Assembly (NCBI GenBank): GCA_963703315.1
Contig: OY969811.1
Span: forward strand, 4,192,001 to 4,256,000
DNA from: an uncultured cyanobacterium
Lineage (GTDB): Bacteria; Cyanobacteriota; Cyanobacteriia; Pseudanabaenales; Pseudanabaenaceae
DNA: 64,000 nucleotides
Direction of reading: 5' to 3'
Part shown: piece by piece, positions 1 through 64,000 of the stretch
Layout: each line of letters starts with the position of its first letter
Numbering within the stretch: the stretch's first letter is position 1
Notes under the pieces: generated by a model
The model's input: the letters and a program-made list of their open reading frames with translations, nothing else
Told to the model about the DNA's origin: nothing
The model's database searches: none
Made by a program: the position numbers and the translations under genes

Positions 1-254
1 ATCTCAACCAGCTTTTAGTTGAGCATAAAGTGTTAAAGGCAGAAAATATCAAAGCTCAAGATGATCAAGCTCCTAAAATGAGTATTTGTCTTGCCGAAAT
101 TGAGTTTACTGATCGCAAGGTGATGTCTCATCGAGGTGAATTGCGAGTTTTATCGGCAAGGCTAGCGCATTTACACAAAGAATTAGAGAAAAAATATCAG
201 CAAAAGACGATCGCGGAAGCAGAACTAGCATGGCGATCGGCATGGGTGGAATAA
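1..254 (+). CDS. 3' part of a hypothetical protein, truncated by the window start
   Basis: The frame of ORF 30..254 stays open back to the window start (LNQLLVEHKVLKAEN...). Its TAA overlaps the ATG of the next gene (TAATG). Confidence 0.6.
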   Translation, partial: LNQLLVEHKVLKAENIKAQDDQAPKMSICLAEIEFTDRKVMSHRGELRVLSARLAHLHKELEKKYQQKTIAEAELAWRSAWVE

Positions 255-580
255 TGGTCAAAAATCGTGTAGTTTACCGTGAGTTTGGCGCACCTGAGGA
301 AGACGATTCTGAGCAAAAAGAGATCGATCTGCCACCGCAACAACAAAATCCCCGTATTCAAGTAACTAGACGCGGCAAGGGTGGCAAGACCGTAACCGAG
401 GTCACAGGCTTCCAAACGACAACTGAGAATTTGGCTAAGTTAACGAAACAGTTAAAAAATCAATGCGGTTCTGGTGGTACATCAAAGGATCAAGCGATCG
501 AAATTCAGGGGGATTGTAGTCAGAAAATCTTGCAGATTTTGCTTAGTTTGGGATATAAAGCAAAAATAAGTGGCAAGTAA
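254..580 (+). CDS. yciH: Translation initiation factor SUI1/eIF1 family protein
   Basis: RRGKGGKTVT...LKNQCGSGGT...IEIQGD SUI1 signature. Start placed at ATG 254, coupled to the upstream stop. Confidence 0.9.
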   Translation: MVKNRVVYREFGAPEEDDSEQKEIDLPPQQQNPRIQVTRRGKGGKTVTEVTGFQTTTENLAKLTKQLKNQCGSGGTSKDQAIEIQGDCSQKILQILLSLGYKAKISGK

Positions 581-628
581 ATCCGTTAAAGTGGAGAATA
601 TCGACCATTTGCTTAAGGTGTTTTACCA

Positions 629-919
629 TTGCGCTACCTACTGCTCGTAATACTCATAATTCTCCCTAGTTTAGTGGGAGTTACAATATTTGGTTATTAT
701 GCACTCATAGATTGGGATGCTCTGCAAAAGGCTTATAACCATTTTGTAGATGTTACTAAAAGTAGTGCCAACTTAGAAACATTGTTTGTTGCAGAAGCAC
801 AGCAAAATATTCACCGAATTAACCTGTTTGCGGATGGTGTGTGGACAATGCTAAGTGTCATAATCGGAGCAATTGGTCTTCACGGTGTTTGTACAATTCC
901 CAAGAAATCAAGGGGATAG
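629..919 (+). CDS. Small two-TM membrane protein, function unknown
   Basis: 96-aa ORF with N- and C-terminal hydrophobic helices. Confidence 0.65.
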   Translation: MRYLLLVILIILPSLVGVTIFGYYALIDWDALQKAYNHFVDVTKSSANLETLFVAEAQQNIHRINLFADGVWTMLSVIIGAIGLHGVCTIPKKSRG

Positions 920-933
920 ATAAATACCTTGCA

Positions 934-1473
934 TTAGCGATTTAAGCAACCGAAAATTTGATTCGGAGTTAGTTGTAATGACATTTCCTCTAAAAAAGTT
1001 AGACGATTATCACCGCTAACAAGTTGGAGAGGCTGATTTGGGCGAAAAATCATGATTATTTGTTCTTGACTATCAATTAACCAACCAAGCTTAGTTCCCT
1101 CAGTTAGACAAGTTTGAATTTTTGTGATTAGTTTTGTTGTACTTTGATTATTTGAGAGAATCTCAATCATCCAGTCTGGAGCTCCTAAAATCGGAGAATT
1201 ATCTAGAGGTATGCGATTTTTATGAATAATCGTTATATCAGGAACTACAGAGATCTCACTCAAGATACAACGCAGTTCTGGAAAAGCCTCATAACAACTA
1301 TCAGTATTGTCGATCGCTCTGACTAAATATTTTTGCAAAAGGCTGTGGTAAAAAGTAGGCATTGGCTTTTGCAGGACTTGACCATTAATCAATTCCCAAG
1401 CTGGAGATTCTTCGATGTTGGGAAGTCTAGAAAACTCATCTAAAGTGATTGGAGAAAGGGCTGCTAAAACCAT
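934..1473 (-). CDS. Uma2 (DUF820) family PD-(D/E)xK endonuclease
   Basis: ELINGQVLQKPMP..H, VPDI, APDWMIEILS, GTKLGWLID motifs. Start moved to MVLAALSP (1473); the ORF track starts at 1518. Confidence 0.9.
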   Translation of the reverse strand: MVLAALSPITLDEFSRLPNIEESPAWELINGQVLQKPMPTFYHSLLQKYLVRAIDNTDSCYEAFPELRCILSEISVVPDITIIHKNRIPLDNSPILGAPDWMIEILSNNQSTTKLITKIQTCLTEGTKLGWLIDSQEQIIMIFRPNQPLQLVSGDNRLTFLEEMSLQLTPNQIFGCLNR

Positions 1474-1529
1474 AAGCCGCTTTATCTCAACTAAAACCAA
1501 TAATCTAAACTTTATCACATCAACGCAGC

Positions 1530-1572
1530 AAATTTTATTGAGATTTTGCTTTGCAAAATCTCAATAAAATTT
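1530..1572. terminator. Perfect hairpin just downstream of the cheR stop
   Basis: AAATTTTATTGAGATTTTGC-TTT-GCAAAATCTCAATAAAATTT. Confidence 0.7.
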
Positions 1573-1573
1573 C

Positions 1574-3193
1574 TTACAGGGAAAATCCAACGCCACTCCA
1601 GCGCATTCTCTCCTCGACTTGGGGAATTAATTGCGTCGGCGTGAGATCTGTCTCAGGAACAATTTCATGACTGGGTAAGGCTTTTAAAATATCGATGGTA
1701 GAACGATACATCTTTAAGGCGCGATCGCGATCGCGCTCTCGACCATACATATCACCAAGGGCGAGATAGGCAGCAACAAAATAGAGATCAAGATAAATTG
1801 CCTTTTTGAGAAGCTGTTTTACTTCATCATATCTGCCCATTTCATCAGCAATATGCGCCATCAAGTAATAGGTTTTCGGAGAATTGGGTTCTACTCTAAT
1901 TACTTCTTGGCAATGGTGATATGCCGATTTGAGTTCGCCTAAGTTGGCGTAGGTCAGCGCACTCAATTGATGGATTTTTAAAGTATGTAAGCGTTTTTCT
2001 TGAATTTGATCTAAATATCTTAATGCTTCTCGATAAGCAGCCCGACTAATCGAACTTTCCGCCGCCGCAAGGCGATCCCAATCAGTTTTAATTTCTAATA
2101 GATCATGAATCTGTGTGTTAGGCACGACTCGATCTGCAAAGTTATTGGAAGCATGACGATAGGATTCCCACGTAGTACTATGAATCTCTGGTGGAATTGG
2201 CGCAGAGGAAGTTGCAGGGGATGGATTGATCGGGAAATTGATTTGAGGTTGGGAACTAGTTGGATAAGTGGAACTATTAGACGGAGGATTAGCTGGTGTG
2301 GGATAGTTGCGAAAGTCTGGACTAGTATAGGAATTGGGGCTGTTAGCATTACTGAGATCGCTTCTTTTATAAACCACCGCATCAGGAAATACATTCACTT
2401 TAAATCCATTCATGTCCTGTCCGTGTAGTTCCATGTGTCCAGCAATCAGGTAGCCATTATTTTTGAGTGCTGAGTGAAACCGACGTAAAACTTTTTTAAT
2501 TGCTTTGGGTTCAAAATAGATAAATACATTACGGCAAAGAATTAAATCAAAATTATGGAAATCTGATGACTTACTAAAATCATCGTCAACCAAATTATTA
2601 GAGTAAAAAGTCACCATTTTACAAAGGCTTTCATGGAGTCTCCATAATGCCCCTTGCTGGGTGAAATATAGGTTTTTTTGTTTATCGGTAAGGCTCCTTA
2701 AAGACCATTCGCTATAAATTGCTTGTCTTGCTTTTTGGACTACTTCAGGATTTAGGTCACTGCCGACAATGCGTAAGCGCCAATTTTGAATATCAGGAAT
2801 GAGTTCCTGTAACAAAATCGCGATCGAGTAGGCTTCTTCTCCCGTCGAACAACCAGCACTCCAAATGCGTAAGGTTTTACTCCCCTGTTGCGCTTGGATT
2901 AGCTCAGGCAAAATATTATTTTGTAATAGATGAATATGCCCCTTATCGCGCATAAAGTAAGTTTCGGCGATCGTCACTTGGCGAATTAGTTCGCGCCATT
3001 CCGATTGGCTCAGGTCTGAGGCACTAGTTAATAAGTCACAATAGGATTCGTAGGTGGATAGTTTGAGCGCCTGTACACGACTATGGATTTTTTTGCAAAA
3101 AGGCGCGTCATCTTGGGGGCGAATATATATGCCAAATCGCTCAGCGATCGCTGCTTTTAATTTATCTAAAACGGATTGAGGAATGGTAACCAT
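1574..3193 (-). CDS. cheR: Chemotaxis methyltransferase CheR with C-terminal TPR domain
   Basis: TIAETYFMRD, IWSAGCSTGEEAYS, FDLILCRNVFIYF; Pro/Ser-rich linker followed by TPR-like repeats. Confidence 0.93.
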   Translation of the reverse strand: MVTIPQSVLDKLKAAIAERFGIYIRPQDDAPFCKKIHSRVQALKLSTYESYCDLLTSASDLSQSEWRELIRQVTIAETYFMRDKGHIHLLQNNILPELIQAQQGSKTLRIWSAGCSTGEEAYSIAILLQELIPDIQNWRLRIVGSDLNPEVVQKARQAIYSEWSLRSLTDKQKNLYFTQQGALWRLHESLCKMVTFYSNNLVDDDFSKSSDFHNFDLILCRNVFIYFEPKAIKKVLRRFHSALKNNGYLIAGHMELHGQDMNGFKVNVFPDAVVYKRSDLSNANSPNSYTSPDFRNYPTPANPPSNSSTYPTSSQPQINFPINPSPATSSAPIPPEIHSTTWESYRHASNNFADRVVPNTQIHDLLEIKTDWDRLAAAESSISRAAYREALRYLDQIQEKRLHTLKIHQLSALTYANLGELKSAYHHCQEVIRVEPNSPKTYYLMAHIADEMGRYDEVKQLLKKAIYLDLYFVAAYLALGDMYGRERDRDRALKMYRSTIDILKALPSHEIVPETDLTPTQLIPQVEERMRWSGVGFSL

Positions 3194-3195
3194 TT

Positions 3196-4104
3196 TTATA
3201 TCTCGTAAATGAATAGCTTGGCTTCAACCCGTTCCATATTGTTATCAGGAGATTTGATTTTCACATCTCTCACTGTTATTTTATTTTGCAATTGTAACGA
3301 GATTATAGAGTCTTGATCGACTTTAGGGAAAGACTCATATTTCGACTTACGCATCAATATAATCATTTTAAAAGATATATTCTTGTTGGATTGGTCATTG
3401 CAAGATGTATCTAAAGATGAGTGTACAGTTGCGGGATGATCGATTTCCCACATCCCTCTAATCCTCAAATTACTAGCACCTAAAGGATCGATTTTATTTA
3501 CTCTGCCCAATTCATTGGTTCCCTCTATTTCTAATCCTTGAATATCATTGATGCCATCTTTTAGAGTTACTTTAATTCGTTCATAATATTCTTTGCTGGC
3601 AGCAGAACAATCACCATAAATTAGCCACAAAGAAGATAATCTATTTTTTGTTTTTTGAGTTTTTCCTGTTTTTTTAGAATCGATACAACCAATAAAGTAG
3701 ATAATATCTTTTTCATCCCAAACTTCACAATCTCGACATCTCGGAAGAATTAAAGGATTGCTGGAAAAAAGTTTTGCCGATGGATAAGAACTATTTAAAG
3801 CTATTCTTGAGGTTAACGAAGTGATTTTTTTTACTTCCACGGCATCTCCACCTTTAATCATAAAATCAGGAGGATGGTTAGCACTACCACCCCAAGAGAA
3901 AACTTTTATATGTGCTTCATCTTTTTTGCCTTTATCCTTAATTTTTACTGAGTCAGCAAATATATCTTTTGCAAAAAGTTCTAAGGCATCTCCAACAGAG
4001 TTGATACGGTTTTCACTGCGATAAAAATCGATCACATTAGGAATGCCGCTATCAACTACTACCTTAATAGCTTTAAGAATATTCGTTGTTGCTTGATCTG
4101 TCAT
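3196..4104 (-). CDS. Type II restriction endonuclease, NgoPII-like (predicted GGCC)
   Basis: TNILKAI, NSVGDALELFAKDIFAD, NHPPDFMIKGGDAVEVKK, ALNSSYP, ELGRVNKIDPLG..LRIRGMW resemble the NgoPII family; adjacent to a C5 methyltransferase. Confidence 0.8.
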   Translation of the reverse strand: MTDQATTNILKAIKVVVDSGIPNVIDFYRSENRINSVGDALELFAKDIFADSVKIKDKGKKDEAHIKVFSWGGSANHPPDFMIKGGDAVEVKKITSLTSRIALNSSYPSAKLFSSNPLILPRCRDCEVWDEKDIIYFIGCIDSKKTGKTQKTKNRLSSLWLIYGDCSAASKEYYERIKVTLKDGINDIQGLEIEGTNELGRVNKIDPLGASNLRIRGMWEIDHPATVHSSLDTSCNDQSNKNISFKMIILMRKSKYESFPKVDQDSIISLQLQNKITVRDVKIKSPDNNMERVEAKLFIYEI

Positions 4105-4119
4105 ATAGCCCCCATATAG

Positions 4120-5196
4120 TTATCCAGATATTTCTAAAGGGATTTTGAAATAGTCTGTATCCTTGATTGAAATATGTTGATGCTGATAGTTTTCTAAAGA
4201 AAAATCTAAATTCAGTTGTAGATTAATGGATTGTGCGATCGCATATCCTAAATTGACAGGAACCGCATTCCCAATCATCTTGTAAGCATTCCCTAAATCT
4301 TGATAATAGAAAACAAAATCATCAGGAAATGTTTGGATTCTGGCACATTCCCGTACTGTTAATCGACGATAAGGAAATGACGATTCTGGATCAAAAATCC
4401 ATTTGTCTTTACTGATATGAATCATCCGATTTGCTTGGGGATGGATCGGTGCATGACGACCACCCGCTTGAATGGTGAAGGATGGCTCATCCCATGTCCG
4501 CACTCGATTTCGCGACATATACATACTTGAGAAATCACCCTGCATATACTCATGGTTAGGAACATGACAATCTTTACCATTGGATTTGCTCCGACCGATC
4601 GCTGGTTTCTCAGTACCATGTAGATCCGCGATCGCCTGTTTTAGGTTGGGAATATTAGAAGATGGTGTTAATGCATTAAAGGAAAATTTCTTACCTAAAT
4701 CAGCCCGAAATCCGATAAAAATGACTCTTTTTCGCGCTTGGGGGACATGATAATGTTTGGCCTCTAGTAACTTGTAAGCGATCGAATAACCTGCTTCTTC
4801 AAAGGCAGCAATGATATTTGCCAATGCTACGCTATGTTTTTTGTGAAACATTCCCGAAACATTTTCCGCCAGAAAAAATAAGGGCTGCTTATCTTTGAGA
4901 ACGCGCACATATTCCATAAATAGCTGCCCTCGCTCATCATCAAACCCTTTTTGAGTTCCCGCTTCACTCCAACTCTGGCAAGGTGGCCCACCAATAATGC
5001 CAATACACTCAGGAATATCTTGTGAAGGGATTTTCCGAATATCGCGCCGATCTAAGACCGTATGCCGATGATTTTTGGCATAGGTTTCCCAGATTGCTTT
5101 GTCAAACTCATTAGCCCAGACCACATCAAATCCTGCTTTAGAAAAACCTAGATCTAATCCTCCACAGCCAGAAAATAGCGAAACGATTGACTTCAT
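4120..5196 (-). CDS. DNA (cytosine-5)-methyltransferase, M.HaeIII/M.NgoPII-like
   Basis: LFSGCGG (motif I), GGPPCQSWSEAG (IV), ENV (VI), Q.RKRV (VIII), YMSRNRVR/TIQAGGRHAPIHPQA target-recognition region, YKMIGNAVP (X). Confidence 0.92.
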   Translation of the reverse strand: MKSIVSLFSGCGGLDLGFSKAGFDVVWANEFDKAIWETYAKNHRHTVLDRRDIRKIPSQDIPECIGIIGGPPCQSWSEAGTQKGFDDERGQLFMEYVRVLKDKQPLFFLAENVSGMFHKKHSVALANIIAAFEEAGYSIAYKLLEAKHYHVPQARKRVIFIGFRADLGKKFSFNALTPSSNIPNLKQAIADLHGTEKPAIGRSKSNGKDCHVPNHEYMQGDFSSMYMSRNRVRTWDEPSFTIQAGGRHAPIHPQANRMIHISKDKWIFDPESSFPYRRLTVRECARIQTFPDDFVFYYQDLGNAYKMIGNAVPVNLGYAIAQSINLQLNLDFSLENYQHQHISIKDTDYFKIPLEISG

Positions 5197-5250
5197 AGGT
5201 TATGTACTAAAGGTATGTACTAAAATTTATATGCTTTAGATTAAATTGTT

Positions 5251-5353
5251 ATACCAAAATTAAAAATGGCTCTGCCATTTTTAATTTTAAAAACTTTTGT
5301 TGGGTTTAGTTTTTAATTCATCAAAATGTGACAACACTTTTATGAATTTGTAT
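5251..5353. repeat. Miniature repeat element with two internal hairpins
   Basis: Imperfect terminal inverted repeats ATACCAAAATT...AATTTGTAT. Internal hairpins AAAATTAAAAATGGC-TCT-GCCATTTTTAATTTT and an imperfect AATTCATCAAAATGTG...CACTTTTATGAATT. Confidence 0.55.
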
Positions 5354-5363
5354 TATTGAGTGC

Positions 5364-6461
5364 TTAGAAAGTCGAGGAACTAGTTGTTTGGGTGGTGAGT
5401 ATGTGGTTCATCACAAAGGGGGCGATTTCTTGAATTGCCAGAATATTTTGGGCGGCTCCGATTTCGATCGCTACTCCCGGCATTCCAAACACAATACTGG
5501 TGGCTTCATTTTGGGCGATCGTTACACCGCCAGCTTTGCGAATTGCTAATAGCCCCGTTGCGCCATCTCGTCCCATGCCTGTTAACAAAATACCAATTGT
5601 TCTTGCACCATAGATCCTTGCGGCGGATTGGAATGTGACTGTCGCCGATGGACAATGACCATCCACAGGAAAGGCTGCCGTGTAAAAAAATCTACCGCGA
5701 TCGTCAAACTCTAACTGGCGATCCTCTGGCGCAAAGTAGATTGTGCCAGCTTCGGGCATGGTTCCCTGCACGGCAATTTTCACGGGCAGATGACAGAGAG
5801 AACCGAGCCAATCGATAAGTCCCATCAAAAAGCCGCGACTAATATGTTGTACGCATACAATCGGCGCAGGAAACCCGACGGGAATTTGGGTTAATAAAGT
5901 TTGTAATGCTTGAGGTCCCCCTGTGGACGCACCAATGGTGACTATTTGGGCATCAGGAGCGATCGCAAAAAATACAGGTGGTGGGGCTGGTTCTTTGTAG
6001 GTTTGCTTTTCGAGAGAGAGTAAAGTGTTGCGCTTAGTGCGAGTAAATACAGAAACCCCTGACAAAACCCGAATGCGTTCGATTAAGTCCTGTTGAATCT
6101 TTTTGTAATCTTCAAGCAAACCACTAGGAGGCTTAGGAAAAACATCGACTGCGCCCGACTCTAGCATTTTGAAAATGGTACGAGCATCTTCAGACTGTAC
6201 CGAAATACTAATTACCAAAATTGGGCGGGGATATTTCATCATTACCAATTCTGTGAGCTGCAAACCATTCATGCGTGGCATATGGTAATCGGTACAGATC
6301 ACATGGGGATTTACCTGTGGCAACAGGGCAAGGGCTTCAATCCCATCTTTGGCACAACCCACTACTTCGATATCGGGGGCTTGCGAGAGAATACGCTGAA
6401 GAATCTCTAGGGCAATATGTGAGTCATCAACCAGTAATACACGAATCGGCGGCTTAGACAT
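5364..6461 (-). CDS. cheB: Chemotaxis response regulator methylesterase CheB
   Basis: N-terminal REC domain; GASTGGP, VQHI, LTGMGRDGA catalytic motifs. Confidence 0.95.
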   Translation of the reverse strand: MSKPPIRVLLVDDSHIALEILQRILSQAPDIEVVGCAKDGIEALALLPQVNPHVICTDYHMPRMNGLQLTELVMMKYPRPILVISISVQSEDARTIFKMLESGAVDVFPKPPSGLLEDYKKIQQDLIERIRVLSGVSVFTRTKRNTLLSLEKQTYKEPAPPPVFFAIAPDAQIVTIGASTGGPQALQTLLTQIPVGFPAPIVCVQHISRGFLMGLIDWLGSLCHLPVKIAVQGTMPEAGTIYFAPEDRQLEFDDRGRFFYTAAFPVDGHCPSATVTFQSAARIYGARTIGILLTGMGRDGATGLLAIRKAGGVTIAQNEATSIVFGMPGVAIEIGAAQNILAIQEIAPFVMNHILTTQTTSSSTF

Positions 6462-9086
6462 TTAGATCAGCCTCCCTAGTGTCTCTAAGAGAACGTTTTG
6501 ATCGAAGGCACTCTTGACGATGTAAGCATTGGCTCCCACCTCTGCCCCACGTCGTTTATCTTCTTCCGAAGCAAGGGACGTAACCAGAATTACGGGCAGA
6601 TCGGTATATTCCTTGTGCTGACGGATGCGGGCAGTCAGTTCTAAACCATCGAGGTGAGGCATTTGAATATCGGAAACGACAGCATCAACATTTTTGGTGC
6701 GTAATTTATCGTAGCCATCCAAACCATCGACTGCTGCAATGACTTCATAACCAGCGTTTTCGAGAATACGTTTGACTTGGGTACGGACTGTTATCGAATC
6801 TTCGACCATTAAGACTATTTTCTTGCGTTGTACGGATTCTAACAGTTTACTGGTTGAGATAAATCCTGAGCGTTTACGTGCCGATTTTAGTAGGTCAGAT
6901 GGGTTTAAGACCATGCAGACTTCACCAGTGCCGAGGATGGTCGCGCCGCTAACATTGCGAATGCGTTTCAGGAGCTTGCTTTGCGGTTTCATGACCACAT
7001 CCTGCTCGTCAAGGAGGGCATCGACGATTAAGCCTAGACGCTCTACGCCCATTTTTAGGATGATGCATGGCAGAGATTTAATGTTGGTAAGGTTGCGATC
7101 GCTGATATCTAGCTCCAGTAAATCTGACAACCAAGCCACCGAGACAGGGTGTTCATCGATCGTAATCGTGTGACTACCTTCGATCGAGAAAATATCTTTA
7201 TGGGGAATCAGGCGCGTGGTTTGCACAAATTCGACAGGGAGTGCATAGGGCGTATCTTTGACTGCCGCGATCAATACGTGGGTAGTCGCAAGGGTAGTGT
7301 CAATTTGCATTCGGAAAATGCAACCTTGTCCTGCCTTTGACTCTACCCACACATCACCTTTGAGCCGTTCGATGTTGGTGCGTACCACATCTAAACCCAC
7401 GCCGCGCCCTGACATTTGGGTAACAGCTAAGCGGGTGGAAAATCCTGACGTAAAAATGAGGTTTTGGATTTGGGATGCAGACATCGAAGATAGTTCTTCT
7501 TCGCGACAAATGCCACGCTGAATCGCAGCTTGACGGATCTGATCGATATTCAGTCCCCGACCATCATCATTGAGTTCGATGATGATACTGCGAGCATTTT
7601 GCAAACCACGTAAATAAATTGTGGCAACTCTGGGTTTACCAGCTTTTTCGCGCTCTGACGGTAACTCGATGCCATGATCGATCGCATTCCGAATCAAGTG
7701 CATCAGAGGATCTTTGATTTCTTCGAGAATATGTTTATCCGCGCAGGTGTCGCCGCCTTCGATGATCAGTTCGACTTCCTTGGCTTGTTGGCGAGCGAGG
7801 TCACGCACCATGCGGGGGAACAGATTAAACACAGTGGCAAGGGGTAATAAACGCAACGTGCTAATGCCTTCCTTGAGATCCCCTGCGATCGAGTCTAGCC
7901 TTGCATTATCCTCGTAAGTATTGCGGCGTAAATGATTGAGTTGATTACCGAGGCGATCGAGACGTTCTTCGAGACGACGATGGAAATTAGCATTCTTGGG
8001 GTTATTAGAATTTTGGAGTGACTGGCGATCGCCATTTAAGCCATTACTCGCTGCCCCTTTACCATGATTTTTTTCTAGAGCTAAACGACTGACAAAGGTA
8101 TCACGACTCCATTCTTCCCACAGGCTAATAATTTCTTCGATTTCCGTGAGACGTTGCGAGATCCGAATTTTGGTAACGGTTAATTCCCCCACTTGAGTCA
8201 TTAAAGCATCTAGCTTTTGCGGATCAACTCTGATCGTATCAATGCGATATTTATCAGTTTCACTAAAAGTGGCTTGGACATTGGGAGTGGCAGTAGGGTT
8301 ACTTGCACCATTGTTAGCCGATTTCACATCAGGTTGGGCATTTACTTCAGGCGATCGCGCTGCTATTGATTCTGGTATAGGTGCTGGAATAATTGGTGGA
8401 TTTATGTTTGAGGCGATCGCTTCTTTGTTTACAGGAGCATCTTGTGGAGGATTTTGTGGGAGACTTTGCTTACTACTAGGAGCCGTACTAGATGTATGCG
8501 TTTTTGGTGGGGTAATGACGATACCGATGTTATTCGCATTGCCATTACCATTGCTGTAGTTGCCATTACCATTGGTTAAGCTCAGGTTTTGAGGAATTAA
8601 GGTAATCGGTACATAGGGAGCAACTACGGGCGTACTCATCATGATGTTCGCATTGTCTTCAAAGGGATCACTATCCGCAGTTGTTTCTTCTTGATGAATT
8701 TCTGCCCCCATCAGTTGCGCCAAAACTTCAAAAATACTAATCCGTGCTTCTTCATCGGTAATTGCTTCATGCACCAATTGCCGAATTGCATCAAGTCCCA
8801 AATATAGGCGATCGAGCATCTTTCCCGACAGTTCCAATTCTCCCCGTTTTGCCGCCCCCAACAAATCTTCAACTTGGTGAGTCAGCGTCTCCACGCCCGA
8901 AATACCAAGCATTCTGGCATCACCTTTGAGGGTATGTGCTTCTCGCAAGGCTTCCTCTAAGTGCGCCAGATCCTGTGGATTTTTTTCGAGAAACAGAAAG
9001 TCTTCTTCTAGCTTCTGAATATGTTCTTCGCTAGCAATCTTAAAGACATTTCTCAGTTCTTCATCTTCGATGTACATATCACGCAC
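6462..9086 (-). CDS. cheA: Hybrid histidine kinase CheA (Hpt-HATPase-CheW-REC)
   Basis: REAHTLKG Hpt, HLIRNAIDHGIE, DDGRG, SGRGVGLDVV, CheW domain, C-terminal REC. True start may be ATG 9077. Confidence 0.95.
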   Translation of the reverse strand: MRDMYIEDEELRNVFKIASEEHIQKLEEDFLFLEKNPQDLAHLEEALREAHTLKGDARMLGISGVETLTHQVEDLLGAAKRGELELSGKMLDRLYLGLDAIRQLVHEAITDEEARISIFEVLAQLMGAEIHQEETTADSDPFEDNANIMMSTPVVAPYVPITLIPQNLSLTNGNGNYSNGNGNANNIGIVITPPKTHTSSTAPSSKQSLPQNPPQDAPVNKEAIASNINPPIIPAPIPESIAARSPEVNAQPDVKSANNGASNPTATPNVQATFSETDKYRIDTIRVDPQKLDALMTQVGELTVTKIRISQRLTEIEEIISLWEEWSRDTFVSRLALEKNHGKGAASNGLNGDRQSLQNSNNPKNANFHRRLEERLDRLGNQLNHLRRNTYEDNARLDSIAGDLKEGISTLRLLPLATVFNLFPRMVRDLARQQAKEVELIIEGGDTCADKHILEEIKDPLMHLIRNAIDHGIELPSEREKAGKPRVATIYLRGLQNARSIIIELNDDGRGLNIDQIRQAAIQRGICREEELSSMSASQIQNLIFTSGFSTRLAVTQMSGRGVGLDVVRTNIERLKGDVWVESKAGQGCIFRMQIDTTLATTHVLIAAVKDTPYALPVEFVQTTRLIPHKDIFSIEGSHTITIDEHPVSVAWLSDLLELDISDRNLTNIKSLPCIILKMGVERLGLIVDALLDEQDVVMKPQSKLLKRIRNVSGATILGTGEVCMVLNPSDLLKSARKRSGFISTSKLLESVQRKKIVLMVEDSITVRTQVKRILENAGYEVIAAVDGLDGYDKLRTKNVDAVVSDIQMPHLDGLELTARIRQHKEYTDLPVILVTSLASEEDKRRGAEVGANAYIVKSAFDQNVLLETLGRLI

Positions 9087-9100
9087 TCCGTTTATATTTT

Positions 9101-9131
9101 ATGGAAAGTCTGCCTACGGCAGACTTTCCAT
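9101..9131. repeat. Perfect intra-operon hairpin between MCP and cheA
   Basis: ATGGAAAGTCTGCC-TAC-GGCAGACTTTCCAT. Confidence 0.65.
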
Positions 9132-10583
9132 TTAGACCACTGCTTGCAACTTCTGAGCCGCAGAATTAAGTTGATGGGTGCTGACTTTGATTTGGGATAC
9201 GCCCGAAGCGGTTTCTCGCGCACCGAGGTTAATCGCATTCATCGCTTCCACGACTTGATTGATGGCTACCGCCTGTTGCTTGGCATTTAGCGAAATCTGT
9301 TGACTGCTGATGAAGACGTTATTGATCGAGTCAGATACGCCTGTAAAGGCTTCTGCCATGCTACGGGCAAGGGACAAGCCTTCGTTTACAGTCTTGTTGC
9401 CTTCATCGGTAACCATGACTGTGGAGTTAATCGCAGTTTGGATGTCTGAAACCAGAGTGTTGATTTTTTCAGCAGACTTCTTGCTTTGATCAGCAAGTTT
9501 ACGGATTTCTTCAGCAACTACGGCAAAACCTTTACCGTGATCCCCAGCACGGGCGGCTTCTACAGCAGCATTCAGCGCTAGCATATTAGTTTGGTTAGCA
9601 AGGTCGCCCACTAGTCCTGAAATATTACCGATCTGATTAGTTTGTTCACTGAGACGCAGAATTTGTTCGGCGATCGCCCCAACTTTATCTTTTAAGGTAG
9701 TCATCTCATCGAGGGTTTGACGGACTGCTTTTGTACCACCTTCAGTGAGAGAGAGGGCATGACGTGCGCCTGAAGCAGAGACTTCCGCTTGTTCCGCCGA
9801 TTGGCGAGATGATGTACCCAGTTCACCCATTGTGGTCGAGGTTTCATTGACCGAGCTAGCCTGTTGCGAAACGGTGCGCTCTTGCTCTTCGACCGCACTG
9901 GCAATCTGTGCCGAAGAACTGGCGATTTCGCTAGCGGCTTGGTTGAGGGTGCTAGCGATCGCCGACGAGATAATAAAGGCAACCACTAAAGCAATCACTA
10001 AAGATGTTGATGCGCCGATTACTGATAGGGTCACCAACAAGTTCAAAGAAGCTTTAGTATTGGTTTCTGCGTCACTGACAACAGCATCTTGACGGACATT
10101 GAACTCCTTCAAAATTGCTTCAAAGGTCTTGAGAACTTCTGCACCAGTCTCTACAGTGTCGATCACAAGCTTACGGTTACCAGCCTTAACTGCTTCCACT
10201 TGACCAGCAGTGATTTTTTGATACTGTTCCGTAATCGCCACCATCTTTTCCATGCGTTCCCTTTGTTCAGGAATTGCATCCTTAGTCACTTCCAAGGCAT
10301 GGGCTTGAGCTTCATTGAGCATTTTGACTCCAGCTTCGTAGCGCTCAAGTATTGCCTTATCGGTGGTAAGCGCATAGCCTCGCGACTGCCTTGAAGTCTG
10401 CGAGAGCCGTAGTTCAAGTTCACTAGCAGCTTTTCCTCGCACTTCCGATCTCAGTGCTGCTTCAAAGTTTTTGCTGACATTTTGGGCTGTTGTATAGACA
10501 CCGATCGCCAACCCTGTAATCAATACCACTGGCACGGAGTAGCCAAGTAGCATTTTACCCCTGAGTTTCAAGTTGCTAAACAT
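9132..10583 (-). CDS. Methyl-accepting chemotaxis protein (two TM, helical periplasmic sensor)
   Basis: [34 protein letters not shown] signalling hairpin. Confidence 0.95.
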
Positions 10584-10669
10584 AGTCTTTAATCCTAATT
10601 AGTCTCAATTTTTAATGTACGAGTAATGAACTATGGAATAAATCAAGAATTTTATGCCTAGATGCATCA

Positions 10670-11824
10670 CTAAACTTCTTCATTAACGGAAAGGTTGCCC
10701 TCCGCAAAGATTTTGCTCAAGTTCAAAATTCCCATCATTTTTTCTTGATAGAGAACTGTACCTTGCAGATAGTCGCGATCGCCTTCACTGGTTGCCATCG
10801 GATTTGGTTTGATATCGCTCTTTTGTAAATACAGCACATCAAACACACGCTCAACAGGAATGCCCATCACTAGATCGTCAATATGCACAACGATCGCCTT
10901 AGAAGTCTGTTTCTGAGTATCTGCCTGCATATGTAAAGCACGGCGAATATCAATCAGGGTAACGATTTCGCCCCGTAGATTGATATTGCCCACCACGTGA
11001 TCAGGACAGCAGGGGATCGGTGTCACTTTATGAAATTCGGTAAATTCGCGCACAACCTCCAGATCTAAACCAAAATATTCATCGCCCAATCCCACGACCG
11101 CGAGGGGGCGTAACCCCATCAAGTCATTGCGTTGTGACTGCTGCATCAAATGCTCAGCACGAGTATGGAAAGTATGCTTTTCCCTTTCCGTGATCTGGGG
11201 GCAGAAGGTATCAAAAAAATCACCCTGCCTCTTTACCCAATGGTTAGAAGCGATCGCCTCCCTTAATGATGCCAATTCTTCAGCATCATCATGGAAATGC
11301 TCATGGTCTGAGTGATGCGGAGTTGTTGATTTTGAATGGGTAGATTTGGTGGTGATCTCCTCCATTGCATCAGCATAGTCAAATAGAGCCTCACTTTTCA
11401 GCAAAGCAATATTTTCTGATCCCAGTTTTGCCACGCTGCTGATCAGGCGTGATGGGTGACGTGTATAGATCGTACTTTCAATTAATTCAGGGGCGATCGC
11501 AATTACCTCCCGCACTTGATTGACCACAATACCGAGTATCTCCCCCTCATGCTCAATGGCAATCACCGAATCTGACAACTTATAGCCTTGAAAAGGATAA
11601 CCAAAGCGGCGGTTGAGATCCATCACAGGAATTAGCTTGCCCCTCAGATTTAATAAACCCACAATATCTTCAGGTGCATCTATGGCGATCGCCAACTCAG
11701 GTAGCGAGAAAATTTCCTTTACGGTAATCGCATCAATCCCGTAGGTTAATCCATGCAAAGAGAAGATCACGTAAGACGCTTGCGTATACTCTTGAGTCAA
11801 CATCACACTCTCCCCTAACTGCAC
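10670..11824 (-). CDS. cheW: CheW protein with two CheW domains
   Basis: Two GLLNLRG/GNINLRGEI motifs. True start probably ATG 11803. Confidence 0.9.
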   Translation of the reverse strand: MQLGESVMLTQEYTQASYVIFSLHGLTYGIDAITVKEIFSLPELAIAIDAPEDIVGLLNLRGKLIPVMDLNRRFGYPFQGYKLSDSVIAIEHEGEILGIVVNQVREVIAIAPELIESTIYTRHPSRLISSVAKLGSENIALLKSEALFDYADAMEEITTKSTHSKSTTPHHSDHEHFHDDAEELASLREAIASNHWVKRQGDFFDTFCPQITEREKHTFHTRAEHLMQQSQRNDLMGLRPLAVVGLGDEYFGLDLEVVREFTEFHKVTPIPCCPDHVVGNINLRGEIVTLIDIRRALHMQADTQKQTSKAIVVHIDDLVMGIPVERVFDVLYLQKSDIKPNPMATSEGDRDYLQGTVLYQEKMMGILNLSKIFAEGNLSVNEEV

Positions 11825-13107
11825 TGATATTGAATGCGAGTTACCATTTCATCCTTTGCCGAGGATGTTTTGGTAGCAGTCTGCGTCCCCGAAACTTGTT
11901 GTGTCCGATCAGATCTTTGGTCAAGGTTTTGTCCAGATTTCTGATCTACCCCCGATAGATTGAGATATTGACGTACGAGTTGTTTGAGACTCTCAGCTTC
12001 AAAGGGCTTCGTAATGTATTCATTAGATCCAGCCATTCTGCCTTTCATTTTGTCAAAAAAACCATCTTTCCCCGTCAACATAATGATTGGCAAATCACTG
12101 AATTGAGGCATCCGCCGAATTGTGCGACATACTTCCAAGCCATCGATTTCTGGCATCATCACATCTAGCAACAATAACTTAACGGGCTGATGATACATAA
12201 TACTCAGTCCATCTACAGCATTGCTTGCCACCGCTACTCGACATAGTGGCGATAATGTCCGTTGAATCATCTGCTGCACCACTGCACTATCGTCGATCGC
12301 TAACACCAAAGGCATCGTATCGGCTTTAGGCTGAAAAGTGACCCATCTTTCTTGTACCCATTTAGCGTAGGAATGAGCAATTTGTAAGGGGTCTTTATCC
12401 ACACAGTAAGCAATTTCTTCTAGCGATCGCTTGCCATCCACCCATTCTGTTAAATGCTTTTTGACGCTGGGTGGAATATTGTTGGTACTTCCCACCGTCA
12501 CGTAAGGGATTAATTGCATTGACGTGATCATTGGTTTCAATGATGTCCACCGATCCTTACGATGGGCAAGCTCTAGCAATAGATCCCCAACTTTCCAAGC
12601 GCTGCGTAGTTCGAGAGTTAATTTTTTCTCTAACCGAAAATTCCCCGCACAGTCCCAAATTTGCTCTAACCGCACAATCGTCTGCGCGTAAAATACTGCT
12701 TCAATCTCCCCCCATGTAAATAGCTCCATTGCGATCAATCGTTCAATCAACTCTTGAGTTGAATTAGCATCCTTTAGTTGCCGTGAAGCAAACTCGACGG
12801 CTGGAGCAATCCATTGCCGTTGTAACTTATGTTCGAGGAAATGGATGATTGAATGAATATCTGGTAAGCACGGCACTGCATACATCAGTTGCCCTTGCCT
12901 CCACGCGAGAATACAATTCGAGATTTTCTCGTCTTTAGTGTCTAGTTTCAGGTTTACAGTTCCTGAAAAAGCTATACTCTCTAACTTTTTTAAGAGAGAT
13001 AGCAGTTGTTGATTGTGAAACTTACCTTGCACAGTTTCCACCTCCTGCCCAAATGAGTGTGGATGAATCTCAAAGCTCTTGTTAAGTGAATTAATAATCA
13101 ATTTCAA
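11815..13107 (-). CDS. PatA-like response regulator (N-terminal PATAN/DUF4388-like domain plus REC)
   Basis: C-terminal REC (IDDS, LLDVMMP, MLTG, YITKPF); first gene of the che operon. Start uncertain. Confidence 0.8.
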   Translation of the reverse strand: MKLIINSLNKSFEIHPHSFGQEVETVQGKFHNQQLLSLLKKLESIAFSGTVNLKLDTKDEKISNCILAWRQGQLMYAVPCLPDIHSIIHFLEHKLQRQWIAPAVEFASRQLKDANSTQELIERLIAMELFTWGEIEAVFYAQTIVRLEQIWDCAGNFRLEKKLTLELRSAWKVGDLLLELAHRKDRWTSLKPMITSMQLIPYVTVGSTNNIPPSVKKHLTEWVDGKRSLEEIAYCVDKDPLQIAHSYAKWVQERWVTFQPKADTMPLVLAIDDSAVVQQMIQRTLSPLCRVAVASNAVDGLSIMYHQPVKLLLLDVMMPEIDGLEVCRTIRRMPQFSDLPIIMLTGKDGFFDKMKGRMAGSNEYITKPFEAESLKQLVRQYLNLSGVDQKSGQNLDQRSDRTQQVSGTQTATKTSSAKDEMVTRIQYQCS

Positions 13108-13284
13108 GTAATTAAAAATAAATTCTATTCATCTGGTTATTAATTACTTTGTGTTGAGCAAGAGACTACATAGATATTTACGTCTTTTATTATATTAAGG
13201 TTTTTTCGTGATTTAGACGTAATCTCAAACATTAAACTTAACTTTTGTCTATCAGCAATAACTCGTGATATGTCGATGACTGGC

Positions 13285-13356
13285 AAACCCCAAAAGAGAG
13301 TAGCGGCGCTTTGTACTGCCACTTTCCTTTGGGGTTTTAGCTGTAGCTATAGCTAT
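13285..13356. repeat. Degenerate copy of the AAACCCAAAAGAGAGTTGCGGCGC palindromic repeat
   Basis: AAACCCCAAAAGAGAGTAGCGGCGCTTTGTACTGCCACTTTCCTTTGGGGTTT...TAGCTAT resembles the copy at the window end. Confidence 0.5.
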
Positions 13357-13363
13357 CAAGAGC

Positions 13364-14572
13364 TTATGTGAGTTGATAACACTCACAAGCAATTTCCCAG
13401 TCTTCTTGAGTATGAATTACTAAAATTCTGACCTTAGAGTTAGGGGTAGAAATATCACAATCGATCGCCCGTTGGTTGTTTTTAGCTAAGTCTAATTGCA
13501 GTCCTAAAAACTCAAACCCACTACAAGCCGCTTCCCTAACTACAGCCGCATTTTCACCCACGCCTGCGGTAAATATCAAAGCATCTAAGCCGCCTAAACT
13601 GGCAATCATTGCGCCAATATGCGATCGCAAGCTATGTACATACACATCAAATGCTAGTTGGGCTTGCTGATTGCCCTCAGCGATCGCCTCAAGAATCGGG
13701 CGCAAATCTGCGGAAATGTCTGAAACTCCTAACAAACCTGATTCACGATTTAAAAGGCGATCGAGTTTTTCCACATTCATGTCAGGTTGTCGCAACAAAT
13801 GGATGAGAATACCTGCATCAATAGAACCAGAGCGACTGCCCATCATTAACCCTTCAAGGGGTGTAAACCCCATTGTTGTATCAATACTCTGTCCATTCTT
13901 AATTGCGGCAAGTGAACATCCATTTCCTAAATGACAAGTAATCATCCGTAAATCTTCGACTTTGCGATTGAGAATTTGAGCGGCGCGATCGCGGCAATAT
14001 TGATGACTAATTCCATGAAATCCATAGCGACGAATTCCCTGTTCTGTATATTTTGTTGGAATCGCGTAGGTATAAGCAGCAGGTGCTAAATGTGCATGAA
14101 AAGCGGTGTCAAATACTGCCACTTGAGGAACATTCCCAAATACTTTTTCAGCAGCGATAATTCCTTCCAAATTGGCAGGATTATGGACTGGTGCGAATAT
14201 GGCTAATTTGGCGATCGCCTCTTTCACCTGATCATTAATGATCGTACTTTGGCGATATTCTGCACCACCATGCACCACCCGATGCCCGATGATATCAACT
14301 TCTGATGGGCTTTTGAGGACTGGGGATTCGCCACTCCATAAAGTTTCCAGCATATTGGTAATAATCTCAGATCGAGAAGTTGCCGCGATTTCTTTTTCGA
14401 TAACTTTCCCATGTTGAGGTTTAACCTTTATTTCGGCAAATCCTTGATGATGTGTCCAGTCGATACTTGCTTCCCAAATTGGCTCAGGTGGCGTGTCGGG
14501 TAGTGCATCTTCTAAATCATATAAGCAACTTTTTTGACTGCTCGATCCTGCATTGAGAATTAGTATTTTCAT
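13364..14572 (-). CDS. ackA: Acetate kinase
   Basis: ILNAGSSS, GHRVVHGG, VFDTAFH, RYGFHGISH, HLGNGCS, FTAGVGEN. Confidence 0.96.
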   Translation of the reverse strand: MKILILNAGSSSQKSCLYDLEDALPDTPPEPIWEASIDWTHHQGFAEIKVKPQHGKVIEKEIAATSRSEIITNMLETLWSGESPVLKSPSEVDIIGHRVVHGGAEYRQSTIINDQVKEAIAKLAIFAPVHNPANLEGIIAAEKVFGNVPQVAVFDTAFHAHLAPAAYTYAIPTKYTEQGIRRYGFHGISHQYCRDRAAQILNRKVEDLRMITCHLGNGCSLAAIKNGQSIDTTMGFTPLEGLMMGSRSGSIDAGILIHLLRQPDMNVEKLDRLLNRESGLLGVSDISADLRPILEAIAEGNQQAQLAFDVYVHSLRSHIGAMIASLGGLDALIFTAGVGENAAVVREAACSGFEFLGLQLDLAKNNQRAIDCDISTPNSKVRILVIHTQEDWEIACECYQLT

Positions 14573-14587
14573 GGCTCTATTTTTGAT

Positions 14588-14935
14588 TCAATCTGAAATA
14601 TTCAAGAGTTTTAAGATTATTGATTTTAGTGGTTCTAGATGTTGCTGTGTGACCTCCTAAACTGTCTCTAAATCAGCATCCCAATAATGATGTATCAGAA
14701 TATCGCGCATTCCTGCGATCGCTTTCCAAGGGATTTCAGGATTTTGCATTCTTACGGATTGGGGGATTTTTTTGACTGCTTCGCCAATTAGTTCAAGGGA
14801 TCTAATTACTGCATAGGTAGTTTTTTCATCTTGCTCAAATTGCTGAAGGCTTTTTATGTCAGATGTAAACCTTTCTATCCTCTCAATTTCACGGAGAATA
14901 TCTTGCAAGAAATCGTCAAGTGGTCGTTCGGTCAT
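14588..14935 (-). pseudogene. HepT-like (DUF86) HEPN RNase toxin with a premature TAG
   Basis: HEPN motif [11 protein letters not shown] at 14657-14659 sits where W is expected (D.ETV-W), and the frame continues EVTQQHLEPLKSIILKLLNISD to TGA at 14588. Confidence 0.75.
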
Positions 14936-15372
14936 AGGTAGATGACCTCTGCTAAGATTTTTTCTTTAATTTGGGGCTTGAGTCCATCTTTTGTGACTAG
15001 ATCGATTTTCATTTGGAGGCGATCGCTTAGATAGTTTTGCAGTTCAATTAACCCAAATAGGCTAGGTTTTTGAGCATATTCTACAAGAACATCTATATCA
15101 CTGGCTGAGTTGTAATCACCTCTGGCGTATGAGCCAAAGATTCCTAGCTGGCGAACGTGATATTTATCTGTTAGTTCGTTTTTTAGCTCGGTGAGTATGT
15201 TTTGGATTTCTCTTAGAGTTTTGAGTGGTGTGCCTATGGAATGATTGGGAACTTCCGCAGCACGATCTAGAATGCCTAGAATGTAGCTCTCAACCGTGAC
15301 ATTGCTTTGATTGGCGATTTCAATCAGCTTTTGTTGTAATGATTCAGGAATTTCTATAGTTAATGGTTTCAT
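14932..15372 (-). CDS. MNT (minimal nucleotidyltransferase) antitoxin with an N-terminal RHH-like extension
   Basis: [10 protein letters not shown]...SDIDVLVE. The N-terminal [16 protein letters not shown] segment is RHH-like. ATGA overlap with the HEPN gene; the ORF track starts at 15396. Confidence 0.85.
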
Positions 15373-15398
15373 TTTACAAATCCTTCCATACTTCATTA

Positions 15399-15611
15399 CT
15401 ATGCTGCTAGGGTTTCAAAGGAAAATCTGAGATTAGATGATTCTTGGAGGCTGTAGTTGAGCTTTTCAAATCCAATAACTACACCAGATTTATTTTTCAT
15501 CAGGATTACTTCATCGCCTGTTTCTTCGCAGATATATTCTTGGTTAGGATCACCAAACCAGACGGTGAGAGTGTTTCCTAGTTTGTCGTAGTAGACTTTT
15601 ACTTCTGCCAT
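15399..15611 (-). CDS. DUF2283-like putative antitoxin
   Basis: MAEVKVYYDKLGNTLTVWFGDP...EVILMKNKSGVVIGFE; ATG at 15611 overlaps the end of the upstream gene. Confidence 0.75.
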   Translation of the reverse strand: MAEVKVYYDKLGNTLTVWFGDPNQEYICEETGDEVILMKNKSGVVIGFEKLNYSLQESSNLRFSFETLAA

Positions 15612-15913
15612 AGTTTTTCTCCTTCTTTGATTGCATCGGTGGGATAGGTGGTAATCAGGAATCCGTTGCCGTTGAGTCGTCTGGTGACTGCACAGACCCA
15701 ACGTTTTTGATTTCTGGCTCGATAGAACAGGTAAACATCGCGATCGCTTTTACTGCAACGGATTTCATCGGGTTGTGCGAGGGTTTCGCGGACTTCGGCT
15801 TCACAGTTGAGCATGATCGGATGTTTGATGGTGGTGATGATGTCCCAATAGGCTTGGGTGACGCGAACTGTGAAGTTAAGTGGTGTAAGTACTTCAAATA
15901 GTAATTCCTCCAT
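15599..15913 (-). CDS. DUF4258-like putative toxin (RelE/BrnT-like fold)
   Basis: WDIITTIKHP...PDEIRCSKSD..VYLFY...GFLITTYPTDAIKEG; overlaps the DUF2283-like partner. Confidence 0.7.
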   Translation of the reverse strand: MEELLFEVLTPLNFTVRVTQAYWDIITTIKHPIMLNCEAEVRETLAQPDEIRCSKSDRDVYLFYRARNQKRWVCAVTRRLNGNGFLITTYPTDAIKEGEKLWQK

Positions 15914-15963
15914 TTTTGTTTACCCATTGTTTTCAATGAAGTTTTTCATTTACTCTTATCCTC

Positions 15964-18900
15964 CTATGTACAGTTCAGACAACCAAGATTCGATTTTGAC
16001 GATGAGTTGTTTTGTGGAGAATGCCATGCAAAGTAGAAATCGGAATAAGTCATATTTTGAGAACAGTGCCACAAAACCAAATAAGAATTTTTGTACGAAC
16101 TAAAATTCTCTTTTTTGACAGTATTTTTTATACAATTTCTTAACCTACTAACTAACTGCACAAGCAACTCATTGTTTGTGATTCTTTCTAAATATTGATG
16201 ACACTGTTCGTGTACTTTGTTATCCAGAGAATTTATTAGAAGAGATATAAGTATTTTTGTAGAGTAATAATTTGTTTGATCTACGTCTAAGATAGTGGCT
16301 GCCATATATAACTTAGTATTATCATCTTCGGCATTATCTAATACTCTCATTAGATGTGCTATAACTCTTTGATCAAAGATACCCAACCATCGCAAAACTA
16401 AATCTAATATTTGAAAGTCAGATTTTTCTTGGCATTCAGAAATTGCTAAAAGTATTTTATATACTGATCTTTCAATGTCTACGTCTATTAAATCTATAAT
16501 TTCTAAAAGAGGTTGTGGTGTATATGGAATCTCAAGACTTTTATGTAGAGTTTTTGCTGGATTTTGTGGATGTGGTAAATAGTAGTCAATTACATAAGAA
16601 TGAGTTTTAATATAATTATTATTTTTAGTAATCAAACAGAGATTGTCTTCTTCTATAGGGTAAAGTTCTTTTAAAAGCTGCTGAGCAATTAAAAAAATAT
16701 TTTCATTTTTTGTATTTTCTAAGATTGAAAATAATCCTACAATAGCATCAATATTATCAATTTCTCTACTAGTAATACTAACAATAATTGCAATGCGAAT
16801 TATTTCATCAATATCTGAATTTAAGATGTTATTATATATTTCTTTTGTTTTTAAATCATGAGGAGAAACTTTAAATAAATATTCGCAAATGTGAAAACAT
16901 TTCCAAGCTATAGCATTATCATGAACAAGTTTATTCTCATGAAAATTCAATAATTGATTTAGTTTATATTTAATTCTAATTGGATCTAACTTACCTAAAA
17001 TCTCTCTCGCTATTCTAATATTTACTTCTAATATGTTGTCAGAATTGAAAGACCATTCAATAATCTGATCTATAATTGTATTAGTGAATTCATGATCATA
17101 AAATTCACTAGTAATCTTCGCAGCTAAACAATACGCATAATAATTATAGAGATTCATACAGCCGTCATAAAAGTGAAGTAGACTTTTGATAAAATCACTT
17201 TTTATATTTATCTCATTGCGCCCCAACCAAATTAGAATTACTTCTTCCCAAGACAGAGAAAAAGCTCTGTATTTTTCATCCTGTATTGGTCTGTCTAAAT
17301 GATTTTTAGGCAAAAAGAAATCCCAATCAGAAATTGATAAAGCAGCAAAATACTCTTGAAACGTTGTATGCCAAAAAGCATACGTGTTCTTATTAAGATT
17401 TTTTGAATATTTCCCTACTTGATTTAGTAGTCCAAATTTTTTGGTTGCTTGCCAAAACAAGCTATTTTCATCTTCTAAATCACCGAGGATTTTGCTGATC
17501 TCATCTTCTGGCAATAAATATCTATAGTCTTCACTGTCGAGTGCAAATACAGCTAATTTACCTAATGCATTTTCTAATTGCTTGCTAGATTGTATTCCTT
17601 TCTGTTTATAGAATGCTTTAAGCATTAACCGATAAAGTTCTGCTCTTGTATCAGGTAAATTTTCTTCTCCATTTTTCCACAAATAACATAGTAAAGCTAA
17701 GCGTAAAGGGTTTGCGACCATATCCCGAAGTCTTGACTTGCTTTCATCTCTTAATACTTCCTTTAGACTACCAGCAAGATTCTCTCCATCTCCCCAAGAA
17801 AACCGATCAATAAAATCCTCTACCTGATCTGGATAAGTAAATGGAATAATTCGATATACATCAAATGCACCTTGCCATTGAGTATCCCAAGTATTAATAC
17901 GACAAGTTAAAATAACCTGAACATTATCAAAAAGAGTTTTTTTTAACTGTTCGCGTAGATTACCTAAAATATTTTGTTCATTTGACTCATCCGCGCCATC
18001 AAGTAACAAAACAACTCGACCACTATTTAATAAATCATTCAAAGATTGTAGATACTGATCTGCAATCTTTAGACTAGAAGATTTTCTTGTTACTTCTTTC
18101 AGGTATTCATCTTCTAGATAAGCTTCGATATTTTGGGTAACTTGCTTCAATGAAATCCATATTGGCACTAGATCCTTATTCAGAGATTCAAGGTAAATAC
18201 CAATACGCTGAAGCAACGTAGTCTTTCCTGCTCCTGCTTCACCAGTAATTGCAATCCTTAAACCTTGGCTGTTTTTTGTCTTGCGATCGCGAATAATCTC
18301 ATCCAAAAACTTATCCGTAGTTGGAAACCTTTCACCTTCCTCATTTTCAGTGGGTTGATAAAAGCTTGATCCTTGCTCAGAACTCAGAATGTCATCACGT
18401 TTTTTTGATATTTGCTTGCGTTCTACTATTTCTAGAGAGACAACATTACTCTGATCGGCAGTCAGTCCAATTTCTGCCATCAAAGGATTTTCGTTAGTCG
18501 TTAAGTATTTATAACTTCTTTTAGAGGCTTCTTTACACAGTTCATCTATATTAAGTTTGACATAATCTGAAGCTAATTGAATCCCATCAGAACTCAGTAA
18601 TCGTTTCCAATGTTGTAAATTTCGACATCCACGAATTGTTATAAGTTGTAGACCCTCCGCACAAAGGATTTTCCAAACACTAGCTGACTGATTACGATCA
18701 TGTAAAAGTTGAGATAGCAGATATTGAACTTTATTCCCATCCTGTAATCCTTCATCTAGATCTCGGACAATAATTACCATCCTTCTAAAAAATTCTAGAT
18801 CAGATTCAGGTAAATTTGCTTCAAGAAACTTACTTTGAACTTCTTTTGTTATCGTCTTTAGATCGTCATTACGTCCTTGCCCCAGACGCTTAAAATCATG

Positions 18901-19242
18901 GCGTAAGTCTTCTCGAATAGTTTTGCTAGCAGTCGAGTCAGTTAGGATTACTCCATAAAGTTCGGGATCAGCCTTAAGTCCTTTTCCTAGCTTTATCAAA
19001 GGTTCCCAGAGCTTATCTTTTTGCAATCCATGTTTAGCTTGGAGTTCGATCTTAATACCACTACGCAGAGTGATACATAAGTCATCGCCAGCCCCACCAG
19101 TTTCGCTAGCTACAGAAATTGGCACGTCAGGGTCGTTATCTTCAATCCAGCGCAAACTTTCTTCAGCCAAAATGTGAGCAGCGACATAGGCTGTTGCTCT
19201 AGCTTGATATTCATATCCGCCGCCACCACCACTACCACTCAT
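15964..19242 (-). CDS. NACHT (STAND) NTPase with N-terminal restriction-endonuclease-like domain and C-terminal helical (HEAT-like) repeats
   Basis: N-terminal GYEYQ...GDDL...IELQAK (PD-(D/E)xK-like); Walker A GEAGAGKT; Walker B LLLDGADE; NPLRLALLC; FWHTTFQEYFAA; C-terminal LWHCSQNMTYSDFYFAWH. Confidence 0.85.
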   Translation of the reverse strand: MSGSGGGGGYEYQARATAYVAAHILAEESLRWIEDNDPDVPISVASETGGAGDDLCITLRSGIKIELQAKHGLQKDKLWEPLIKLGKGLKADPELYGVILTDSTASKTIREDLRHDFKRLGQGRNDDLKTITKEVQSKFLEANLPESDLEFFRRMVIIVRDLDEGLQDGNKVQYLLSQLLHDRNQSASVWKILCAEGLQLITIRGCRNLQHWKRLLSSDGIQLASDYVKLNIDELCKEASKRSYKYLTTNENPLMAEIGLTADQSNVVSLEIVERKQISKKRDDILSSEQGSSFYQPTENEEGERFPTTDKFLDEIIRDRKTKNSQGLRIAITGEAGAGKTTLLQRIGIYLESLNKDLVPIWISLKQVTQNIEAYLEDEYLKEVTRKSSSLKIADQYLQSLNDLLNSGRVVLLLDGADESNEQNILGNLREQLKKTLFDNVQVILTCRINTWDTQWQGAFDVYRIIPFTYPDQVEDFIDRFSWGDGENLAGSLKEVLRDESKSRLRDMVANPLRLALLCYLWKNGEENLPDTRAELYRLMLKAFYKQKGIQSSKQLENALGKLAVFALDSEDYRYLLPEDEISKILGDLEDENSLFWQATKKFGLLNQVGKYSKNLNKNTYAFWHTTFQEYFAALSISDWDFFLPKNHLDRPIQDEKYRAFSLSWEEVILIWLGRNEINIKSDFIKSLLHFYDGCMNLYNYYAYCLAAKITSEFYDHEFTNTIIDQIIEWSFNSDNILEVNIRIAREILGKLDPIRIKYKLNQLLNFHENKLVHDNAIAWKCFHICEYLFKVSPHDLKTKEIYNNILNSDIDEIIRIAIIVSITSREIDNIDAIVGLFSILENTKNENIFLIAQQLLKELYPIEEDNLCLITKNNNYIKTHSYVIDYYLPHPQNPAKTLHKSLEIPYTPQPLLEIIDLIDVDIERSVYKILLAISECQEKSDFQILDLVLRWLGIFDQRVIAHLMRVLDNAEDDNTKLYMAATILDVDQTNYYSTKILISLLINSLDNKVHEQCHQYLERITNNELLVQLVSRLRNCIKNTVKKENFSSYKNSYLVLWHCSQNMTYSDFYFAWHSPQNNSSSKSNLGCLNCT

Positions 19243-19483
19243 TCGATTAATTAACTTGACTTAACTGTGACAATTAACTGTAATCCTAACCCATTCAACC
19301 ATTGATTTAACTCATACACCGCTTGACTTTTATCACTTGCGTCAAAATCTTTCATCCATTGCCGATCGCCTTCACCACCCAATGCGATCGCCTATCCCTC
19401 AACCTCCTACGATAACTTGGTCGCGATCGCACGCAAATCGGCAAAATCTTCCGTTTTTTCGATTGGGATCGCTCACCAAATTT

Positions 19484-20122
19484 TTAAGTGCCAGATAGCG
19501 ATCGCAAATCAGCATCCATAAAACTGCGATCGCCTAAAACCTTGAGCATTGGACCCAATGCACCAAACTGAACTACGCTCAGCGAGGCGGCTGGTACATC
19601 AATGCGATCGCGATATCTGCCCATATCAATTCCCAATAAACCACAGAGAATGACGCGAATTGTTGCCTTGTGGGAAACGACTAATACATTACCCGATGGA
19701 TACATTTCTTGGATTTCAGCAACTACGAAGGAAGCACGACTCGCAAGTTGTACCGCCGTTTCGCCGCCTGTGGGTGGATTCCAAGCAGGTTCCGTTAACC
19801 AACGTAGATAATCATCCGTATAATTCTCTTTGACAAAATCATTAGTCAATCCTTCCCATTTGCCATAGCGCAATTCTCGCAAACCATCGCGAAATTGCAT
19901 TTCCATACCGATCGCCTTACATAAAGGAGTAGCAGTAGCGATTGTGCGTTTCATTGGACTCACAAACACAGCATCCCATGCGATCGCTTTATGGGCATTG
20001 GCAAAAGCTGCTGCCATTCTTTCGCCATTCTCAGTTAACTCAGGATCAAGATCGCCACAATAGCCACCAGTGCGACTATAGGCGGTTTCACCATGACGGA
20101 GTAGATATAGTTTTAAGCTCAT
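19484..20122 (-). CDS. Histidine phosphatase (phosphoglycerate mutase-like) family protein
   Basis: LLRHGET, LRELRYGKWEG, VVSH. Confidence 0.9.
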   Translation of the reverse strand: MSLKLYLLRHGETAYSRTGGYCGDLDPELTENGERMAAAFANAHKAIAWDAVFVSPMKRTIATATPLCKAIGMEMQFRDGLRELRYGKWEGLTNDFVKENYTDDYLRWLTEPAWNPPTGGETAVQLASRASFVVAEIQEMYPSGNVLVVSHKATIRVILCGLLGIDMGRYRDRIDVPAASLSVVQFGALGPMLKVLGDRSFMDADLRSLSGT

Positions 20123-20136
20123 AATTCCTTATTGAT

Positions 20137-20177
20137 TTGCTCCCCTCTCCCACTGGGAGAGGGGCTGGGGGTGAGGG
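20137..20177. repeat. Short dispersed palindromic repeat (CCCCTCTCCC/GGGAGAGGGG family)
   Basis: TTGCTCCCCTCTCCCACTGGGAGAGGGGCTGGGGGTGAGGG; a second copy lies inside mutL. Confidence 0.75.
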
Positions 20178-20178
20178 T

Positions 20179-22626
20179 TTAATGTGGATAACGCCAGTTC
20201 ACAATTTCGGGCTTATCGATGCCATGCTCGTAGGCATATTGACGACATTCGATTTGCTGATTGCGTAGGTCTTCCTTCGCATGAGCGCCGATATTTTGGA
20301 GCTTCGGCACACGGTCAATCACATCGATCGCCAGACTAAAACGATCAACTTGATTGTTAATCGCAAGTTCCAGAGGCGTATTGATATTGCCTTTCTCCTT
20401 GTAACCACGCACATGGAGATTCTTGTGATTGTTGCGGCGATAGGCGAGACGGTGAATCAACCAAGGATAGCCGTGGAAATTGAAAATGATCGGTTTATCA
20501 GTGGTGAAGAGCGAATCAAAATCGCGATCGCTTAAACCATGAGGATGCTCGGTATCAGGCTGTAACTTGAACAGATCCACGACATTGATAAAGCGAATCT
20601 TCAACTCTGGAAAATGCTCCCATAGCAAGATCGTAGCGGCTAAAGCTTCCTGTGTGAGAATATCACCACAGCCCACCATCACCACATCAGGCTCAGTGCC
20701 TTGATCATTACTTGCCCAATCCCAAATACCTAAGCCCTTAGTACAGTGCTTAATCGCTTCATCCATACTCAAATATTGCAAATGCGATTGCTTGTCACAG
20801 ACAATTACATTCACATAGTCAGTACTTCGCAAACAGTGATCAGAAACTGATAGCAAGGTATTCACATCTGGCGGTAAATAGATGCGGGTTACTTCGGCAC
20901 TCTTGTTGACCACCACATCCAAAAATCCGGGATCTTGGTGAGTAAAACCGTTATGGTCTTGTCGCCATACTGTTGAGGTAATCAACAGATTCAGAGAAGA
21001 GATTGGCGATCGCCAAGGAATCTCTTTACTGATTTCCAACCATTTACAATGCTGGTTAATCATTGAGTCGATTACATGGACAAAGGACTCATAAGTAGAA
21101 AAGAATCCATGTCTACCAGTCAGCAAATACCCCTCTAGCCAACCTTCTAAGGTATGTTCGCTGAGGATTTCCATGACGCGACCATCGGTAGCAAGTTCAC
21201 CACCATCAGCATCTTCGGGTAAGTATTCCGCAATCCAGAACTTCTTGCTGACTTCGTAAATAGCTTGCAATTTATTGGATGTATTTTCATCAGGACCAAA
21301 GACACGGAAGTTCTCCATGTTTTGACGCATCACATCGCGTAGAAATACACCAAGAGGCTTGGTATTCTCTGCTTCAATTGAGCCTGCCTTATCGATTTTC
21401 ACACCGTAATTACGGAAATCGGGCATTCTCAAAGCACGCCGCAGTAACCCACCATTAGCAACAGGGTTTGCACTCATACGGCGATCGCCCTTTGGTGCAA
21501 GTTCCTTCAATTCAGGAATTAATTTGCCTGAAGCATCAAACAATTCATGAGGCTTATAGCTCAGCATCCAATCGGATAGCATTTGCAGATGCTCAGGATT
21601 ATTATGCATTCCCGATAGTGGCACTTGGTGCGCTCTCCAGAACCCCTCAACCTTATGTCCATCGACTGACCCAGGTCCAGTCCAGCCCTTAGGAGTCCGC
21701 AACACAATCATGGGAAATTTGGCGCGTTTGGGAATACCAGTACTGCGGGATTCTTGCTGAATAGACTTAATTTCGTTGATGCAATGTTCGAGGGTAGCGG
21801 CGATCGCCTGATGCATCGACTCAGGATCAGAGCCTTCCACAAAATAAGGTTGATAGCCGTAGCCAATAAAGAGACTTTCTAGCTCTTCATGACTGATCCG
21901 CGAAAGCACCGTAGGATTATTAATCTTGTAGCCATTCAAATGCAGAATTGGTAATACTGCACCGTCACGAATCGGATTGATAAACTTATTAGAATGCCAA
22001 GCAGTTGCAAGCGGACCTGTTTCCGATTCACCGTCACCGACCATGACTACCGAGATCAGATCAGGATTATCAAATACAGTGCCATAGGCATGGGAAACAC
22101 TATAACCAAGTTCACCACCCTCATGGATTGACCCCGGAGTTTCAGGTGTGCAGTGGCTACCAATTCCTCCGGGGAAAGAAAACTGCTTGAAGAAATGCTT
22201 TATTCCTTCTTCGTCTTCACTGACATCATGATAAATCTCAGAATAGGTTCCTTCTAGATAAACAGGTCCTAAAACCCCTGGTGCGCCATGTCCAGGACCA
22301 GCGAGAAAGATGGTATTCAGATCGTATTTTTTAATCAGACGATTCAAATGCGTATAAACAAAACTCAGACCAGGACTTGATCCCCAATGTCCGAGCAAGC
22401 GATTTTTGATATGTTCTGGCTTGAGAGGTTCCCGCAAAAGTGGATTTTCGCGGAGATAGATCATCCCGATCGCTAGATAATTACAAGCTCTCCAATAGGC
22501 ATCGATTTTACGCAATTCATCGGCACTGAGAGGGGTTCCTGCAACGGTGGAGCGGGCAGTGCCATAGCAACTGATTGATGAGTTGAATGATTCTGGATCG
22601 GATATTTTTAGAGGAGTTGTTACCAT
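20179..22626 (-). CDS. xfp: Phosphoketolase (XFP/XPK)
   Basis: [55 protein letters not shown]. Confidence 0.96.
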
Positions 22627-22772
22627 AAAATTACGATTTGTTCCTGTCGCTAATTAGTGTTTGACTTCTCGCCTCACAACTCTACATGATGTTGTAATGA
22701 TTCTTGGTGTTGTGCATATCTCTTTTATATTTGCGTGTGGTGATCGCTTATATCTAACTACAAGGTTTAGAA

Positions 22773-23022
22773 CTTAAGTACAGGACAAAAAAACAATTGA
22801 TTCGGTAGGGGCATAGCATTCTTGCAACAATTTATCCGTCTCACTAGGTTTGATATACAGGAATGCTCTGCCCTAGATTTAACGCTATCACAGGCTAACT
22901 TTTAACTGCGGAAAGGGTAGAGCATTTGCGAATTAAGATTTTAGTGGAAAGTTGAGAAATTGTGGCGCAAATGCTCTACCCCTACATCAAAATTGTTTGC
23001 CGATTTTTGTCCTGTACTTAGG
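22773..23022. mobile_element. 250-bp non-autonomous MITE with TIRs, an 8-bp TSD and two internal REP-like hairpins
   Basis: Ends CTTAAGTACAGGACAAAAA...TTTTTGTCCTGTACTTAGG. Flanking direct repeat GTTTAGAA at 22765-22772 and 23023-23030. Confidence 0.85.
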
Positions 23023-23067
23023 GTTTAGAATTATAGCGAGTCAGAGTACCAATGAATTTAGGATTAC

Positions 23068-23484
23068 TTAGGATAGGAAAAACTGATAGCTGATGTTTCC
23101 TTCTTCACTAACATTAAAATCCGCGTTTAGTAGCTTTGCTTTATTGTCTAGATATTGCTTTGATTCTTCTAAGGAAAGCTTGGTGACGATCGCGAAATTA
23201 ATTGCTGTAATTTGTCCGTTGTTTTCTTGTAATAGTTCTAAAAAAGTAGTCTCAATTTGGCTGTAGCGTTCTTTTTCTAACTGTTCTTGTTTCTTTCTCA
23301 ACCCCCATACAATCCAAGCACCACCAGCTATTGGCGGCACACCAAGAATTATGCCCCCTAGTGCAGCACTTCTATCTTTTTCTGTAGGATTTTTTGTACT
23401 AATTGATGCAACTGTAACAGTCAAAAATATAAAACTAAACGAAAAAAGAATACCTGCGAATAGTTTCTGCATATATCCAAACAT
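23068..23484 (-). CDS. Hypothetical membrane protein (2 TM plus wHTH-like C-terminus)
   Basis: ORF 23068..23562. The upstream extension runs into a repeat, so the start is probably MFGYMQK (23484) or the next Met. Confidence 0.65.
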   Translation of the reverse strand: MFGYMQKLFAGILFSFSFIFLTVTVASISTKNPTEKDRSAALGGIILGVPPIAGGAWIVWGLRKKQEQLEKERYSQIETTFLELLQENNGQITAINFAIVTKLSLEESKQYLDNKAKLLNADFNVSEEGNISYQFFLS

Positions 23485-23532
23485 CAAAGCGTGGTTTCCA
23501 TAAATATAGCAAAATAGTGTAATCATGATTTT

Positions 23533-23647
23533 TATAGCTGTCGCTAGTCTTGTTAAGACCAAACCTCAAGAAGTAAGTGGTGGCGCTTCGCGCCACCACT
23601 TACTTCTTGAGGTTTGATTTGACCTAATACAAATGGCGACAGCTATA
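23533..23647. mobile_element. 115-bp palindromic miniature element (TATAGCTGTCGC TIRs)
   Basis: TATAGCTGTCGC...GCGACAGCTATA with central perfect hairpin AAACCTCAAGAAGTAAGTGGTGGCGC-TTC-GCGCCACCACTTACTTCTTGAGGTTT. Confidence 0.75.
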
Positions 23648-23754
23648 TTTGGGGCAAAATGCATAGGGAATCAAATTTTGTTGTCAAAAAAAGTTAACAT
23701 TAACTTAACAATTCTAGAAACCGCTCTAACTCAAACCTCTTAAACTCAAACGTC

Positions 23755-24957
23755 ATGGCTCGACAACTCAAAAACATTGCACCGCATGGTGGTCAACTGA
23801 TTAATCGCATTGCCTCAGAAGCACAAAAAGAAGTTTTTTATAGCAAAGCTGACCACTTACCAGTTGTGCAACTGACTGAGCGATCGCTCTCCGATCTAGA
23901 GTTAATAGCGATCGGTGGATTTAGCCCACTGACTGGCTTTTTAGGTAAAGCTGACTATGAGTCCGTAGTTTTAAATATGCGTCTCGCCAATGGCTTGCCT
24001 TGGTCGATTCCCATTACTTTGCCTGTCACCTCTGAGATTGCCGATACCTTAAGCGTTGGTAACCTTGTCCGTCTTAATGATCCCAATGGCGTATTTATTG
24101 GCGTATTAGAACTAAGCGAAAAATACAAATACGACAAACTCAAGGAATCAATCCATGTCTATCGCACCAACGAAGAACGTCATCCTGGGGTCAAGGTGGT
24201 CTATGCCCAAGGTGATGTGTATCTGGCTGGCGATGTCTGGTTATTAGAGCGTCGTCCGCATCCACTTTTCCCTACCTATCAGATCGATCCTGTGGATTCT
24301 CGCGAGTTATTCATCGAAAAAGGTTGGCGCACCATTGTCGGTTTCCAAACCCGCAATCCGATCCACCGCGCCCATGAATATATTCAAAAATGTGCGCTAG
24401 AAATCGTCGATGGTTTATTCCTGCATCCATTGGTCGGCGCAACTAAAAGCGATGATGTACCCGCCGATGTGCGGATGCGTTGCTATGAAATCATGTTGGA
24501 GCATTACTTCCCATTAGATCGGGTAACTCTCGCAATTAATCCTGCGGCAATGCGTTACGCAGGTCCTCGCGAAGCAATTTTCCATGCCTTGATTCGCAAA
24601 AATTATGGCTGTACTCACTTCATCGTCGGGCGCGATCATGCAGGGGTGGGCGACTATTACGGAACCTATGACGCACAACATATTTTCTACGAATTTGAAG
24701 ATGGCGAATTGGGAATCACGCCTTTGATGTTTGAACACGCTTTCTATTGCAAACGCGCTCAGGGTATGGCAACTACCAAAACCAGTGCTAGCCTCCCCGA
24801 AGAGCGAGTTCATCTCTCAGGTACAAAAGTCCGCGAGATGCTCCGTCGTGGTGAATGTCCTCCTCCAGAGTTCTCCCGTCCTGAAGTAGCGGCAGAGTTA
24901 GCGAAAGTGATGCACAAAATGGCGATCGAGGAAGCTTCTACAGGTTTCGAGATCTAA
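23755..24957 (+). CDS. sat: Sulfate adenylyltransferase
   Basis: [38 protein letters not shown]. Confidence 0.97.
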
Positions 24958-24997
24958 ATAAATGGAGGAGGCGCGGAAGCGCCTCCTCCATTTATTT
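24956..24997. terminator. Bidirectional hairpin between convergent sat and csaB
   Basis: AAATAAATGGAGGAGGCGC-GGAA-GCGCCTCCTCCATTTATTT. Confidence 0.75.
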
Positions 24998-25007
24998 GGG
25001 TTTATTG

Positions 25008-26048
25008 CTACATCAATATTTGTTGATGAATGAAAGCTTGTTGTTTGAAATGATGAATCCGATCGCTAAGTAACTGATTATAATTTTCCAGATCCTTTGT
25101 CCAAATATCTGTAAGTACTTGAGCATCATCAGGTAAGTTCTCTAGTTCCCAACCAGAAATACCTAACTCTTCCATCAGATAAGAGACTTTTGGATCATAG
25201 CTAATTGCCGAACAATGACAACCTTCCGATGCTGCCATGATCAGACCATGTAAGCGCATGGCGATCGCTAAATCCACACCGTGAAAAATTCCCTTCAGAC
25301 GACGCGGATCTTTTTGAATGATTACTTGACTATGATTAGGAACCTTCTCATTGAGAGAGTCACAAATTGCTTGGGCGATCGCTTTATCTTGAGATGGTTG
25401 AAAGGGAATTAGCAAAATCTGGGCATCGGTCTGCCTTTGCAAATTTTGTAAAGCTTCCGTAATCGTAGCAAGGCGACAAGACGTTAATTGAGGATGCGAT
25501 CGCAAAACTACGGCTACACGAGGTTTTGATAAATCACGATACATATTAATCGGAGTTGCTTCTAACGCCCATACAGGATCAGGCGCAACGACACTCTCGA
25601 CTTGCCAATCAGCTAATAACTCTGCCGAATAGCGATCGCGCACCGATACCGCATTACAACCTTGAAAAGCTCGTTTTCCAATCCATTGACTCAACTTACG
25701 CTTTAAAGGACCAACCCCCTGCGCCCATGCGATCGTTTGCAGTCCCATCCCCTGCGCTAGCCCCATCAGTCCACCGTAATAAATCGGATTTCTGGCACTA
25801 GTGGCATCTTGCATCAAGCTACCGCCCCCCCAAATAAATAAATCTGATTGTTTCAAAACATTGATCAGACTAAAGACTGAATAGCGATCGCTTGCCTCGA
25901 CTTGATGTAAATCTTCGGTAACCTTTGGTTTTGCTGATAGTACAAGCGGTTGGATATCCTTTGGTAACATTTGCAACAAGGTAGCTAGCAAAGCTTCATC
26001 ACCACCATTCCCCATTCCGTAATATCCACATAAAACCGCACGTCGCAT
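25008..26048 (-). CDS. csaB: Polysaccharide pyruvyl transferase CsaB
   Basis: GYYGMGNGGDEA, WGGGSLMQDATS, VSVRD, AMRLHGLI, ISYDPKV. Confidence 0.92.
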   Translation of the reverse strand: MRRAVLCGYYGMGNGGDEALLATLLQMLPKDIQPLVLSAKPKVTEDLHQVEASDRYSVFSLINVLKQSDLFIWGGGSLMQDATSARNPIYYGGLMGLAQGMGLQTIAWAQGVGPLKRKLSQWIGKRAFQGCNAVSVRDRYSAELLADWQVESVVAPDPVWALEATPINMYRDLSKPRVAVVLRSHPQLTSCRLATITEALQNLQRQTDAQILLIPFQPSQDKAIAQAICDSLNEKVPNHSQVIIQKDPRRLKGIFHGVDLAIAMRLHGLIMAASEGCHCSAISYDPKVSYLMEELGISGWELENLPDDAQVLTDIWTKDLENYNQLLSDRIHHFKQQAFIHQQILM

Positions 26049-26109
26049 ACTTCTTAATCCAACTATTTTTCAGTATTTCTTCCGCAATCTAATTGTCGCG
26101 CATTTAGAT

Positions 26110-26160
26110 CCAAATTAAAGAGAGTTACGGCGCTTTGCGCCGTAACTCTCTTTAATTTGG
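26110..26160. repeat. Perfect REP-like hairpin
   Basis: CCAAATTAAAGAGAGTTACGGCGC-TTT-GCGCCGTAACTCTCTTTAATTTGG. Confidence 0.75.
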
Positions 26161-26161
26161 G

Positions 26162-26659
26162 TTAGGATAACTCGCCAAAAGTGGCACTTACTACTAGCAT
26201 CACGCCAATTAACAACCAAATGAGGGGCATTAGGTCAGTGTTAATCAAACTACTACCTAGCTGGAACAAGGCGATCGCAATGCCCGTAATACTAGCGATC
26301 GCGATCGCCAAAAACCAATGCCAACGAAAATGACTAGATCGTTTAGATCGCTTTTTTAAAATATTAGTGTATGAATTTTGAGGATAGACTTGAGTTTGAT
26401 GAGTCTTAGAATGATTGATTTTAGATAGAGAATGATTGATTGGTAGAGTTTTTTGCCCTTTTGGTAATGATCTGGTCGATATTTTCTGCTTGAATCGTGA
26501 TTTTAAGATTTTAGGGCTATATATACGGGTTTCAATTTTCTTGAGACGTAACCAAAATAGGATAAACAGGGCGATCGCGATCGCGCTTAGCACAACTGCT
26601 AACTTGACTAAGAAAAGCAGCAAGTCCATGTTTTCTTGAAGAGATAAAACAAATGCCAT
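26162..26659 (-). CDS. Hypothetical membrane protein (3 TM, basic loop)
   Basis: 165-aa ORF with hydrophobic segments; contains HIP1 sites like native genes. Confidence 0.6.
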   Translation of the reverse strand: MAFVLSLQENMDLLLFLVKLAVVLSAIAIALFILFWLRLKKIETRIYSPKILKSRFKQKISTRSLPKGQKTLPINHSLSKINHSKTHQTQVYPQNSYTNILKKRSKRSSHFRWHWFLAIAIASITGIAIALFQLGSSLINTDLMPLIWLLIGVMLVVSATFGELS

Positions 26660-26738
26660 ATATGCTGCAATTAAGCCAAATTGCGGATTTATTACAAATT
26701 ATTGTGACACCTCGCTCTAAAATCCACGAACTAGAAAT

Positions 26739-26774
26739 CGTCAGCAAAAATGTCAGCAAAAATGTCAGCAAAAA
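26739..26774. repeat. 12-bp tandem repeat x3 (GTCAGCAAAAAT)
   Basis: GTCAGCAAAAAT GTCAGCAAAAAT GTCAGCAAAAAC, intergenic. Confidence 0.8.
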
Positions 26775-26791
26775 CATGACACCCTCAAAAT

Positions 26792-26860
26792 AAAAGAAGT
26801 CAGCGCGAAGCGCTGACTTCTTTTTAAGCAAAGGGGGGCGCATTGCGCCCCCTTTGCTTA
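26792..26860. repeat. Two tandem REP-like hairpins
   Basis: AAAAGAAGTCAGCGC-GAA-GCGCTGACTTCTTTT and TAAGCAAAGGGGGGCGC-ATT-GCGCCCCCTTTGCTTA. Confidence 0.7.
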
Positions 26861-27220
26861 GGTTTGGCTACTGCTCAGATAGGTTAATTCCACATTTGGA
26901 GCAAGCGTAATCACATCACCATTACGCAGATCATAGGAAGAAGCGATTTTCATGTGATGGTTAATAATTACACCATTGACACTGGGTTTTCCAGATAGAT
27001 CCCCATCAATAATTCGATACAAATAACGACCACCCTCCCCAGGGACACGTAGCAACACCGCGTGTTGACGCGAAACAAATCGTGAATAAAGTTGGATATT
27101 ATTATTCACATCCCGCCCGATTGTATACTTTAAGCCATCAAGTGCGAGTTTTCTACTACCTCTCGCATCTGTGATTAATAGCGTGTGACTAACGTGTATT
27201 TCGCTCATTAGCTCACCCAA
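26858..27220 (-). CDS. Stand-alone FHA domain protein
   Basis: YTIGR, FVSRQHA, S.NG, LRNGDVI. Confidence 0.9.
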   Translation of the reverse strand: MGELMSEIHVSHTLLITDARGSRKLALDGLKYTIGRDVNNNIQLYSRFVSRQHAVLLRVPGEGGRYLYRIIDGDLSGKPSVNGVIINHHMKIASSYDLRNGDVITLAPNVELTYLSSSQT

Positions 27221-27382
27221 AAGAAGAAGTAGATGTCGCTTACCAGCGAAAAGTATATGCTACTGGTATGCATTTAGTGTAATCTCGCTCTACTTTACTC
27301 TACAAACTGATTGAATTATAGATTTTTTATCAATGGTTAGCACAGTATCTTCATCTAACATATCAAATTTAAGTTGAAGATC

Positions 27383-27796
27383 TCAATTTATCGTGGGTGC
27401 AAGATACAAAATATGTACCTCAGGCGCAAAGGTAATAATATCGCCATTCTGTAGATTGTAGGAAGATATTTTGCGTGATGCGTTTAAGACAATCCCATTT
27501 TTGCTACGTTTACCTGAAGCGCTACCATCAATAATCCGATATGTATGCGGTTGATGGCGCTGGCGGGCTTTGATTAAGATTGCGTGATAACGAGAAACAA
27601 AATCAGAATTTAAGCGTACAGTATTATCATCTTCACGACCAATTGTATACTGCTCATCAACTAGAGAGATCTTCCGAGTCCCACTATTGTCAGTGACTAC
27701 TAGAGTAGGTACGGGGGAAAGATTGATGCTAATTTCTGACTCTTCATGGATGTTGGCTTCCGACTCTTCATAGGTTTGGTTGGTCATATTCTTCAC
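27383..27796 (-). CDS. Stand-alone FHA domain protein (paralogue)
   Basis: YTIGR, FVSRYHA, SKNG, LQNGDII. Confidence 0.9.
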   Translation of the reverse strand: MKNMTNQTYEESEANIHEESEISINLSPVPTLVVTDNSGTRKISLVDEQYTIGREDDNTVRLNSDFVSRYHAILIKARQRHQPHTYRIIDGSASGKRSKNGIVLNASRKISSYNLQNGDIITFAPEVHILYLAPTIN

Positions 27797-28013
27797 TAAC
27801 TCTTTAGAGCTGCTTGGGTTTTGGTTTGTACTAGCTAACTCTTTTTTGGCTATACCTCGACATAATTAAAAAATGCATTCATAAGCTAGGTTGCAGGCTG
27901 AGGGTGCAACTAAAAATTTAGCAAACTCTACCCATGATTTGTATCCGTCAAATTAACCTATAGTTGTAAGGGAGTAAAAGTATCTTTTAGATTATATTCG
28001 GAGAAATATTGCA

Positions 28014-29121
28014 GTGGACGTTACGGAGATCGCACGCCAAACTCAACTCCTATCTCAGCGCCTGAGCAAAGCTCAGGACTATCTTTGACGTACCTGCGAT
28101 CGCGGCAAAAATTAGTGACTTAGAGCAAACTGCTGCCCAACCAGAATTTTGGGAAAATAGCGACCAAGCGCAAAAAATAATGCGTGAGTTAGATGGACTC
28201 AAATCCCATCTTGAAAAATTTGCTCATTGGCGCAAGACCATCGAAAACCTTGAGGCGATCGCTGAATTGCTTGCCCTTGAGGATGATCCTTCCCTCGCTA
28301 ATGAAGCTAATCAAAGTCTTCAGCAACTATTGCAAGAATTAGATCGTTGGGATCTAGAGCAGTTACTTTCTGGCAAATATGACAAATATGACGCAGTTTT
28401 AACGATTAATGCGGGTGCTGGTGGTACGGACTCCCAAGATTGGACAGAAATGTTGCTGCGAATGTATACCCGTTTTTGTCAGTCTCAGGGCTATAAGGTG
28501 GAAATTTCCGAAATATCTGAGGGTGAAGAAGCGGGCATAAAGTCCGTAACTTTGCTCGTGCATGGACGCTATGCCTATGGTTATCTTGCGCCTGAAAAAG
28601 GCACTCATCGCCTTGTCCGAATTTCGCCCTTTAATGCCAATGACAAGCGCCAAACTAGCTTTGCGGGTGTAGAAATAATGCCCTTGCTCGAAGAAGATGT
28701 CGATCTAGAAATTGATCCAAAAGAGTTAGAAATTACGACCACTAGGGCTGGTGGTAAGGGTGGTCAAAACGTAAATAAAGTGGAGACAGCAGTACGAATT
28801 ACCCATTTACCCACAGGAATTTCGGTACGCTGTACGCAAGAGCGATCGCAGTTGCAAAACAAAGAAAATGCCATGCGATTACTTAAGGCAAAGTTGCTCA
28901 TCATTGCCCAAGAGCAACGCGCCCAGAAAATCGCCGATATTCGTGGAGATATGGTAGAGGCGGCTTGGGGTAACCAAATTCGTAACTATGTGTTTCATCC
29001 TTACCAATTGGTCAAGGATTTACGCACAGGTGAAGAAACTACAAATATTCAAAATGTGATGGATGGAGATCTTGATCCCTTCATTCAGTCATATTTGCGG
29101 CAACAAAATCAGCCAATTTAA
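28014..29121 (+). CDS. prfB: Peptide chain release factor 2 with programmed +1 frameshift
   Basis: GTG at 28014 gives 24 codons ending CAG GAC TAT CTT TGA C (TGA 28086-28088). The +1 frame from 28087 is open into ORF 28180..29121, which has the SPF and GGQ motifs. Confidence 0.95.
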
Positions 29122-29174
29122 GTCAATATTTGTTATACGTCCTTAGAGTTTTTGGCGATTAATGGCGATCGATT

Positions 29175-29756
29175 ATGAATAGTTGGTATCAGAGACATTC
29201 GGTTGATCTACAAGATCATTTAACAAATCATGGTTTAAAGCATGATTTAAAAAGTCGTGTTAAAAAATATCTGGGTCGTGGCATTGGGGCGATCAGTTTA
29301 TTTGGTTTGTCCATAGTCATCAGCGCGATCGCCGATCCCTTGATTCATGGCGATCGCCTCTCAGCTTCGGCGGAAACCTGTACAAAATCATCATCTCTGC
29401 AAAATTTTCTGACTAAAGTTACCTTTGGGGATGACCATATTACTCGATATGCATCGGCAGCTAATGCGATCGAAAACAAACGTTTAGAAGTTTTCCGTGC
29501 CGCCAAGAAAAATGAAAACTGGAGTACGGTCGCCAAGGTCGCAGAATCTCAACAAACTAAGGTCTGCGACCTTGCTAATCCACCAGAATTCTTACAATCT
29601 CTCTGCAAACAATTACGCAGTTATAGTGAAGAAACAATTTGTCATTATGGATTTAGTACCAAAGAATTCAATCAAATTACCCTTGAGCAAATGCAAAATG
29701 CTCAGCTAAGAAGCTTGATCCAAGACAAACAAATGCAACTGCGAGGCAAAAAATAG
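29175..29756 (+). CDS. DUF4168-like exported protein
   Basis: Signal/TM segment, then YA.AA..IE..R, paired Cys and ..FNQIT...Q, as in cyanobacterial DUF4168. Confidence 0.65.
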   Translation: MNSWYQRHSVDLQDHLTNHGLKHDLKSRVKKYLGRGIGAISLFGLSIVISAIADPLIHGDRLSASAETCTKSSSLQNFLTKVTFGDDHITRYASAANAIENKRLEVFRAAKKNENWSTVAKVAESQQTKVCDLANPPEFLQSLCKQLRSYSEETICHYGFSTKEFNQITLEQMQNAQLRSLIQDKQMQLRGKK

Positions 29757-29769
29757 GTCTATTCAATTC

Positions 29770-29926
29770 AGAGTTGTAGTACTTCGTGCTGCAACTCTAA
29801 TTTATTTCTGTCACCAGTCTTAAACCAGAAGCGAGTGGCGACGCTTTGCGCCGCCACTCGCTTCTGGGATTTTGAATAGCAAACAAAAAAAGAGTCGGGC
29901 TTAGCCCGACTCTTTTTTGTTTGCTA
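29770..29926. repeat. Cluster of three REP-like hairpins
   Basis: AGAGTTGTAGTAC-TTC-GTGCTGCAACTCT; CCAGAAGCGAGTGGCGACGC-TTT-GCGCCGCCACTCGCTTCTGG; TAGCAAACAAAAAAAGAGTCGGGC-TTA-GCCCGACTCTTTTTTGTTTGCTA. Confidence 0.7.
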
Positions 29927-30094
29927 AAACGCTCAAAATCGTCTATAAGAAACAAGGCAAAATCAGACATCTACGATGTTAGTCATGATTATTTTTTCTT
30001 GTGCTATTGACAATGGTCACTTACAGTCTATAATCCCTCCATCGTTTAGTATGCCCAGTGCTACAAAAGCTACAAAACTCGTAAAGACACGCTT

Positions 30095-31204
30095 ATGTTC
30101 GGCTTAAAGTTTGGCGGAAAGTCTAAAAAAGGTATCGGAATTGAAATCACTTCCGAGAAAGTTAACCTAGTGCAATTGAAGCGTAAGGGGCAGTCCTCTT
30201 ACAAGCTATTGTCCTATGGTAGCGTTGAGCTTCCTGAAGGAACAGTTGAAGAAGGGCGTATTCTCGATCCCGTAGCGCTGGGCGAAGTAATTCGCAGTTT
30301 GCTGACGGAAAAGAAAATCAAGGTCAAGAAAGTTGCCACAGCTTTGCCAGGGCGTGAAACCGTTAGTCGCTTGATCCGATTACCTGCGGAAATTCCTGAT
30401 CTGGAATTGCGCGAAATGGTCTTGAATCAAGAAGCTAGTTTGTACTTACCTTTCCCTCGCGAAGATGCTGATGTGGATTATCAAAAATTGGGTACGGCTC
30501 TTGATGATGATGGCATCGAACGGATTGAAATCTTAATGGTGGCAACACCAAAAGAAGTAACAGATAGCTATATCCAAGCTTTGGAAATCGCCCAGCTACA
30601 GGTTGATGTTGTCGAGGTCAGCAGTTTTGCGCTAATTCGGGCAATGCACAATGAGCTAGCCAAATTTAGCACCTTAGCGGAAGCGGTGGCGATCGTGGAT
30701 ATTGAGTACGAAGCTACGGAAATTACCGTAACTGTTGATGGAGTTCCCCAATTTTCACGTACTTTCCCGATTGGCACGGCTCAGATTCAGAATGCTCAAT
30801 TACGGGCGATCAATTTGCCGCCACGACGGACAACGGATATGGAGATGTTGAGTTCCACCGTTGTCCCTGTGCAGTCGATGGACACCGCCAGTTTAGCGGG
30901 TGGTGGTAATACCCCAGGTGATGCTGCCATTATGCGTGTAGTTGGTGATCTATCCGATGAATTACGCCGTTCTATAGACTTCTATACTAGTCAGTCTCCA
31001 GGCTCAGATGTAGTACAGTTGTTGATTGCAGGACCTGGTGCTTGTATTGGTCAGTTAAATGAGTTCTTTAGTCAACGTCTTGGCATTGCGGCGATCGCAG
31101 TAGATCCACTAACGGCTATTGGTGTAACTGTTGATATTGATCTTCCTGTAGAGGAACGTATGTCATTGTCTATTGCTTTGGGTCTAGGTTTGAGGGAGGT
31201 TTAA
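30095..31204 (+). CDS. pilM: Type IV pilus assembly protein PilM
   Basis: Actin-like GIEIT, QEASLYLPFPRE, ELRRSIDFY, LGLGLR; first gene of pilMNOQ. Confidence 0.93.
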   Translation: MFGLKFGGKSKKGIGIEITSEKVNLVQLKRKGQSSYKLLSYGSVELPEGTVEEGRILDPVALGEVIRSLLTEKKIKVKKVATALPGRETVSRLIRLPAEIPDLELREMVLNQEASLYLPFPREDADVDYQKLGTALDDDGIERIEILMVATPKEVTDSYIQALEIAQLQVDVVEVSSFALIRAMHNELAKFSTLAEAVAIVDIEYEATEITVTVDGVPQFSRTFPIGTAQIQNAQLRAINLPPRRTTDMEMLSSTVVPVQSMDTASLAGGGNTPGDAAIMRVVGDLSDELRRSIDFYTSQSPGSDVVQLLIAGPGACIGQLNEFFSQRLGIAAIAVDPLTAIGVTVDIDLPVEERMSLSIALGLGLREV

Positions 31205-31213
31205 TAATAAAAG

Positions 31214-31924
31214 ATGTATATACTTGATATTAATTTTTTAAGCGATCGCGCTGCTGCTGAATCGCAAGCAGTAGAACGGCAGCCAATCGCTGATTCACAG
31301 TTCCTCATCTATGGTGGTGGTGTTGCAGTAGTTGCTCTCGCCTTAGTTGGTGGTGCATTTTTCTTCTTAAACTCAGCTAATGAAAATCTAAAGCAAGAAA
31401 TTTCTACTTTGACTGCTAAAGAAACTCAACTCAATAGCAGAATTACGGCTTTAAAAAGTCAAGAAACTCAATTACAGGCGATCGAATCGAGAACCGCCGA
31501 TCTCGTAAAGCTGTTTGTGGGTAACTTACCTGTGAGTGCGATCGCTGATGACATCAGAAAGCGTACTCCCTTAACAGTTCAAGTAGATTCAATTACCCAA
31601 GCACCTATACCTCCATCTCCTCAAAACCCAAATCCCACCTCAAGCATCACCCTAACTGGAAAAGCCACTAGCTACAACGAATTGAATGACTTTCTGTTAT
31701 TACTAAAAGCATCTCCTCTTTTAGAAGATAAAGAAACAAAGCTAGTTTCATCAACTTTGCAACAAGTGACTGCCGATAAAAACTTTACATTGGTTAATTT
31801 CCAAGTAAAAACGGCTCTTACTTCCAAAAGTCCTGCGGAAATATTGCCTGAACTTCAAAAAACAGGTGCAGATGGTCTAGTTACTAGAGTCAACCTATTA
31901 AAACAACAAGGAGTGATCAAATAA
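31214..31924 (+). CDS. pilN: Type IV pilus assembly protein PilN
   Basis: DINFL motif, TM helix, coiled coil, NDFLLLLKASP. Confidence 0.9.
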   Translation: MYILDINFLSDRAAAESQAVERQPIADSQFLIYGGGVAVVALALVGGAFFFLNSANENLKQEISTLTAKETQLNSRITALKSQETQLQAIESRTADLVKLFVGNLPVSAIADDIRKRTPLTVQVDSITQAPIPPSPQNPNPTSSITLTGKATSYNELNDFLLLLKASPLLEDKETKLVSSTLQQVTADKNFTLVNFQVKTALTSKSPAEILPELQKTGADGLVTRVNLLKQQGVIK

Positions 31925-31925
31925 A

Positions 31926-32687
31926 ATGACAAATGTTGGAGCTGCTTCGGGTATCGAAGATGGTGCAGCAGGTGGAGTCACCCTATTTGGTGTCACCTTT
32001 ACCTCAAAAATTTTAGGGATTCTGATCGGCGTTGCTGGAGTTGGACTAGCAGCCTATTTGGCTACTAACTCTGTTGTGCCAATTTGGGGTGAAATTCAGT
32101 CTGGACAGCAAAATATTGATAAAAAGAAATCTGGTATTGCGGCTCTAGAAGGGCAAGTGGCAAGTAAAGCTAACATTGCACAAAGAATTGAAGAAGCTAA
32201 TCAGCAAAATAAGTTTGTTCTCTCACTTTTGCCAAATGTAGACAACATTGATACGCTGATCCGTGATATTCAGGAGCAAATACCCAAGACTATTGTGATT
32301 GCTCTACCTCCTAATTTTTCCTATGAATTAGTAGGCACTTTACGAAACTTCCAGCCTAAAGACCGTGTTGAAAGTCCAAGTAAGCAATATTATATTTACT
32401 CTTTTACAATTGGTTTTGATGGCAAGTTTGAAGATGTACTCACTACACTTCAAAAAATTGAGCGTCTGAAGCCACTGTTAGCAGTTAAAGATTTAAAGTT
32501 AACTAAAAAGGCACTACCTATTACTAACTTCAAGTTCTCGGTGCCGATCGCTCCTGGTAAAGAAAAAGAGATTTTGGATATCTTGCCGCCGCTAATTGGT
32601 GCGGATTTCACCTTGGAGGCTTTTGTGCCTAAGACAGAAGAGGAGCTTAAGGCTGCTGCTGCCGCCGCCCCACCACCGAAGAAATAA
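31926..32687 (+). CDS. pilO: Type IV pilus assembly protein PilO
   Basis: TM helix plus coiled coil, IERLKPLL; gene order. Confidence 0.85.
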   Translation: MTNVGAASGIEDGAAGGVTLFGVTFTSKILGILIGVAGVGLAAYLATNSVVPIWGEIQSGQQNIDKKKSGIAALEGQVASKANIAQRIEEANQQNKFVLSLLPNVDNIDTLIRDIQEQIPKTIVIALPPNFSYELVGTLRNFQPKDRVESPSKQYYIYSFTIGFDGKFEDVLTTLQKIERLKPLLAVKDLKLTKKALPITNFKFSVPIAPGKEKEILDILPPLIGADFTLEAFVPKTEEELKAAAAAAPPPKK

Positions 32688-32960
32688 ATGAAAAGACAAA
32701 AACTGACCATCCATCTCAGATTTGATTTACTGAGCAAGATTCAAACAGGGATCAAGGTCAAATAATTTGGGTTGAATAAACAATCCTATTATTTTTTTTT
32801 GATTTAAAATTGACAAAGTATGGTATAATCTCGCACCATAATCGCGTCAATTCTGTCTTGGTTATGTCGTTCCCTTAGTTAGGGCATATTCAAGTTTCTA
32901 CAGATCTATTGCAAAGATTAAGTGTATTGAGTTCCGTTATGGAACAAGAGGAGTGTAATT

Positions 32961-35291
32961 ATGAATGTTAAGTTGAATGATCGGTTGAATGCGAAATTGA
33001 ATGGTAAGTCTTTGGCTTGCTGGTTTTTGATTGCCGCAAGTTGCCCACAGGTGTTGGCGATCCAAGCTCAAAATGCAACCCAAAATCCTGTTTCAATCAA
33101 CTCAACTACTGATGTGGTTGCGGTGGCTAGTCGGATTACGGATATCAATACGAGTGTGGCAGGCGATCGCCTAAATCTCACGTTGAATTTTGCCAGTAGC
33201 GATCGCCCTCAGGTTACCTATACGAAGCAGGGTAAGTCATGGGTGGCAGTACTAAATGGCGCACAGTTGCAGTTAGGCAATGGCAATGCTAGTTATACAA
33301 GGGCAAATCCGATCCCTGGCATTACTTCGGTGGAGGCGACCCAGTACGCTGCGAATAAAGTGCGGATTCGGGTCACGGCTAACGATCCAGAAAAGTTTAA
33401 AGATTTGATTAATCGTCAAGACACTGGCGATAGTTTGGTATTTAGTTTAGAGATGCAGCCCTCCACAAATCAGGCTAGTTCGATCTCATCAGCGAATGCC
33501 CCTGAATCTGGAGTGGTAAGCAATCAAAGTTCTTCTGAACCTAATAAAGTTTTGACTGCTCAAAATACTATTACTGATAATTCTTCCGTAGGAAAACCGT
33601 TATTTGAGCCAAAGGTGACAATTACTGCACCTGATGGTAAAACTCGCGTGGCTCAAAGCACTGCACCCAACTCAACACCGCCGCCTGTGGCTAATCCTGT
33701 GACTCCACAATTACAAGGTCGTATTCCAGGAGTTGTACCGCCTTTCCGCCAAATCAAGACTCCTCCTGTTGGTGATATTGCGACAACAACATCTAAACTC
33801 CGTCCTGATATTATCGATTTGGGTACGGCTGAGCGTGTACCGAGAATCACTTTACGGGAAGCCCCTGCGATCGAGGTTTTGACCTTAATCGGTCGTGTTG
33901 CTGGACTGAGTGTTGTCTCGGCTGAAGCTCCATCAACTACTGGTACTGGCACTACACCAACTGCTACTACTGCTACTTCTCGGACTGGATTAAAGCAGCC
34001 CGTCAGTCTCGACATTGAGAATGAACCTGCTCAAGATGTATTCAATAACATCTTGAGAATTTCTGGTCTAGAAGCAAATCGTATTGGCAATACAGTTTTT
34101 GTGGCAACTAAGCTACCTGTAACTTTGAAAAATCTAATTACAAAGAGTTATCGTCTCAATCAAATTACAACTGGTGAGGCATCAGCATACTTGATTGGCT
34201 TAGGTGCTTCTCGTGTTGTCAGTCGTCAAAGACCTATTCCTGGTGTTCAAACGGCAACACTTGGAACTGCGGCTCAGGCGATCGTAAACGTCACTACTGA
34301 AGCTGTACCAACCCTAGAAACTGTGACAGTCACTCCTGAGTCTGGAGCAACCCCATTACTAAGAGGTTTGCAAGTAATTGCAGAAGAACGTTCCAACTCT
34401 CTAACGCTGATTGGTTCACCCAAACAAGTGGAGTATGCTGAAGCACAAATTGCACGACTAGATTTGCGTAAACGTCAAGTTACGGTTAATGTTCGCGTTC
34501 TTGAAGTTGCTGTTAATAATGGACAGACTGTTGGCGGTGGTTTGACTACAGTTGGAGGCAATCCTACTATTACCCAAGGTCTTAGCGTTGATAGTAATAA
34601 TACACTTGGAATTTCTCTAATTAGTAGTAGTCCTATAACGCTACCAACATCACTTATTGCTTCTCTTACAGCATCAATTAGAAATGGGAATGCCAAAGTA
34701 CTGACAGATCCTAATCTAACTGTTCAAGAGGGCGAGACCGCTACAATCGCATTGACAGATCAGGTTATCAATAACATTACTTCTACCGTTACTCCTTCTA
34801 CTACTGTTGTCGGTCAGAATACCACTACGACTACAGCAACTTTTGCTCAGGTTGGTCTAACTCTAGCAATTCAAATTGAAAGAATTGATGACAATGGATT
34901 TATCAATTTGTCAGTTTCTCCAAGAATTGCAACACCTTTAGATGCGGTTCCGCTTACTTCTTCTTCTGGCACTAACTTTGTCGTCCCAATTTCTGAGAGA
35001 GTCTTAAACTCTGGTAGAATTCGCTTGCGTGATGCTCAAACATTGATTCTTTCGGGAGTTATTCGTGATTCTGACTCAGAATCAGTTGATAAAATTCCTC
35101 TTCTTGGAGACTTACCAATTATTGGTGCTTTATTCAGAAGAACGATTACAAGCAATAGACGTAGTGAGGTAGTTATTATTGTTACACCTCGAATTGTTGA
35201 TGACAGCCAAAATGCAACTTGGGGCTATACCTATCAGCCAGGACCAGAAGTTCAGAAGGTGATTGATAGCAATCAACGCAAGGTTCAATAA
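32961..35291 (+). CDS. pilQ: Type IV pilus secretin PilQ with N-terminal AMIN-like domain
   Basis: LDLRKRQVTVNVRVLEV, LRDAQTLILSGVI, KIPLLGDLPIIGALFR, EVVIIVTPRI. Confidence 0.92.
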   Translation: MNVKLNDRLNAKLNGKSLACWFLIAASCPQVLAIQAQNATQNPVSINSTTDVVAVASRITDINTSVAGDRLNLTLNFASSDRPQVTYTKQGKSWVAVLNGAQLQLGNGNASYTRANPIPGITSVEATQYAANKVRIRVTANDPEKFKDLINRQDTGDSLVFSLEMQPSTNQASSISSANAPESGVVSNQSSSEPNKVLTAQNTITDNSSVGKPLFEPKVTITAPDGKTRVAQSTAPNSTPPPVANPVTPQLQGRIPGVVPPFRQIKTPPVGDIATTTSKLRPDIIDLGTAERVPRITLREAPAIEVLTLIGRVAGLSVVSAEAPSTTGTGTTPTATTATSRTGLKQPVSLDIENEPAQDVFNNILRISGLEANRIGNTVFVATKLPVTLKNLITKSYRLNQITTGEASAYLIGLGASRVVSRQRPIPGVQTATLGTAAQAIVNVTTEAVPTLETVTVTPESGATPLLRGLQVIAEERSNSLTLIGSPKQVEYAEAQIARLDLRKRQVTVNVRVLEVAVNNGQTVGGGLTTVGGNPTITQGLSVDSNNTLGISLISSSPITLPTSLIASLTASIRNGNAKVLTDPNLTVQEGETATIALTDQVINNITSTVTPSTTVVGQNTTTTTATFAQVGLTLAIQIERIDDNGFINLSVSPRIATPLDAVPLTSSSGTNFVVPISERVLNSGRIRLRDAQTLILSGVIRDSDSESVDKIPLLGDLPIIGALFRRTITSNRRSEVVIIVTPRIVDDSQNATWGYTYQPGPEVQKVIDSNQRKVQ

Positions 35292-35331
35292 ACTTTCACA
35301 ATTTCTTTTTTCATTTACACTCCCTCTTATT

Positions 35332-35362
35332 TACAGTCTTGGTAATATTACCAAGACTGTTT
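35332..35362 (+). terminator. Intrinsic terminator after pilQ
   Basis: ACAGTCTTGGTAAT/ATTACCAAGACTGT hairpin followed by a T-run. Confidence 0.65.
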
Positions 35363-35428
35363 TTTATGTGAGTTCGTCTGATATTCTGAAATTTAAGCGA
35401 TCGCCACAATAGCAAAGGAGAAACATAA

Positions 35429-35884
35429 ATGACACAAGCAATTGTTCATAAATCTCTATACGAGTCCGATTTCTTGCTATGGACTCAAGACACCGTAGCC
35501 AAACTCAAGGCTAAAGATTTTGAGCATCTGGACTTAGAAAACTTAATAGAGGAGATCGACAGTTTGGGTAGGTCAGACAAAAAGGAGATTAAAAGTCGTC
35601 TCACAACATTGCTTGCACATTTGCTCAAGCGTATATATGTCAATATGCCTGACTGTTTTAATGGTTGGGAAAATACAATTGTTGAGCAACGAACTGAGAT
35701 CGAGTATACCTTGACCGATTCACCTAGTCTCAAAGCTTTGTGGAGCGATACTTTTGACATTGCATTTCGTAACGCATTGCGAAATGTAAAAAAGGAATAC
35801 TCCAAAAAAGGCTATCAAATTCCTGATACATGGCAGTTTGGGCGCGACATTGACACAATGCTAAATGTTGACTTCTGGGAATAG
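35429..35884 (+). CDS. DUF29 family protein (copy 1)
   Basis: LYESDFLLW...LDLENLIEEIDSLG...LLAHLLK...W.NTI.EQR...SPSL. Confidence 0.9.
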   Translation: MTQAIVHKSLYESDFLLWTQDTVAKLKAKDFEHLDLENLIEEIDSLGRSDKKEIKSRLTTLLAHLLKRIYVNMPDCFNGWENTIVEQRTEIEYTLTDSPSLKALWSDTFDIAFRNALRNVKKEYSKKGYQIPDTWQFGRDIDTMLNVDFWE

Positions 35885-36008
35885 CGATCGCCTTCGTTCT
35901 TACTCTTGCTGTGCCGTGACGACTCCCATCACTGAGAGCCTCTAAACAGGATTCGGCATGATATTTTAAAATTTAAGCGATCGCCCCACTAGCAAAGGAG
36001 AAACATAA

Positions 36009-36464
36009 ATGACACAAGCAATTGTTCATAAATCTCTATACGATTCCGATTTCTTGCTATGGACTCAAGACACTGTAGCCAAACTCAAGGCTAAAGATTT
36101 TGACCATTTAGACTTAGAAAACTTAATAGAGGAGATCGACAGTTTGGGTAGTTCCTACCGTGATGAGTTGGAAAGTCGTTTAGAAACCTTGTTGGCTCAT
36201 TGCCTCAAACGGCTTTATGTAAATATGCCTTACTGCTTCAATGGTTGGCAGAACACAATTAAGGAGCAACGCAGACGGATTGCTCTAAGACTAAGAAAAA
36301 TCCCTAGTCTTAGAGCAGCTTGGGATGAAATTTTTGATGATGCTTGGGAACTGGCTTTAGGCTCAGTTCGCGACCATTACGAGCCTAAAGGCTATCAATT
36401 CCCTGATACATGGCAGTTTGGGCGTGATATTGACACAATGCTAAATGTTGATTTTTGGGAGTAG
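36009..36464 (+). CDS. DUF29 family protein (copy 2)
   Basis: Same motifs; tandem duplicate with a 580-bp period. Confidence 0.9.
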   Translation: MTQAIVHKSLYDSDFLLWTQDTVAKLKAKDFDHLDLENLIEEIDSLGSSYRDELESRLETLLAHCLKRLYVNMPYCFNGWQNTIKEQRRRIALRLRKIPSLRAAWDEIFDDAWELALGSVRDHYEPKGYQFPDTWQFGRDIDTMLNVDFWE

Positions 36465-36520
36465 AGATCGCCTTGTTACACAAAAGCATTATTCCCTTCT
36501 CAAGAATAGGCATTATTAAG

Positions 36521-36567
36521 GTAAATCATTAGAGGGCGCGGCTCCGCCGCGCCCTCTAATGATTTAC
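36521..36567. terminator. Hairpin overlapping the alr stop codon
   Basis: GTAAATCATTAGAGGGCGCGGC-TCC-GCCGCGCCCTCTAATGATTTAC. Confidence 0.7.
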
Positions 36568-37719
36568 TGGTAAGTGATTAGCACATTTTTGTGAATAGGT
36601 ACTAACATTAATTCTTGGCAAACGATGCTTAAATCCACAGAGAATTTCCCAAGAAATTGTACCTAGCAAATTTGCCCAGTCATCGGCAGTATTTTCCGAA
36701 TCACCACCCAAAAATGTGACCTCATCGCCCACATTCACATTGGGAACATGGGTAACATCGATCGCACATTGATCCATTGTAATTGTTCCGATCTGCGCCA
36801 CCTTTTGCCCATTGACCGATACCCGAATCCGATTGGATAGACCGCGAGGAATGCCATCAGCATAACCGATCGCTACGGTTGCCATCGTCATATCCTGTGG
36901 GGCAATGAATGACCTTCCGTAACTCACACTTGTCCCTGTGGTGATGGTCTTAACTTGCGTAATCCGAGCTTTGACCGTAAGCGCAGGCATCAAATCCACA
37001 ATATTTTTGAGATGGGGCGCAGGATAAAGCCCGTAAATACCCAAACCAGTGCGGACAATATCGTAATGAATCTGGCGATCGCCTAACATCGCAGCAGTAT
37101 TACAAATATGAAGACGTGGTGGATAGATACCGTCAGCTTTGAGAGAGGTAATTACTTGCTCAAATCGCTGAGCTTGTAAATTCATGAAGGTTCGATCGCT
37201 GTCATCGGCAGTGGCAAAATGCGAGTACACACTCATGATTTCTAAATTAGGTAAATGCTGCACTAACTGCACAAAGGCGATCGCCTCTTGCCAATTCACA
37301 CCTAATCGCGACATCCCCGTATCGATTTTTAAATGCACGGTCACTCGTTCGTCAGTTTGTGAAAGCACTTCGTGGTAGATTAACGCTTGCTTTGCATTAG
37401 AAATTGTCGGTTGTAAACGATATTCCGCGATCGCCTTGATCTCATCAATGCCATTGGTCGCACCTAAAACCACAATGGTCGCCGTGATTCCTGCACGACG
37501 TAACTGAATGCCTTCAGGGATTGTGGCGACACCCAACCAAGTTGCACCAGCCTCGATCGCCGTTTGACTGACATCGATTGCCCCATGTCCATAGGCATCT
37601 GCCTTGACAATTGCCATTAATTCCGTAGGCGCGGTTAGCAAAGACTTTAACTGCTGCACATTATGTTTAATAGCTGAGAGATCGACTTCTACCCATGCTC
37701 GGTGGTTTTGCTTGAGCAT
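36556..37719 (-). CDS. alr: Alanine racemase
   Basis: AIVKADAYGHG, HLKIDTGMSRLG, SHFATAD, IGYADG, ITMDQ. Confidence 0.97.
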   Translation of the reverse strand: MLKQNHRAWVEVDLSAIKHNVQQLKSLLTAPTELMAIVKADAYGHGAIDVSQTAIEAGATWLGVATIPEGIQLRRAGITATIVVLGATNGIDEIKAIAEYRLQPTISNAKQALIYHEVLSQTDERVTVHLKIDTGMSRLGVNWQEAIAFVQLVQHLPNLEIMSVYSHFATADDSDRTFMNLQAQRFEQVITSLKADGIYPPRLHICNTAAMLGDRQIHYDIVRTGLGIYGLYPAPHLKNIVDLMPALTVKARITQVKTITTGTSVSYGRSFIAPQDMTMATVAIGYADGIPRGLSNRIRVSVNGQKVAQIGTITMDQCAIDVTHVPNVNVGDEVTFLGGDSENTADDWANLLGTISWEILCGFKHRLPRINVSTYSQKCANHLPVNH

Positions 37720-37861
37720 TACAGCGCACTCCTGATGCGATAAGCTGAAAACATGAAAATATATGATTCTTCGGCAAAAATACGCTTGCTGTTATACCAA
37801 GTTTCGTAACAAACTCAAAGTAACATCTCCGCTTTTCATCCTAATTTGCAGATAATAACCT

Positions 37862-39214
37862 ATGCGACTCATGCAACTTATCCAAAGTTTCATGCCTCAA
37901 GGCTGGCAGAACTATAGTCTTAGACAGAGCTTTAGGCAACTGTTGCGATCTCGCAAACGTTTTTTGTCATTTCTTTTTGTCGTTACTTTTGCCATCACGC
38001 TAATTTTACATAGCCTTATCCCTGCATTTCTAGTGAATGATCAGGCGATCGCGCAGATAAAACCACAGATAAAACTACTAGTCCCACAACTAAAGCAACC
38101 TGTTATTCCACCCAGTCCACCAATCAACCAACCCATAGACAAGCGCCAAGAGATTCGTGGCGTATGGCTGACTAGTAATGACTTTGCTATGTTTAGCGAT
38201 CGCAAGCAGCTTGGAGAATCTCTAAAACAACTAAAGCAACTAAACTTCAATACGATTTATCCAGTAGTTTGGAACTCTGGCTATGTGATGTATCCCAGTG
38301 CTGTGGCGACTGAGGCAGGTATTCAGCCCTTTGTCTATCGTGGTAATGAGGGACAGGATCTGATCGCCGACATCATCGCACAGGGACATCAAAATAATTT
38401 ATTAGTGATGCCTTGGTTTGAGTTTGGCTTCATGGCTCCTCCTACCTCAGAACTAGCGATCGCCCATCCCGATTGGCTTACCAAAGAACGCGATGGCGAT
38501 AATACTTCTGAGACTGCCGCAGGAGAAGTGGCATGGCTCAATCCTTTCCATCCTGAAGTCCAGAAGTTCTTAACAGAATTAGTCTTAGAAGCAGTCTCTA
38601 ACTACGATCTAGATGGGATTCAATTTGACGATCATACTAGTCTCCCGAAGACCTTTGGCTACGATCGCTATACTCTCAATCTCTATCGTCAAGAAATGAA
38701 GAGAGAGGCTCCCTCTGATGTGAATGATCCTGATTGGGTGCGCTGGCGAGCCAACAAGATCTCGGCGTTTATGTCAAAACTAAGTAAAGCCGTAAAGCAA
38801 AGAAAGCCTAACGCAATTTTCTCGGTATCTCCAAATTATTACGACTTTGCCTATAAGCAGCAGTTGCAAGACTGGCTAGGCTGGGTACGTCAAGGCTTTG
38901 TCGATGAATTGCTAGTACAGGTATATCGTTCTGACCTAGATGATTTTCGCTCTCAAGTCAGTCGTCCTGAAATTGTTGAAGTCCAAAATAAAATCTCTAC
39001 AGGTATCGGTATTTTATCGGGACTTCGCAATAGTAATGTGCCTATGTCTAGAGTTTATGCCCAAGTGATTACTGCTCAAGAGCGAGGCTTAGGGATTTCT
39101 TTCTTTTATTACAAGAGTCTCTGGGGCTATGGACCTGAACCAGAAAGCGATCGGCAAAAAGAAATTCAATATCTATTCCGTAATCCTGTCCCAAGGCTTG
39201 CGAATAGGAATTAA
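37862..39214 (+). CDS. Glycoside hydrolase-like family 10 (GHL10/DUF187) protein
   Basis: EIRGVWLT, FNTIYPVVWN, PWFEFG, WLNPFHPEVQ, YDLDGIQFDD. Confidence 0.88.
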   Translation: MRLMQLIQSFMPQGWQNYSLRQSFRQLLRSRKRFLSFLFVVTFAITLILHSLIPAFLVNDQAIAQIKPQIKLLVPQLKQPVIPPSPPINQPIDKRQEIRGVWLTSNDFAMFSDRKQLGESLKQLKQLNFNTIYPVVWNSGYVMYPSAVATEAGIQPFVYRGNEGQDLIADIIAQGHQNNLLVMPWFEFGFMAPPTSELAIAHPDWLTKERDGDNTSETAAGEVAWLNPFHPEVQKFLTELVLEAVSNYDLDGIQFDDHTSLPKTFGYDRYTLNLYRQEMKREAPSDVNDPDWVRWRANKISAFMSKLSKAVKQRKPNAIFSVSPNYYDFAYKQQLQDWLGWVRQGFVDELLVQVYRSDLDDFRSQVSRPEIVEVQNKISTGIGILSGLRNSNVPMSRVYAQVITAQERGLGISFFYYKSLWGYGPEPESDRQKEIQYLFRNPVPRLANRN

Positions 39215-39221
39215 TAATTTA

Positions 39222-39578
39222 TTAAGCTTGCCAGATACTAAGAATTGCGGCGGCGATTTTCTTAACGGGATCGATGAGGTTGGCGGCTTTGCTAATTACG
39301 CCTGTGAAGGCATCTAGCAGAATTGGGAGCATTCCCTTTTTCTGTGATGGGTCTTTGGCTGACATCGCGCCAATTTGGTTGAGATATTCGAGAGCTTTTT
39401 GTTTTTCGGGTTCACCAAGTTCTGAGGAGCTTTCGACGGCTTTTTGGAGTTGTTCGAGGAGGTCAGATAGTTGTGGTGCTTCGGGTTGGTTGGTTTCGCG
39501 GAGTTGTTGGACAGTGCCGCTAATGTCGCGACCAGCTATACCTTGTTGATCTTTGCCGCTAACGCCTAAGTTATGGAG
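39222..39578 (-). pseudogene. Start-less 118-codon remnant: C-terminal helical domain of the type seen in cyanobacterial pentapeptide-repeat proteins
   Basis: Manual translation: LHNLGVSGKDQQGIAGRDISGTVQQLRETNQPEAPQLSDLLEQLQKAVESSSELGEPEKQKALEYLNQIG...AILSIWQA*. Preceded directly by an in-frame TAA. Confidence 0.65.
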
Positions 39579-39665
39579 TTAATATATTTGGCACACCAAG
39601 CCTAATTTTTTAGGCTTTTTTCATAAATGAAGCTAGGTTTGAAATGATTGTAAATCTGTAAAAAC

Positions 39666-40130
39666 TTAATTTGTACTCGACAAACTTGGACGTATAACCC
39701 AGTTACATTTATCCCTAATTTGTTTCTTCTTGCTCTCAGTTTTCTTGCAAACCACTTGAGCGTGATTAGAGTGCTGAGATTCTCCTGTACGGCTTGGATG
39801 AGGATCATGTATTATCTCAAATCCCAACTCAATCATCAAACTTGCAGAAATTGATACAACACCCACGAACTTACTATTGTTAGCAAGAACTTCTGCAATA
39901 TCAATTTCTGGAAAATTAGGAGAATCAACATAAACTGACAAACCATAATTATCAAAGTCAGAAGGAGTTGGCTTATTTGTATTAGTGTCTATCTTGTTCT
40001 GCATCACAAGCCTATATAAAATAGCTTGACTATCAATTACAAGTGGTTGCCAGCCATTATCAACAAATATCTTATGCCTTGCTTCTATTTCTGCTAAGAC
40101 CTCATCACATGACTTAGGATAGCGCCCCAC
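39666..40130 (-). CDS. Putative ADP-ribosyltransferase/RES-like fold toxin
   Basis: LYR...P.PSDF...GLSV...HDP...HAQV pattern; last gene of a tight three-gene operon. Confidence 0.55.
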   Translation of the reverse strand: MGRYPKSCDEVLAEIEARHKIFVDNGWQPLVIDSQAILYRLVMQNKIDTNTNKPTPSDFDNYGLSVYVDSPNFPEIDIAEVLANNSKFVGVVSISASLMIELGFEIIHDPHPSRTGESQHSNHAQVVCKKTESKKKQIRDKCNWVIRPSLSSTN

Positions 40131-40131
40131 A

Positions 40132-40749
40132 CTACATCTCCATGTATTTTCTAATGACCTTACACAAATTTGCTATAGATACTGATACCCCTTCTATCTC
40201 TTCATATTCGTTGCTAAGAAGCCACTCACAGAGAAAAGTGCTGTTATCAATCAAAGAAACTTCTAGCTCTTTTTGAGGATAAGATTGAGTCCAACTAAAA
40301 GCAACTGAGCCATTAGCAGTTGGATGAGTTACAGGCAAATTTTTCCTATTCTTAATAATTTTCTTTATTTCATTCCATATCTGATTTGCTCTTAATAATA
40401 CCTCTTTAGATAATGGTTCAGCACCATAGCCATCCCATCCGATTTCAAGACTTTGCAATGGGAATATAGGCGAAGAATTTGGAATAATATCAACAGCAAA
40501 ATACCTTAGTTCATTAGTCATAGAAGCTGGCTTCGCCTCTGACATTAATGGCGTAACAAGAGTATTCCTTACATTATAAAATTTTAGACTTTCATCTACT
40601 ATAAGTAACTCTTGTTTCTTTTGTAACTTTCTTATAGGTGTAGGAAGAAAATTACGTCCATTAAGTTGTCTAGATTTTATAGTTGAATCATCAAAGGAAC
40701 TTTGATTAAAAAAATCAAAATTAGAGGGAGCATAGGCAAGTGTAGACAT
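40132..40749 (-). CDS. Hypothetical protein with GWDGYGAEP motif (putative antitoxin)
   Basis: 205-aa ORF separated from its neighbours by 3 and 1 nt; AT-rich. Confidence 0.6.
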   Translation of the reverse strand: MSTLAYAPSNFDFFNQSSFDDSTIKSRQLNGRNFLPTPIRKLQKKQELLIVDESLKFYNVRNTLVTPLMSEAKPASMTNELRYFAVDIIPNSSPIFPLQSLEIGWDGYGAEPLSKEVLLRANQIWNEIKKIIKNRKNLPVTHPTANGSVAFSWTQSYPQKELEVSLIDNSTFLCEWLLSNEYEEIEGVSVSIANLCKVIRKYMEM

Positions 40750-40752
40750 AAA

Positions 40753-41547
40753 CTAACTCCTTTTTTCCCATAAAGCTTGCATTTTATCTGTGGTCAAACT
40801 CAAAAAAGTTTTTACTGCCATATCTCTACAAAAATCAAATGAAGTAAGTACATAAGCTATTTCAGATGAGATCGGTTTCTGAAAACAAGTAATTCTAAGC
40901 TGAATTATTTCTAGATTTCCATTATTAACCGTTGCAGGCTGAACCTCAATAACTACCTTTGCATTATTATCTGGCAATGTATAAGAAGTTTGGATTGCTA
41001 TCAAATCAGGTTCTGGAAGAAAATCATTGGAAAACCCAGACCAACAATTAAGGACATCTGGCAAGTCAGACAAATTATTCCACTCCTTCCCCCTTACAAA
41101 ATGATCAACATAAGTAACATCACACTGTTTGATACTTGGTAAGTCTATTTGATGAGTCTCTAGAAAACTACAGAACTTGAGCCACTCAGCCTCAAACTCA
41201 GGACGAATTATGTCGTAATGAGGATAAGAGTCATAATTGGCTGGACTTTGCCAGTTATAGATAAACCTATCATGTTGAATCTGTAGTAGCTTAGTCTCAG
41301 ATTTATGCTTAAACCAACACCGAACGGAAGGCAAAGTTTCTAACTCAAGAATTCCTTCTTGTACATTTCTTGAAAAGATAGCTGGTTTTATCTCAAATTC
41401 AGGGTAAGTATCTTTAATTTGTTGCCAATATACTCCAAAGTAAGGTATATCCCATTGTGCCAAGCGCTCAAATTCAAGCCCCATTACCTTTTCAACAATA
41501 GGCGGTTTATTGAAAACAGGTTTAAGCTGCTCGATAGTGGTGGACAT
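40753..41547 (-). CDS. TIGR04255-like protein (putative SecB-like chaperone)
   Basis: F.KPPIVE.V..LEF, RCWF, LLQIQHDRFIYNW, YP.Y, YVDHF, F..LTTDKMQALW. Confidence 0.75.
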   Translation of the reverse strand: MSTTIEQLKPVFNKPPIVEKVMGLEFERLAQWDIPYFGVYWQQIKDTYPEFEIKPAIFSRNVQEGILELETLPSVRCWFKHKSETKLLQIQHDRFIYNWQSPANYDSYPHYDIIRPEFEAEWLKFCSFLETHQIDLPSIKQCDVTYVDHFVRGKEWNNLSDLPDVLNCWSGFSNDFLPEPDLIAIQTSYTLPDNNAKVVIEVQPATVNNGNLEIIQLRITCFQKPISSEIAYVLTSFDFCRDMAVKTFLSLTTDKMQALWEKRS

Positions 41548-41692
41548 ACATACTTACTGAAATATATTACTAAATTGATTTTGATATACAATGACGTATT
41601 TTGCACTACGTATTTCCCGTATTAAGTAGTTTTAGTTGCATTTCTTTATTCAGACTGGCGATAAGTGCAAAATTAATTATTCAAATTCAAAA

Positions 41693-42586
41693 CTAATAAA
41701 CCCTATTTCCTACAGGCATATATTCTTGAATGAGGTTACGCTGACTGACCCGATCGCCTTCTGCTAATAGGCGATCGCCTGCCTCTTTGAGAGTTCTCAA
41801 ATCAAAACTAGGTGGACGAAATTCTGGTAGAGACTCGGTGCTATTCACCAACCGTAAGGACAAACGCTCTAAACCGATTTCATAGACAAACTTCCGCACT
41901 TGCTCGTCATATAAACTCGATCGCAGTGAACCAAAGAAATCAATCGAGCGATCGGGATACATATCCACAAGTCTTTCAATTTCCCATTGCGGAATATTAT
42001 CGGGCGCAAAAATACCGCTCACAATGCCAATGCGATCGTTGCGATCGGGTTGCCAATAAAACTTTTCCATGCGTCCATCACGTACTAACGGCGCATATAA
42101 AGTCGAAAAATCATTCCCCGTCACAATAATTGGCACGCGCCTAATCGGATTGCTGTCATAGCTCCCCGGAAGCTGCACATTCGTTGGGTTATCAGCAATA
42201 TTCATCAATGTGGCATTTACCAACTGCGTATTGACTGTATATTGCGTTGTGCTATCAACTCGTCCTGCACCTGCATCTAAGTCATTAATCAAGAGAGCGC
42301 ATATTTTGCCCCGCACCTTCACCAACTCCGATGCCTCACGATAGCGCATCCTAATCAATCGCGCAGGATCACCCGCATCAGGACTTTCTAGTTCACCACC
42401 CGACATTCTAATGGGATCAATCCCTAGTTTCTGGAAAGCTAACTCACATTGAAACGACTTACCTTCCCCTTTGCCACCGTGAATACCTAAAATTAGCGGC
42501 ACATTTACATTGGGCAACTTCATGAAATTCTTAGCCAGATGTACAGCCAATTTATCCAAAAAGCGTGGTGAAATGTAATAAGACAT
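41693..42586 (-). CDS. rca: Rubisco activase-like AAA+ protein (ALC/Rca), no C-terminal small-subunit-like domain
   Basis: PLILGIHGGKGEGKSFQCEL, LLINDLDAGAGR, TQYTVNTQLVNATLMNIADNPT, LYAPLVRDGRMEKFYW. Confidence 0.92.
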   Translation of the reverse strand: MSYYISPRFLDKLAVHLAKNFMKLPNVNVPLILGIHGGKGEGKSFQCELAFQKLGIDPIRMSGGELESPDAGDPARLIRMRYREASELVKVRGKICALLINDLDAGAGRVDSTTQYTVNTQLVNATLMNIADNPTNVQLPGSYDSNPIRRVPIIVTGNDFSTLYAPLVRDGRMEKFYWQPDRNDRIGIVSGIFAPDNIPQWEIERLVDMYPDRSIDFFGSLRSSLYDEQVRKFVYEIGLERLSLRLVNSTESLPEFRPPSFDLRTLKEAGDRLLAEGDRVSQRNLIQEYMPVGNRVY

Positions 42587-42636
42587 ACAGATTAATTTTG
42601 ACGACTAATAGCAATTTACCTTACAGTGCTACCTAA

Positions 42637-42718
42637 TAAAAATCTCAAGGTGACGGCTTTGCCGTCACCTTGAGATTTTTAAAAATAAAAAAGCCCGCCT
42701 AAGCGGGCTTTTTTATTT
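42637..42718. terminator. Two tandem hairpins downstream of psbT
   Basis: TAAAAATCTCAAGGTGACGGC-TTT-GCCGTCACCTTGAGATTTTTA and AAATAAAAAAGCCCGC-CTAA-GCGGGCTTTTTTATTT. Confidence 0.75.
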
Positions 42719-42824
42719 ACTTCTTATCTTTGGAGATAACCTTAGGAGGTTCACGGAAGAAGATTGCAAAGAAGAACAAACCAATCAAACAAGCGAAAAT
42801 TAGAGTGTAAGTGATAGCTTCCAT
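42717..42824 (-). CDS. psbT: Photosystem II protein T (missing from the ORF track)
   Basis: Manual translation [35 protein letters not shown], 6 nt after the psbB stop. Confidence 0.96.
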
Positions 42825-42830
42825 TGGATC

Positions 42831-44360
42831 TTATGCCTCAACAGCGCGAGTAGTTTTGTCGCCAACTTTTTGGAATGCGCCCCATTCAACTTGCTCTTCG
42901 CTAAGTTCTGGGTCAACACCAGCAAATACGTCGCGGAACAAGGTACGAGCACCATGCCAAATATGACCAAAGAAGAAGAACAGTGCAAATACTGCATGAC
43001 CAAAGGTAAACCAACCACGAGGGCTAGTACGGAATACACCATCAGAGTGATTCTTTTCTTGATCAAATTCAAAGATTTCGCCTAGCTGAGCTTGACGGGC
43101 ATACTTCTTAACGGTAGGAGCATCAGTAAAAGATTTACCATTTAGCTGACCACCAACGAAGGAGACAGTTACGCCAGTTTGCTCAACGCTGTACTTCGAT
43201 TCAGCACGACGGAAAGGAATGTCAGCACGTACAACACCATCTTGGTCTTGAAGAACCACAGGGAAAGTTTCAAAGAAGTTAGGCAAACGACGAACACTAA
43301 GTTCACGACCTTCACCATCTTTGAAAATGGGATGTCCTTGCCAAGCTTGAGCAATACCATCACCATTGTTCATCGGACCAACGCGGAACAAACCACCTTT
43401 AGCAGGGCTGTTACCAACGTAGTCATAGAAAGCGAGTTTATCGGGAATCTTTGCCCAAGCTTCTTCAGCACTCAAACCAGCATTCAAGCCAGTTTGGACA
43501 CGACGAGAAATTTCTTGTTGGAAAGAGTTGTTATCCCATTGATAACGGGTAGGACCAAACAATTCGATCGGGGTAGCGGCGGAGCCGTACCACATGGTTC
43601 CAGCAACAACGAAAGCTGCAAAGAAAACAGCCGCAATACTGCTAGAAAGTACGGTTTCGATGTTACCCATACGCAGAGCTTTGTACAAACGTTCTGGTGG
43701 ACGCACGGTCAAGTGAAATAGACCAGCGATGATCCCAACGATACCAGCAGCAATATGGTGAGCGGCAATACCACCCGCATTAAAGGGGTTAAAGCCGTTA
43801 GGTCCCCATTCAGGTGCAACGGGTCCAACATGACCAGTCAAACCATAGGCATCAGAAACCCACATACCAGGTCCAAATAGACCAGTTTGGTGGAATGCAC
43901 CGAAACCAAAGCAAAGTAACCCAGACAAAAATAGGTGAATACCAAACATCTTCGGCAAGTCCAAAGCTGGCTCACCTGTGCGAGGATCTCTAAATAGCTC
44001 TAGATCCCAGTTAACCCAATGCCAAATTGCAGCGAGGAAGAGTAAACCAGAGAGTACGATGTGTGCAAGTGCAACACCTTCAAAAGACCAGAAACCGGGG
44101 TCAGCAACTTGTTCGCCAGTGATTGTCCAGCCGCTCCAAGAGTTAGTAATGCCAAGGCGAGCCATGAAGGGCATTACATACATACCTTGTCGCCACATGG
44201 GGTTGAGGACAGGGTCACTGGGGTCAAAAATTGCTAGCTCATAAAGTGCCATCGAGCCTGCCCACCCTGCTACGAGAGCAGTGTGCATCAGGTGCGTGGC
44301 AATCAGTCTTCCTGGATCGTTCAGGAGAACTGTATGCACTCGATACCAGGGTAATCCCAT
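42831..44360 (-). CDS. psbB: Photosystem II CP47 antenna protein
   Basis: [11 protein letters not shown]...[22 protein letters not shown]; full-length 509 aa. Confidence 0.99.
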
Positions 44361-44589
44361 TGCAAATGTTCCTTAATCTATGTAGTGAGTAAGATCTTAA
44401 CGATTCTTAATTTTAATTTATGATAATTGATCCTGAGTTAGGTAGCTACTCAAAATACTTAAGGTAATGTGAGCAAGTATCATTTGCAGGATCGTTAAAT
44501 CAGTCGAGTTATTTTATTTGTAACATCATAATAAACTATTCCTTCCGATTGATTGCGATAAAACCCAAAAACTAGGGGCAGCACTTCGT

Positions 44590-44648
44590 AAAAAGCGCAT
44601 TGATAGAGTTGCGGTGCTTCGCGCCGCAACTCTATCAATGCGCTTTTA
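44590..44648. repeat. REP-like hairpin ending at the glycerate kinase stop
   Basis: AAAAGCGCATTGATAGAGTTGCGGTGC-TTC-GCGCCGCAACTCTATCAATGCGCTTTT. Confidence 0.7.
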
Positions 44649-45782
44649 GCTATAAATCCTTGTTGGTATGTGCGATCGCGAGATTTCCACAATCAGATCT
44701 ACAGATGCGCGATCGCTATTTACCTGACTAGTAATTGGCGCACCTAAGAGGCGATCGGCACGATTAATCATGCGACTCAAAAACAATTCAGGATGTAATG
44801 CTTTCCAGAAATATTCGACAAATTGGATGATTTCCTCATCTTTCATGCCTGTTTTGCCCGAATCAATGAGTTTGTGTTCTGCCTCAATTCGCCATTGCAG
44901 ACTGTAGGTGTAATCTTCAGGGACAAGGACTATCAAGCTATCGAGATATGCCCAGAGTGGCAGGTAGTCATATAGATTGGCGTTACAGTCGAGGGCAAAT
45001 TGGCGATCGCTTTCTGACAAAATTGGCGGGATAAAATTGCGAAAGGCAGAAATTGGTAAGGGGCGCATCCCCACAAACCAGCCTTCAAATAGGACGATAT
45101 CAGCACCGTAAGAAATTTCGGGATTAGTGCGATCGCCTGCGCCATTATGTAGAGATTTATCAAAGCGGGGAATAGCGATCGGTTGAGGATGATCTGGATT
45201 GCGATCGCGTAATTGCTGCAAAACCTGAATACCCAAATCAATATTGTGGGTGCTAGGAGGTCCACGCCAAATTAATTCAGGACGGTGATCGCGCAATTTT
45301 TGGCGCTCAGTATATGTTTTATATAAATCATCAAGGGAAATGCTTAAAAAGGTTTTGCCAAGATGTCTCAATAAAATATTTAGAACTATGCCCAATGTGG
45401 TTTTGCCAGTCCCTTGTCCGCCCAATAAACCTTGAATAAAGGTGCGTCCGATTTTTTCTTGCTGATCAACTAGGCTTTGAGCGAGGGGTAGCCAATAATG
45501 CCAGAGCAGGGACAGTGTTGCTGATGGCGGATCGATTTGGACATTATGCAGAGCTAGAGTTTCTAAAATTTCTGGATAAACTAATCGTAGAAGTTGCGAT
45601 CGCTGCTCAACTTGATCAACTATTTTGTTAATTGCTTTTAAGCTTGAAGTATCTGGATCTAAACCACAAAAATAGTCATTGCTTTTTCTTGATTCACTCA
45701 CTAATAAATCATGGTCTGGGCTGGATAGGCGATCGCCTTGAATTATTAGTTCAAAAATTCTTATAGGTATATTTTTAATCAT
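44646..45782 (-). CDS. D-glycerate 3-kinase (GLYK-type P-loop kinase)
   Basis: GGQGTGKTT, SLDDLY, RGPP.TH, PRFDKSLHNGAGDR, LFEGWFVG, WR.EAE. Confidence 0.85.
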   Translation of the reverse strand: MIKNIPIRIFELIIQGDRLSSPDHDLLVSESRKSNDYFCGLDPDTSSLKAINKIVDQVEQRSQLLRLVYPEILETLALHNVQIDPPSATLSLLWHYWLPLAQSLVDQQEKIGRTFIQGLLGGQGTGKTTLGIVLNILLRHLGKTFLSISLDDLYKTYTERQKLRDHRPELIWRGPPSTHNIDLGIQVLQQLRDRNPDHPQPIAIPRFDKSLHNGAGDRTNPEISYGADIVLFEGWFVGMRPLPISAFRNFIPPILSESDRQFALDCNANLYDYLPLWAYLDSLIVLVPEDYTYSLQWRIEAEHKLIDSGKTGMKDEEIIQFVEYFWKALHPELFLSRMINRADRLLGAPITSQVNSDRASVDLIVEISRSHIPTRIYS

Positions 45783-45994
45783 TTCCTTATTCCATAAAGC
45801 TTTTGCATGATTAAGTCCATAAGTCAGCTATACAGATTACAAATTTACAAAAATTAAGTTATTAATTAACAATTATTTAACATAGAATAATTAGCGTGAG
45901 TAATTATACGCAGGCTCCTCCACAAAAACTACATATAATTACTGACAATTACATCAGTTAGATCCACTACCTAAAAACAGAAAAAATTACAACT

Positions 45995-46405
45995 ATGAAC
46001 TTGAAAGCTCTTTTAATCGTTGCAAGCCTTGGTTTATCTGCTGGTCTAGCTTCTTGCGCTTCTGAGACTCCTGCGCCTACAGCTACACCCGCAGCTACAT
46101 CTGCTCCTGCTAAAACTGAAGCTAAACCTGCTGACAAGCCTAAGACCGATGCGGCTAAGACCGATGCTAAGCCTGATGCAGCTAAGACCGATGCTAAGCC
46201 TGGTGATGCAATGGCTAAGCCTGATGCAGCTAAGACCGATGCTAAGCCTAAGACCGATGCTAAGCCTGGCGATGCAATGGCTAAGCCTGATGCAGCTAAG
46301 ACCGATGCTAAGCCTGGTGATGCAATGGCTAAGCCTGATGCAGCTAAGACCGATGCTAAGCCTGGTGATGCAATGGCTAAGCCTGAGGAACCCAAAAAGC
46401 CTTAG
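45995..46405 (+). CDS. Lipoprotein with KPDAAKTDA / KPGDAMA repeats (MXKDX/MrpX-like)
   Basis: Signal peptide with lipobox LASC; low-complexity repeats containing four DAMAKP units; directly upstream of the cytochrome b and Mo-oxidoreductase genes. Confidence 0.8.
   Translation: MNLKALLIVASLGLSAGLASCASETPAPTATPAATSAPAKTEAKPADKPKTDAAKTDAKPDAAKTDAKPGDAMAKPDAAKTDAKPKTDAKPGDAMAKPDAAKTDAKPGDAMAKPDAAKTDAKPGDAMAKPEEPKKP
46137..46385 (+). repeat. Coding tandem repeat, main unit 48 bp
   Basis: GCTAAGCCTGGTGATGCAATGGCTAAGCCTGATGCAGCTAAGACCGAT repeated with near-perfect identity, plus shorter sub-units. Confidence 0.85.
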
Positions 46406-46508
46406 TCTTTGATTTTTAAGTAGGTTAGTGAAAAAGGGTGCATAGCGCCCTTTTTCGTGTTTTATAGACCTATGACAAAGTAGTTGTCGCTACATTAAGT
46501 GAAGAATT

Positions 46509-47105
46509 ATGAGAGCGCCTGTAATCCCTACTCAAGCTTTAGCTGCCAAGATTTTTCATTGGGTAAGTTTAACCAGTTTATTTTTAATGATGACTAGCGG
46601 TTTACAGATTTATAACGCAAATCCAGTATTCGGTGGTCGCGCAGGTATTCACATTCCGCCAATTTTTGGTTTAGGGGGATGGCTTGCAGGTGGTAGACAT
46701 TGGCACTTTGCCATGATGTGGATATTCAGCCTAAACTTATTGTGGTATGGCGTTTATGTTTTGCTGACGAGACGGTGGCTGCATCGGTATATGAGCGGCA
46801 AAGATGTCAAAGCATTACTGACTAGTCAAAATATCAGGCGTAAAAACTATGCTTGGCATCGGTTAGTTTATACTTTGCTGATCCCCATTTTGTTTCTATC
46901 GATTTTTACGGGCATCGGTATGTACAAGCCTGCCCAGTTCTATTGGATTGTTGATAGTTTCGGCGGTTGGGATGCGTTACGCATCACGCACTTTATGGCA
47001 GTGCCAATCACGCTGATCTTAGGTTTTATCCATTCACAATTGGGGCGCAAGGTTGGGGGCGATCGCTTACTTGATTCAATGTTTTGGACGGACTCAAACC
47101 CATAA
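46509..47105 (+). CDS. Cytochrome b/b6-domain membrane subunit (partner of the Mo-oxidoreductase)
   Basis: IFHW, SGLQIYNANP, GGWLAGGRHWHFAMMW, KPAQF, LRITHF. Confidence 0.85.
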   Translation: MRAPVIPTQALAAKIFHWVSLTSLFLMMTSGLQIYNANPVFGGRAGIHIPPIFGLGGWLAGGRHWHFAMMWIFSLNLLWYGVYVLLTRRWLHRYMSGKDVKALLTSQNIRRKNYAWHRLVYTLLIPILFLSIFTGIGMYKPAQFYWIVDSFGGWDALRITHFMAVPITLILGFIHSQLGRKVGGDRLLDSMFWTDSNP

Positions 47106-47160
47106 AGCACACCGCAGGGGCGCTTTATGGGTTTTGGTAATTTATTTAGTACAAATATTT

Positions 47161-47904
47161 ATGTCACAAGAATTTAATCAAAACAAATCAGATGCTGATC
47201 TAGAGCTTGAAGATGAGGATATTGTGCCGCGTCGTCGCTTTTTGACCTTAGCGGGGGCAGGCTTACTCACGGTTGGCTTTGGTAGTCTTGCAGAAAGTTT
47301 TGTGGGCAAAATATCGGAGCCATTAAATCAGCAAGTCGAGTCACTAATTTTTCAGCCCCAGAAACCAGTACCAGAGTTTCCGATTACGGCGATCGAGCCA
47401 AATAAGCTAATTGTGAATAGCTTTCGCGGTACACCCGTGATTAATCCGCTTGCGTATCGACTTACCATTGACGGCGCTGTGAATAATCCTTTAAGTCTCA
47501 GTATGGGTGATTTACAAAAGTTGCCATTTACGAGCATGGTGATTCGCCATGTATGTGTTGAAGGATGGGCAGCGATCGTGCAATGGGGGGGCGTGAGACT
47601 AAGAGATTTATTGGCGATCGCCCAGCCATTGCCCCAAGTTAAGTACGCCTATTTCTATTCAGCAGATGGCTATTACGAAAGCTGGGATATTGACTCAGTG
47701 CTGCACCCTCAAACCTTGATGGCATCTCAAAAAAACGGACAGACTTTAGCCCCAGAGAATGGTGCGCCGCTACGGCTTGCCTCACCTGTAAAGCTCGGCT
47801 ATAAACTCAGTAAATGGGTGACGAGAATTGAACTTACTAGTGAATTGGTTGCCAAACGTGGCTACTGGGAAGATCTTGGCTATGAGTGGTATGCAGGGCT
47901 ATAG
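47161..47904 (+). CDS. Molybdopterin-dependent oxidoreductase, sulfite-oxidase/MsrP(YedY)-like, Tat-exported
   Basis: Tat motif PRRRFL; RHVCVEGW (Mo-ligand Cys), NGAPLRL, LGYKLSKW, GYWED.GY. Start moved to ATG 47161. Confidence 0.88.
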   Translation: MSQEFNQNKSDADLELEDEDIVPRRRFLTLAGAGLLTVGFGSLAESFVGKISEPLNQQVESLIFQPQKPVPEFPITAIEPNKLIVNSFRGTPVINPLAYRLTIDGAVNNPLSLSMGDLQKLPFTSMVIRHVCVEGWAAIVQWGGVRLRDLLAIAQPLPQVKYAYFYSADGYYESWDIDSVLHPQTLMASQKNGQTLAPENGAPLRLASPVKLGYKLSKWVTRIELTSELVAKRGYWEDLGYEWYAGL

Positions 47905-47989
47905 CAATAGATGAGGGCGGCGCGAAGCGCCGCCCTCATCTATTGCAAAAACATTAAAAGAGTCAGCACTTAGTGCTGACTCTTTTAAT
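47904..47989. terminator. Two hairpins between the convergent oxidoreductase and glnB
   Basis: GCAATAGATGAGGGCGGCGC-GAA-GCGCCGCCCTCATCTATTGC; ATTAAAAGAGTCAGCAC-TTA-GTGCTGACTCTTTTAAT. Confidence 0.75.
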
Positions 47990-48014
47990 ATGGCTAGTAG
48001 TGCTTTGAGAAAAT

Positions 48015-48380
<366 letters not shown>

Positions 48381-48409
48381 TTAATACACTTGAATCGCTA
48401 CCCAAATTT

Positions 48410-48423
48410 GTAGCCTAGCATAC
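48410..48423. promoter_or_regulatory. Putative NtcA box upstream of glnB
   Basis: GTA-GCCTAGCA-TAC matches GTA-N8-TAC, 57 nt upstream of the glnB start. Confidence 0.55.
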
Positions 48424-48450
48424 TTTTTAGGATTGTGATTGAGATTGGGC

Positions 48451-51249
48451 TTAGGATTGACGTTGCCACAGCCACCAACGAATTACCAATTTCTCCAATT
48501 CTATCCAAACAAACATCAAGGCGCTAAACCCAAAGCAGACTGCTAGCTCGGTTGGCGTGATGAGATATGTGCCAAAGAAAACACGAAACGGTTCTACATA
48601 AATCAGCACTAGTTGCAAAACCGTAGTCATAATCACCGATCCCCATACAAAAGGATTGGTCATGGGGTTAAGCTCAATCGTTAGTTGGGTGTTAGAACGA
48701 ATAGCGATCGCATGACCCATTTGAGCGATACAAAGGGTGGTAAATACCATTGTCTCCCAACGCTTGGGTGAGTAAGTGTCCCCAAATGTATGGGTGGTTG
48801 TATAGCCATGTGACCAGACCATGAGGGCGATCGTGATAATCGCCAAAACTATCCCAATTCTAACCATGTACATACCCATACCTCTGGCGAAGATATTTTC
48901 ACGAGGGTCAACAGGTGGTCGTTTCATCACATTTGGCTCAGCTGGCTCAACGGCAAGGGCAAGCGCAGGTAAGCCATCAGTGACTAGATTCATCCATAAA
49001 ATCTGTAGAGGAATCATAGGAACATTCAGGTTAGGGATCATAGAAGCTGCCGCGATCGTGATTACTTCGCCGATGTTACTACCCAGAATGTATTTGATAA
49101 AGCGGCGAATATTCGTATAAACGACACGACCTTCTTCAGTAGCGGCAACAATAGTTGCAAAGTTATCATCTAGCAAGATCATGTCACTGGCTTCTTTGGA
49201 CACGTCAGTGCCAGTAATTCCCATCGCGATACCAATATCTGCTTGCTTGAGTGCGGGAGCATCATTTACGCCATCTCCTGTCATCGCCACAAAGTGATGT
49301 TGTTTTTGGAGAGCTTGGACAATTTTCAATTTATGCTCAGGGGAGACACGGGCATAAACGCTGACCTGATTAACTTGCTGCTCTAGGTCAGATTGACTCA
49401 TATTCTCTAGTTCTCGCCCTGTGATTACCCGATCGCCTTTTTTGGCAATTCCTAAGTCTTCCGCGATCGCTTTAGCTGTGAGTTGGTGATCGCCCGTAAT
49501 CATCACAGGACGAATTCCCGCATCACGACATCGCTGTACAGCTTCACGCACTTCTGGACGTGGGGCATCGAGCATTCCGACTAAGCCTACCCAAACTAAG
49601 TTACTCTCGTCTTTTTCGGTGAGGCCACCTTCAGGTAGTTCGGCAAAGTTGCGATAGGCAAAGCCCAAGACACGTAAACCACGACTAGCGAGTTCGTTGT
49701 TTTGATCAAGAGCCTGTTGACGCTGATGACCAGCGATCTCATGAATTTGATCGCCAATTTGAATATGGGTACAACATTCTAAGGTTAATTCTGGTGAGCC
49801 TTTGCAAAATAGAACATTGCCCCCCTGTTCACCCTGCACCAGTACACTCATCCGCTTACGTTCTGAGGAGAAGGGAACTTCAAATATACGGGGCATTCGA
49901 TGTTGCCATTCTGAAAAATCACAACTACCTTTACTCGCGAGTACTAATAATGCACCCTCGGTAGGATCGCCAATGATTATCCATTCCCCATTTTTTTGTT
50001 GCAGAATTGAATCATTACAGAAGACACAAGCCATTAAAAGCTGCTGAACTTCAGGCAGATTTTGAACTTGAAAACTAGAATCTGCGGAAAAATCACCTAA
50101 ATGGCTAAAGTCACCAATGGGCGCATATCCATCCCCTGATACTTGCAGTGAATGTTGTCCTGTACGGATACCCTGTACTACCATTTTATTTTGGGTGAGT
50201 GTACCTGTCTTGTCAGAGCAAATCGTGGTGACAGAACCAAGGGTTTCGACGGCGGGTAAGCGACGGATCAGCGCATTTCTTCTGACCATGCGTTGAGTTC
50301 CCAAAGCAAGGGTAACCGTAACCACAGCAGGTAAACCTTCAGGAACTACGGCAACTGCCATACTGAGGGAGGTTTCGAGGAGTTCTCCAAAAGCGCCCCA
50401 CCCCTTGTTTAATACACCAACGAGGACAACAAGAGCGACCAATACCAAGGAGCCAGTGACTAATACATTTCCCAACTGGCTCATTCGTTGTTGTAGAGGT
50501 GTATCTTCAGTTTCTACATCTTGCAGTAGGGTGGCAATTTTCCCTAACTCAGTTTGCATCCCCGTTTTCGTGACTAAGACCTTTGCCCGCCCCTGTACAA
50601 CTTCAGTTCCTTGATAAACACAATTTAGGCGATCGCCCAAACTCGCGTCGGCTTCTAGAATTAAATTCGCTTGCTTGTTAACAGCCTCAGCTTCCCCCGT
50701 CAATGCTGATTCACGGACTTGGAGATTTTGCTCCTCTAGTAACCGACCATCGGCAGCAATTTGAACACCTGCCTCTAGGAGCATAATGTCGCCAGGTACA
50801 AGTTCTTTGCCATTAATTTCAAAGATTTCCCCGTTACGAATCACCCGAACTTTAGGTGAAGATAGCCTCTTGAGAGCAGCCAGAGCTTTTTCGGCATTAA
50901 TTTCTTGCATATAGCCCAGAATGCCATTGAGGAGAACAATCGAGAAGATGGCAACTGCATCCTTCGGAAATTCGGGTGTGGGTTTATTCAGGGCTAAAAA
51001 TGCTGAGACTACAGCCACAGCCATCAACATGATCAGCATGATATTCGTGAACTGATCGATGAAAATTTTGAATGGCGATCGCCCGACTTTTTCGACTAGT
51101 TCATTGGAGCCGTAGCGCTCAAATTTGACGGCAATTTCTTGACTGGTAAGCCCTTGTACGGGATCGCTTTGGAGTCGTTCTAGGGATTCTTCAGCCGTAA
51201 AGGTATGCCAAAGAGGGGCAGGAGTAAGATTTGGGGTCTCAAGTGCCAT
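48451..51249 (-). CDS. Cation-transporting P-type ATPase (P2A, Ca2+-type, PacL-like)
   Basis: [42 protein letters not shown]. Confidence 0.95.
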
Positions 51250-51308
51250 CGTTTTTATCGGTAAACAGTTATGACCATAGTACTAAAAAATAGTACTAGT
51301 TGTTTTGA

Positions 51309-52427
51309 ATGCTATACAATTACCAAATGATTACCAATCCATTTCTGCCCCAGAGACTAGTGGGCAGACAAACAGAGCTAGAACGGATTAGTCAGATTTT
51401 GCAAGCAGATGGCGACTTGCTGATTGCTGGTGTCGCAGGAAGTGGACGCAGAACGCTAGTGAAATGGGCTGCCCAGCAAGTAGGGGCAAAGGTAATTACA
51501 TTGGATTGTTTACGGGCAACCGATGGCGATCGCTTTTTGAAGCTTTTAGCGAAGGGTTTACTGAATGCTTTTGATCGTCCTGAAGAAATATGCAAATTGC
51601 AGGAATTGCTTAAAGAACAACCGATTAGTTTTGAACTGACAGAACCATCGAAACCTAGAATCACTTGGAAACTCTCGACTTCAGGAATTTGGAACCTATT
51701 TGAAAATCTCTTAAGCATTCCGCAACAGATGGCAGAATGGCTGGATTGTCGAGTGGCGATCGTCTTGCATAACTTCACACATATTCGATCATGGGATCGC
51801 AAAGGTACATGGGAAGAATATTTGCGGCGTGAAATTCAACTCCAAAGTCGGGTGAGTTATGCCTTAATTGCCACTGTTCCCGAACCTTGGATGCATAAAC
51901 TGAGTATTCATGTTGTGGAATTGCCCCCCCTGAGCAATACTGAGCTTTGTGAATGGTTGGAACCAACGATGCAAGACAAGGGATTGAAGTTTGATAATTC
52001 TGATGCTTTGCAGCTATTTTTAGGCTACATTCAGGGCAATCTTAGTGATGCGATCGCTTTAACTAGAAGAATTTGGCAAGATTATCTTACAAAGACTCAT
52101 CCTCAAGACCATATACAATTTCTGATTCAGACGCACCATGTCCACCAGAATATGTTGATGTTGATTGAAGATCTTGCTCCTACCTTTGAATCTTTGATAA
52201 TGCTCTTACCGCCAACGCAAGTACGAGTATTAGAGAGCTTAGCGATCGATCCTACGGTCAGTCCTCATAGTCGCGAATATATTCAAAAACATCAGCTTTC
52301 GCGAGGCGGCAGTTTGCAAGGAGCGCTGGATAGTTTAGAACAGAAGGGACTGGTTTATGGTGCAAAATATGGTTATCGGATTGCGTTACCCACTTTGCAA
52401 TTTTGGCTGAAGCAACGTTTAGGATAA
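51309..52427 (+). CDS. AAA/archaeal-ATPase-like protein with C-terminal wHTH and degenerate Walker motifs
   Basis: NPF...LVGRQTEL; Walker A-like GVAGSGRRT; the Walker B position reads IVLHNF. Confidence 0.7.
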   Translation: MLYNYQMITNPFLPQRLVGRQTELERISQILQADGDLLIAGVAGSGRRTLVKWAAQQVGAKVITLDCLRATDGDRFLKLLAKGLLNAFDRPEEICKLQELLKEQPISFELTEPSKPRITWKLSTSGIWNLFENLLSIPQQMAEWLDCRVAIVLHNFTHIRSWDRKGTWEEYLRREIQLQSRVSYALIATVPEPWMHKLSIHVVELPPLSNTELCEWLEPTMQDKGLKFDNSDALQLFLGYIQGNLSDAIALTRRIWQDYLTKTHPQDHIQFLIQTHHVHQNMLMLIEDLAPTFESLIMLLPPTQVRVLESLAIDPTVSPHSREYIQKHQLSRGGSLQGALDSLEQKGLVYGAKYGYRIALPTLQFWLKQRLG

Positions 52428-52478
52428 TCTCATTGAAAAAAATTGCGAAGCAAGTTTTTTCAATCCAAGTTAAGTTTT

Positions 52479-54137
52479 ATGCAAAATATCCACACTCTTC
52501 CACTAGAAGTTGTTCATCTCATTGCCGCAGGTGAGGTGATTGATTCGTTGGCGGCGGTGGTGAGAGAACTTGCCGAAAATGCGATCGATGCTAATGCAAC
52601 CAGAATCGTGATTTCGATTTGGACAGATTCTCTTTCGGTGCAGGTGAGTGATAATGGCACTGGCATGGCGATCGCTGATTTATCTCAAGCTGCAACACCG
52701 CATACAACCAGTAAAATCAATAATGCCAAAGATTTACAACAAATTCATAGTTTAGGATTTCGGGGTGAAGCACTGTATAGTTTGGCGCAACTTGCCGATT
52801 TAAGTATTTGCAGCCGCCCAATTTTAGAGCCTGTAGGTTATCAAGCTAATTATGACGAGCATGGCAATTTACAGTCACTACCGAAAGTAACGGCGATCGC
52901 TACAGGTACAATCGTCACAGTTCGGAATCTCTTTTCCCGATATCCCAATCGCTTGCAATCCTTGCCCAGTAATTCACAGCAGATTCGCAAGGTGCAGTTA
53001 CAAATTCAGAATATGGCGATCGCTAATCCCCATATTAACTGGCAAGTAAACTTAGATAATCGCGAATGGCTCACCATCTGGTCAGGAGAGAATGCTAGTG
53101 AAATCTTGCCGCAAATCATAAATTCGATTCAGCCCTATGATTTAGTATATAAAGAGTTTGCCCCCAGCCCCTCTCCCAATCAGGGAGAGGGAAGCAAGAA
53201 TATCTCCATCACTCTTGGTTTACCCGATCACTTATCGCGCCGCCGTCCTGATTGGGTAAAAGTGATTCTCAATGGTCGAGTAGTAAATTTCCCTGAATTA
53301 GAACAAATAATTCTCTCTAGCCTAGAGCGAACTTTGCCTCGCAATCGATTTCCTGTATGTATTGTGAATTTGAAGTTATCCTGCGATCGCATTGACTGGA
53401 ATCGCCATCCTGCCAAAGCTGAAGCTTATATTCAGAACTTAGGAGACATTCAATCTCAGTTAAAGGAATCTATTAGCGAAACTCTCAAATCTCCGCAATC
53501 AACTTCTCAAATTAGTTACACTAGTGCCACTAATGATTTATTGCGAACTGCTGAACGTAAAACTTCTTATCTCATTCCTGCTAAAAAAGAAAACTTTAAT
53601 CAGATAAATTCCTCGTTAAAGGCGATCGCCCAAGTTCTCGACACTTACATTTTGGCGGAACATTCGGGTGGTTTATGGTTAGTGGAACAGCACGTCGCCC
53701 ATGAGCGAATTCTATTTGAACGTATCGAAACTCAATGGCAAATTGTAGCGATCGAGGAGCCAATTTTATTAAAGCAATTATCTGATGATGGAATAGAACG
53801 TTTACAAGCATTGGGATTAGAAATAGAAACTTTTGGTAATCACCTCTGGGCGGTGCGATCGCTACCAGAAATTCTGATCGGACATCAAGACTGCGCTATT
53901 ATTTTGCAAGAAATGGCTCAACAAGATGACCCCACAATGGCAAGAGCAACGGCGGCTTGTCGTAGTGCAATTCGCAACGGCACAAAGCTAGATCTAACGA
54001 CTATGCGCGATCTCCTATCCCAATGGCAACAAACTCGTAATCCTCATACCTGCCCTCATGGTCGCCCGATATGTTTAGCGATCGATGAGTCAGATTTAGC
54101 CAGATTTTTTCGCCGTAATTGGATTATCTCGAAATGA
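52479..54137 (+). CDS. mutL: DNA mismatch repair endonuclease MutL
   Basis: IAAGEVI, ELAENAIDA, DNGTGM, TSKI, LGFRGEAL, EQHVAHERILFE, CPHGRP. Start at ATG 52479. Confidence 0.96.
   Translation: MQNIHTLPLEVVHLIAAGEVIDSLAAVVRELAENAIDANATRIVISIWTDSLSVQVSDNGTGMAIADLSQAATPHTTSKINNAKDLQQIHSLGFRGEALYSLAQLADLSICSRPILEPVGYQANYDEHGNLQSLPKVTAIATGTIVTVRNLFSRYPNRLQSLPSNSQQIRKVQLQIQNMAIANPHINWQVNLDNREWLTIWSGENASEILPQIINSIQPYDLVYKEFAPSPSPNQGEGSKNISITLGLPDHLSRRRPDWVKVILNGRVVNFPELEQIILSSLERTLPRNRFPVCIVNLKLSCDRIDWNRHPAKAEAYIQNLGDIQSQLKESISETLKSPQSTSQISYTSATNDLLRTAERKTSYLIPAKKENFNQINSSLKAIAQVLDTYILAEHSGGLWLVEQHVAHERILFERIETQWQIVAIEEPILLKQLSDDGIERLQALGLEIETFGNHLWAVRSLPEILIGHQDCAIILQEMAQQDDPTMARATAACRSAIRNGTKLDLTTMRDLLSQWQQTRNPHTCPHGRPICLAIDESDLARFFRRNWIISK
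53161..53197. repeat. CCCCTCTCCC/GGGAGAGG repeat inside the mutL coding sequence
   Basis: CCCCCAGCCCCTCTCCCAATCAGGGAGAGGGAAGCAA matches the reverse complement of 20137-20177. Confidence 0.75.
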
Positions 54138-54141
54138 TTAT

Positions 54142-54615
54142 TCAATGGTTTGTTGCTACTTCTATAGGTTCTGTTGTTGTAATTTTTTTGGGACGACCAC
54201 CTTTCTTGCCATTATTACGAGATGATTCGGCTTTAGCGGGAGAAGTAGTTTGTCCACCTTTACGTCCTAGATGTGACATCCAAGCCTTCGTACCGAAAAT
54301 ACCTGCAACTAGTCCAGTAATATTAAAATCTGCATCTAAACGCTCCCAATGAACACTGCTGCCTGATGCGTCAATCCATACATCATCAAGATCGTCGGGA
54401 GTGGCTTCCCCTAGTCCTTGCACCAAGTTAGGTGGAAAGCTGAAGAAAGCTCCATTTTTAAGAGAAATTACGATTAACCCAGAAGACTTATCAAAACTAA
54501 CAGATGTAGCCCTCGGTTCTGTTGCATCTGCTTCTTGTGCGGCAGCTTTAGCGCTTACGATTTGAGCGTCTAGCTCTTCCTCGCTGATTAGATTGTTCCA
54601 GTTTTTGAACGCCAT
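54142..54615 (-). CDS. DUF2442 family putative antitoxin
   Basis: I.LKNGA...FP...QGL, VHWERLDADF, basic tail GRKGG...NGKKGGRPKK. Confidence 0.85.
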   Translation of the reverse strand: MAFKNWNNLISEEELDAQIVSAKAAAQEADATEPRATSVSFDKSSGLIVISLKNGAFFSFPPNLVQGLGEATPDDLDDVWIDASGSSVHWERLDADFNITGLVAGIFGTKAWMSHLGRKGGQTTSPAKAESSRNNGKKGGRPKKITTTEPIEVATNH

Positions 54616-54874
54616 GTATTTCGTTCCATTTTTTCAATAAAGTTTCTTGATTATCAGCTACTAACCGCCAAGCTGCCTTGATATCAACATTTCGCATATC
54701 CAGATCAGCTTTTACTATTGAGGGCGGCTCATCTTCATTCCCAATATTTATTTTGACGTTGTGCCTATTCCCATCATTCTTTCTTCCTTTGAACACATGA
54801 ACATGAGCAGGAGTATGGTCGTCAGTGTAGATGTATAAGTATAAGTTTTGACTTTCGTCTGTAAGAACCTTCAC
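54548..54874 (-). CDS. DUF4160 family putative toxin (HicA-like fold)
   Basis: IYTDDHTPAHVHV...LLKKWNEIHG; overlaps its partner gene. Confidence 0.85.
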   Translation of the reverse strand: MKVLTDESQNLYLYIYTDDHTPAHVHVFKGRKNDGNRHNVKINIGNEDEPPSIVKADLDMRNVDIKAAWRLVADNQETLLKKWNEIHGVQKLEQSNQRGRARRSNRKR

Positions 54875-54926
54875 AATACAAGAGTCCTAGTTGCATATTT
54901 TTATTGATTCTTAAGGGTTACAAATA

Positions 54927-54955
54927 ATAATAACCTAACGTTTAGGTTATGTCAA
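54927..54955 (-). promoter_or_regulatory. Sigma70-type promoter with a palindromic operator for the DUF4160/DUF2442 operon
   Basis: Minus strand TTGACA-17 nt-TATTAT; inverted repeat ATAACCTAA-CGT-TTAGGTTAT (54930-54950) fills the spacer. Confidence 0.7.
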
Positions 54956-54972
54956 AACTTGGCTTGGTATAA

Positions 54973-55173
54973 TTAACTTCAGTTGCTTGGCAAAGTCCGC
55001 GTTTAGGGATTCGCTTTGAACTTACTGATGAGAGTTTAAATATTTTTAATCCTGATGGCACTAAGTTTTTGACCTATCTTGAACAGGTCGAACAAAAAGA
55101 ACAAGCTCTAGATGCAATGTCTAAATATGCGGCGAAGTTGCGTGAAATGGGCATTGATCCTGATTTACTTTAG
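54973..55173 (+). pseudogene. 3' remnant of a Uma2-family endonuclease gene
   Basis: Start-less frame ...WQSPRLGIRFELTDESLNIFNPDGTKFLTYLEQ...AAKLREMGIDPDLL*, the typical cyanobacterial Uma2 C-terminus. Confidence 0.75.
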
Positions 55174-55237
55174 GGTTACAGAGCTTTGTCCTGATATATT
55201 TAGCTATAGGTCTCGCTAAATTTAAGGTTAGGTTAAA

Positions 55238-57001
55238 ATGATTGATTCGCAAAAATTGGATCGCAAATCAGACAATATTTCTAATAGCCAATTTACTTAT
55301 CGAATATCAATTCCTGAACCAGAAAATCATTTACTTCATGTTGAATTAGCGATCGCTGATTGGCAAGCAGAATTTATTGATCTCAAATTACCAGTCTGGA
55401 CACCGGGATCTTATCTAGTCCGTGAATATGCTAAAAATTTGCAAGATTTTAACGCGATATCTGAGAATGGGAAGCCGCTCTCATGGCAAAAAATCAGTAA
55501 AAATCACTGGCGCGTGAATTGTGGTGATTGCTCTCAAATTAAAGTTCAATATCGCATCTTCTGTAATGAGTTAACTGTGCGTACCAATCATATTGATAGT
55601 ACCCATGCCTTTTTTACAGGTGCAGCCGTATTTCTCTATATTTCTGAACATCAACATCAATCTCACAATGTTGAGATTGATACTCCTAAAGAGAACTGGC
55701 AAATTGCTACTGCTCTACCAAATGTTGCCAATAGTTCAAATGTCTTCTATGCCAAGGATTTCGATACTTTAGTGGATAGTCCCTTTGAAATTGGCATTCA
55801 GGAACAGCATCAATTTACCGTACTTGATAAGTCACATCGCTTGATTATTTGGGGACAACATAATGCCGATGTGCAGCGCATGGTCAGAGATATTGCTGAG
55901 ATCGTAGCCGTAGAAGCCGAAATGTTTGGTGGGTTGCCCTACGATCGCTATGACTTTATTCTCCATGCGAGTAATGGATTTGGTGGATTAGAGCATAAAA
56001 ATAGTACGGTACTCCTCTATAACCGCTTAGGATTTCGTAAAGAAGAAAGTTATTTACAATTCATCAATCTTGTTGCTCACGAATTTTTCCATACATGGAA
56101 TGTGAAACGAATTCGTCCTCAAGCTTTAGAAAACTTTGACTATGAGCAGGAGAATTACACAGGTTCTCTTTGGTTTAGTGAAGGAACTACTAGCTATTAT
56201 GATCAAATTTTTCCGCTTCGTACCAAGCTTTATGATGCCAAGCACTATCTTAAACTTGTTAACAAGAGCATTACCCGTCTCCAAACTACCTTTGGGCGCA
56301 ATGTACAGTCGCTCTATGAATCTAGTTTTGATACATGGATTAAGCTCTATCGTCCCGATGCTAATTCTCATAACAACCAAATTTCTTACTATCTCAAGGG
56401 TGAATTGGTTTCCATGTTATTGGATTTGCTGATTCGGGATAAAAGCAATAATTTGCGATCGCTTGATCGGGTACTCCAAATTATGTGGGAACGTTTTGGT
56501 AAAGAGGAAATCGGCTTTACTGAAGCTGAACTTCATGAAGTAATTGAATCAGTTGCGGGTGTTGATCTTACAAACTTCTGGAATGATTATCTCTATGGCA
56601 CTAAAGAGTTAGATTATAACTATTATCTAGAACCCTTCGGTATTGAGTTGCGAACTGCCAAACAAGATGTTCCCTTTACTGGTTTAACTGTCAAATCTAA
56701 AAATGGGGTTGCGGAAGTAGAGAAAGTGGAATTTGGTTCACCTGCCCAAAAAGCAGGAATTAGTACAGGTGATATATTACTAGCGATCGCAGGTATTCGG
56801 GTGACGGCTGAGAGTTTTAGCGATCGCCTGCGTGATTTCGCATCTGGAGAGGCGATCGCGGTAACCATCTTCCAGCAAGACTTACTGAAAACTGTAGAAG
56901 TGCTTTTACAAGAACCAATGACTAATCATTTTGAGCTTGTCCAAATTCCAAATGCTTCTCCAAATCAAGAAGTAAATTTAAGATTATGGTTAAATATCTA
57001 G
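55238..57001 (+). CDS. M61 family (glycyl) aminopeptidase with PDZ domain
   Basis: PVWTPGSY, GGLEHKNS, AHEFFHTWN, LWFSEGTTSYY, YYLKG, C-terminal PDZ. Confidence 0.93.
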   Translation: MIDSQKLDRKSDNISNSQFTYRISIPEPENHLLHVELAIADWQAEFIDLKLPVWTPGSYLVREYAKNLQDFNAISENGKPLSWQKISKNHWRVNCGDCSQIKVQYRIFCNELTVRTNHIDSTHAFFTGAAVFLYISEHQHQSHNVEIDTPKENWQIATALPNVANSSNVFYAKDFDTLVDSPFEIGIQEQHQFTVLDKSHRLIIWGQHNADVQRMVRDIAEIVAVEAEMFGGLPYDRYDFILHASNGFGGLEHKNSTVLLYNRLGFRKEESYLQFINLVAHEFFHTWNVKRIRPQALENFDYEQENYTGSLWFSEGTTSYYDQIFPLRTKLYDAKHYLKLVNKSITRLQTTFGRNVQSLYESSFDTWIKLYRPDANSHNNQISYYLKGELVSMLLDLLIRDKSNNLRSLDRVLQIMWERFGKEEIGFTEAELHEVIESVAGVDLTNFWNDYLYGTKELDYNYYLEPFGIELRTAKQDVPFTGLTVKSKNGVAEVEKVEFGSPAQKAGISTGDILLAIAGIRVTAESFSDRLRDFASGEAIAVTIFQQDLLKTVEVLLQEPMTNHFELVQIPNASPNQEVNLRLWLNI

Positions 57002-57002
57002 C

Positions 57003-57119
57003 ATAAGTAGCTCAGCATAGTTAAAACCCAAAACCAGAGCTTGTGCCGCCCGCTACGTGGGCGGCACAAGTTTCTAGGTTTAAGTTTATTAATAGAGAGT
57101 TGCACCGCAACTCTCTATT
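57003..57119. repeat. Composite miniature repeat with two hairpins between convergent genes
   Basis: ATAAGTAGCTCAGC...CTTGTGCCGCCCGC-TAC-GTGGGCGGCACAAG...; AATAGAGAGTTGC-ACC-GCAACTCTCTATT overlaps the stop of the next gene. Confidence 0.6.
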
Positions 57120-59286
57120 GAGGTTTTGTATTAGGTTTAGTCACTCCTTGCGCTCTGAGCAAAGTCTCAACATCCTCGGCGGGCAAAGCTTTATAGAAGA
57201 AATGACCTTGAACGCGATCGCAACCTAATGACTTTAAAAAATCAACTTGCTCTTTCGTTTCTGCACCTTCAGCAATTACAGTTAAGTTAAGACTATGAGA
57301 TAGGTTAATAATTGAAGCAACGATCGCTTGATCCTGCTCATTATGGGTAATATTCTCAATAAATATACGATCAATTTTTAATGTATCGATTGGCAAATTT
57401 TTGAGATAACTGAGGGCTGAGTAACCAGTACCAAAATCATCGATTGATAACTGAATCCCCATCTCGCGGAATTGGTTTAACAAGATGATTTTTTCTTCAA
57501 CATTTTCCATCATGATCCCCTCAGTAATCTCTAACTCTAAGTAGTGGGGATCAATATTAGTTTCTTCGATAATTTGCTGGAGAAAAGGTAAAAAATCTTT
57601 TTGTTGAAGTTGCTTAATTGATAAATTTACACCAATTTGAATCGGTGTTAGCCCCTTATTTTGCCATGCGATCGCCTGTAAACAAGTTTGCTTTAATACC
57701 CAAGACCCAATTGCTATGATTAAGCCTGTTTCCTCAGCAAGGGGAATAAATTTGCTGGGTGGAATAGATCCTAAAGCTACGTGCTTCCATCGCAATAAAA
57801 CCTCTAGACCAACGATTTTACCTGTGTTTAAATCAATCTGTGGTTGATAGTATGTTTCTAACTCTTCATTTTCTAATGCTCTTCTCAGATTGTTTTCCAT
57901 AGATAATCTCTGGAAGCTCTGTTCTTGCATATTCGGAATATAAAACTGGAAGCTATTTTGTCCTTCTTCCTTAGCTCGATACATCGCCATATCAGCATTA
58001 TGAATTAATCCTTCCACATCAGTATTATGATCTGGATAAATACTCGCGCCAATGCACGTCGTAATATGTAACTCATGTCCACCACAGTTAAAAGGTGATG
58101 ACAAAGCCTGAATCATTGTCTCGCCAATTTGAGCAACTACATCGATCGAATCAACTGCCTTAGCCACGATCGCAAATTCATCCGCGCCCCAACGCACTAG
58201 TAAATCATCTTCTTTTAATAAGTCTTTTAAGCGATCGCCTACAGCTTGAAGTAACAAATCCCCCATACTATGCCCTAGAGAATCATTAATCAATTTAAAA
58301 CGATCAATGTCCAGTAATAAAACTGCAAATCTTTGTTGTTTATCTTCTAAGTTCTCAACAACTTTGACTAAATATTCATACAAATACTTGCGATTAGGTA
58401 GACCTGTTAGCGAATCATGATGAATTTGATAAGAGATGATCGCTTCAGCCCGTTTCTGTTTCGTAACATCATATATATGAATCCGAATTACTTCATTCCA
58501 AGGCATAAAATGAATGATTTCTTCAAATACTTTGCCATTGAACTCTATCTCACGCATAAAAAAGTTGCGAACAGGATTAACCAGTGGTATCAATTGACTG
58601 AGTAATTCCTGAAGTAAAGGATGACTAGTTCCAATATCTTCAAGATCAGGAAATTGATACAAAACCGCAGGATTAAGATATAGAATTCTTCCTACTAAGT
58701 TTAGATCAATAATTGGTTGGGGATTTAGTTCTGGAGAAGCAATAAATTGATTAATAGTTTCATGGATATGCACAGATAAATCTTGCTCTGAAATAGATTG
58801 CAAAGAAGCAAGTTGAAAAGATACAATTTCACTCAAAGGATTACTCTTTCTGGTTGTGGTTCCGCTTTGAGCAATATTCACTTGAGAGTTCCTATTTGTG
58901 GGTATATTAGAGATCACGCTGATCACTTGATATACCGCTTTAGTATCTTTACTAAATAAAATCTCATCCCCATGAGACAAGATGTGAGAGAATCGTCTCC
59001 TCCCATTAATTAAGATTCCATTTGTACTGCGAATACCATCTACACTACCGTCAATTATTCGGAAGAAACATGAAGAAGAAGATTTGTGTGAGGCTACGGC
59101 TAGTAGTGTGGCGTGTTGCCGTGATACGAGGTTAGAACGCAGAATAATCGAATTTCCTAAACTCCTGCCTAAGGAATAAGTCATATTGTGTAAAAGAAAA
59201 TTGCGAAATCCTTGAGGATCTTCAACCGTAAGTACGTGATGAAGCATCTCTTTATTCTCAAGAGTGGATGACTCTTCTGATCTCAC
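57115..59286 (-). CDS. FHA-(PAS-like)-GGDEF-EAL c-di-GMP metabolism protein
   Basis: FHA (LGR, VSRQHA, STNG); HDSLTGLPNR, variant WGADEF; EVLLRW, ELEITE, DDFGTGYS. Confidence 0.92.
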   Translation of the reverse strand: MRSEESSTLENKEMLHHVLTVEDPQGFRNFLLHNMTYSLGRSLGNSIILRSNLVSRQHATLLAVASHKSSSSCFFRIIDGSVDGIRSTNGILINGRRRFSHILSHGDEILFSKDTKAVYQVISVISNIPTNRNSQVNIAQSGTTTRKSNPLSEIVSFQLASLQSISEQDLSVHIHETINQFIASPELNPQPIIDLNLVGRILYLNPAVLYQFPDLEDIGTSHPLLQELLSQLIPLVNPVRNFFMREIEFNGKVFEEIIHFMPWNEVIRIHIYDVTKQKRAEAIISYQIHHDSLTGLPNRKYLYEYLVKVVENLEDKQQRFAVLLLDIDRFKLINDSLGHSMGDLLLQAVGDRLKDLLKEDDLLVRWGADEFAIVAKAVDSIDVVAQIGETMIQALSSPFNCGGHELHITTCIGASIYPDHNTDVEGLIHNADMAMYRAKEEGQNSFQFYIPNMQEQSFQRLSMENNLRRALENEELETYYQPQIDLNTGKIVGLEVLLRWKHVALGSIPPSKFIPLAEETGLIIAIGSWVLKQTCLQAIAWQNKGLTPIQIGVNLSIKQLQQKDFLPFLQQIIEETNIDPHYLELEITEGIMMENVEEKIILLNQFREMGIQLSIDDFGTGYSALSYLKNLPIDTLKIDRIFIENITHNEQDQAIVASIINLSHSLNLTVIAEGAETKEQVDFLKSLGCDRVQGHFFYKALPAEDVETLLRAQGVTKPNTKPQ

Positions 59287-59668
59287 CTGAATAATTTCCC
59301 TTTACAACGAACTTTAGAAGGATCGACAATGATATTAAGCTACTAGGTTTTTGAAAGCAGAGTAAGTTATTACTTTTAACAGAAGTTTATGCTTAATTCC
59401 AGAGTTAAAAAAGTTAGTAGTAACTAACCGCTAGTCTAGGAATTTTTTTAATTCTCAAAAACTTTGAGAATTACTAGTCGAATACCGTGAATTGAGATAT
59501 ATAAATTTTTTATTCAATTATTATACAAATATTATACAAGAGTAGTTATGTACCTACGGTTATACAACTATATCTAGCGTTTGTTAAGTCAATCCGATTA
59601 GATTTATTGTCATTTAGGTCATTATTCGGAAATTACACGCCTAAAATACCTGTATTAACGAGTCATTA

Positions 59669-61120
59669 ATGCCAATGTCAGAAATATTTCGAGAATGGAC
59701 AGCAATTCAACAGAAATTTCAGCAGATTTGGGGATATGAAGATTTACGTCCGTCTCAGCGTGAGGTCGTGACCAGCTTATTGCAAGGACAAGATAGTTTG
59801 GCAATTATGGCTACAGGTGGTGGTAAGTCTATTTGTTTTCAGTTGCCCGCAATCCTGAATGAAGGTTTGACCTTGGTAATTTCTCCTTTACTGGCGCTGA
59901 TGGAAGATCAGGTGAGGGACTTACGATCGCGAAATCTTCCTGCCGCTTGTTTGCATAGCAACTTGTCGCAAATAGAACGTCGTGAAGTATTACGAAATTT
60001 ACCAAACACGCGCTTACTGTATATTTCGCCTGAAACCCTCTTGAGCCAGCCTGTCTGGGAAAAACTCAGCGATCGCCAATTAAAAATTACAGGTTTAATG
60101 CTAGATGAAGCGCATTGTTTGGTGCAGTGGGGGGATTCGTTTCGCCCCAGCTATCGGCGGCTAGGGGCAGTGCGATCGGCTTTGATGCAACAAAAGCCTG
60201 ACGATCATCCCAGAATTTCGTTGGCAGCATTTACGGCAACTGCCGATCGCGAAACAACGGCGGAGTTACAGGCTTGCTTGCAAATGCAAAATCCGAAAAT
60301 CGTCAGAACGAGTCCCTATCGTCCCCATCTGAGTCTGAAGGTAGAAATCGCATGGACTCCCGCAGGGCGCAAATCACGAACCCTGAAATTTATTCGCGAT
60401 CGCAAGGGACAGTCTGGCTTAATCTATGTTCGTAGCCGCAACGATGCCGAAACCTTAGCCACTTGGTTACAATCAAATTCTTTTAAAACTGCGGCTTACC
60501 ATGCAGGTTTACCACCCCAAGAGCGTCGTCAGATCGAGCAGCAATGGCTCACTAATCAATATCCCTTTGTGATCTGCACTTCCGCGTTTGGACTCGGCAT
60601 TAATAAGCCCGATACTCGTTGGGTACTGCATTTTCATCCACCCCTAACCCTTTCAGAATATATTCAAGAAATTGGGAGAGCAGGGCGTGACGACAAACCT
60701 GCGGAGGCTTTAATGCTGGTCAGTGAGCCAACGGGGTTACTCGATGATAGCGATCGCCAGAGGGTAAATTTTTTCATGCAGCAACAACAGAAAATCCAAC
60801 AACAGGCTCAGGCACTTTTACCCAAATTGCCGCACCAAGGAAATTTTAATGAGGTGTCAAAATTACATCCTGATGCGGCGATCGCTTTAGGTTTATTGCA
60901 TTGTTCAGGAAATTTGATCTGGCATACGCCTTTTAGCTACGAAATCCGTAACTTGCCCAAAAATCAACTAAAACAATCGACGGAAGATAAACTGGGGGAT
61001 CAAAGAGCGATCGCGCAAATGCAAGCTTATATCCATGTAAAAGGCAATCGTTGGGCTTTTTTACTGGATAACTTTGGATTTGAGCAAGAATCCAAGTTAC
61101 TGCTAAAATCAGAACGCTAA
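59669..61120 (+). CDS. recQ: RecQ-family ATP-dependent DNA helicase (short form)
   Basis: MATGGGKSICFQLPA, DEAHC..QWG.SFRP.Y, TATA, YHAGL, YIQEIGRAGRD. Confidence 0.92.
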   Translation: MPMSEIFREWTAIQQKFQQIWGYEDLRPSQREVVTSLLQGQDSLAIMATGGGKSICFQLPAILNEGLTLVISPLLALMEDQVRDLRSRNLPAACLHSNLSQIERREVLRNLPNTRLLYISPETLLSQPVWEKLSDRQLKITGLMLDEAHCLVQWGDSFRPSYRRLGAVRSALMQQKPDDHPRISLAAFTATADRETTAELQACLQMQNPKIVRTSPYRPHLSLKVEIAWTPAGRKSRTLKFIRDRKGQSGLIYVRSRNDAETLATWLQSNSFKTAAYHAGLPPQERRQIEQQWLTNQYPFVICTSAFGLGINKPDTRWVLHFHPPLTLSEYIQEIGRAGRDDKPAEALMLVSEPTGLLDDSDRQRVNFFMQQQQKIQQQAQALLPKLPHQGNFNEVSKLHPDAAIALGLLHCSGNLIWHTPFSYEIRNLPKNQLKQSTEDKLGDQRAIAQMQAYIHVKGNRWAFLLDNFGFEQESKLLLKSER

Positions 61121-61151
61121 CTTAATTTTTCTTTACAACAGGGAAATATAC

Positions 61152-62228
61152 GTGTCGTCTACGACTATCCATCGGATTAATCTCGAAAACCCGCTTACCG
61201 ATGCCTCTTCTACATCACAAACTGAACTTCCGTTTACTTTTCAAGATGTAAAAAGCGCTATTCCTGCTGAATGTTTTGCTCCGAATGTATGGCGATCGCT
61301 CGCCTATTTTTTTGCGGATACGGCAATAATTGTCGGTCTATATGCTGCTGCTGTCTATATCGATGCATGGTGGTTTTATCCGATTTTTTGGTTCGCAACG
61401 GGGACAATGTTTTGGGCGTTTTTCGTCGTCGGTCATGACTGCGGACATGGTTCTTTCTCCCGCATCAAGTGGCTCAATAACTTGATCGGACATCTCACCC
61501 ACATTCCGATCCTTGTGCCATATCACGGCTGGCGGATCAGTCATCGGACTCACCACCAAAATACAGGCAATATCGACACCGATGAGAGTTGGTATCCTGT
61601 TACTGAAAGTCAGTACAAAGCAATGGATTGGTTGGGGAAATTCATTCGCTTTGATGCTTTGCTACTCGCTTATCCTCTCTATCTATTTAAGCGATCGCCT
61701 GCTCGTACCACAGCTTCCCATTTCATTCCTAATAACGATCTATTTCGTGAATCAGAAACCACTGATATCATCACCAGCACCACTCTTTGGGTAGCAATGG
61801 TAGGTTTTCTAACTTGGTTAGGTTTCAGTTATGGTTTCTTATTTCTATTCAAATTCTATATCGTTCCCTATCTTGTTTTCGTGGTATGGCTTGACCTAGT
61901 TACCTATCTGCACCACAGTGAAGCTGATATTCCTTGGTATCGCGGTAAAGATTGGTACTTCCTTAAGGGAGCGCTCTCTACGATTGATCGTGACTACGGC
62001 ATCTTTAACAATATCCATCACAATATTGGTACTCATGTTGCCCATCACATTTTTATTGGGATTCCTCACTATCATCTCAAAACTGCCACTGAAGCAATCA
62101 AACCAGTCCTAGGGAATTATTATCGAATTTCCCAAGTACCGATTTGGAAGTCTTTCTTCACTTCTCAAAAAGCCTGTCAGTTTGTCCCTGACTCAGGTGG
62201 TCAAGTGTACTACCAAACTCAAGACTAA
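61152..62228 (+). CDS. desB: Omega-3 (delta-15) fatty acid desaturase
   Basis: His boxes HDCGH, HRTHH and HVAHH; LVPYHGWRISH; WLDLVTYLHH. Confidence 0.93.
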   Translation: MSSTTIHRINLENPLTDASSTSQTELPFTFQDVKSAIPAECFAPNVWRSLAYFFADTAIIVGLYAAAVYIDAWWFYPIFWFATGTMFWAFFVVGHDCGHGSFSRIKWLNNLIGHLTHIPILVPYHGWRISHRTHHQNTGNIDTDESWYPVTESQYKAMDWLGKFIRFDALLLAYPLYLFKRSPARTTASHFIPNNDLFRESETTDIITSTTLWVAMVGFLTWLGFSYGFLFLFKFYIVPYLVFVVWLDLVTYLHHSEADIPWYRGKDWYFLKGALSTIDRDYGIFNNIHHNIGTHVAHHIFIGIPHYHLKTATEAIKPVLGNYYRISQVPIWKSFFTSQKACQFVPDSGGQVYYQTQD

Positions 62229-62265
62229 AAAGAGAAGGGATGCTTTGCATCCCTTCTCTTTTTTA
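62226..62265 (+). terminator. Intrinsic terminator after desB
   Basis: AAAAAGAGAAGGGATGC-TTT-GCATCCCTTCTCTTTTT. Confidence 0.75.
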
Positions 62266-62502
62266 TGATTAGGCTTATGCAATTTGTTGATAATTAAGTA
62301 ATCGTCCCGCTTCACATTTTTTGAGTTCATACCTATAATATGTATAGGCGTGCTGAGTATTATTACTTTCTTAGCTTTGTCGTGAAAGCATTAGATTAAA
62401 TCGTGTCCTATCCACATCGCAATATACGCAAACACTTTAATCGCTCTTGATACGCCAAACTTATATTTTCATAAATTAACCCTTAGTGGAGGCAACCCTA
62501 AT

Positions 62503-62784
62503 ATGTCTACCGAAACCATTACTCGTCCCGCAACCATACGCAAAATTGCACCAAGATATCGAGTTTTGTTACATAACGACGACTACAACTCGATGGAATA
62601 TGTCGTCCAAACCTTAATGCAAGTAGTAAATGGTCTTACACAGCCTCAGGCAGTGGATATCATGATGGCGGCTCATGCGAGTGGTTGCGCCTTAGTAATT
62701 ACCTGTGTACAGGAACACGCCGAATTTTATTGTGAAGGTCTACAAAGTAAAGGCTTAACTAGCACGATCGAGCCAGAGGAATGA
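62503..62784 (+). CDS. clpS: ATP-dependent Clp protease adaptor ClpS
   Basis: YRVLLHNDDYNSMEYV, MMAAH..G, EHAEFY. Confidence 0.95.
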   Translation: MSTETITRPATIRKIAPRYRVLLHNDDYNSMEYVVQTLMQVVNGLTQPQAVDIMMAAHASGCALVITCVQEHAEFYCEGLQSKGLTSTIEPEE

Positions 62785-63638
62785 ATTGCGATCGCCTCAA
62801 CTCTTACAAAGCACCAATCCGCATCATCCTTTTTTTGCTGACCTTGCTGGCGATCTGGCTACCGATCGCCGCACCAATGTATCTAATTTGGGGCGAGCCA
62901 GTGGGACTTGCCCTAACAATTTTTCTATACGTTGAATTTTTAGGATTGATCTGGTGGTGGGGCAGGAAGATTGCTAAATATTCCTATCCCTATTGCTATT
63001 ACGGCTTAACATTTACTGCTCAAAACGGACGCAATTTTTTATTTGGATTGGGCTTAGGCGTTACGACCCTAATTATTTTCTTTTGCTTACAAGTGAGTCT
63101 CGGCTGGTTAACTGTGCAAACCGTTGATTGGCAGAACCCATTACCAGCGAGATTATTGCCAATGCTTGGTGTGTATTTTGTCGATTGGCAAGGCGCGATC
63201 GCCCCAGGGCTATTAACCTCAGTTGGCGTGGGATTTGCCGAAGAATTGTTATTTCGGGGTTGGATCTTGTCGGAACTAGAGCGCGATTACTCCAAAAATA
63301 CAGCTTTAATTGCCTGTAGCTTTGTATTTGCAATTTTGCACTTCATTAAGCCCCTGTCCGTGATTCTGGAAACTTGGAGCCAATTTATCGGTTTATTAAT
63401 TCTCAGCATGGCTCTAGGACTAGCAAGGCGAAGATGTGACGGCAGATTGGGCGTGGCGATCGGCTTACATGGGGGCTTGGTGTGGTGTTACTACATTGTG
63501 AATACTACCCATTGGCTCAAACCTTCGGGCGCAGTACCTGAGTGGGTGACAGGCATTAATGGCAATCCGATCGCGGGAATTGTCGGCATTATTTTCTTAA
63601 GTGCGATCGCCCTTGGATTTAGCTATTTCAAGAAGTGA
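62781..63638 (+). CDS. CPBP (CAAX/Abi) family intramembrane metalloprotease
   Basis: AEELLFRG, FAILH, AIGLHGG; ATGA overlap with clpS. Confidence 0.9.
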   Translation: MNCDRLNSYKAPIRIILFLLTLLAIWLPIAAPMYLIWGEPVGLALTIFLYVEFLGLIWWWGRKIAKYSYPYCYYGLTFTAQNGRNFLFGLGLGVTTLIIFFCLQVSLGWLTVQTVDWQNPLPARLLPMLGVYFVDWQGAIAPGLLTSVGVGFAEELLFRGWILSELERDYSKNTALIACSFVFAILHFIKPLSVILETWSQFIGLLILSMALGLARRRCDGRLGVAIGLHGGLVWCYYIVNTTHWLKPSGAVPEWVTGINGNPIAGIVGIIFLSAIALGFSYFKK

Positions 63639-63672
63639 GGTTCTACGCTTGGCGCAGAACCTCACTTCTTGA
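63628..63672. terminator. Hairpin overlapping the CPBP stop
   Basis: TCAAGAAGTGAGGTTCTACGC-TTG-GCGCAGAACCTCACTTCTTGA (one mismatch). Confidence 0.65.
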
Positions 63673-63700
63673 GAGCTTTTGGACTTTTTTAAAATAACTC

Positions 63701-63729
63701 TTGCCAGTAGTGCAATAAGTGTATATGAT
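63701..63729 (+). promoter_or_regulatory. Putative promoter of tRNA-Tyr
   Basis: TTGCCA-17 nt-TATGAT, about 30 nt upstream of the tRNA. Confidence 0.5.
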
Positions 63730-63758
63730 TAGATTCGCTTGGAAAACAACTAAGCAAA

Positions 63759-63840
63759 GGGTCGATGCCCGAGTGGTTAATGGGGGCGGACTGTAAATCC
63801 GCTGGCTACGCCTACGCTGGTTCAAATCCAGCTCGGCCCA
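63759..63840 (+). tRNA. trnY: tRNA-Tyr(GTA)
   Basis: Acceptor stem GGGTCGA/TCGGCCC, anticodon loop CTGTAAA, long variable arm, GGTTCAAATCC T-arm; CCA not encoded. Confidence 0.97.
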
Positions 63841-63943
63841 TCTAAATAAATTAACGGTTGGTATGCTGGTTAATGTTGGTCAATGATCATCGATAACCAT
63901 CTTTACCGCCGTTTTTTTAAGACAAATTTTAAGAATCCAGTTG

Positions 63944-64000
63944 TATAGCTGTAGTCAGTTATGTTAGGACAAAACCAAAACCCAAAAGAGAGTTGCGGCG
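63944..64000. mobile_element. Left half of a TATAGCTGT-family miniature element, cut by the window end
   Basis: TATAGCTGTAGTCAGTTATGTTAGGACAAAACCAAAACCCAAAAGAGAGTTGCGGCG resembles the left arm of 23533-23647. Confidence 0.65.

Follow-up and report, generated by a model that had tools for sequence, protein, structure and literature searches.

The open reading frame at 15964..19242 (-) of the window, a 64,000-nt stretch of DNA from an uncultured cyanobacterium of the Pseudanabaenaceae, encodes a protein of 1092 aa in which a Cap4-like nuclease domain, a NACHT module, a helical sensor and an NCC-H cap follow one another. From our analyses, we lean towards a three-part protein of the NLR type that works as an anti-phage receptor encoded by one gene and arose through recombination of exchangeable modules, a reading in which we place modest confidence. 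The effector-NACHT-sensor layout is already known from bNACHT and Avs proteins. Its GC content is 33.2%, compared with 42.2% genome-wide.

The nuclease module occupies aa 1-225 (18568..19242 (-)). The earlier note had pointed to the motifs GYEYQ, GDDL and IELQAK, which are present at aa 9, 52 and 65, and had made its reading dependent on a restriction-endonuclease fold; such a fold was found in the predicted model (pLDDT 91.9) and by structure comparison with VIA and Foldseek. In VIA, the model matched Avs3 (Z 13.5, rmsd 3.7, 205 aligned), Cap4 (12.9), Hachiman (12.1), LmuA (11.9) and a further Cap4 entry (11.5), after which scores fell to 7.8; Foldseek agreed, and the top fold matches are all defence nucleases. 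In the model, both the PD-(D/E)xK core and the helical C-terminal part superpose on the Cap4 and Avs3 nucleases. The description "Cap4/Mrr-like" therefore survives in its first half, with five Cap4-type entries at Z 11.5-13.5, but not in its second (Z about 6.5), since LlaBIII and MspJI, which we take to be Mrr-type, reached only Z 6.6 and 6.5. The Mrr_cat profile matched 2 of 32 relatives (E 0.04). At E<=0.1 the domain matched neither Pfam Cap4_nuclease (PF14130) nor the Mrr profile, and PDB sequence searches with the whole protein and with an N-terminal profile returned no nuclease, the A2 profile finding only NLR NACHTs and repeat proteins among the best 60 matches listed. An Atlas lead (0.89) pointed from the domain to a cluster of which 19% is PF14130. 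PADLOC gave only a weak PDC-M54A match (aa 4-72, E 1e-5; up to 1e-13 in relatives), which covers just the N-terminal portion of models 1600 positions long and does not indicate the same protein family.

Motif conservation in the nuclease domain exceeds chance. In an alignment using 79 of 86 homologues (the seven left out being near-copies or a fragment), Q13, E47 and D54 were kept in 80/80 sequences, D53, E66 and Q68 in 79/80, and K70 in 78/80. A conserved acidic residue and the QxK catalytic motif (E66-x-Q68-x-K70) are present, with residue roles assigned by position. According to the part of the PMC13581612 source data consulted, changing QxK to AxA abolishes toxicity in Avs7, 8, 11, 12, 14, 17, 18 and 20; EcAvs19 is still toxic after QxK mutation, so the motif is not always the source of killing. 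We conclude that the N-terminal domain is a predicted Cap4-like DNase.

A linker (aa 226-320, 18283..18567 (-)) moves together with the NACHT module (aa 321-640, 17323..18282 (-)). Both Walker motifs are intact, as had been noted before: Walker A (GEAGAGKT, aa 334), which fits GxxxxGK[ST], lies at 18220-18243 (-) and Walker B (LLLDGADE, aa 412), which fits hhhhDGhDE, at 17986-18009 (-). The Pfam NACHT match to aa 330-475 is above cut-off (E 8.6e-12), and eight NACHT motif residues were invariant in 109/109 rows; sensor-1 R448, helical-domain P512 and winged-helix H625 stood in all 109. The winged-helix motif FWHTTFQEY lies at 17350-17376 (-). The model of aa 231-1092 matched NLRC4 best (Z 21.0, rmsd 7.5, 406 aligned). 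Its motifs, NLR-like fold and layout place the protein among the NLR-related bacterial NACHTs. The NACHT belongs to a clade of 1002 proteins (E<=1e-60) and groups with those bearing NCC-H. Most N-termini in the clade are HTH-like, effector-associated or very short rather than enzymes, and the pairing of a Cap4-type effector with an NCC-H-clade NACHT recurs in only 6 of the 135 clade proteins examined.

Behind the winged helix, a helical domain (aa 641-740, 17023..17322 (-)) precedes the variable sensor region (aa 741-1010, 16213..17022 (-)), which is low in GC and of a degenerate HEAT type. The helical-repeat C-terminus described earlier is all-helical in the predicted model, but its repeats are degenerate and give no HEAT match in Pfam; the description "cyanobacterial HEAT-type NACHT" suits the HEAT/NCC-H clade of the NACHT. 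A clade-specific repeat HMM scored 2.2 bits on the sensor, equalled by 8 of 500 shuffles, and the nearest Atlas cluster was HEAT_2 plus NCC-H at 0.89. Matches to aa 761-1010 were found in 7 of 135 clade proteins, at 19-29% identity. The NCC-H cap (aa 1046-1074, 16021..16107 (-)) matches Pfam above cut-off (E 1e-12); this cap, the downstream toxin-antitoxin genes and the insertion context were absent from the earlier note.

The modules of the protein have different relatives. Proteins with up to 77% identity in the nuclease module share only 24% in the NTPase, and the closest NACHT relatives (72-80%) have a different N-terminus and a different sensor, identity falling at the helical domain of aa 641-740. 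Three gene pairs in the genus have sensors of 82-95% DNA identity attached to NACHTs about 45% identical, and in each pair the shared sensor stretch begins at the winged-helix FxHxxFQEY. The proposal that a nuclease effector was acquired can thus be kept as an exchange of the module between NTPase lineages, the direction of gain being unrooted. Judging from sequence, effectors would be exchanged just ahead of the linker (aa about 225-235) and sensors around aa 620-650, where the winged-helix motif lies; entire genes may move between toxin-antitoxin arrays via shared small genes. Recombination at such recurring junctions would give the genus a way to create new receptors. We tentatively suggest, at somewhat below even confidence, that the genus has a combinatorial NLR repertoire in which cassettes recombine at conserved motifs, sensors stay functional and toxin-antitoxin arrays move receptors, the present gene being a three-way recombinant. 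The motifs of this cassette model are the pre-NACHT linker, the winged-helix FxHxxFQEY and the C-terminal cap; a sensor could be combined with a NACHT of only 45% identity and still function, and the surrounding toxin-antitoxin arrays would provide homology for receptor transfer between loci.

The core flanks of the locus are a histidine-phosphatase (pgm-like) gene of the xfp operon upstream (19484..20122 (-)) and the acetate kinase gene ackA downstream (13364..14572 (-)). Upstream of the receptor gene lie a 3' remnant of a methyltransferase gene (19408..19453 (-)), which in relatives separates pgm-like and ackA, and a 3' remnant of a small gene, likely of antitoxin type (19247..19392 (-)); the latter remnant starts at a HIP1 octamer. 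Downstream are a likely toxin-antitoxin pair (15399..15913 (-)), consisting of a 104-aa ORF without Pfam match (15599-15913) and a DUF2283 ORF (15399-15611), and an MNT nucleotidyltransferase-HepT pair (14657..15396 (-)) whose HepT is truncated (stop at codon 93). A crossover in the shared small gene, putatively at 19316-19308 inside the remnant, likely brought this copy into the pgm-ackA site. We rejected a dedicated leader RNA as the identity of the shared 146-bp upstream element, whose sequence corresponds to the 3' portion of a small gene. As to HIP1-directed breakage of this small gene, six of 23 fragments start no more than 5 nt from an intact HIP1 (two of the six share ancestry) and about six others at HIP1-like cores, which is close to the chance expectation for the two sites. 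Toxin-antitoxin Pfam matches lay no more than 2.5 kb away at 13 of 16 clade loci versus 2 of 16 random large genes (Fisher p 2.4e-4, an overstatement given the kinship of the genomes and a control taken from one genome); 3 of the 16 clade loci had no toxin-antitoxin genes. The neighbours are toxin-antitoxin genes and not named defence systems.

The gene is accessory. None of the 40 pgm loci fetched from the genus holds the nuclease, and the module turned up in 2 of 47 genomes of the genus (one weak) and 2 of 300 of the phylum; plasmids gave one match, and 50,697 phage records none. We rejected orthology for the same-clade NACHTs that follow pgm in G009 and G016 (40-41% identity, other N-termini). 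The same gene is present on independent metagenome contigs, one of which (3857 bp) keeps the frame intact over 3.3 kb with 98 differences. In the nuclease, 10 synonymous and 7 nonsynonymous codons were counted for X2, and 19 and 13 for X3, on 157 synonymous and 545 nonsynonymous sites, giving a dN/dS of about 0.2, i.e. purifying selection. The P0348 allele differs by 33 aa, with motifs and catalytic residues unchanged. Among the sequencing runs listed for the gene there was no RNA dataset, a result that does not bear on expression. We rejected an assembly artefact because independent contigs carry the gene under purifying selection.

With its predicted DNA-cutting domain joined to a switch of the NLR type and to a helical sensor that varies, the protein likely kills phage-infected cells, and anti-phage abortive infection would be its likeliest function. 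By analogy with Avs3, Avs7 and bNACHT25, an ADP-bound NACHT and the sensor would keep the nuclease off at rest; binding of a phage-made protein to the helical sensor would then lead to ADP/ATP exchange and oligomerisation, probably to a tetramer, and the clustered nuclease domains would cut DNA non-specifically, so that the infected cell dies and its neighbours are spared. The same output could follow if the sensor guarded a host protein or process disturbed by infection, which we consider unlikely: rapid sensor turnover and exchange would suit a varied foreign ligand more than a fixed host target, although bNACHT25, also a DNase-NACHT, senses phage via host DnaJ (PMC12169576, in the part consulted) and a conserved NCC-H cap with varying repeats fits the 'hybrid' type with a host-component tether in the consulted part of the Kibby preprint.

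It is improbable that the DNA destruction serves a setting other than phage infection, such as plasmids or mobile DNA, predators or competitors, or regulated cell death in filaments. The sequence itself offers no link to phage, multicellular bacteria show an enrichment of NACHT paralogues, and a CARD-NLR-like system is reported to control release of gene-transfer agents (PMC13236601); against this, the Cap4-fold matches (Avs3, CBASS Cap4, Hachiman, Lamassu) are defence nucleases, and a core developmental role is unlikely because so few genomes have the gene. It is quite improbable that toxin-antitoxin arrays carry the gene as a silent or selfish passenger, a recent chimera whose parts no longer cooperate. 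The truncated HepT and the methyltransferase and small-gene remnants nearby, the degenerate repeats and a promoter scan without a sigma-70 match upstream of the gene would fit such a passenger, but the frame intact over 3.3 kb in an independent contig, the selection on the nuclease, its unchanged catalytic residues and the six other proteins with the same pairing speak against it.

CBASS Cap4, Lamassu LmuA, Hachiman HamA and HerA-DUF4297 share the nuclease fold, which here is fused to a NACHT; their activators are cyclic nucleotides or partner proteins (SMC, helicase or HerA). Avs3 and Avs7 (Cap4-STAND-TPR; PDB 8DGC; PMC13581612, a study with 589 STAND clades and 684 sensor clusters) resemble our protein in the N-terminal Cap4-type nuclease with QxK and in the effector-NTPase-helical sensor order. 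Unlike in these, the NTPase is a NACHT, with NLRC4, NOD2 and NLRP3 as best solved matches, and the sensor is HEAT-derived, carries NCC-H and varies within the clade, whereas Avs families hold one sensor for one conserved phage fold. No Avs profile (Avs1-24) matched in PADLOC 2.0 or NCBIfam 20, libraries that may lack the newest families, and no bNACHT family matched in NCBIfam or in PADLOC, the check proposed earlier; NCBIfam named no family for 20 relatives, weak matches lying far below cut-off. bNACHT25 and bNACHT32 (clade 6 DNase-NACHT-NCH1; bioRxiv 10.1101/2022.07.19.500537 and PMC12169576, consulted in part) are likewise single-gene NACHTs with an N-terminal PD-(D/E)xK DNase and share the winged-helix histidine (H625 here; activating histidine alleles are known for bNACHT25), but bNACHT25 is described as combining an Mrr-like domain with an NCH1 C-terminus, in place of the Cap4-type domain, repeat region and NCC-H found here. 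Cyanobacterial NACHT-HEAT-NCC-H(-NCAB1) proteins (Pfam PF22730) share the NACHT clade and cap, but our protein lacks the NCAB1 tail and a HEAT Pfam match. The consulted part of the Kibby preprint names the NCC-H domain, already states effector variation within a genus, and reports that related NACHTs tend to share sensors, whereas the sensors described here cross NACHT subclades.

NACHT proteins reach their highest frequency in cyanobacteria (58% of genomes), and a recent trigger screen focused on Enterobacteriaceae homologues. We found no tested NCC-H member in the literature examined, and a literature search on NACHT-based defence and abortive infection against cyanophages in cyanobacteria gave no papers. 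The clade is hard to assay because most members have non-enzymatic N-termini; the natural Cap4 fusion offers a simple killing or DNA-cleavage read-out for what the clade sensors detect. If sensors are portable across NACHT subclades, the genus would provide a bacterial counterpart of the NLR shuffling seen in fungi and plants, and the protein a chassis for mapping cyanophage triggers. The natural winged-helix junction marks where other sensors could be grafted.

The ORF at 15964-19242 (-) encodes a 1092-aa protein in which a Cap4-like nuclease, a NACHT domain, a helical sensor and an NCC-H domain were recognized from the reading frame, Pfam and structural models. All N-terminal and NACHT motifs quoted in the earlier note are present, and its overall outline, as well as the reality of the feature, is borne out by the ORF, domain, model and metagenome evidence. 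Pfam matched NACHT (aa 330-475) and NCC-H (aa 1046-1074), each over the cut-off, with no HEAT match in the protein and no match of any kind in aa 1-300. PADLOC, a check suggested earlier, gave a weak PDC-M54A match (aa 4-72), and NCBIfam returned generic P-loop matches only. The GC content of the gene is 33.2%, versus 42.2% for the genome, which places it in the bottom 0.4% among 1392 windows of equal size. HIP1 density (1.8 per kb) and the names given to homologues mark the host as a cyanobacterium. Metagenome runs contain further copies. Of the sampled words, 95% occur in run X1, which may itself be the source. In X2, from a separate study, a single 3857-bp contig spans 15589-19391 with 98 differences, and one X3 contig crosses the nuclease-NACHT junction. 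In the homologous protein P0348, 33 of the 1092 residues are different and the catalytic ones are all unchanged. Based on 40 of the 41 differences in the nuclease region (157 synonymous and 545 nonsynonymous sites), codon changes relative to the window number 10 synonymous and 7 nonsynonymous in X2 and 19 and 13 in X3, giving a dN/dS of about 0.2. The gene is real and under selection.

The domain at aa 1-225 is predicted to adopt a Cap4-type nuclease fold, because VIA-align of its AlphaFold model (pLDDT 91.9) against 48,161 chains ranked Avs3 (Z 13.5, rmsd 3.7, 205 aligned), Cap4 (12.9), Hachiman (12.1), LmuA (11.9) and Cap4 again (11.5) far above the sixth entry (7.8). Foldseek likewise matched LmuA, Cap4, Hachiman and Avs3; the Pfam Cap4 profile did not match the domain. 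Of the 'Cap4/Mrr-like' effector proposed earlier, the Cap4 part is thus retained and replaces Mrr. Residues 1-230 matched 86 other proteins among 1566 candidates and 594 representatives of 50% clusters (E<=0.001), many of the best 150 being about 1300 aa long. An alignment of 80 rows shows no variation at Q13, E47 or D54 and almost none at D53, E66, Q68 and K70, and E47, G52, D53, D54, Q68 and K70 are fixed throughout 32 further, more divergent rows. According to the source data accompanying PMC13581612, toxicity is lost in eight Avs families when QxK is mutated to AxA, and EcAvs19 stays toxic with this change. We infer nuclease activity for this domain.

Residues 240-740 matched 1002 proteins at E<=1e-60; among the 120 listed, most carry NCC-H and many also HEAT and NCAB1. 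All 109 aligned rows keep both Walker motifs (A and B) as well as R448, P512 and H625 unchanged. The model of aa 231-1092 (pLDDT 78.8; below 50 at aa 867-909) resembles NLRC4, NLRP3 and NOD2 across its first ~500 residues, a search that scarcely covered the sensor, and is purely helical beyond ~aa 660, in keeping with the helical C-terminus described before. Within the clade of cyanobacterial NACHT-HEAT-NCC-H proteins, mean identity falls from 30-54% (aa 231-730) to 11-25% (aa 731-1030) and is 38% at NCC-H. The closest Atlas cluster to the sensor is HEAT_2 plus NCC-H (0.89), and its repeat-HMM score was equalled in 8 of 500 shuffles; it has the appearance of a decayed HEAT-repeat array.

The modules of these proteins have different relatives. 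Protein P0002 is 77% identical to the window's protein over aa 1-225 and 24% over the NTPase, and P0100-P0103 share its NACHT (72-80%) and linker (77-82%) behind an unrelated N-terminus of 115 aa. The 82 nuclease-module carriers with Walker A comprise four NTPase clusters (48, 15, 9 and 7) and three singletons, two of them NB-ARC. In the nuclease tree, the seven carriers of the NCC-H clade require six changes, at least four of them forced by starred branches (AU p 9e-68); in the NACHT tree (46 rows drawn from 135 clade proteins examined), nuclease carriers also require six, at least five forced (AU p 5e-93). Neither tree distinguishes gain from loss. P0104, scored as 'other', is an N-truncated fragment. 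P0001 and P0021 may reflect one common acquisition. The main host of the nuclease module is a NACHT family of 1050-1350 aa with a conserved sensor (P0016-type and P0225-type proteins), with 43 proteins in one sensor cluster and an occurrence on a Rhizobium plasmid as well (L102:7851-11885); it is a candidate uncharacterised Avs-like family.

The clade was detected in 16 of 47 other genomes of the genus (E<1e-28), some of them metagenome bins, and sensors were compared for 13 full-length genes as protein and 17 genes as DNA. At the protein level, sensor segments are 100% identical between G056 and G036, whose NACHTs agree at 45% and whose N-termini are unrelated. G016 resembles G039 in sensor (67%) and N-terminus (68%) across NACHTs at 44%, and G047 and a paralogue in the window's own genome (G000) share N-terminus (90%) and NACHT (93%), with sensors at 23%. 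That paralogue (L076, G000:C1:1629700-1634500) has a clade NACHT and an HTH-like N-terminus and lies within a toxin-antitoxin array. In sensor sequence it agrees at 97% with G009, but the N-termini of the two are unrelated. Common DNA stretches in G036/G056 (95%, 2187 bp), G016/G039 (82%, 2559 bp) and G013/G041b (84%, 1503 bp) all begin 3 codons ahead of the winged-helix FxHxxFQEY motif, and pairs with a common NACHT mostly diverge 10-40 codons past it, although conserved motifs tend to be where local alignments begin. Similarity between the window's gene and the NACHTs nearest to it likewise breaks off in this zone (aa 640-650), and nothing close to its sensor turned up among the sequences searched. 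From these sequences we infer a three-way exchange of effector, NACHT and sensor modules between genes.

Toxin-antitoxin Pfam matches occur within 2.5 kb of clade genes at 13 of 16 loci, one being the G000 paralogue, in a scan of 116 ORFs that left out some repeated homologues; L073 was too short to scan. Among large G000 genes picked at random, 2 of 16 have such matches nearby (p 2.4e-4, kinship ignored), and among the shorter NACHT paralogues none of 4. Seven of the clade loci hold 88-92% copies of the window's DUF2283 or MNT-HepT DNA. The window's HepT toxin gene (14657-14935, -) has a TAG at codon 93, where the full-length G059 copy (115 aa) has Trp; the MNT partner frame is intact. A divergently arranged pair of a 118-aa ORF and a 229-aa PLD-like protein, absent from the window, is found repeatedly a short way upstream of clade NACHTs (L060:3436-4483; also L061, L062, L067, L069, L071 and L072) and could supply them with a nuclease partner or a regulator. 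The four shorter paralogues (740-775 aa; G000:C1 near 1.737, 2.023, 2.610 and 4.351 Mb) represent a type found in nearly all genomes of the genus, with no toxin-antitoxin Pfam matches nearby.

The gene lies between a histidine-phosphatase (pgm-like) gene and the acetate kinase gene ackA. Across the 4.9-kb interval lie the remnants of a methyltransferase gene and of a small gene, together with the receptor and two pairs of toxin-antitoxin type. Of the 41 other genomes with a match, 40 were examined at one pgm locus each. In 10 of these loci ackA comes next within 220 bp, in 5 it lies beyond one methyltransferase and in 1 beyond 5.4 kb; 24 show no ackA within the stretch examined, and none of the 40 contains the nuclease. 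Upstream of the receptor, 19453-19393 agrees with the G042 pgm site (53/61) and 19311-19240 with DNA ahead of the G041 Cap4-NACHT gene (68/72, versus 39/72 for G042); the block between is common to all copies of the small gene. Contigs of X3 and X5 diverge from the window at 19392 and run on as G041-type sequence. Given this mosaic and these contigs, the receptor likely entered by crossover within the shared small gene. This gene has no Pfam match; it is probably antitoxin-like, given its position behind a Gp49-like ORF. It was found (query L076:8468-8773) in 39 of 48 genus genomes, often as 3' fragments. Of 23 fragments, 6 (two with shared ancestry) start no more than 5 nt from an intact HIP1 site and about six others at HIP1-like cores, close to the chance expectation for the two sites. 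The G042 site (L029) holds a small-gene remnant and another insert, comprising a 387-aa ORF, an AAA_16/KAP-like ATPase and a TPR protein. The pgm-ackA site may be a recurrent landing site.

The receptor class is already known, and the protein is a variant of bNACHT/Avs receptors with a putative function. In SeAvs7, as described in PMC13581612, target binding lifts autoinhibition, ATP binding leads to a tetramer and Cap4 cleaves DNA. By analogy, target binding would release the present receptor, ATP binding would bring it into a tetramer, and its Cap4-type domain would then cleave DNA. The Kibby preprint (bioRxiv 10.1101/2022.07.19.500537) already catalogues REase effectors, HEAT sensors and NCC-H among NACHT parts, notes effector turnover inside genera and states that sensors tend to be common to related NACHTs. 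This genus departs from that tendency. Titles and abstract openings on NACHT with Cap4, HEAT, cyanobacteria, toxin-antitoxin arrays, cyanophage defence or domain shuffling contained no description of the clade's module exchange; published supplements may already include this architecture. Beyond known bNACHT/Avs receptors, what this case adds is the proposed exchange of three kinds of module and the location in toxin-antitoxin arrays.

Elsewhere in the window, a chemotaxis-like cluster (CheA, MCP, CheW and response regulators, labelled from translations) lies downstream of ackA (4120-13107, -). A GC-rich repeat of 41-44 bp, with ~65 further copies in the genome, lies between xfp and the pgm-like gene (20137-20180).
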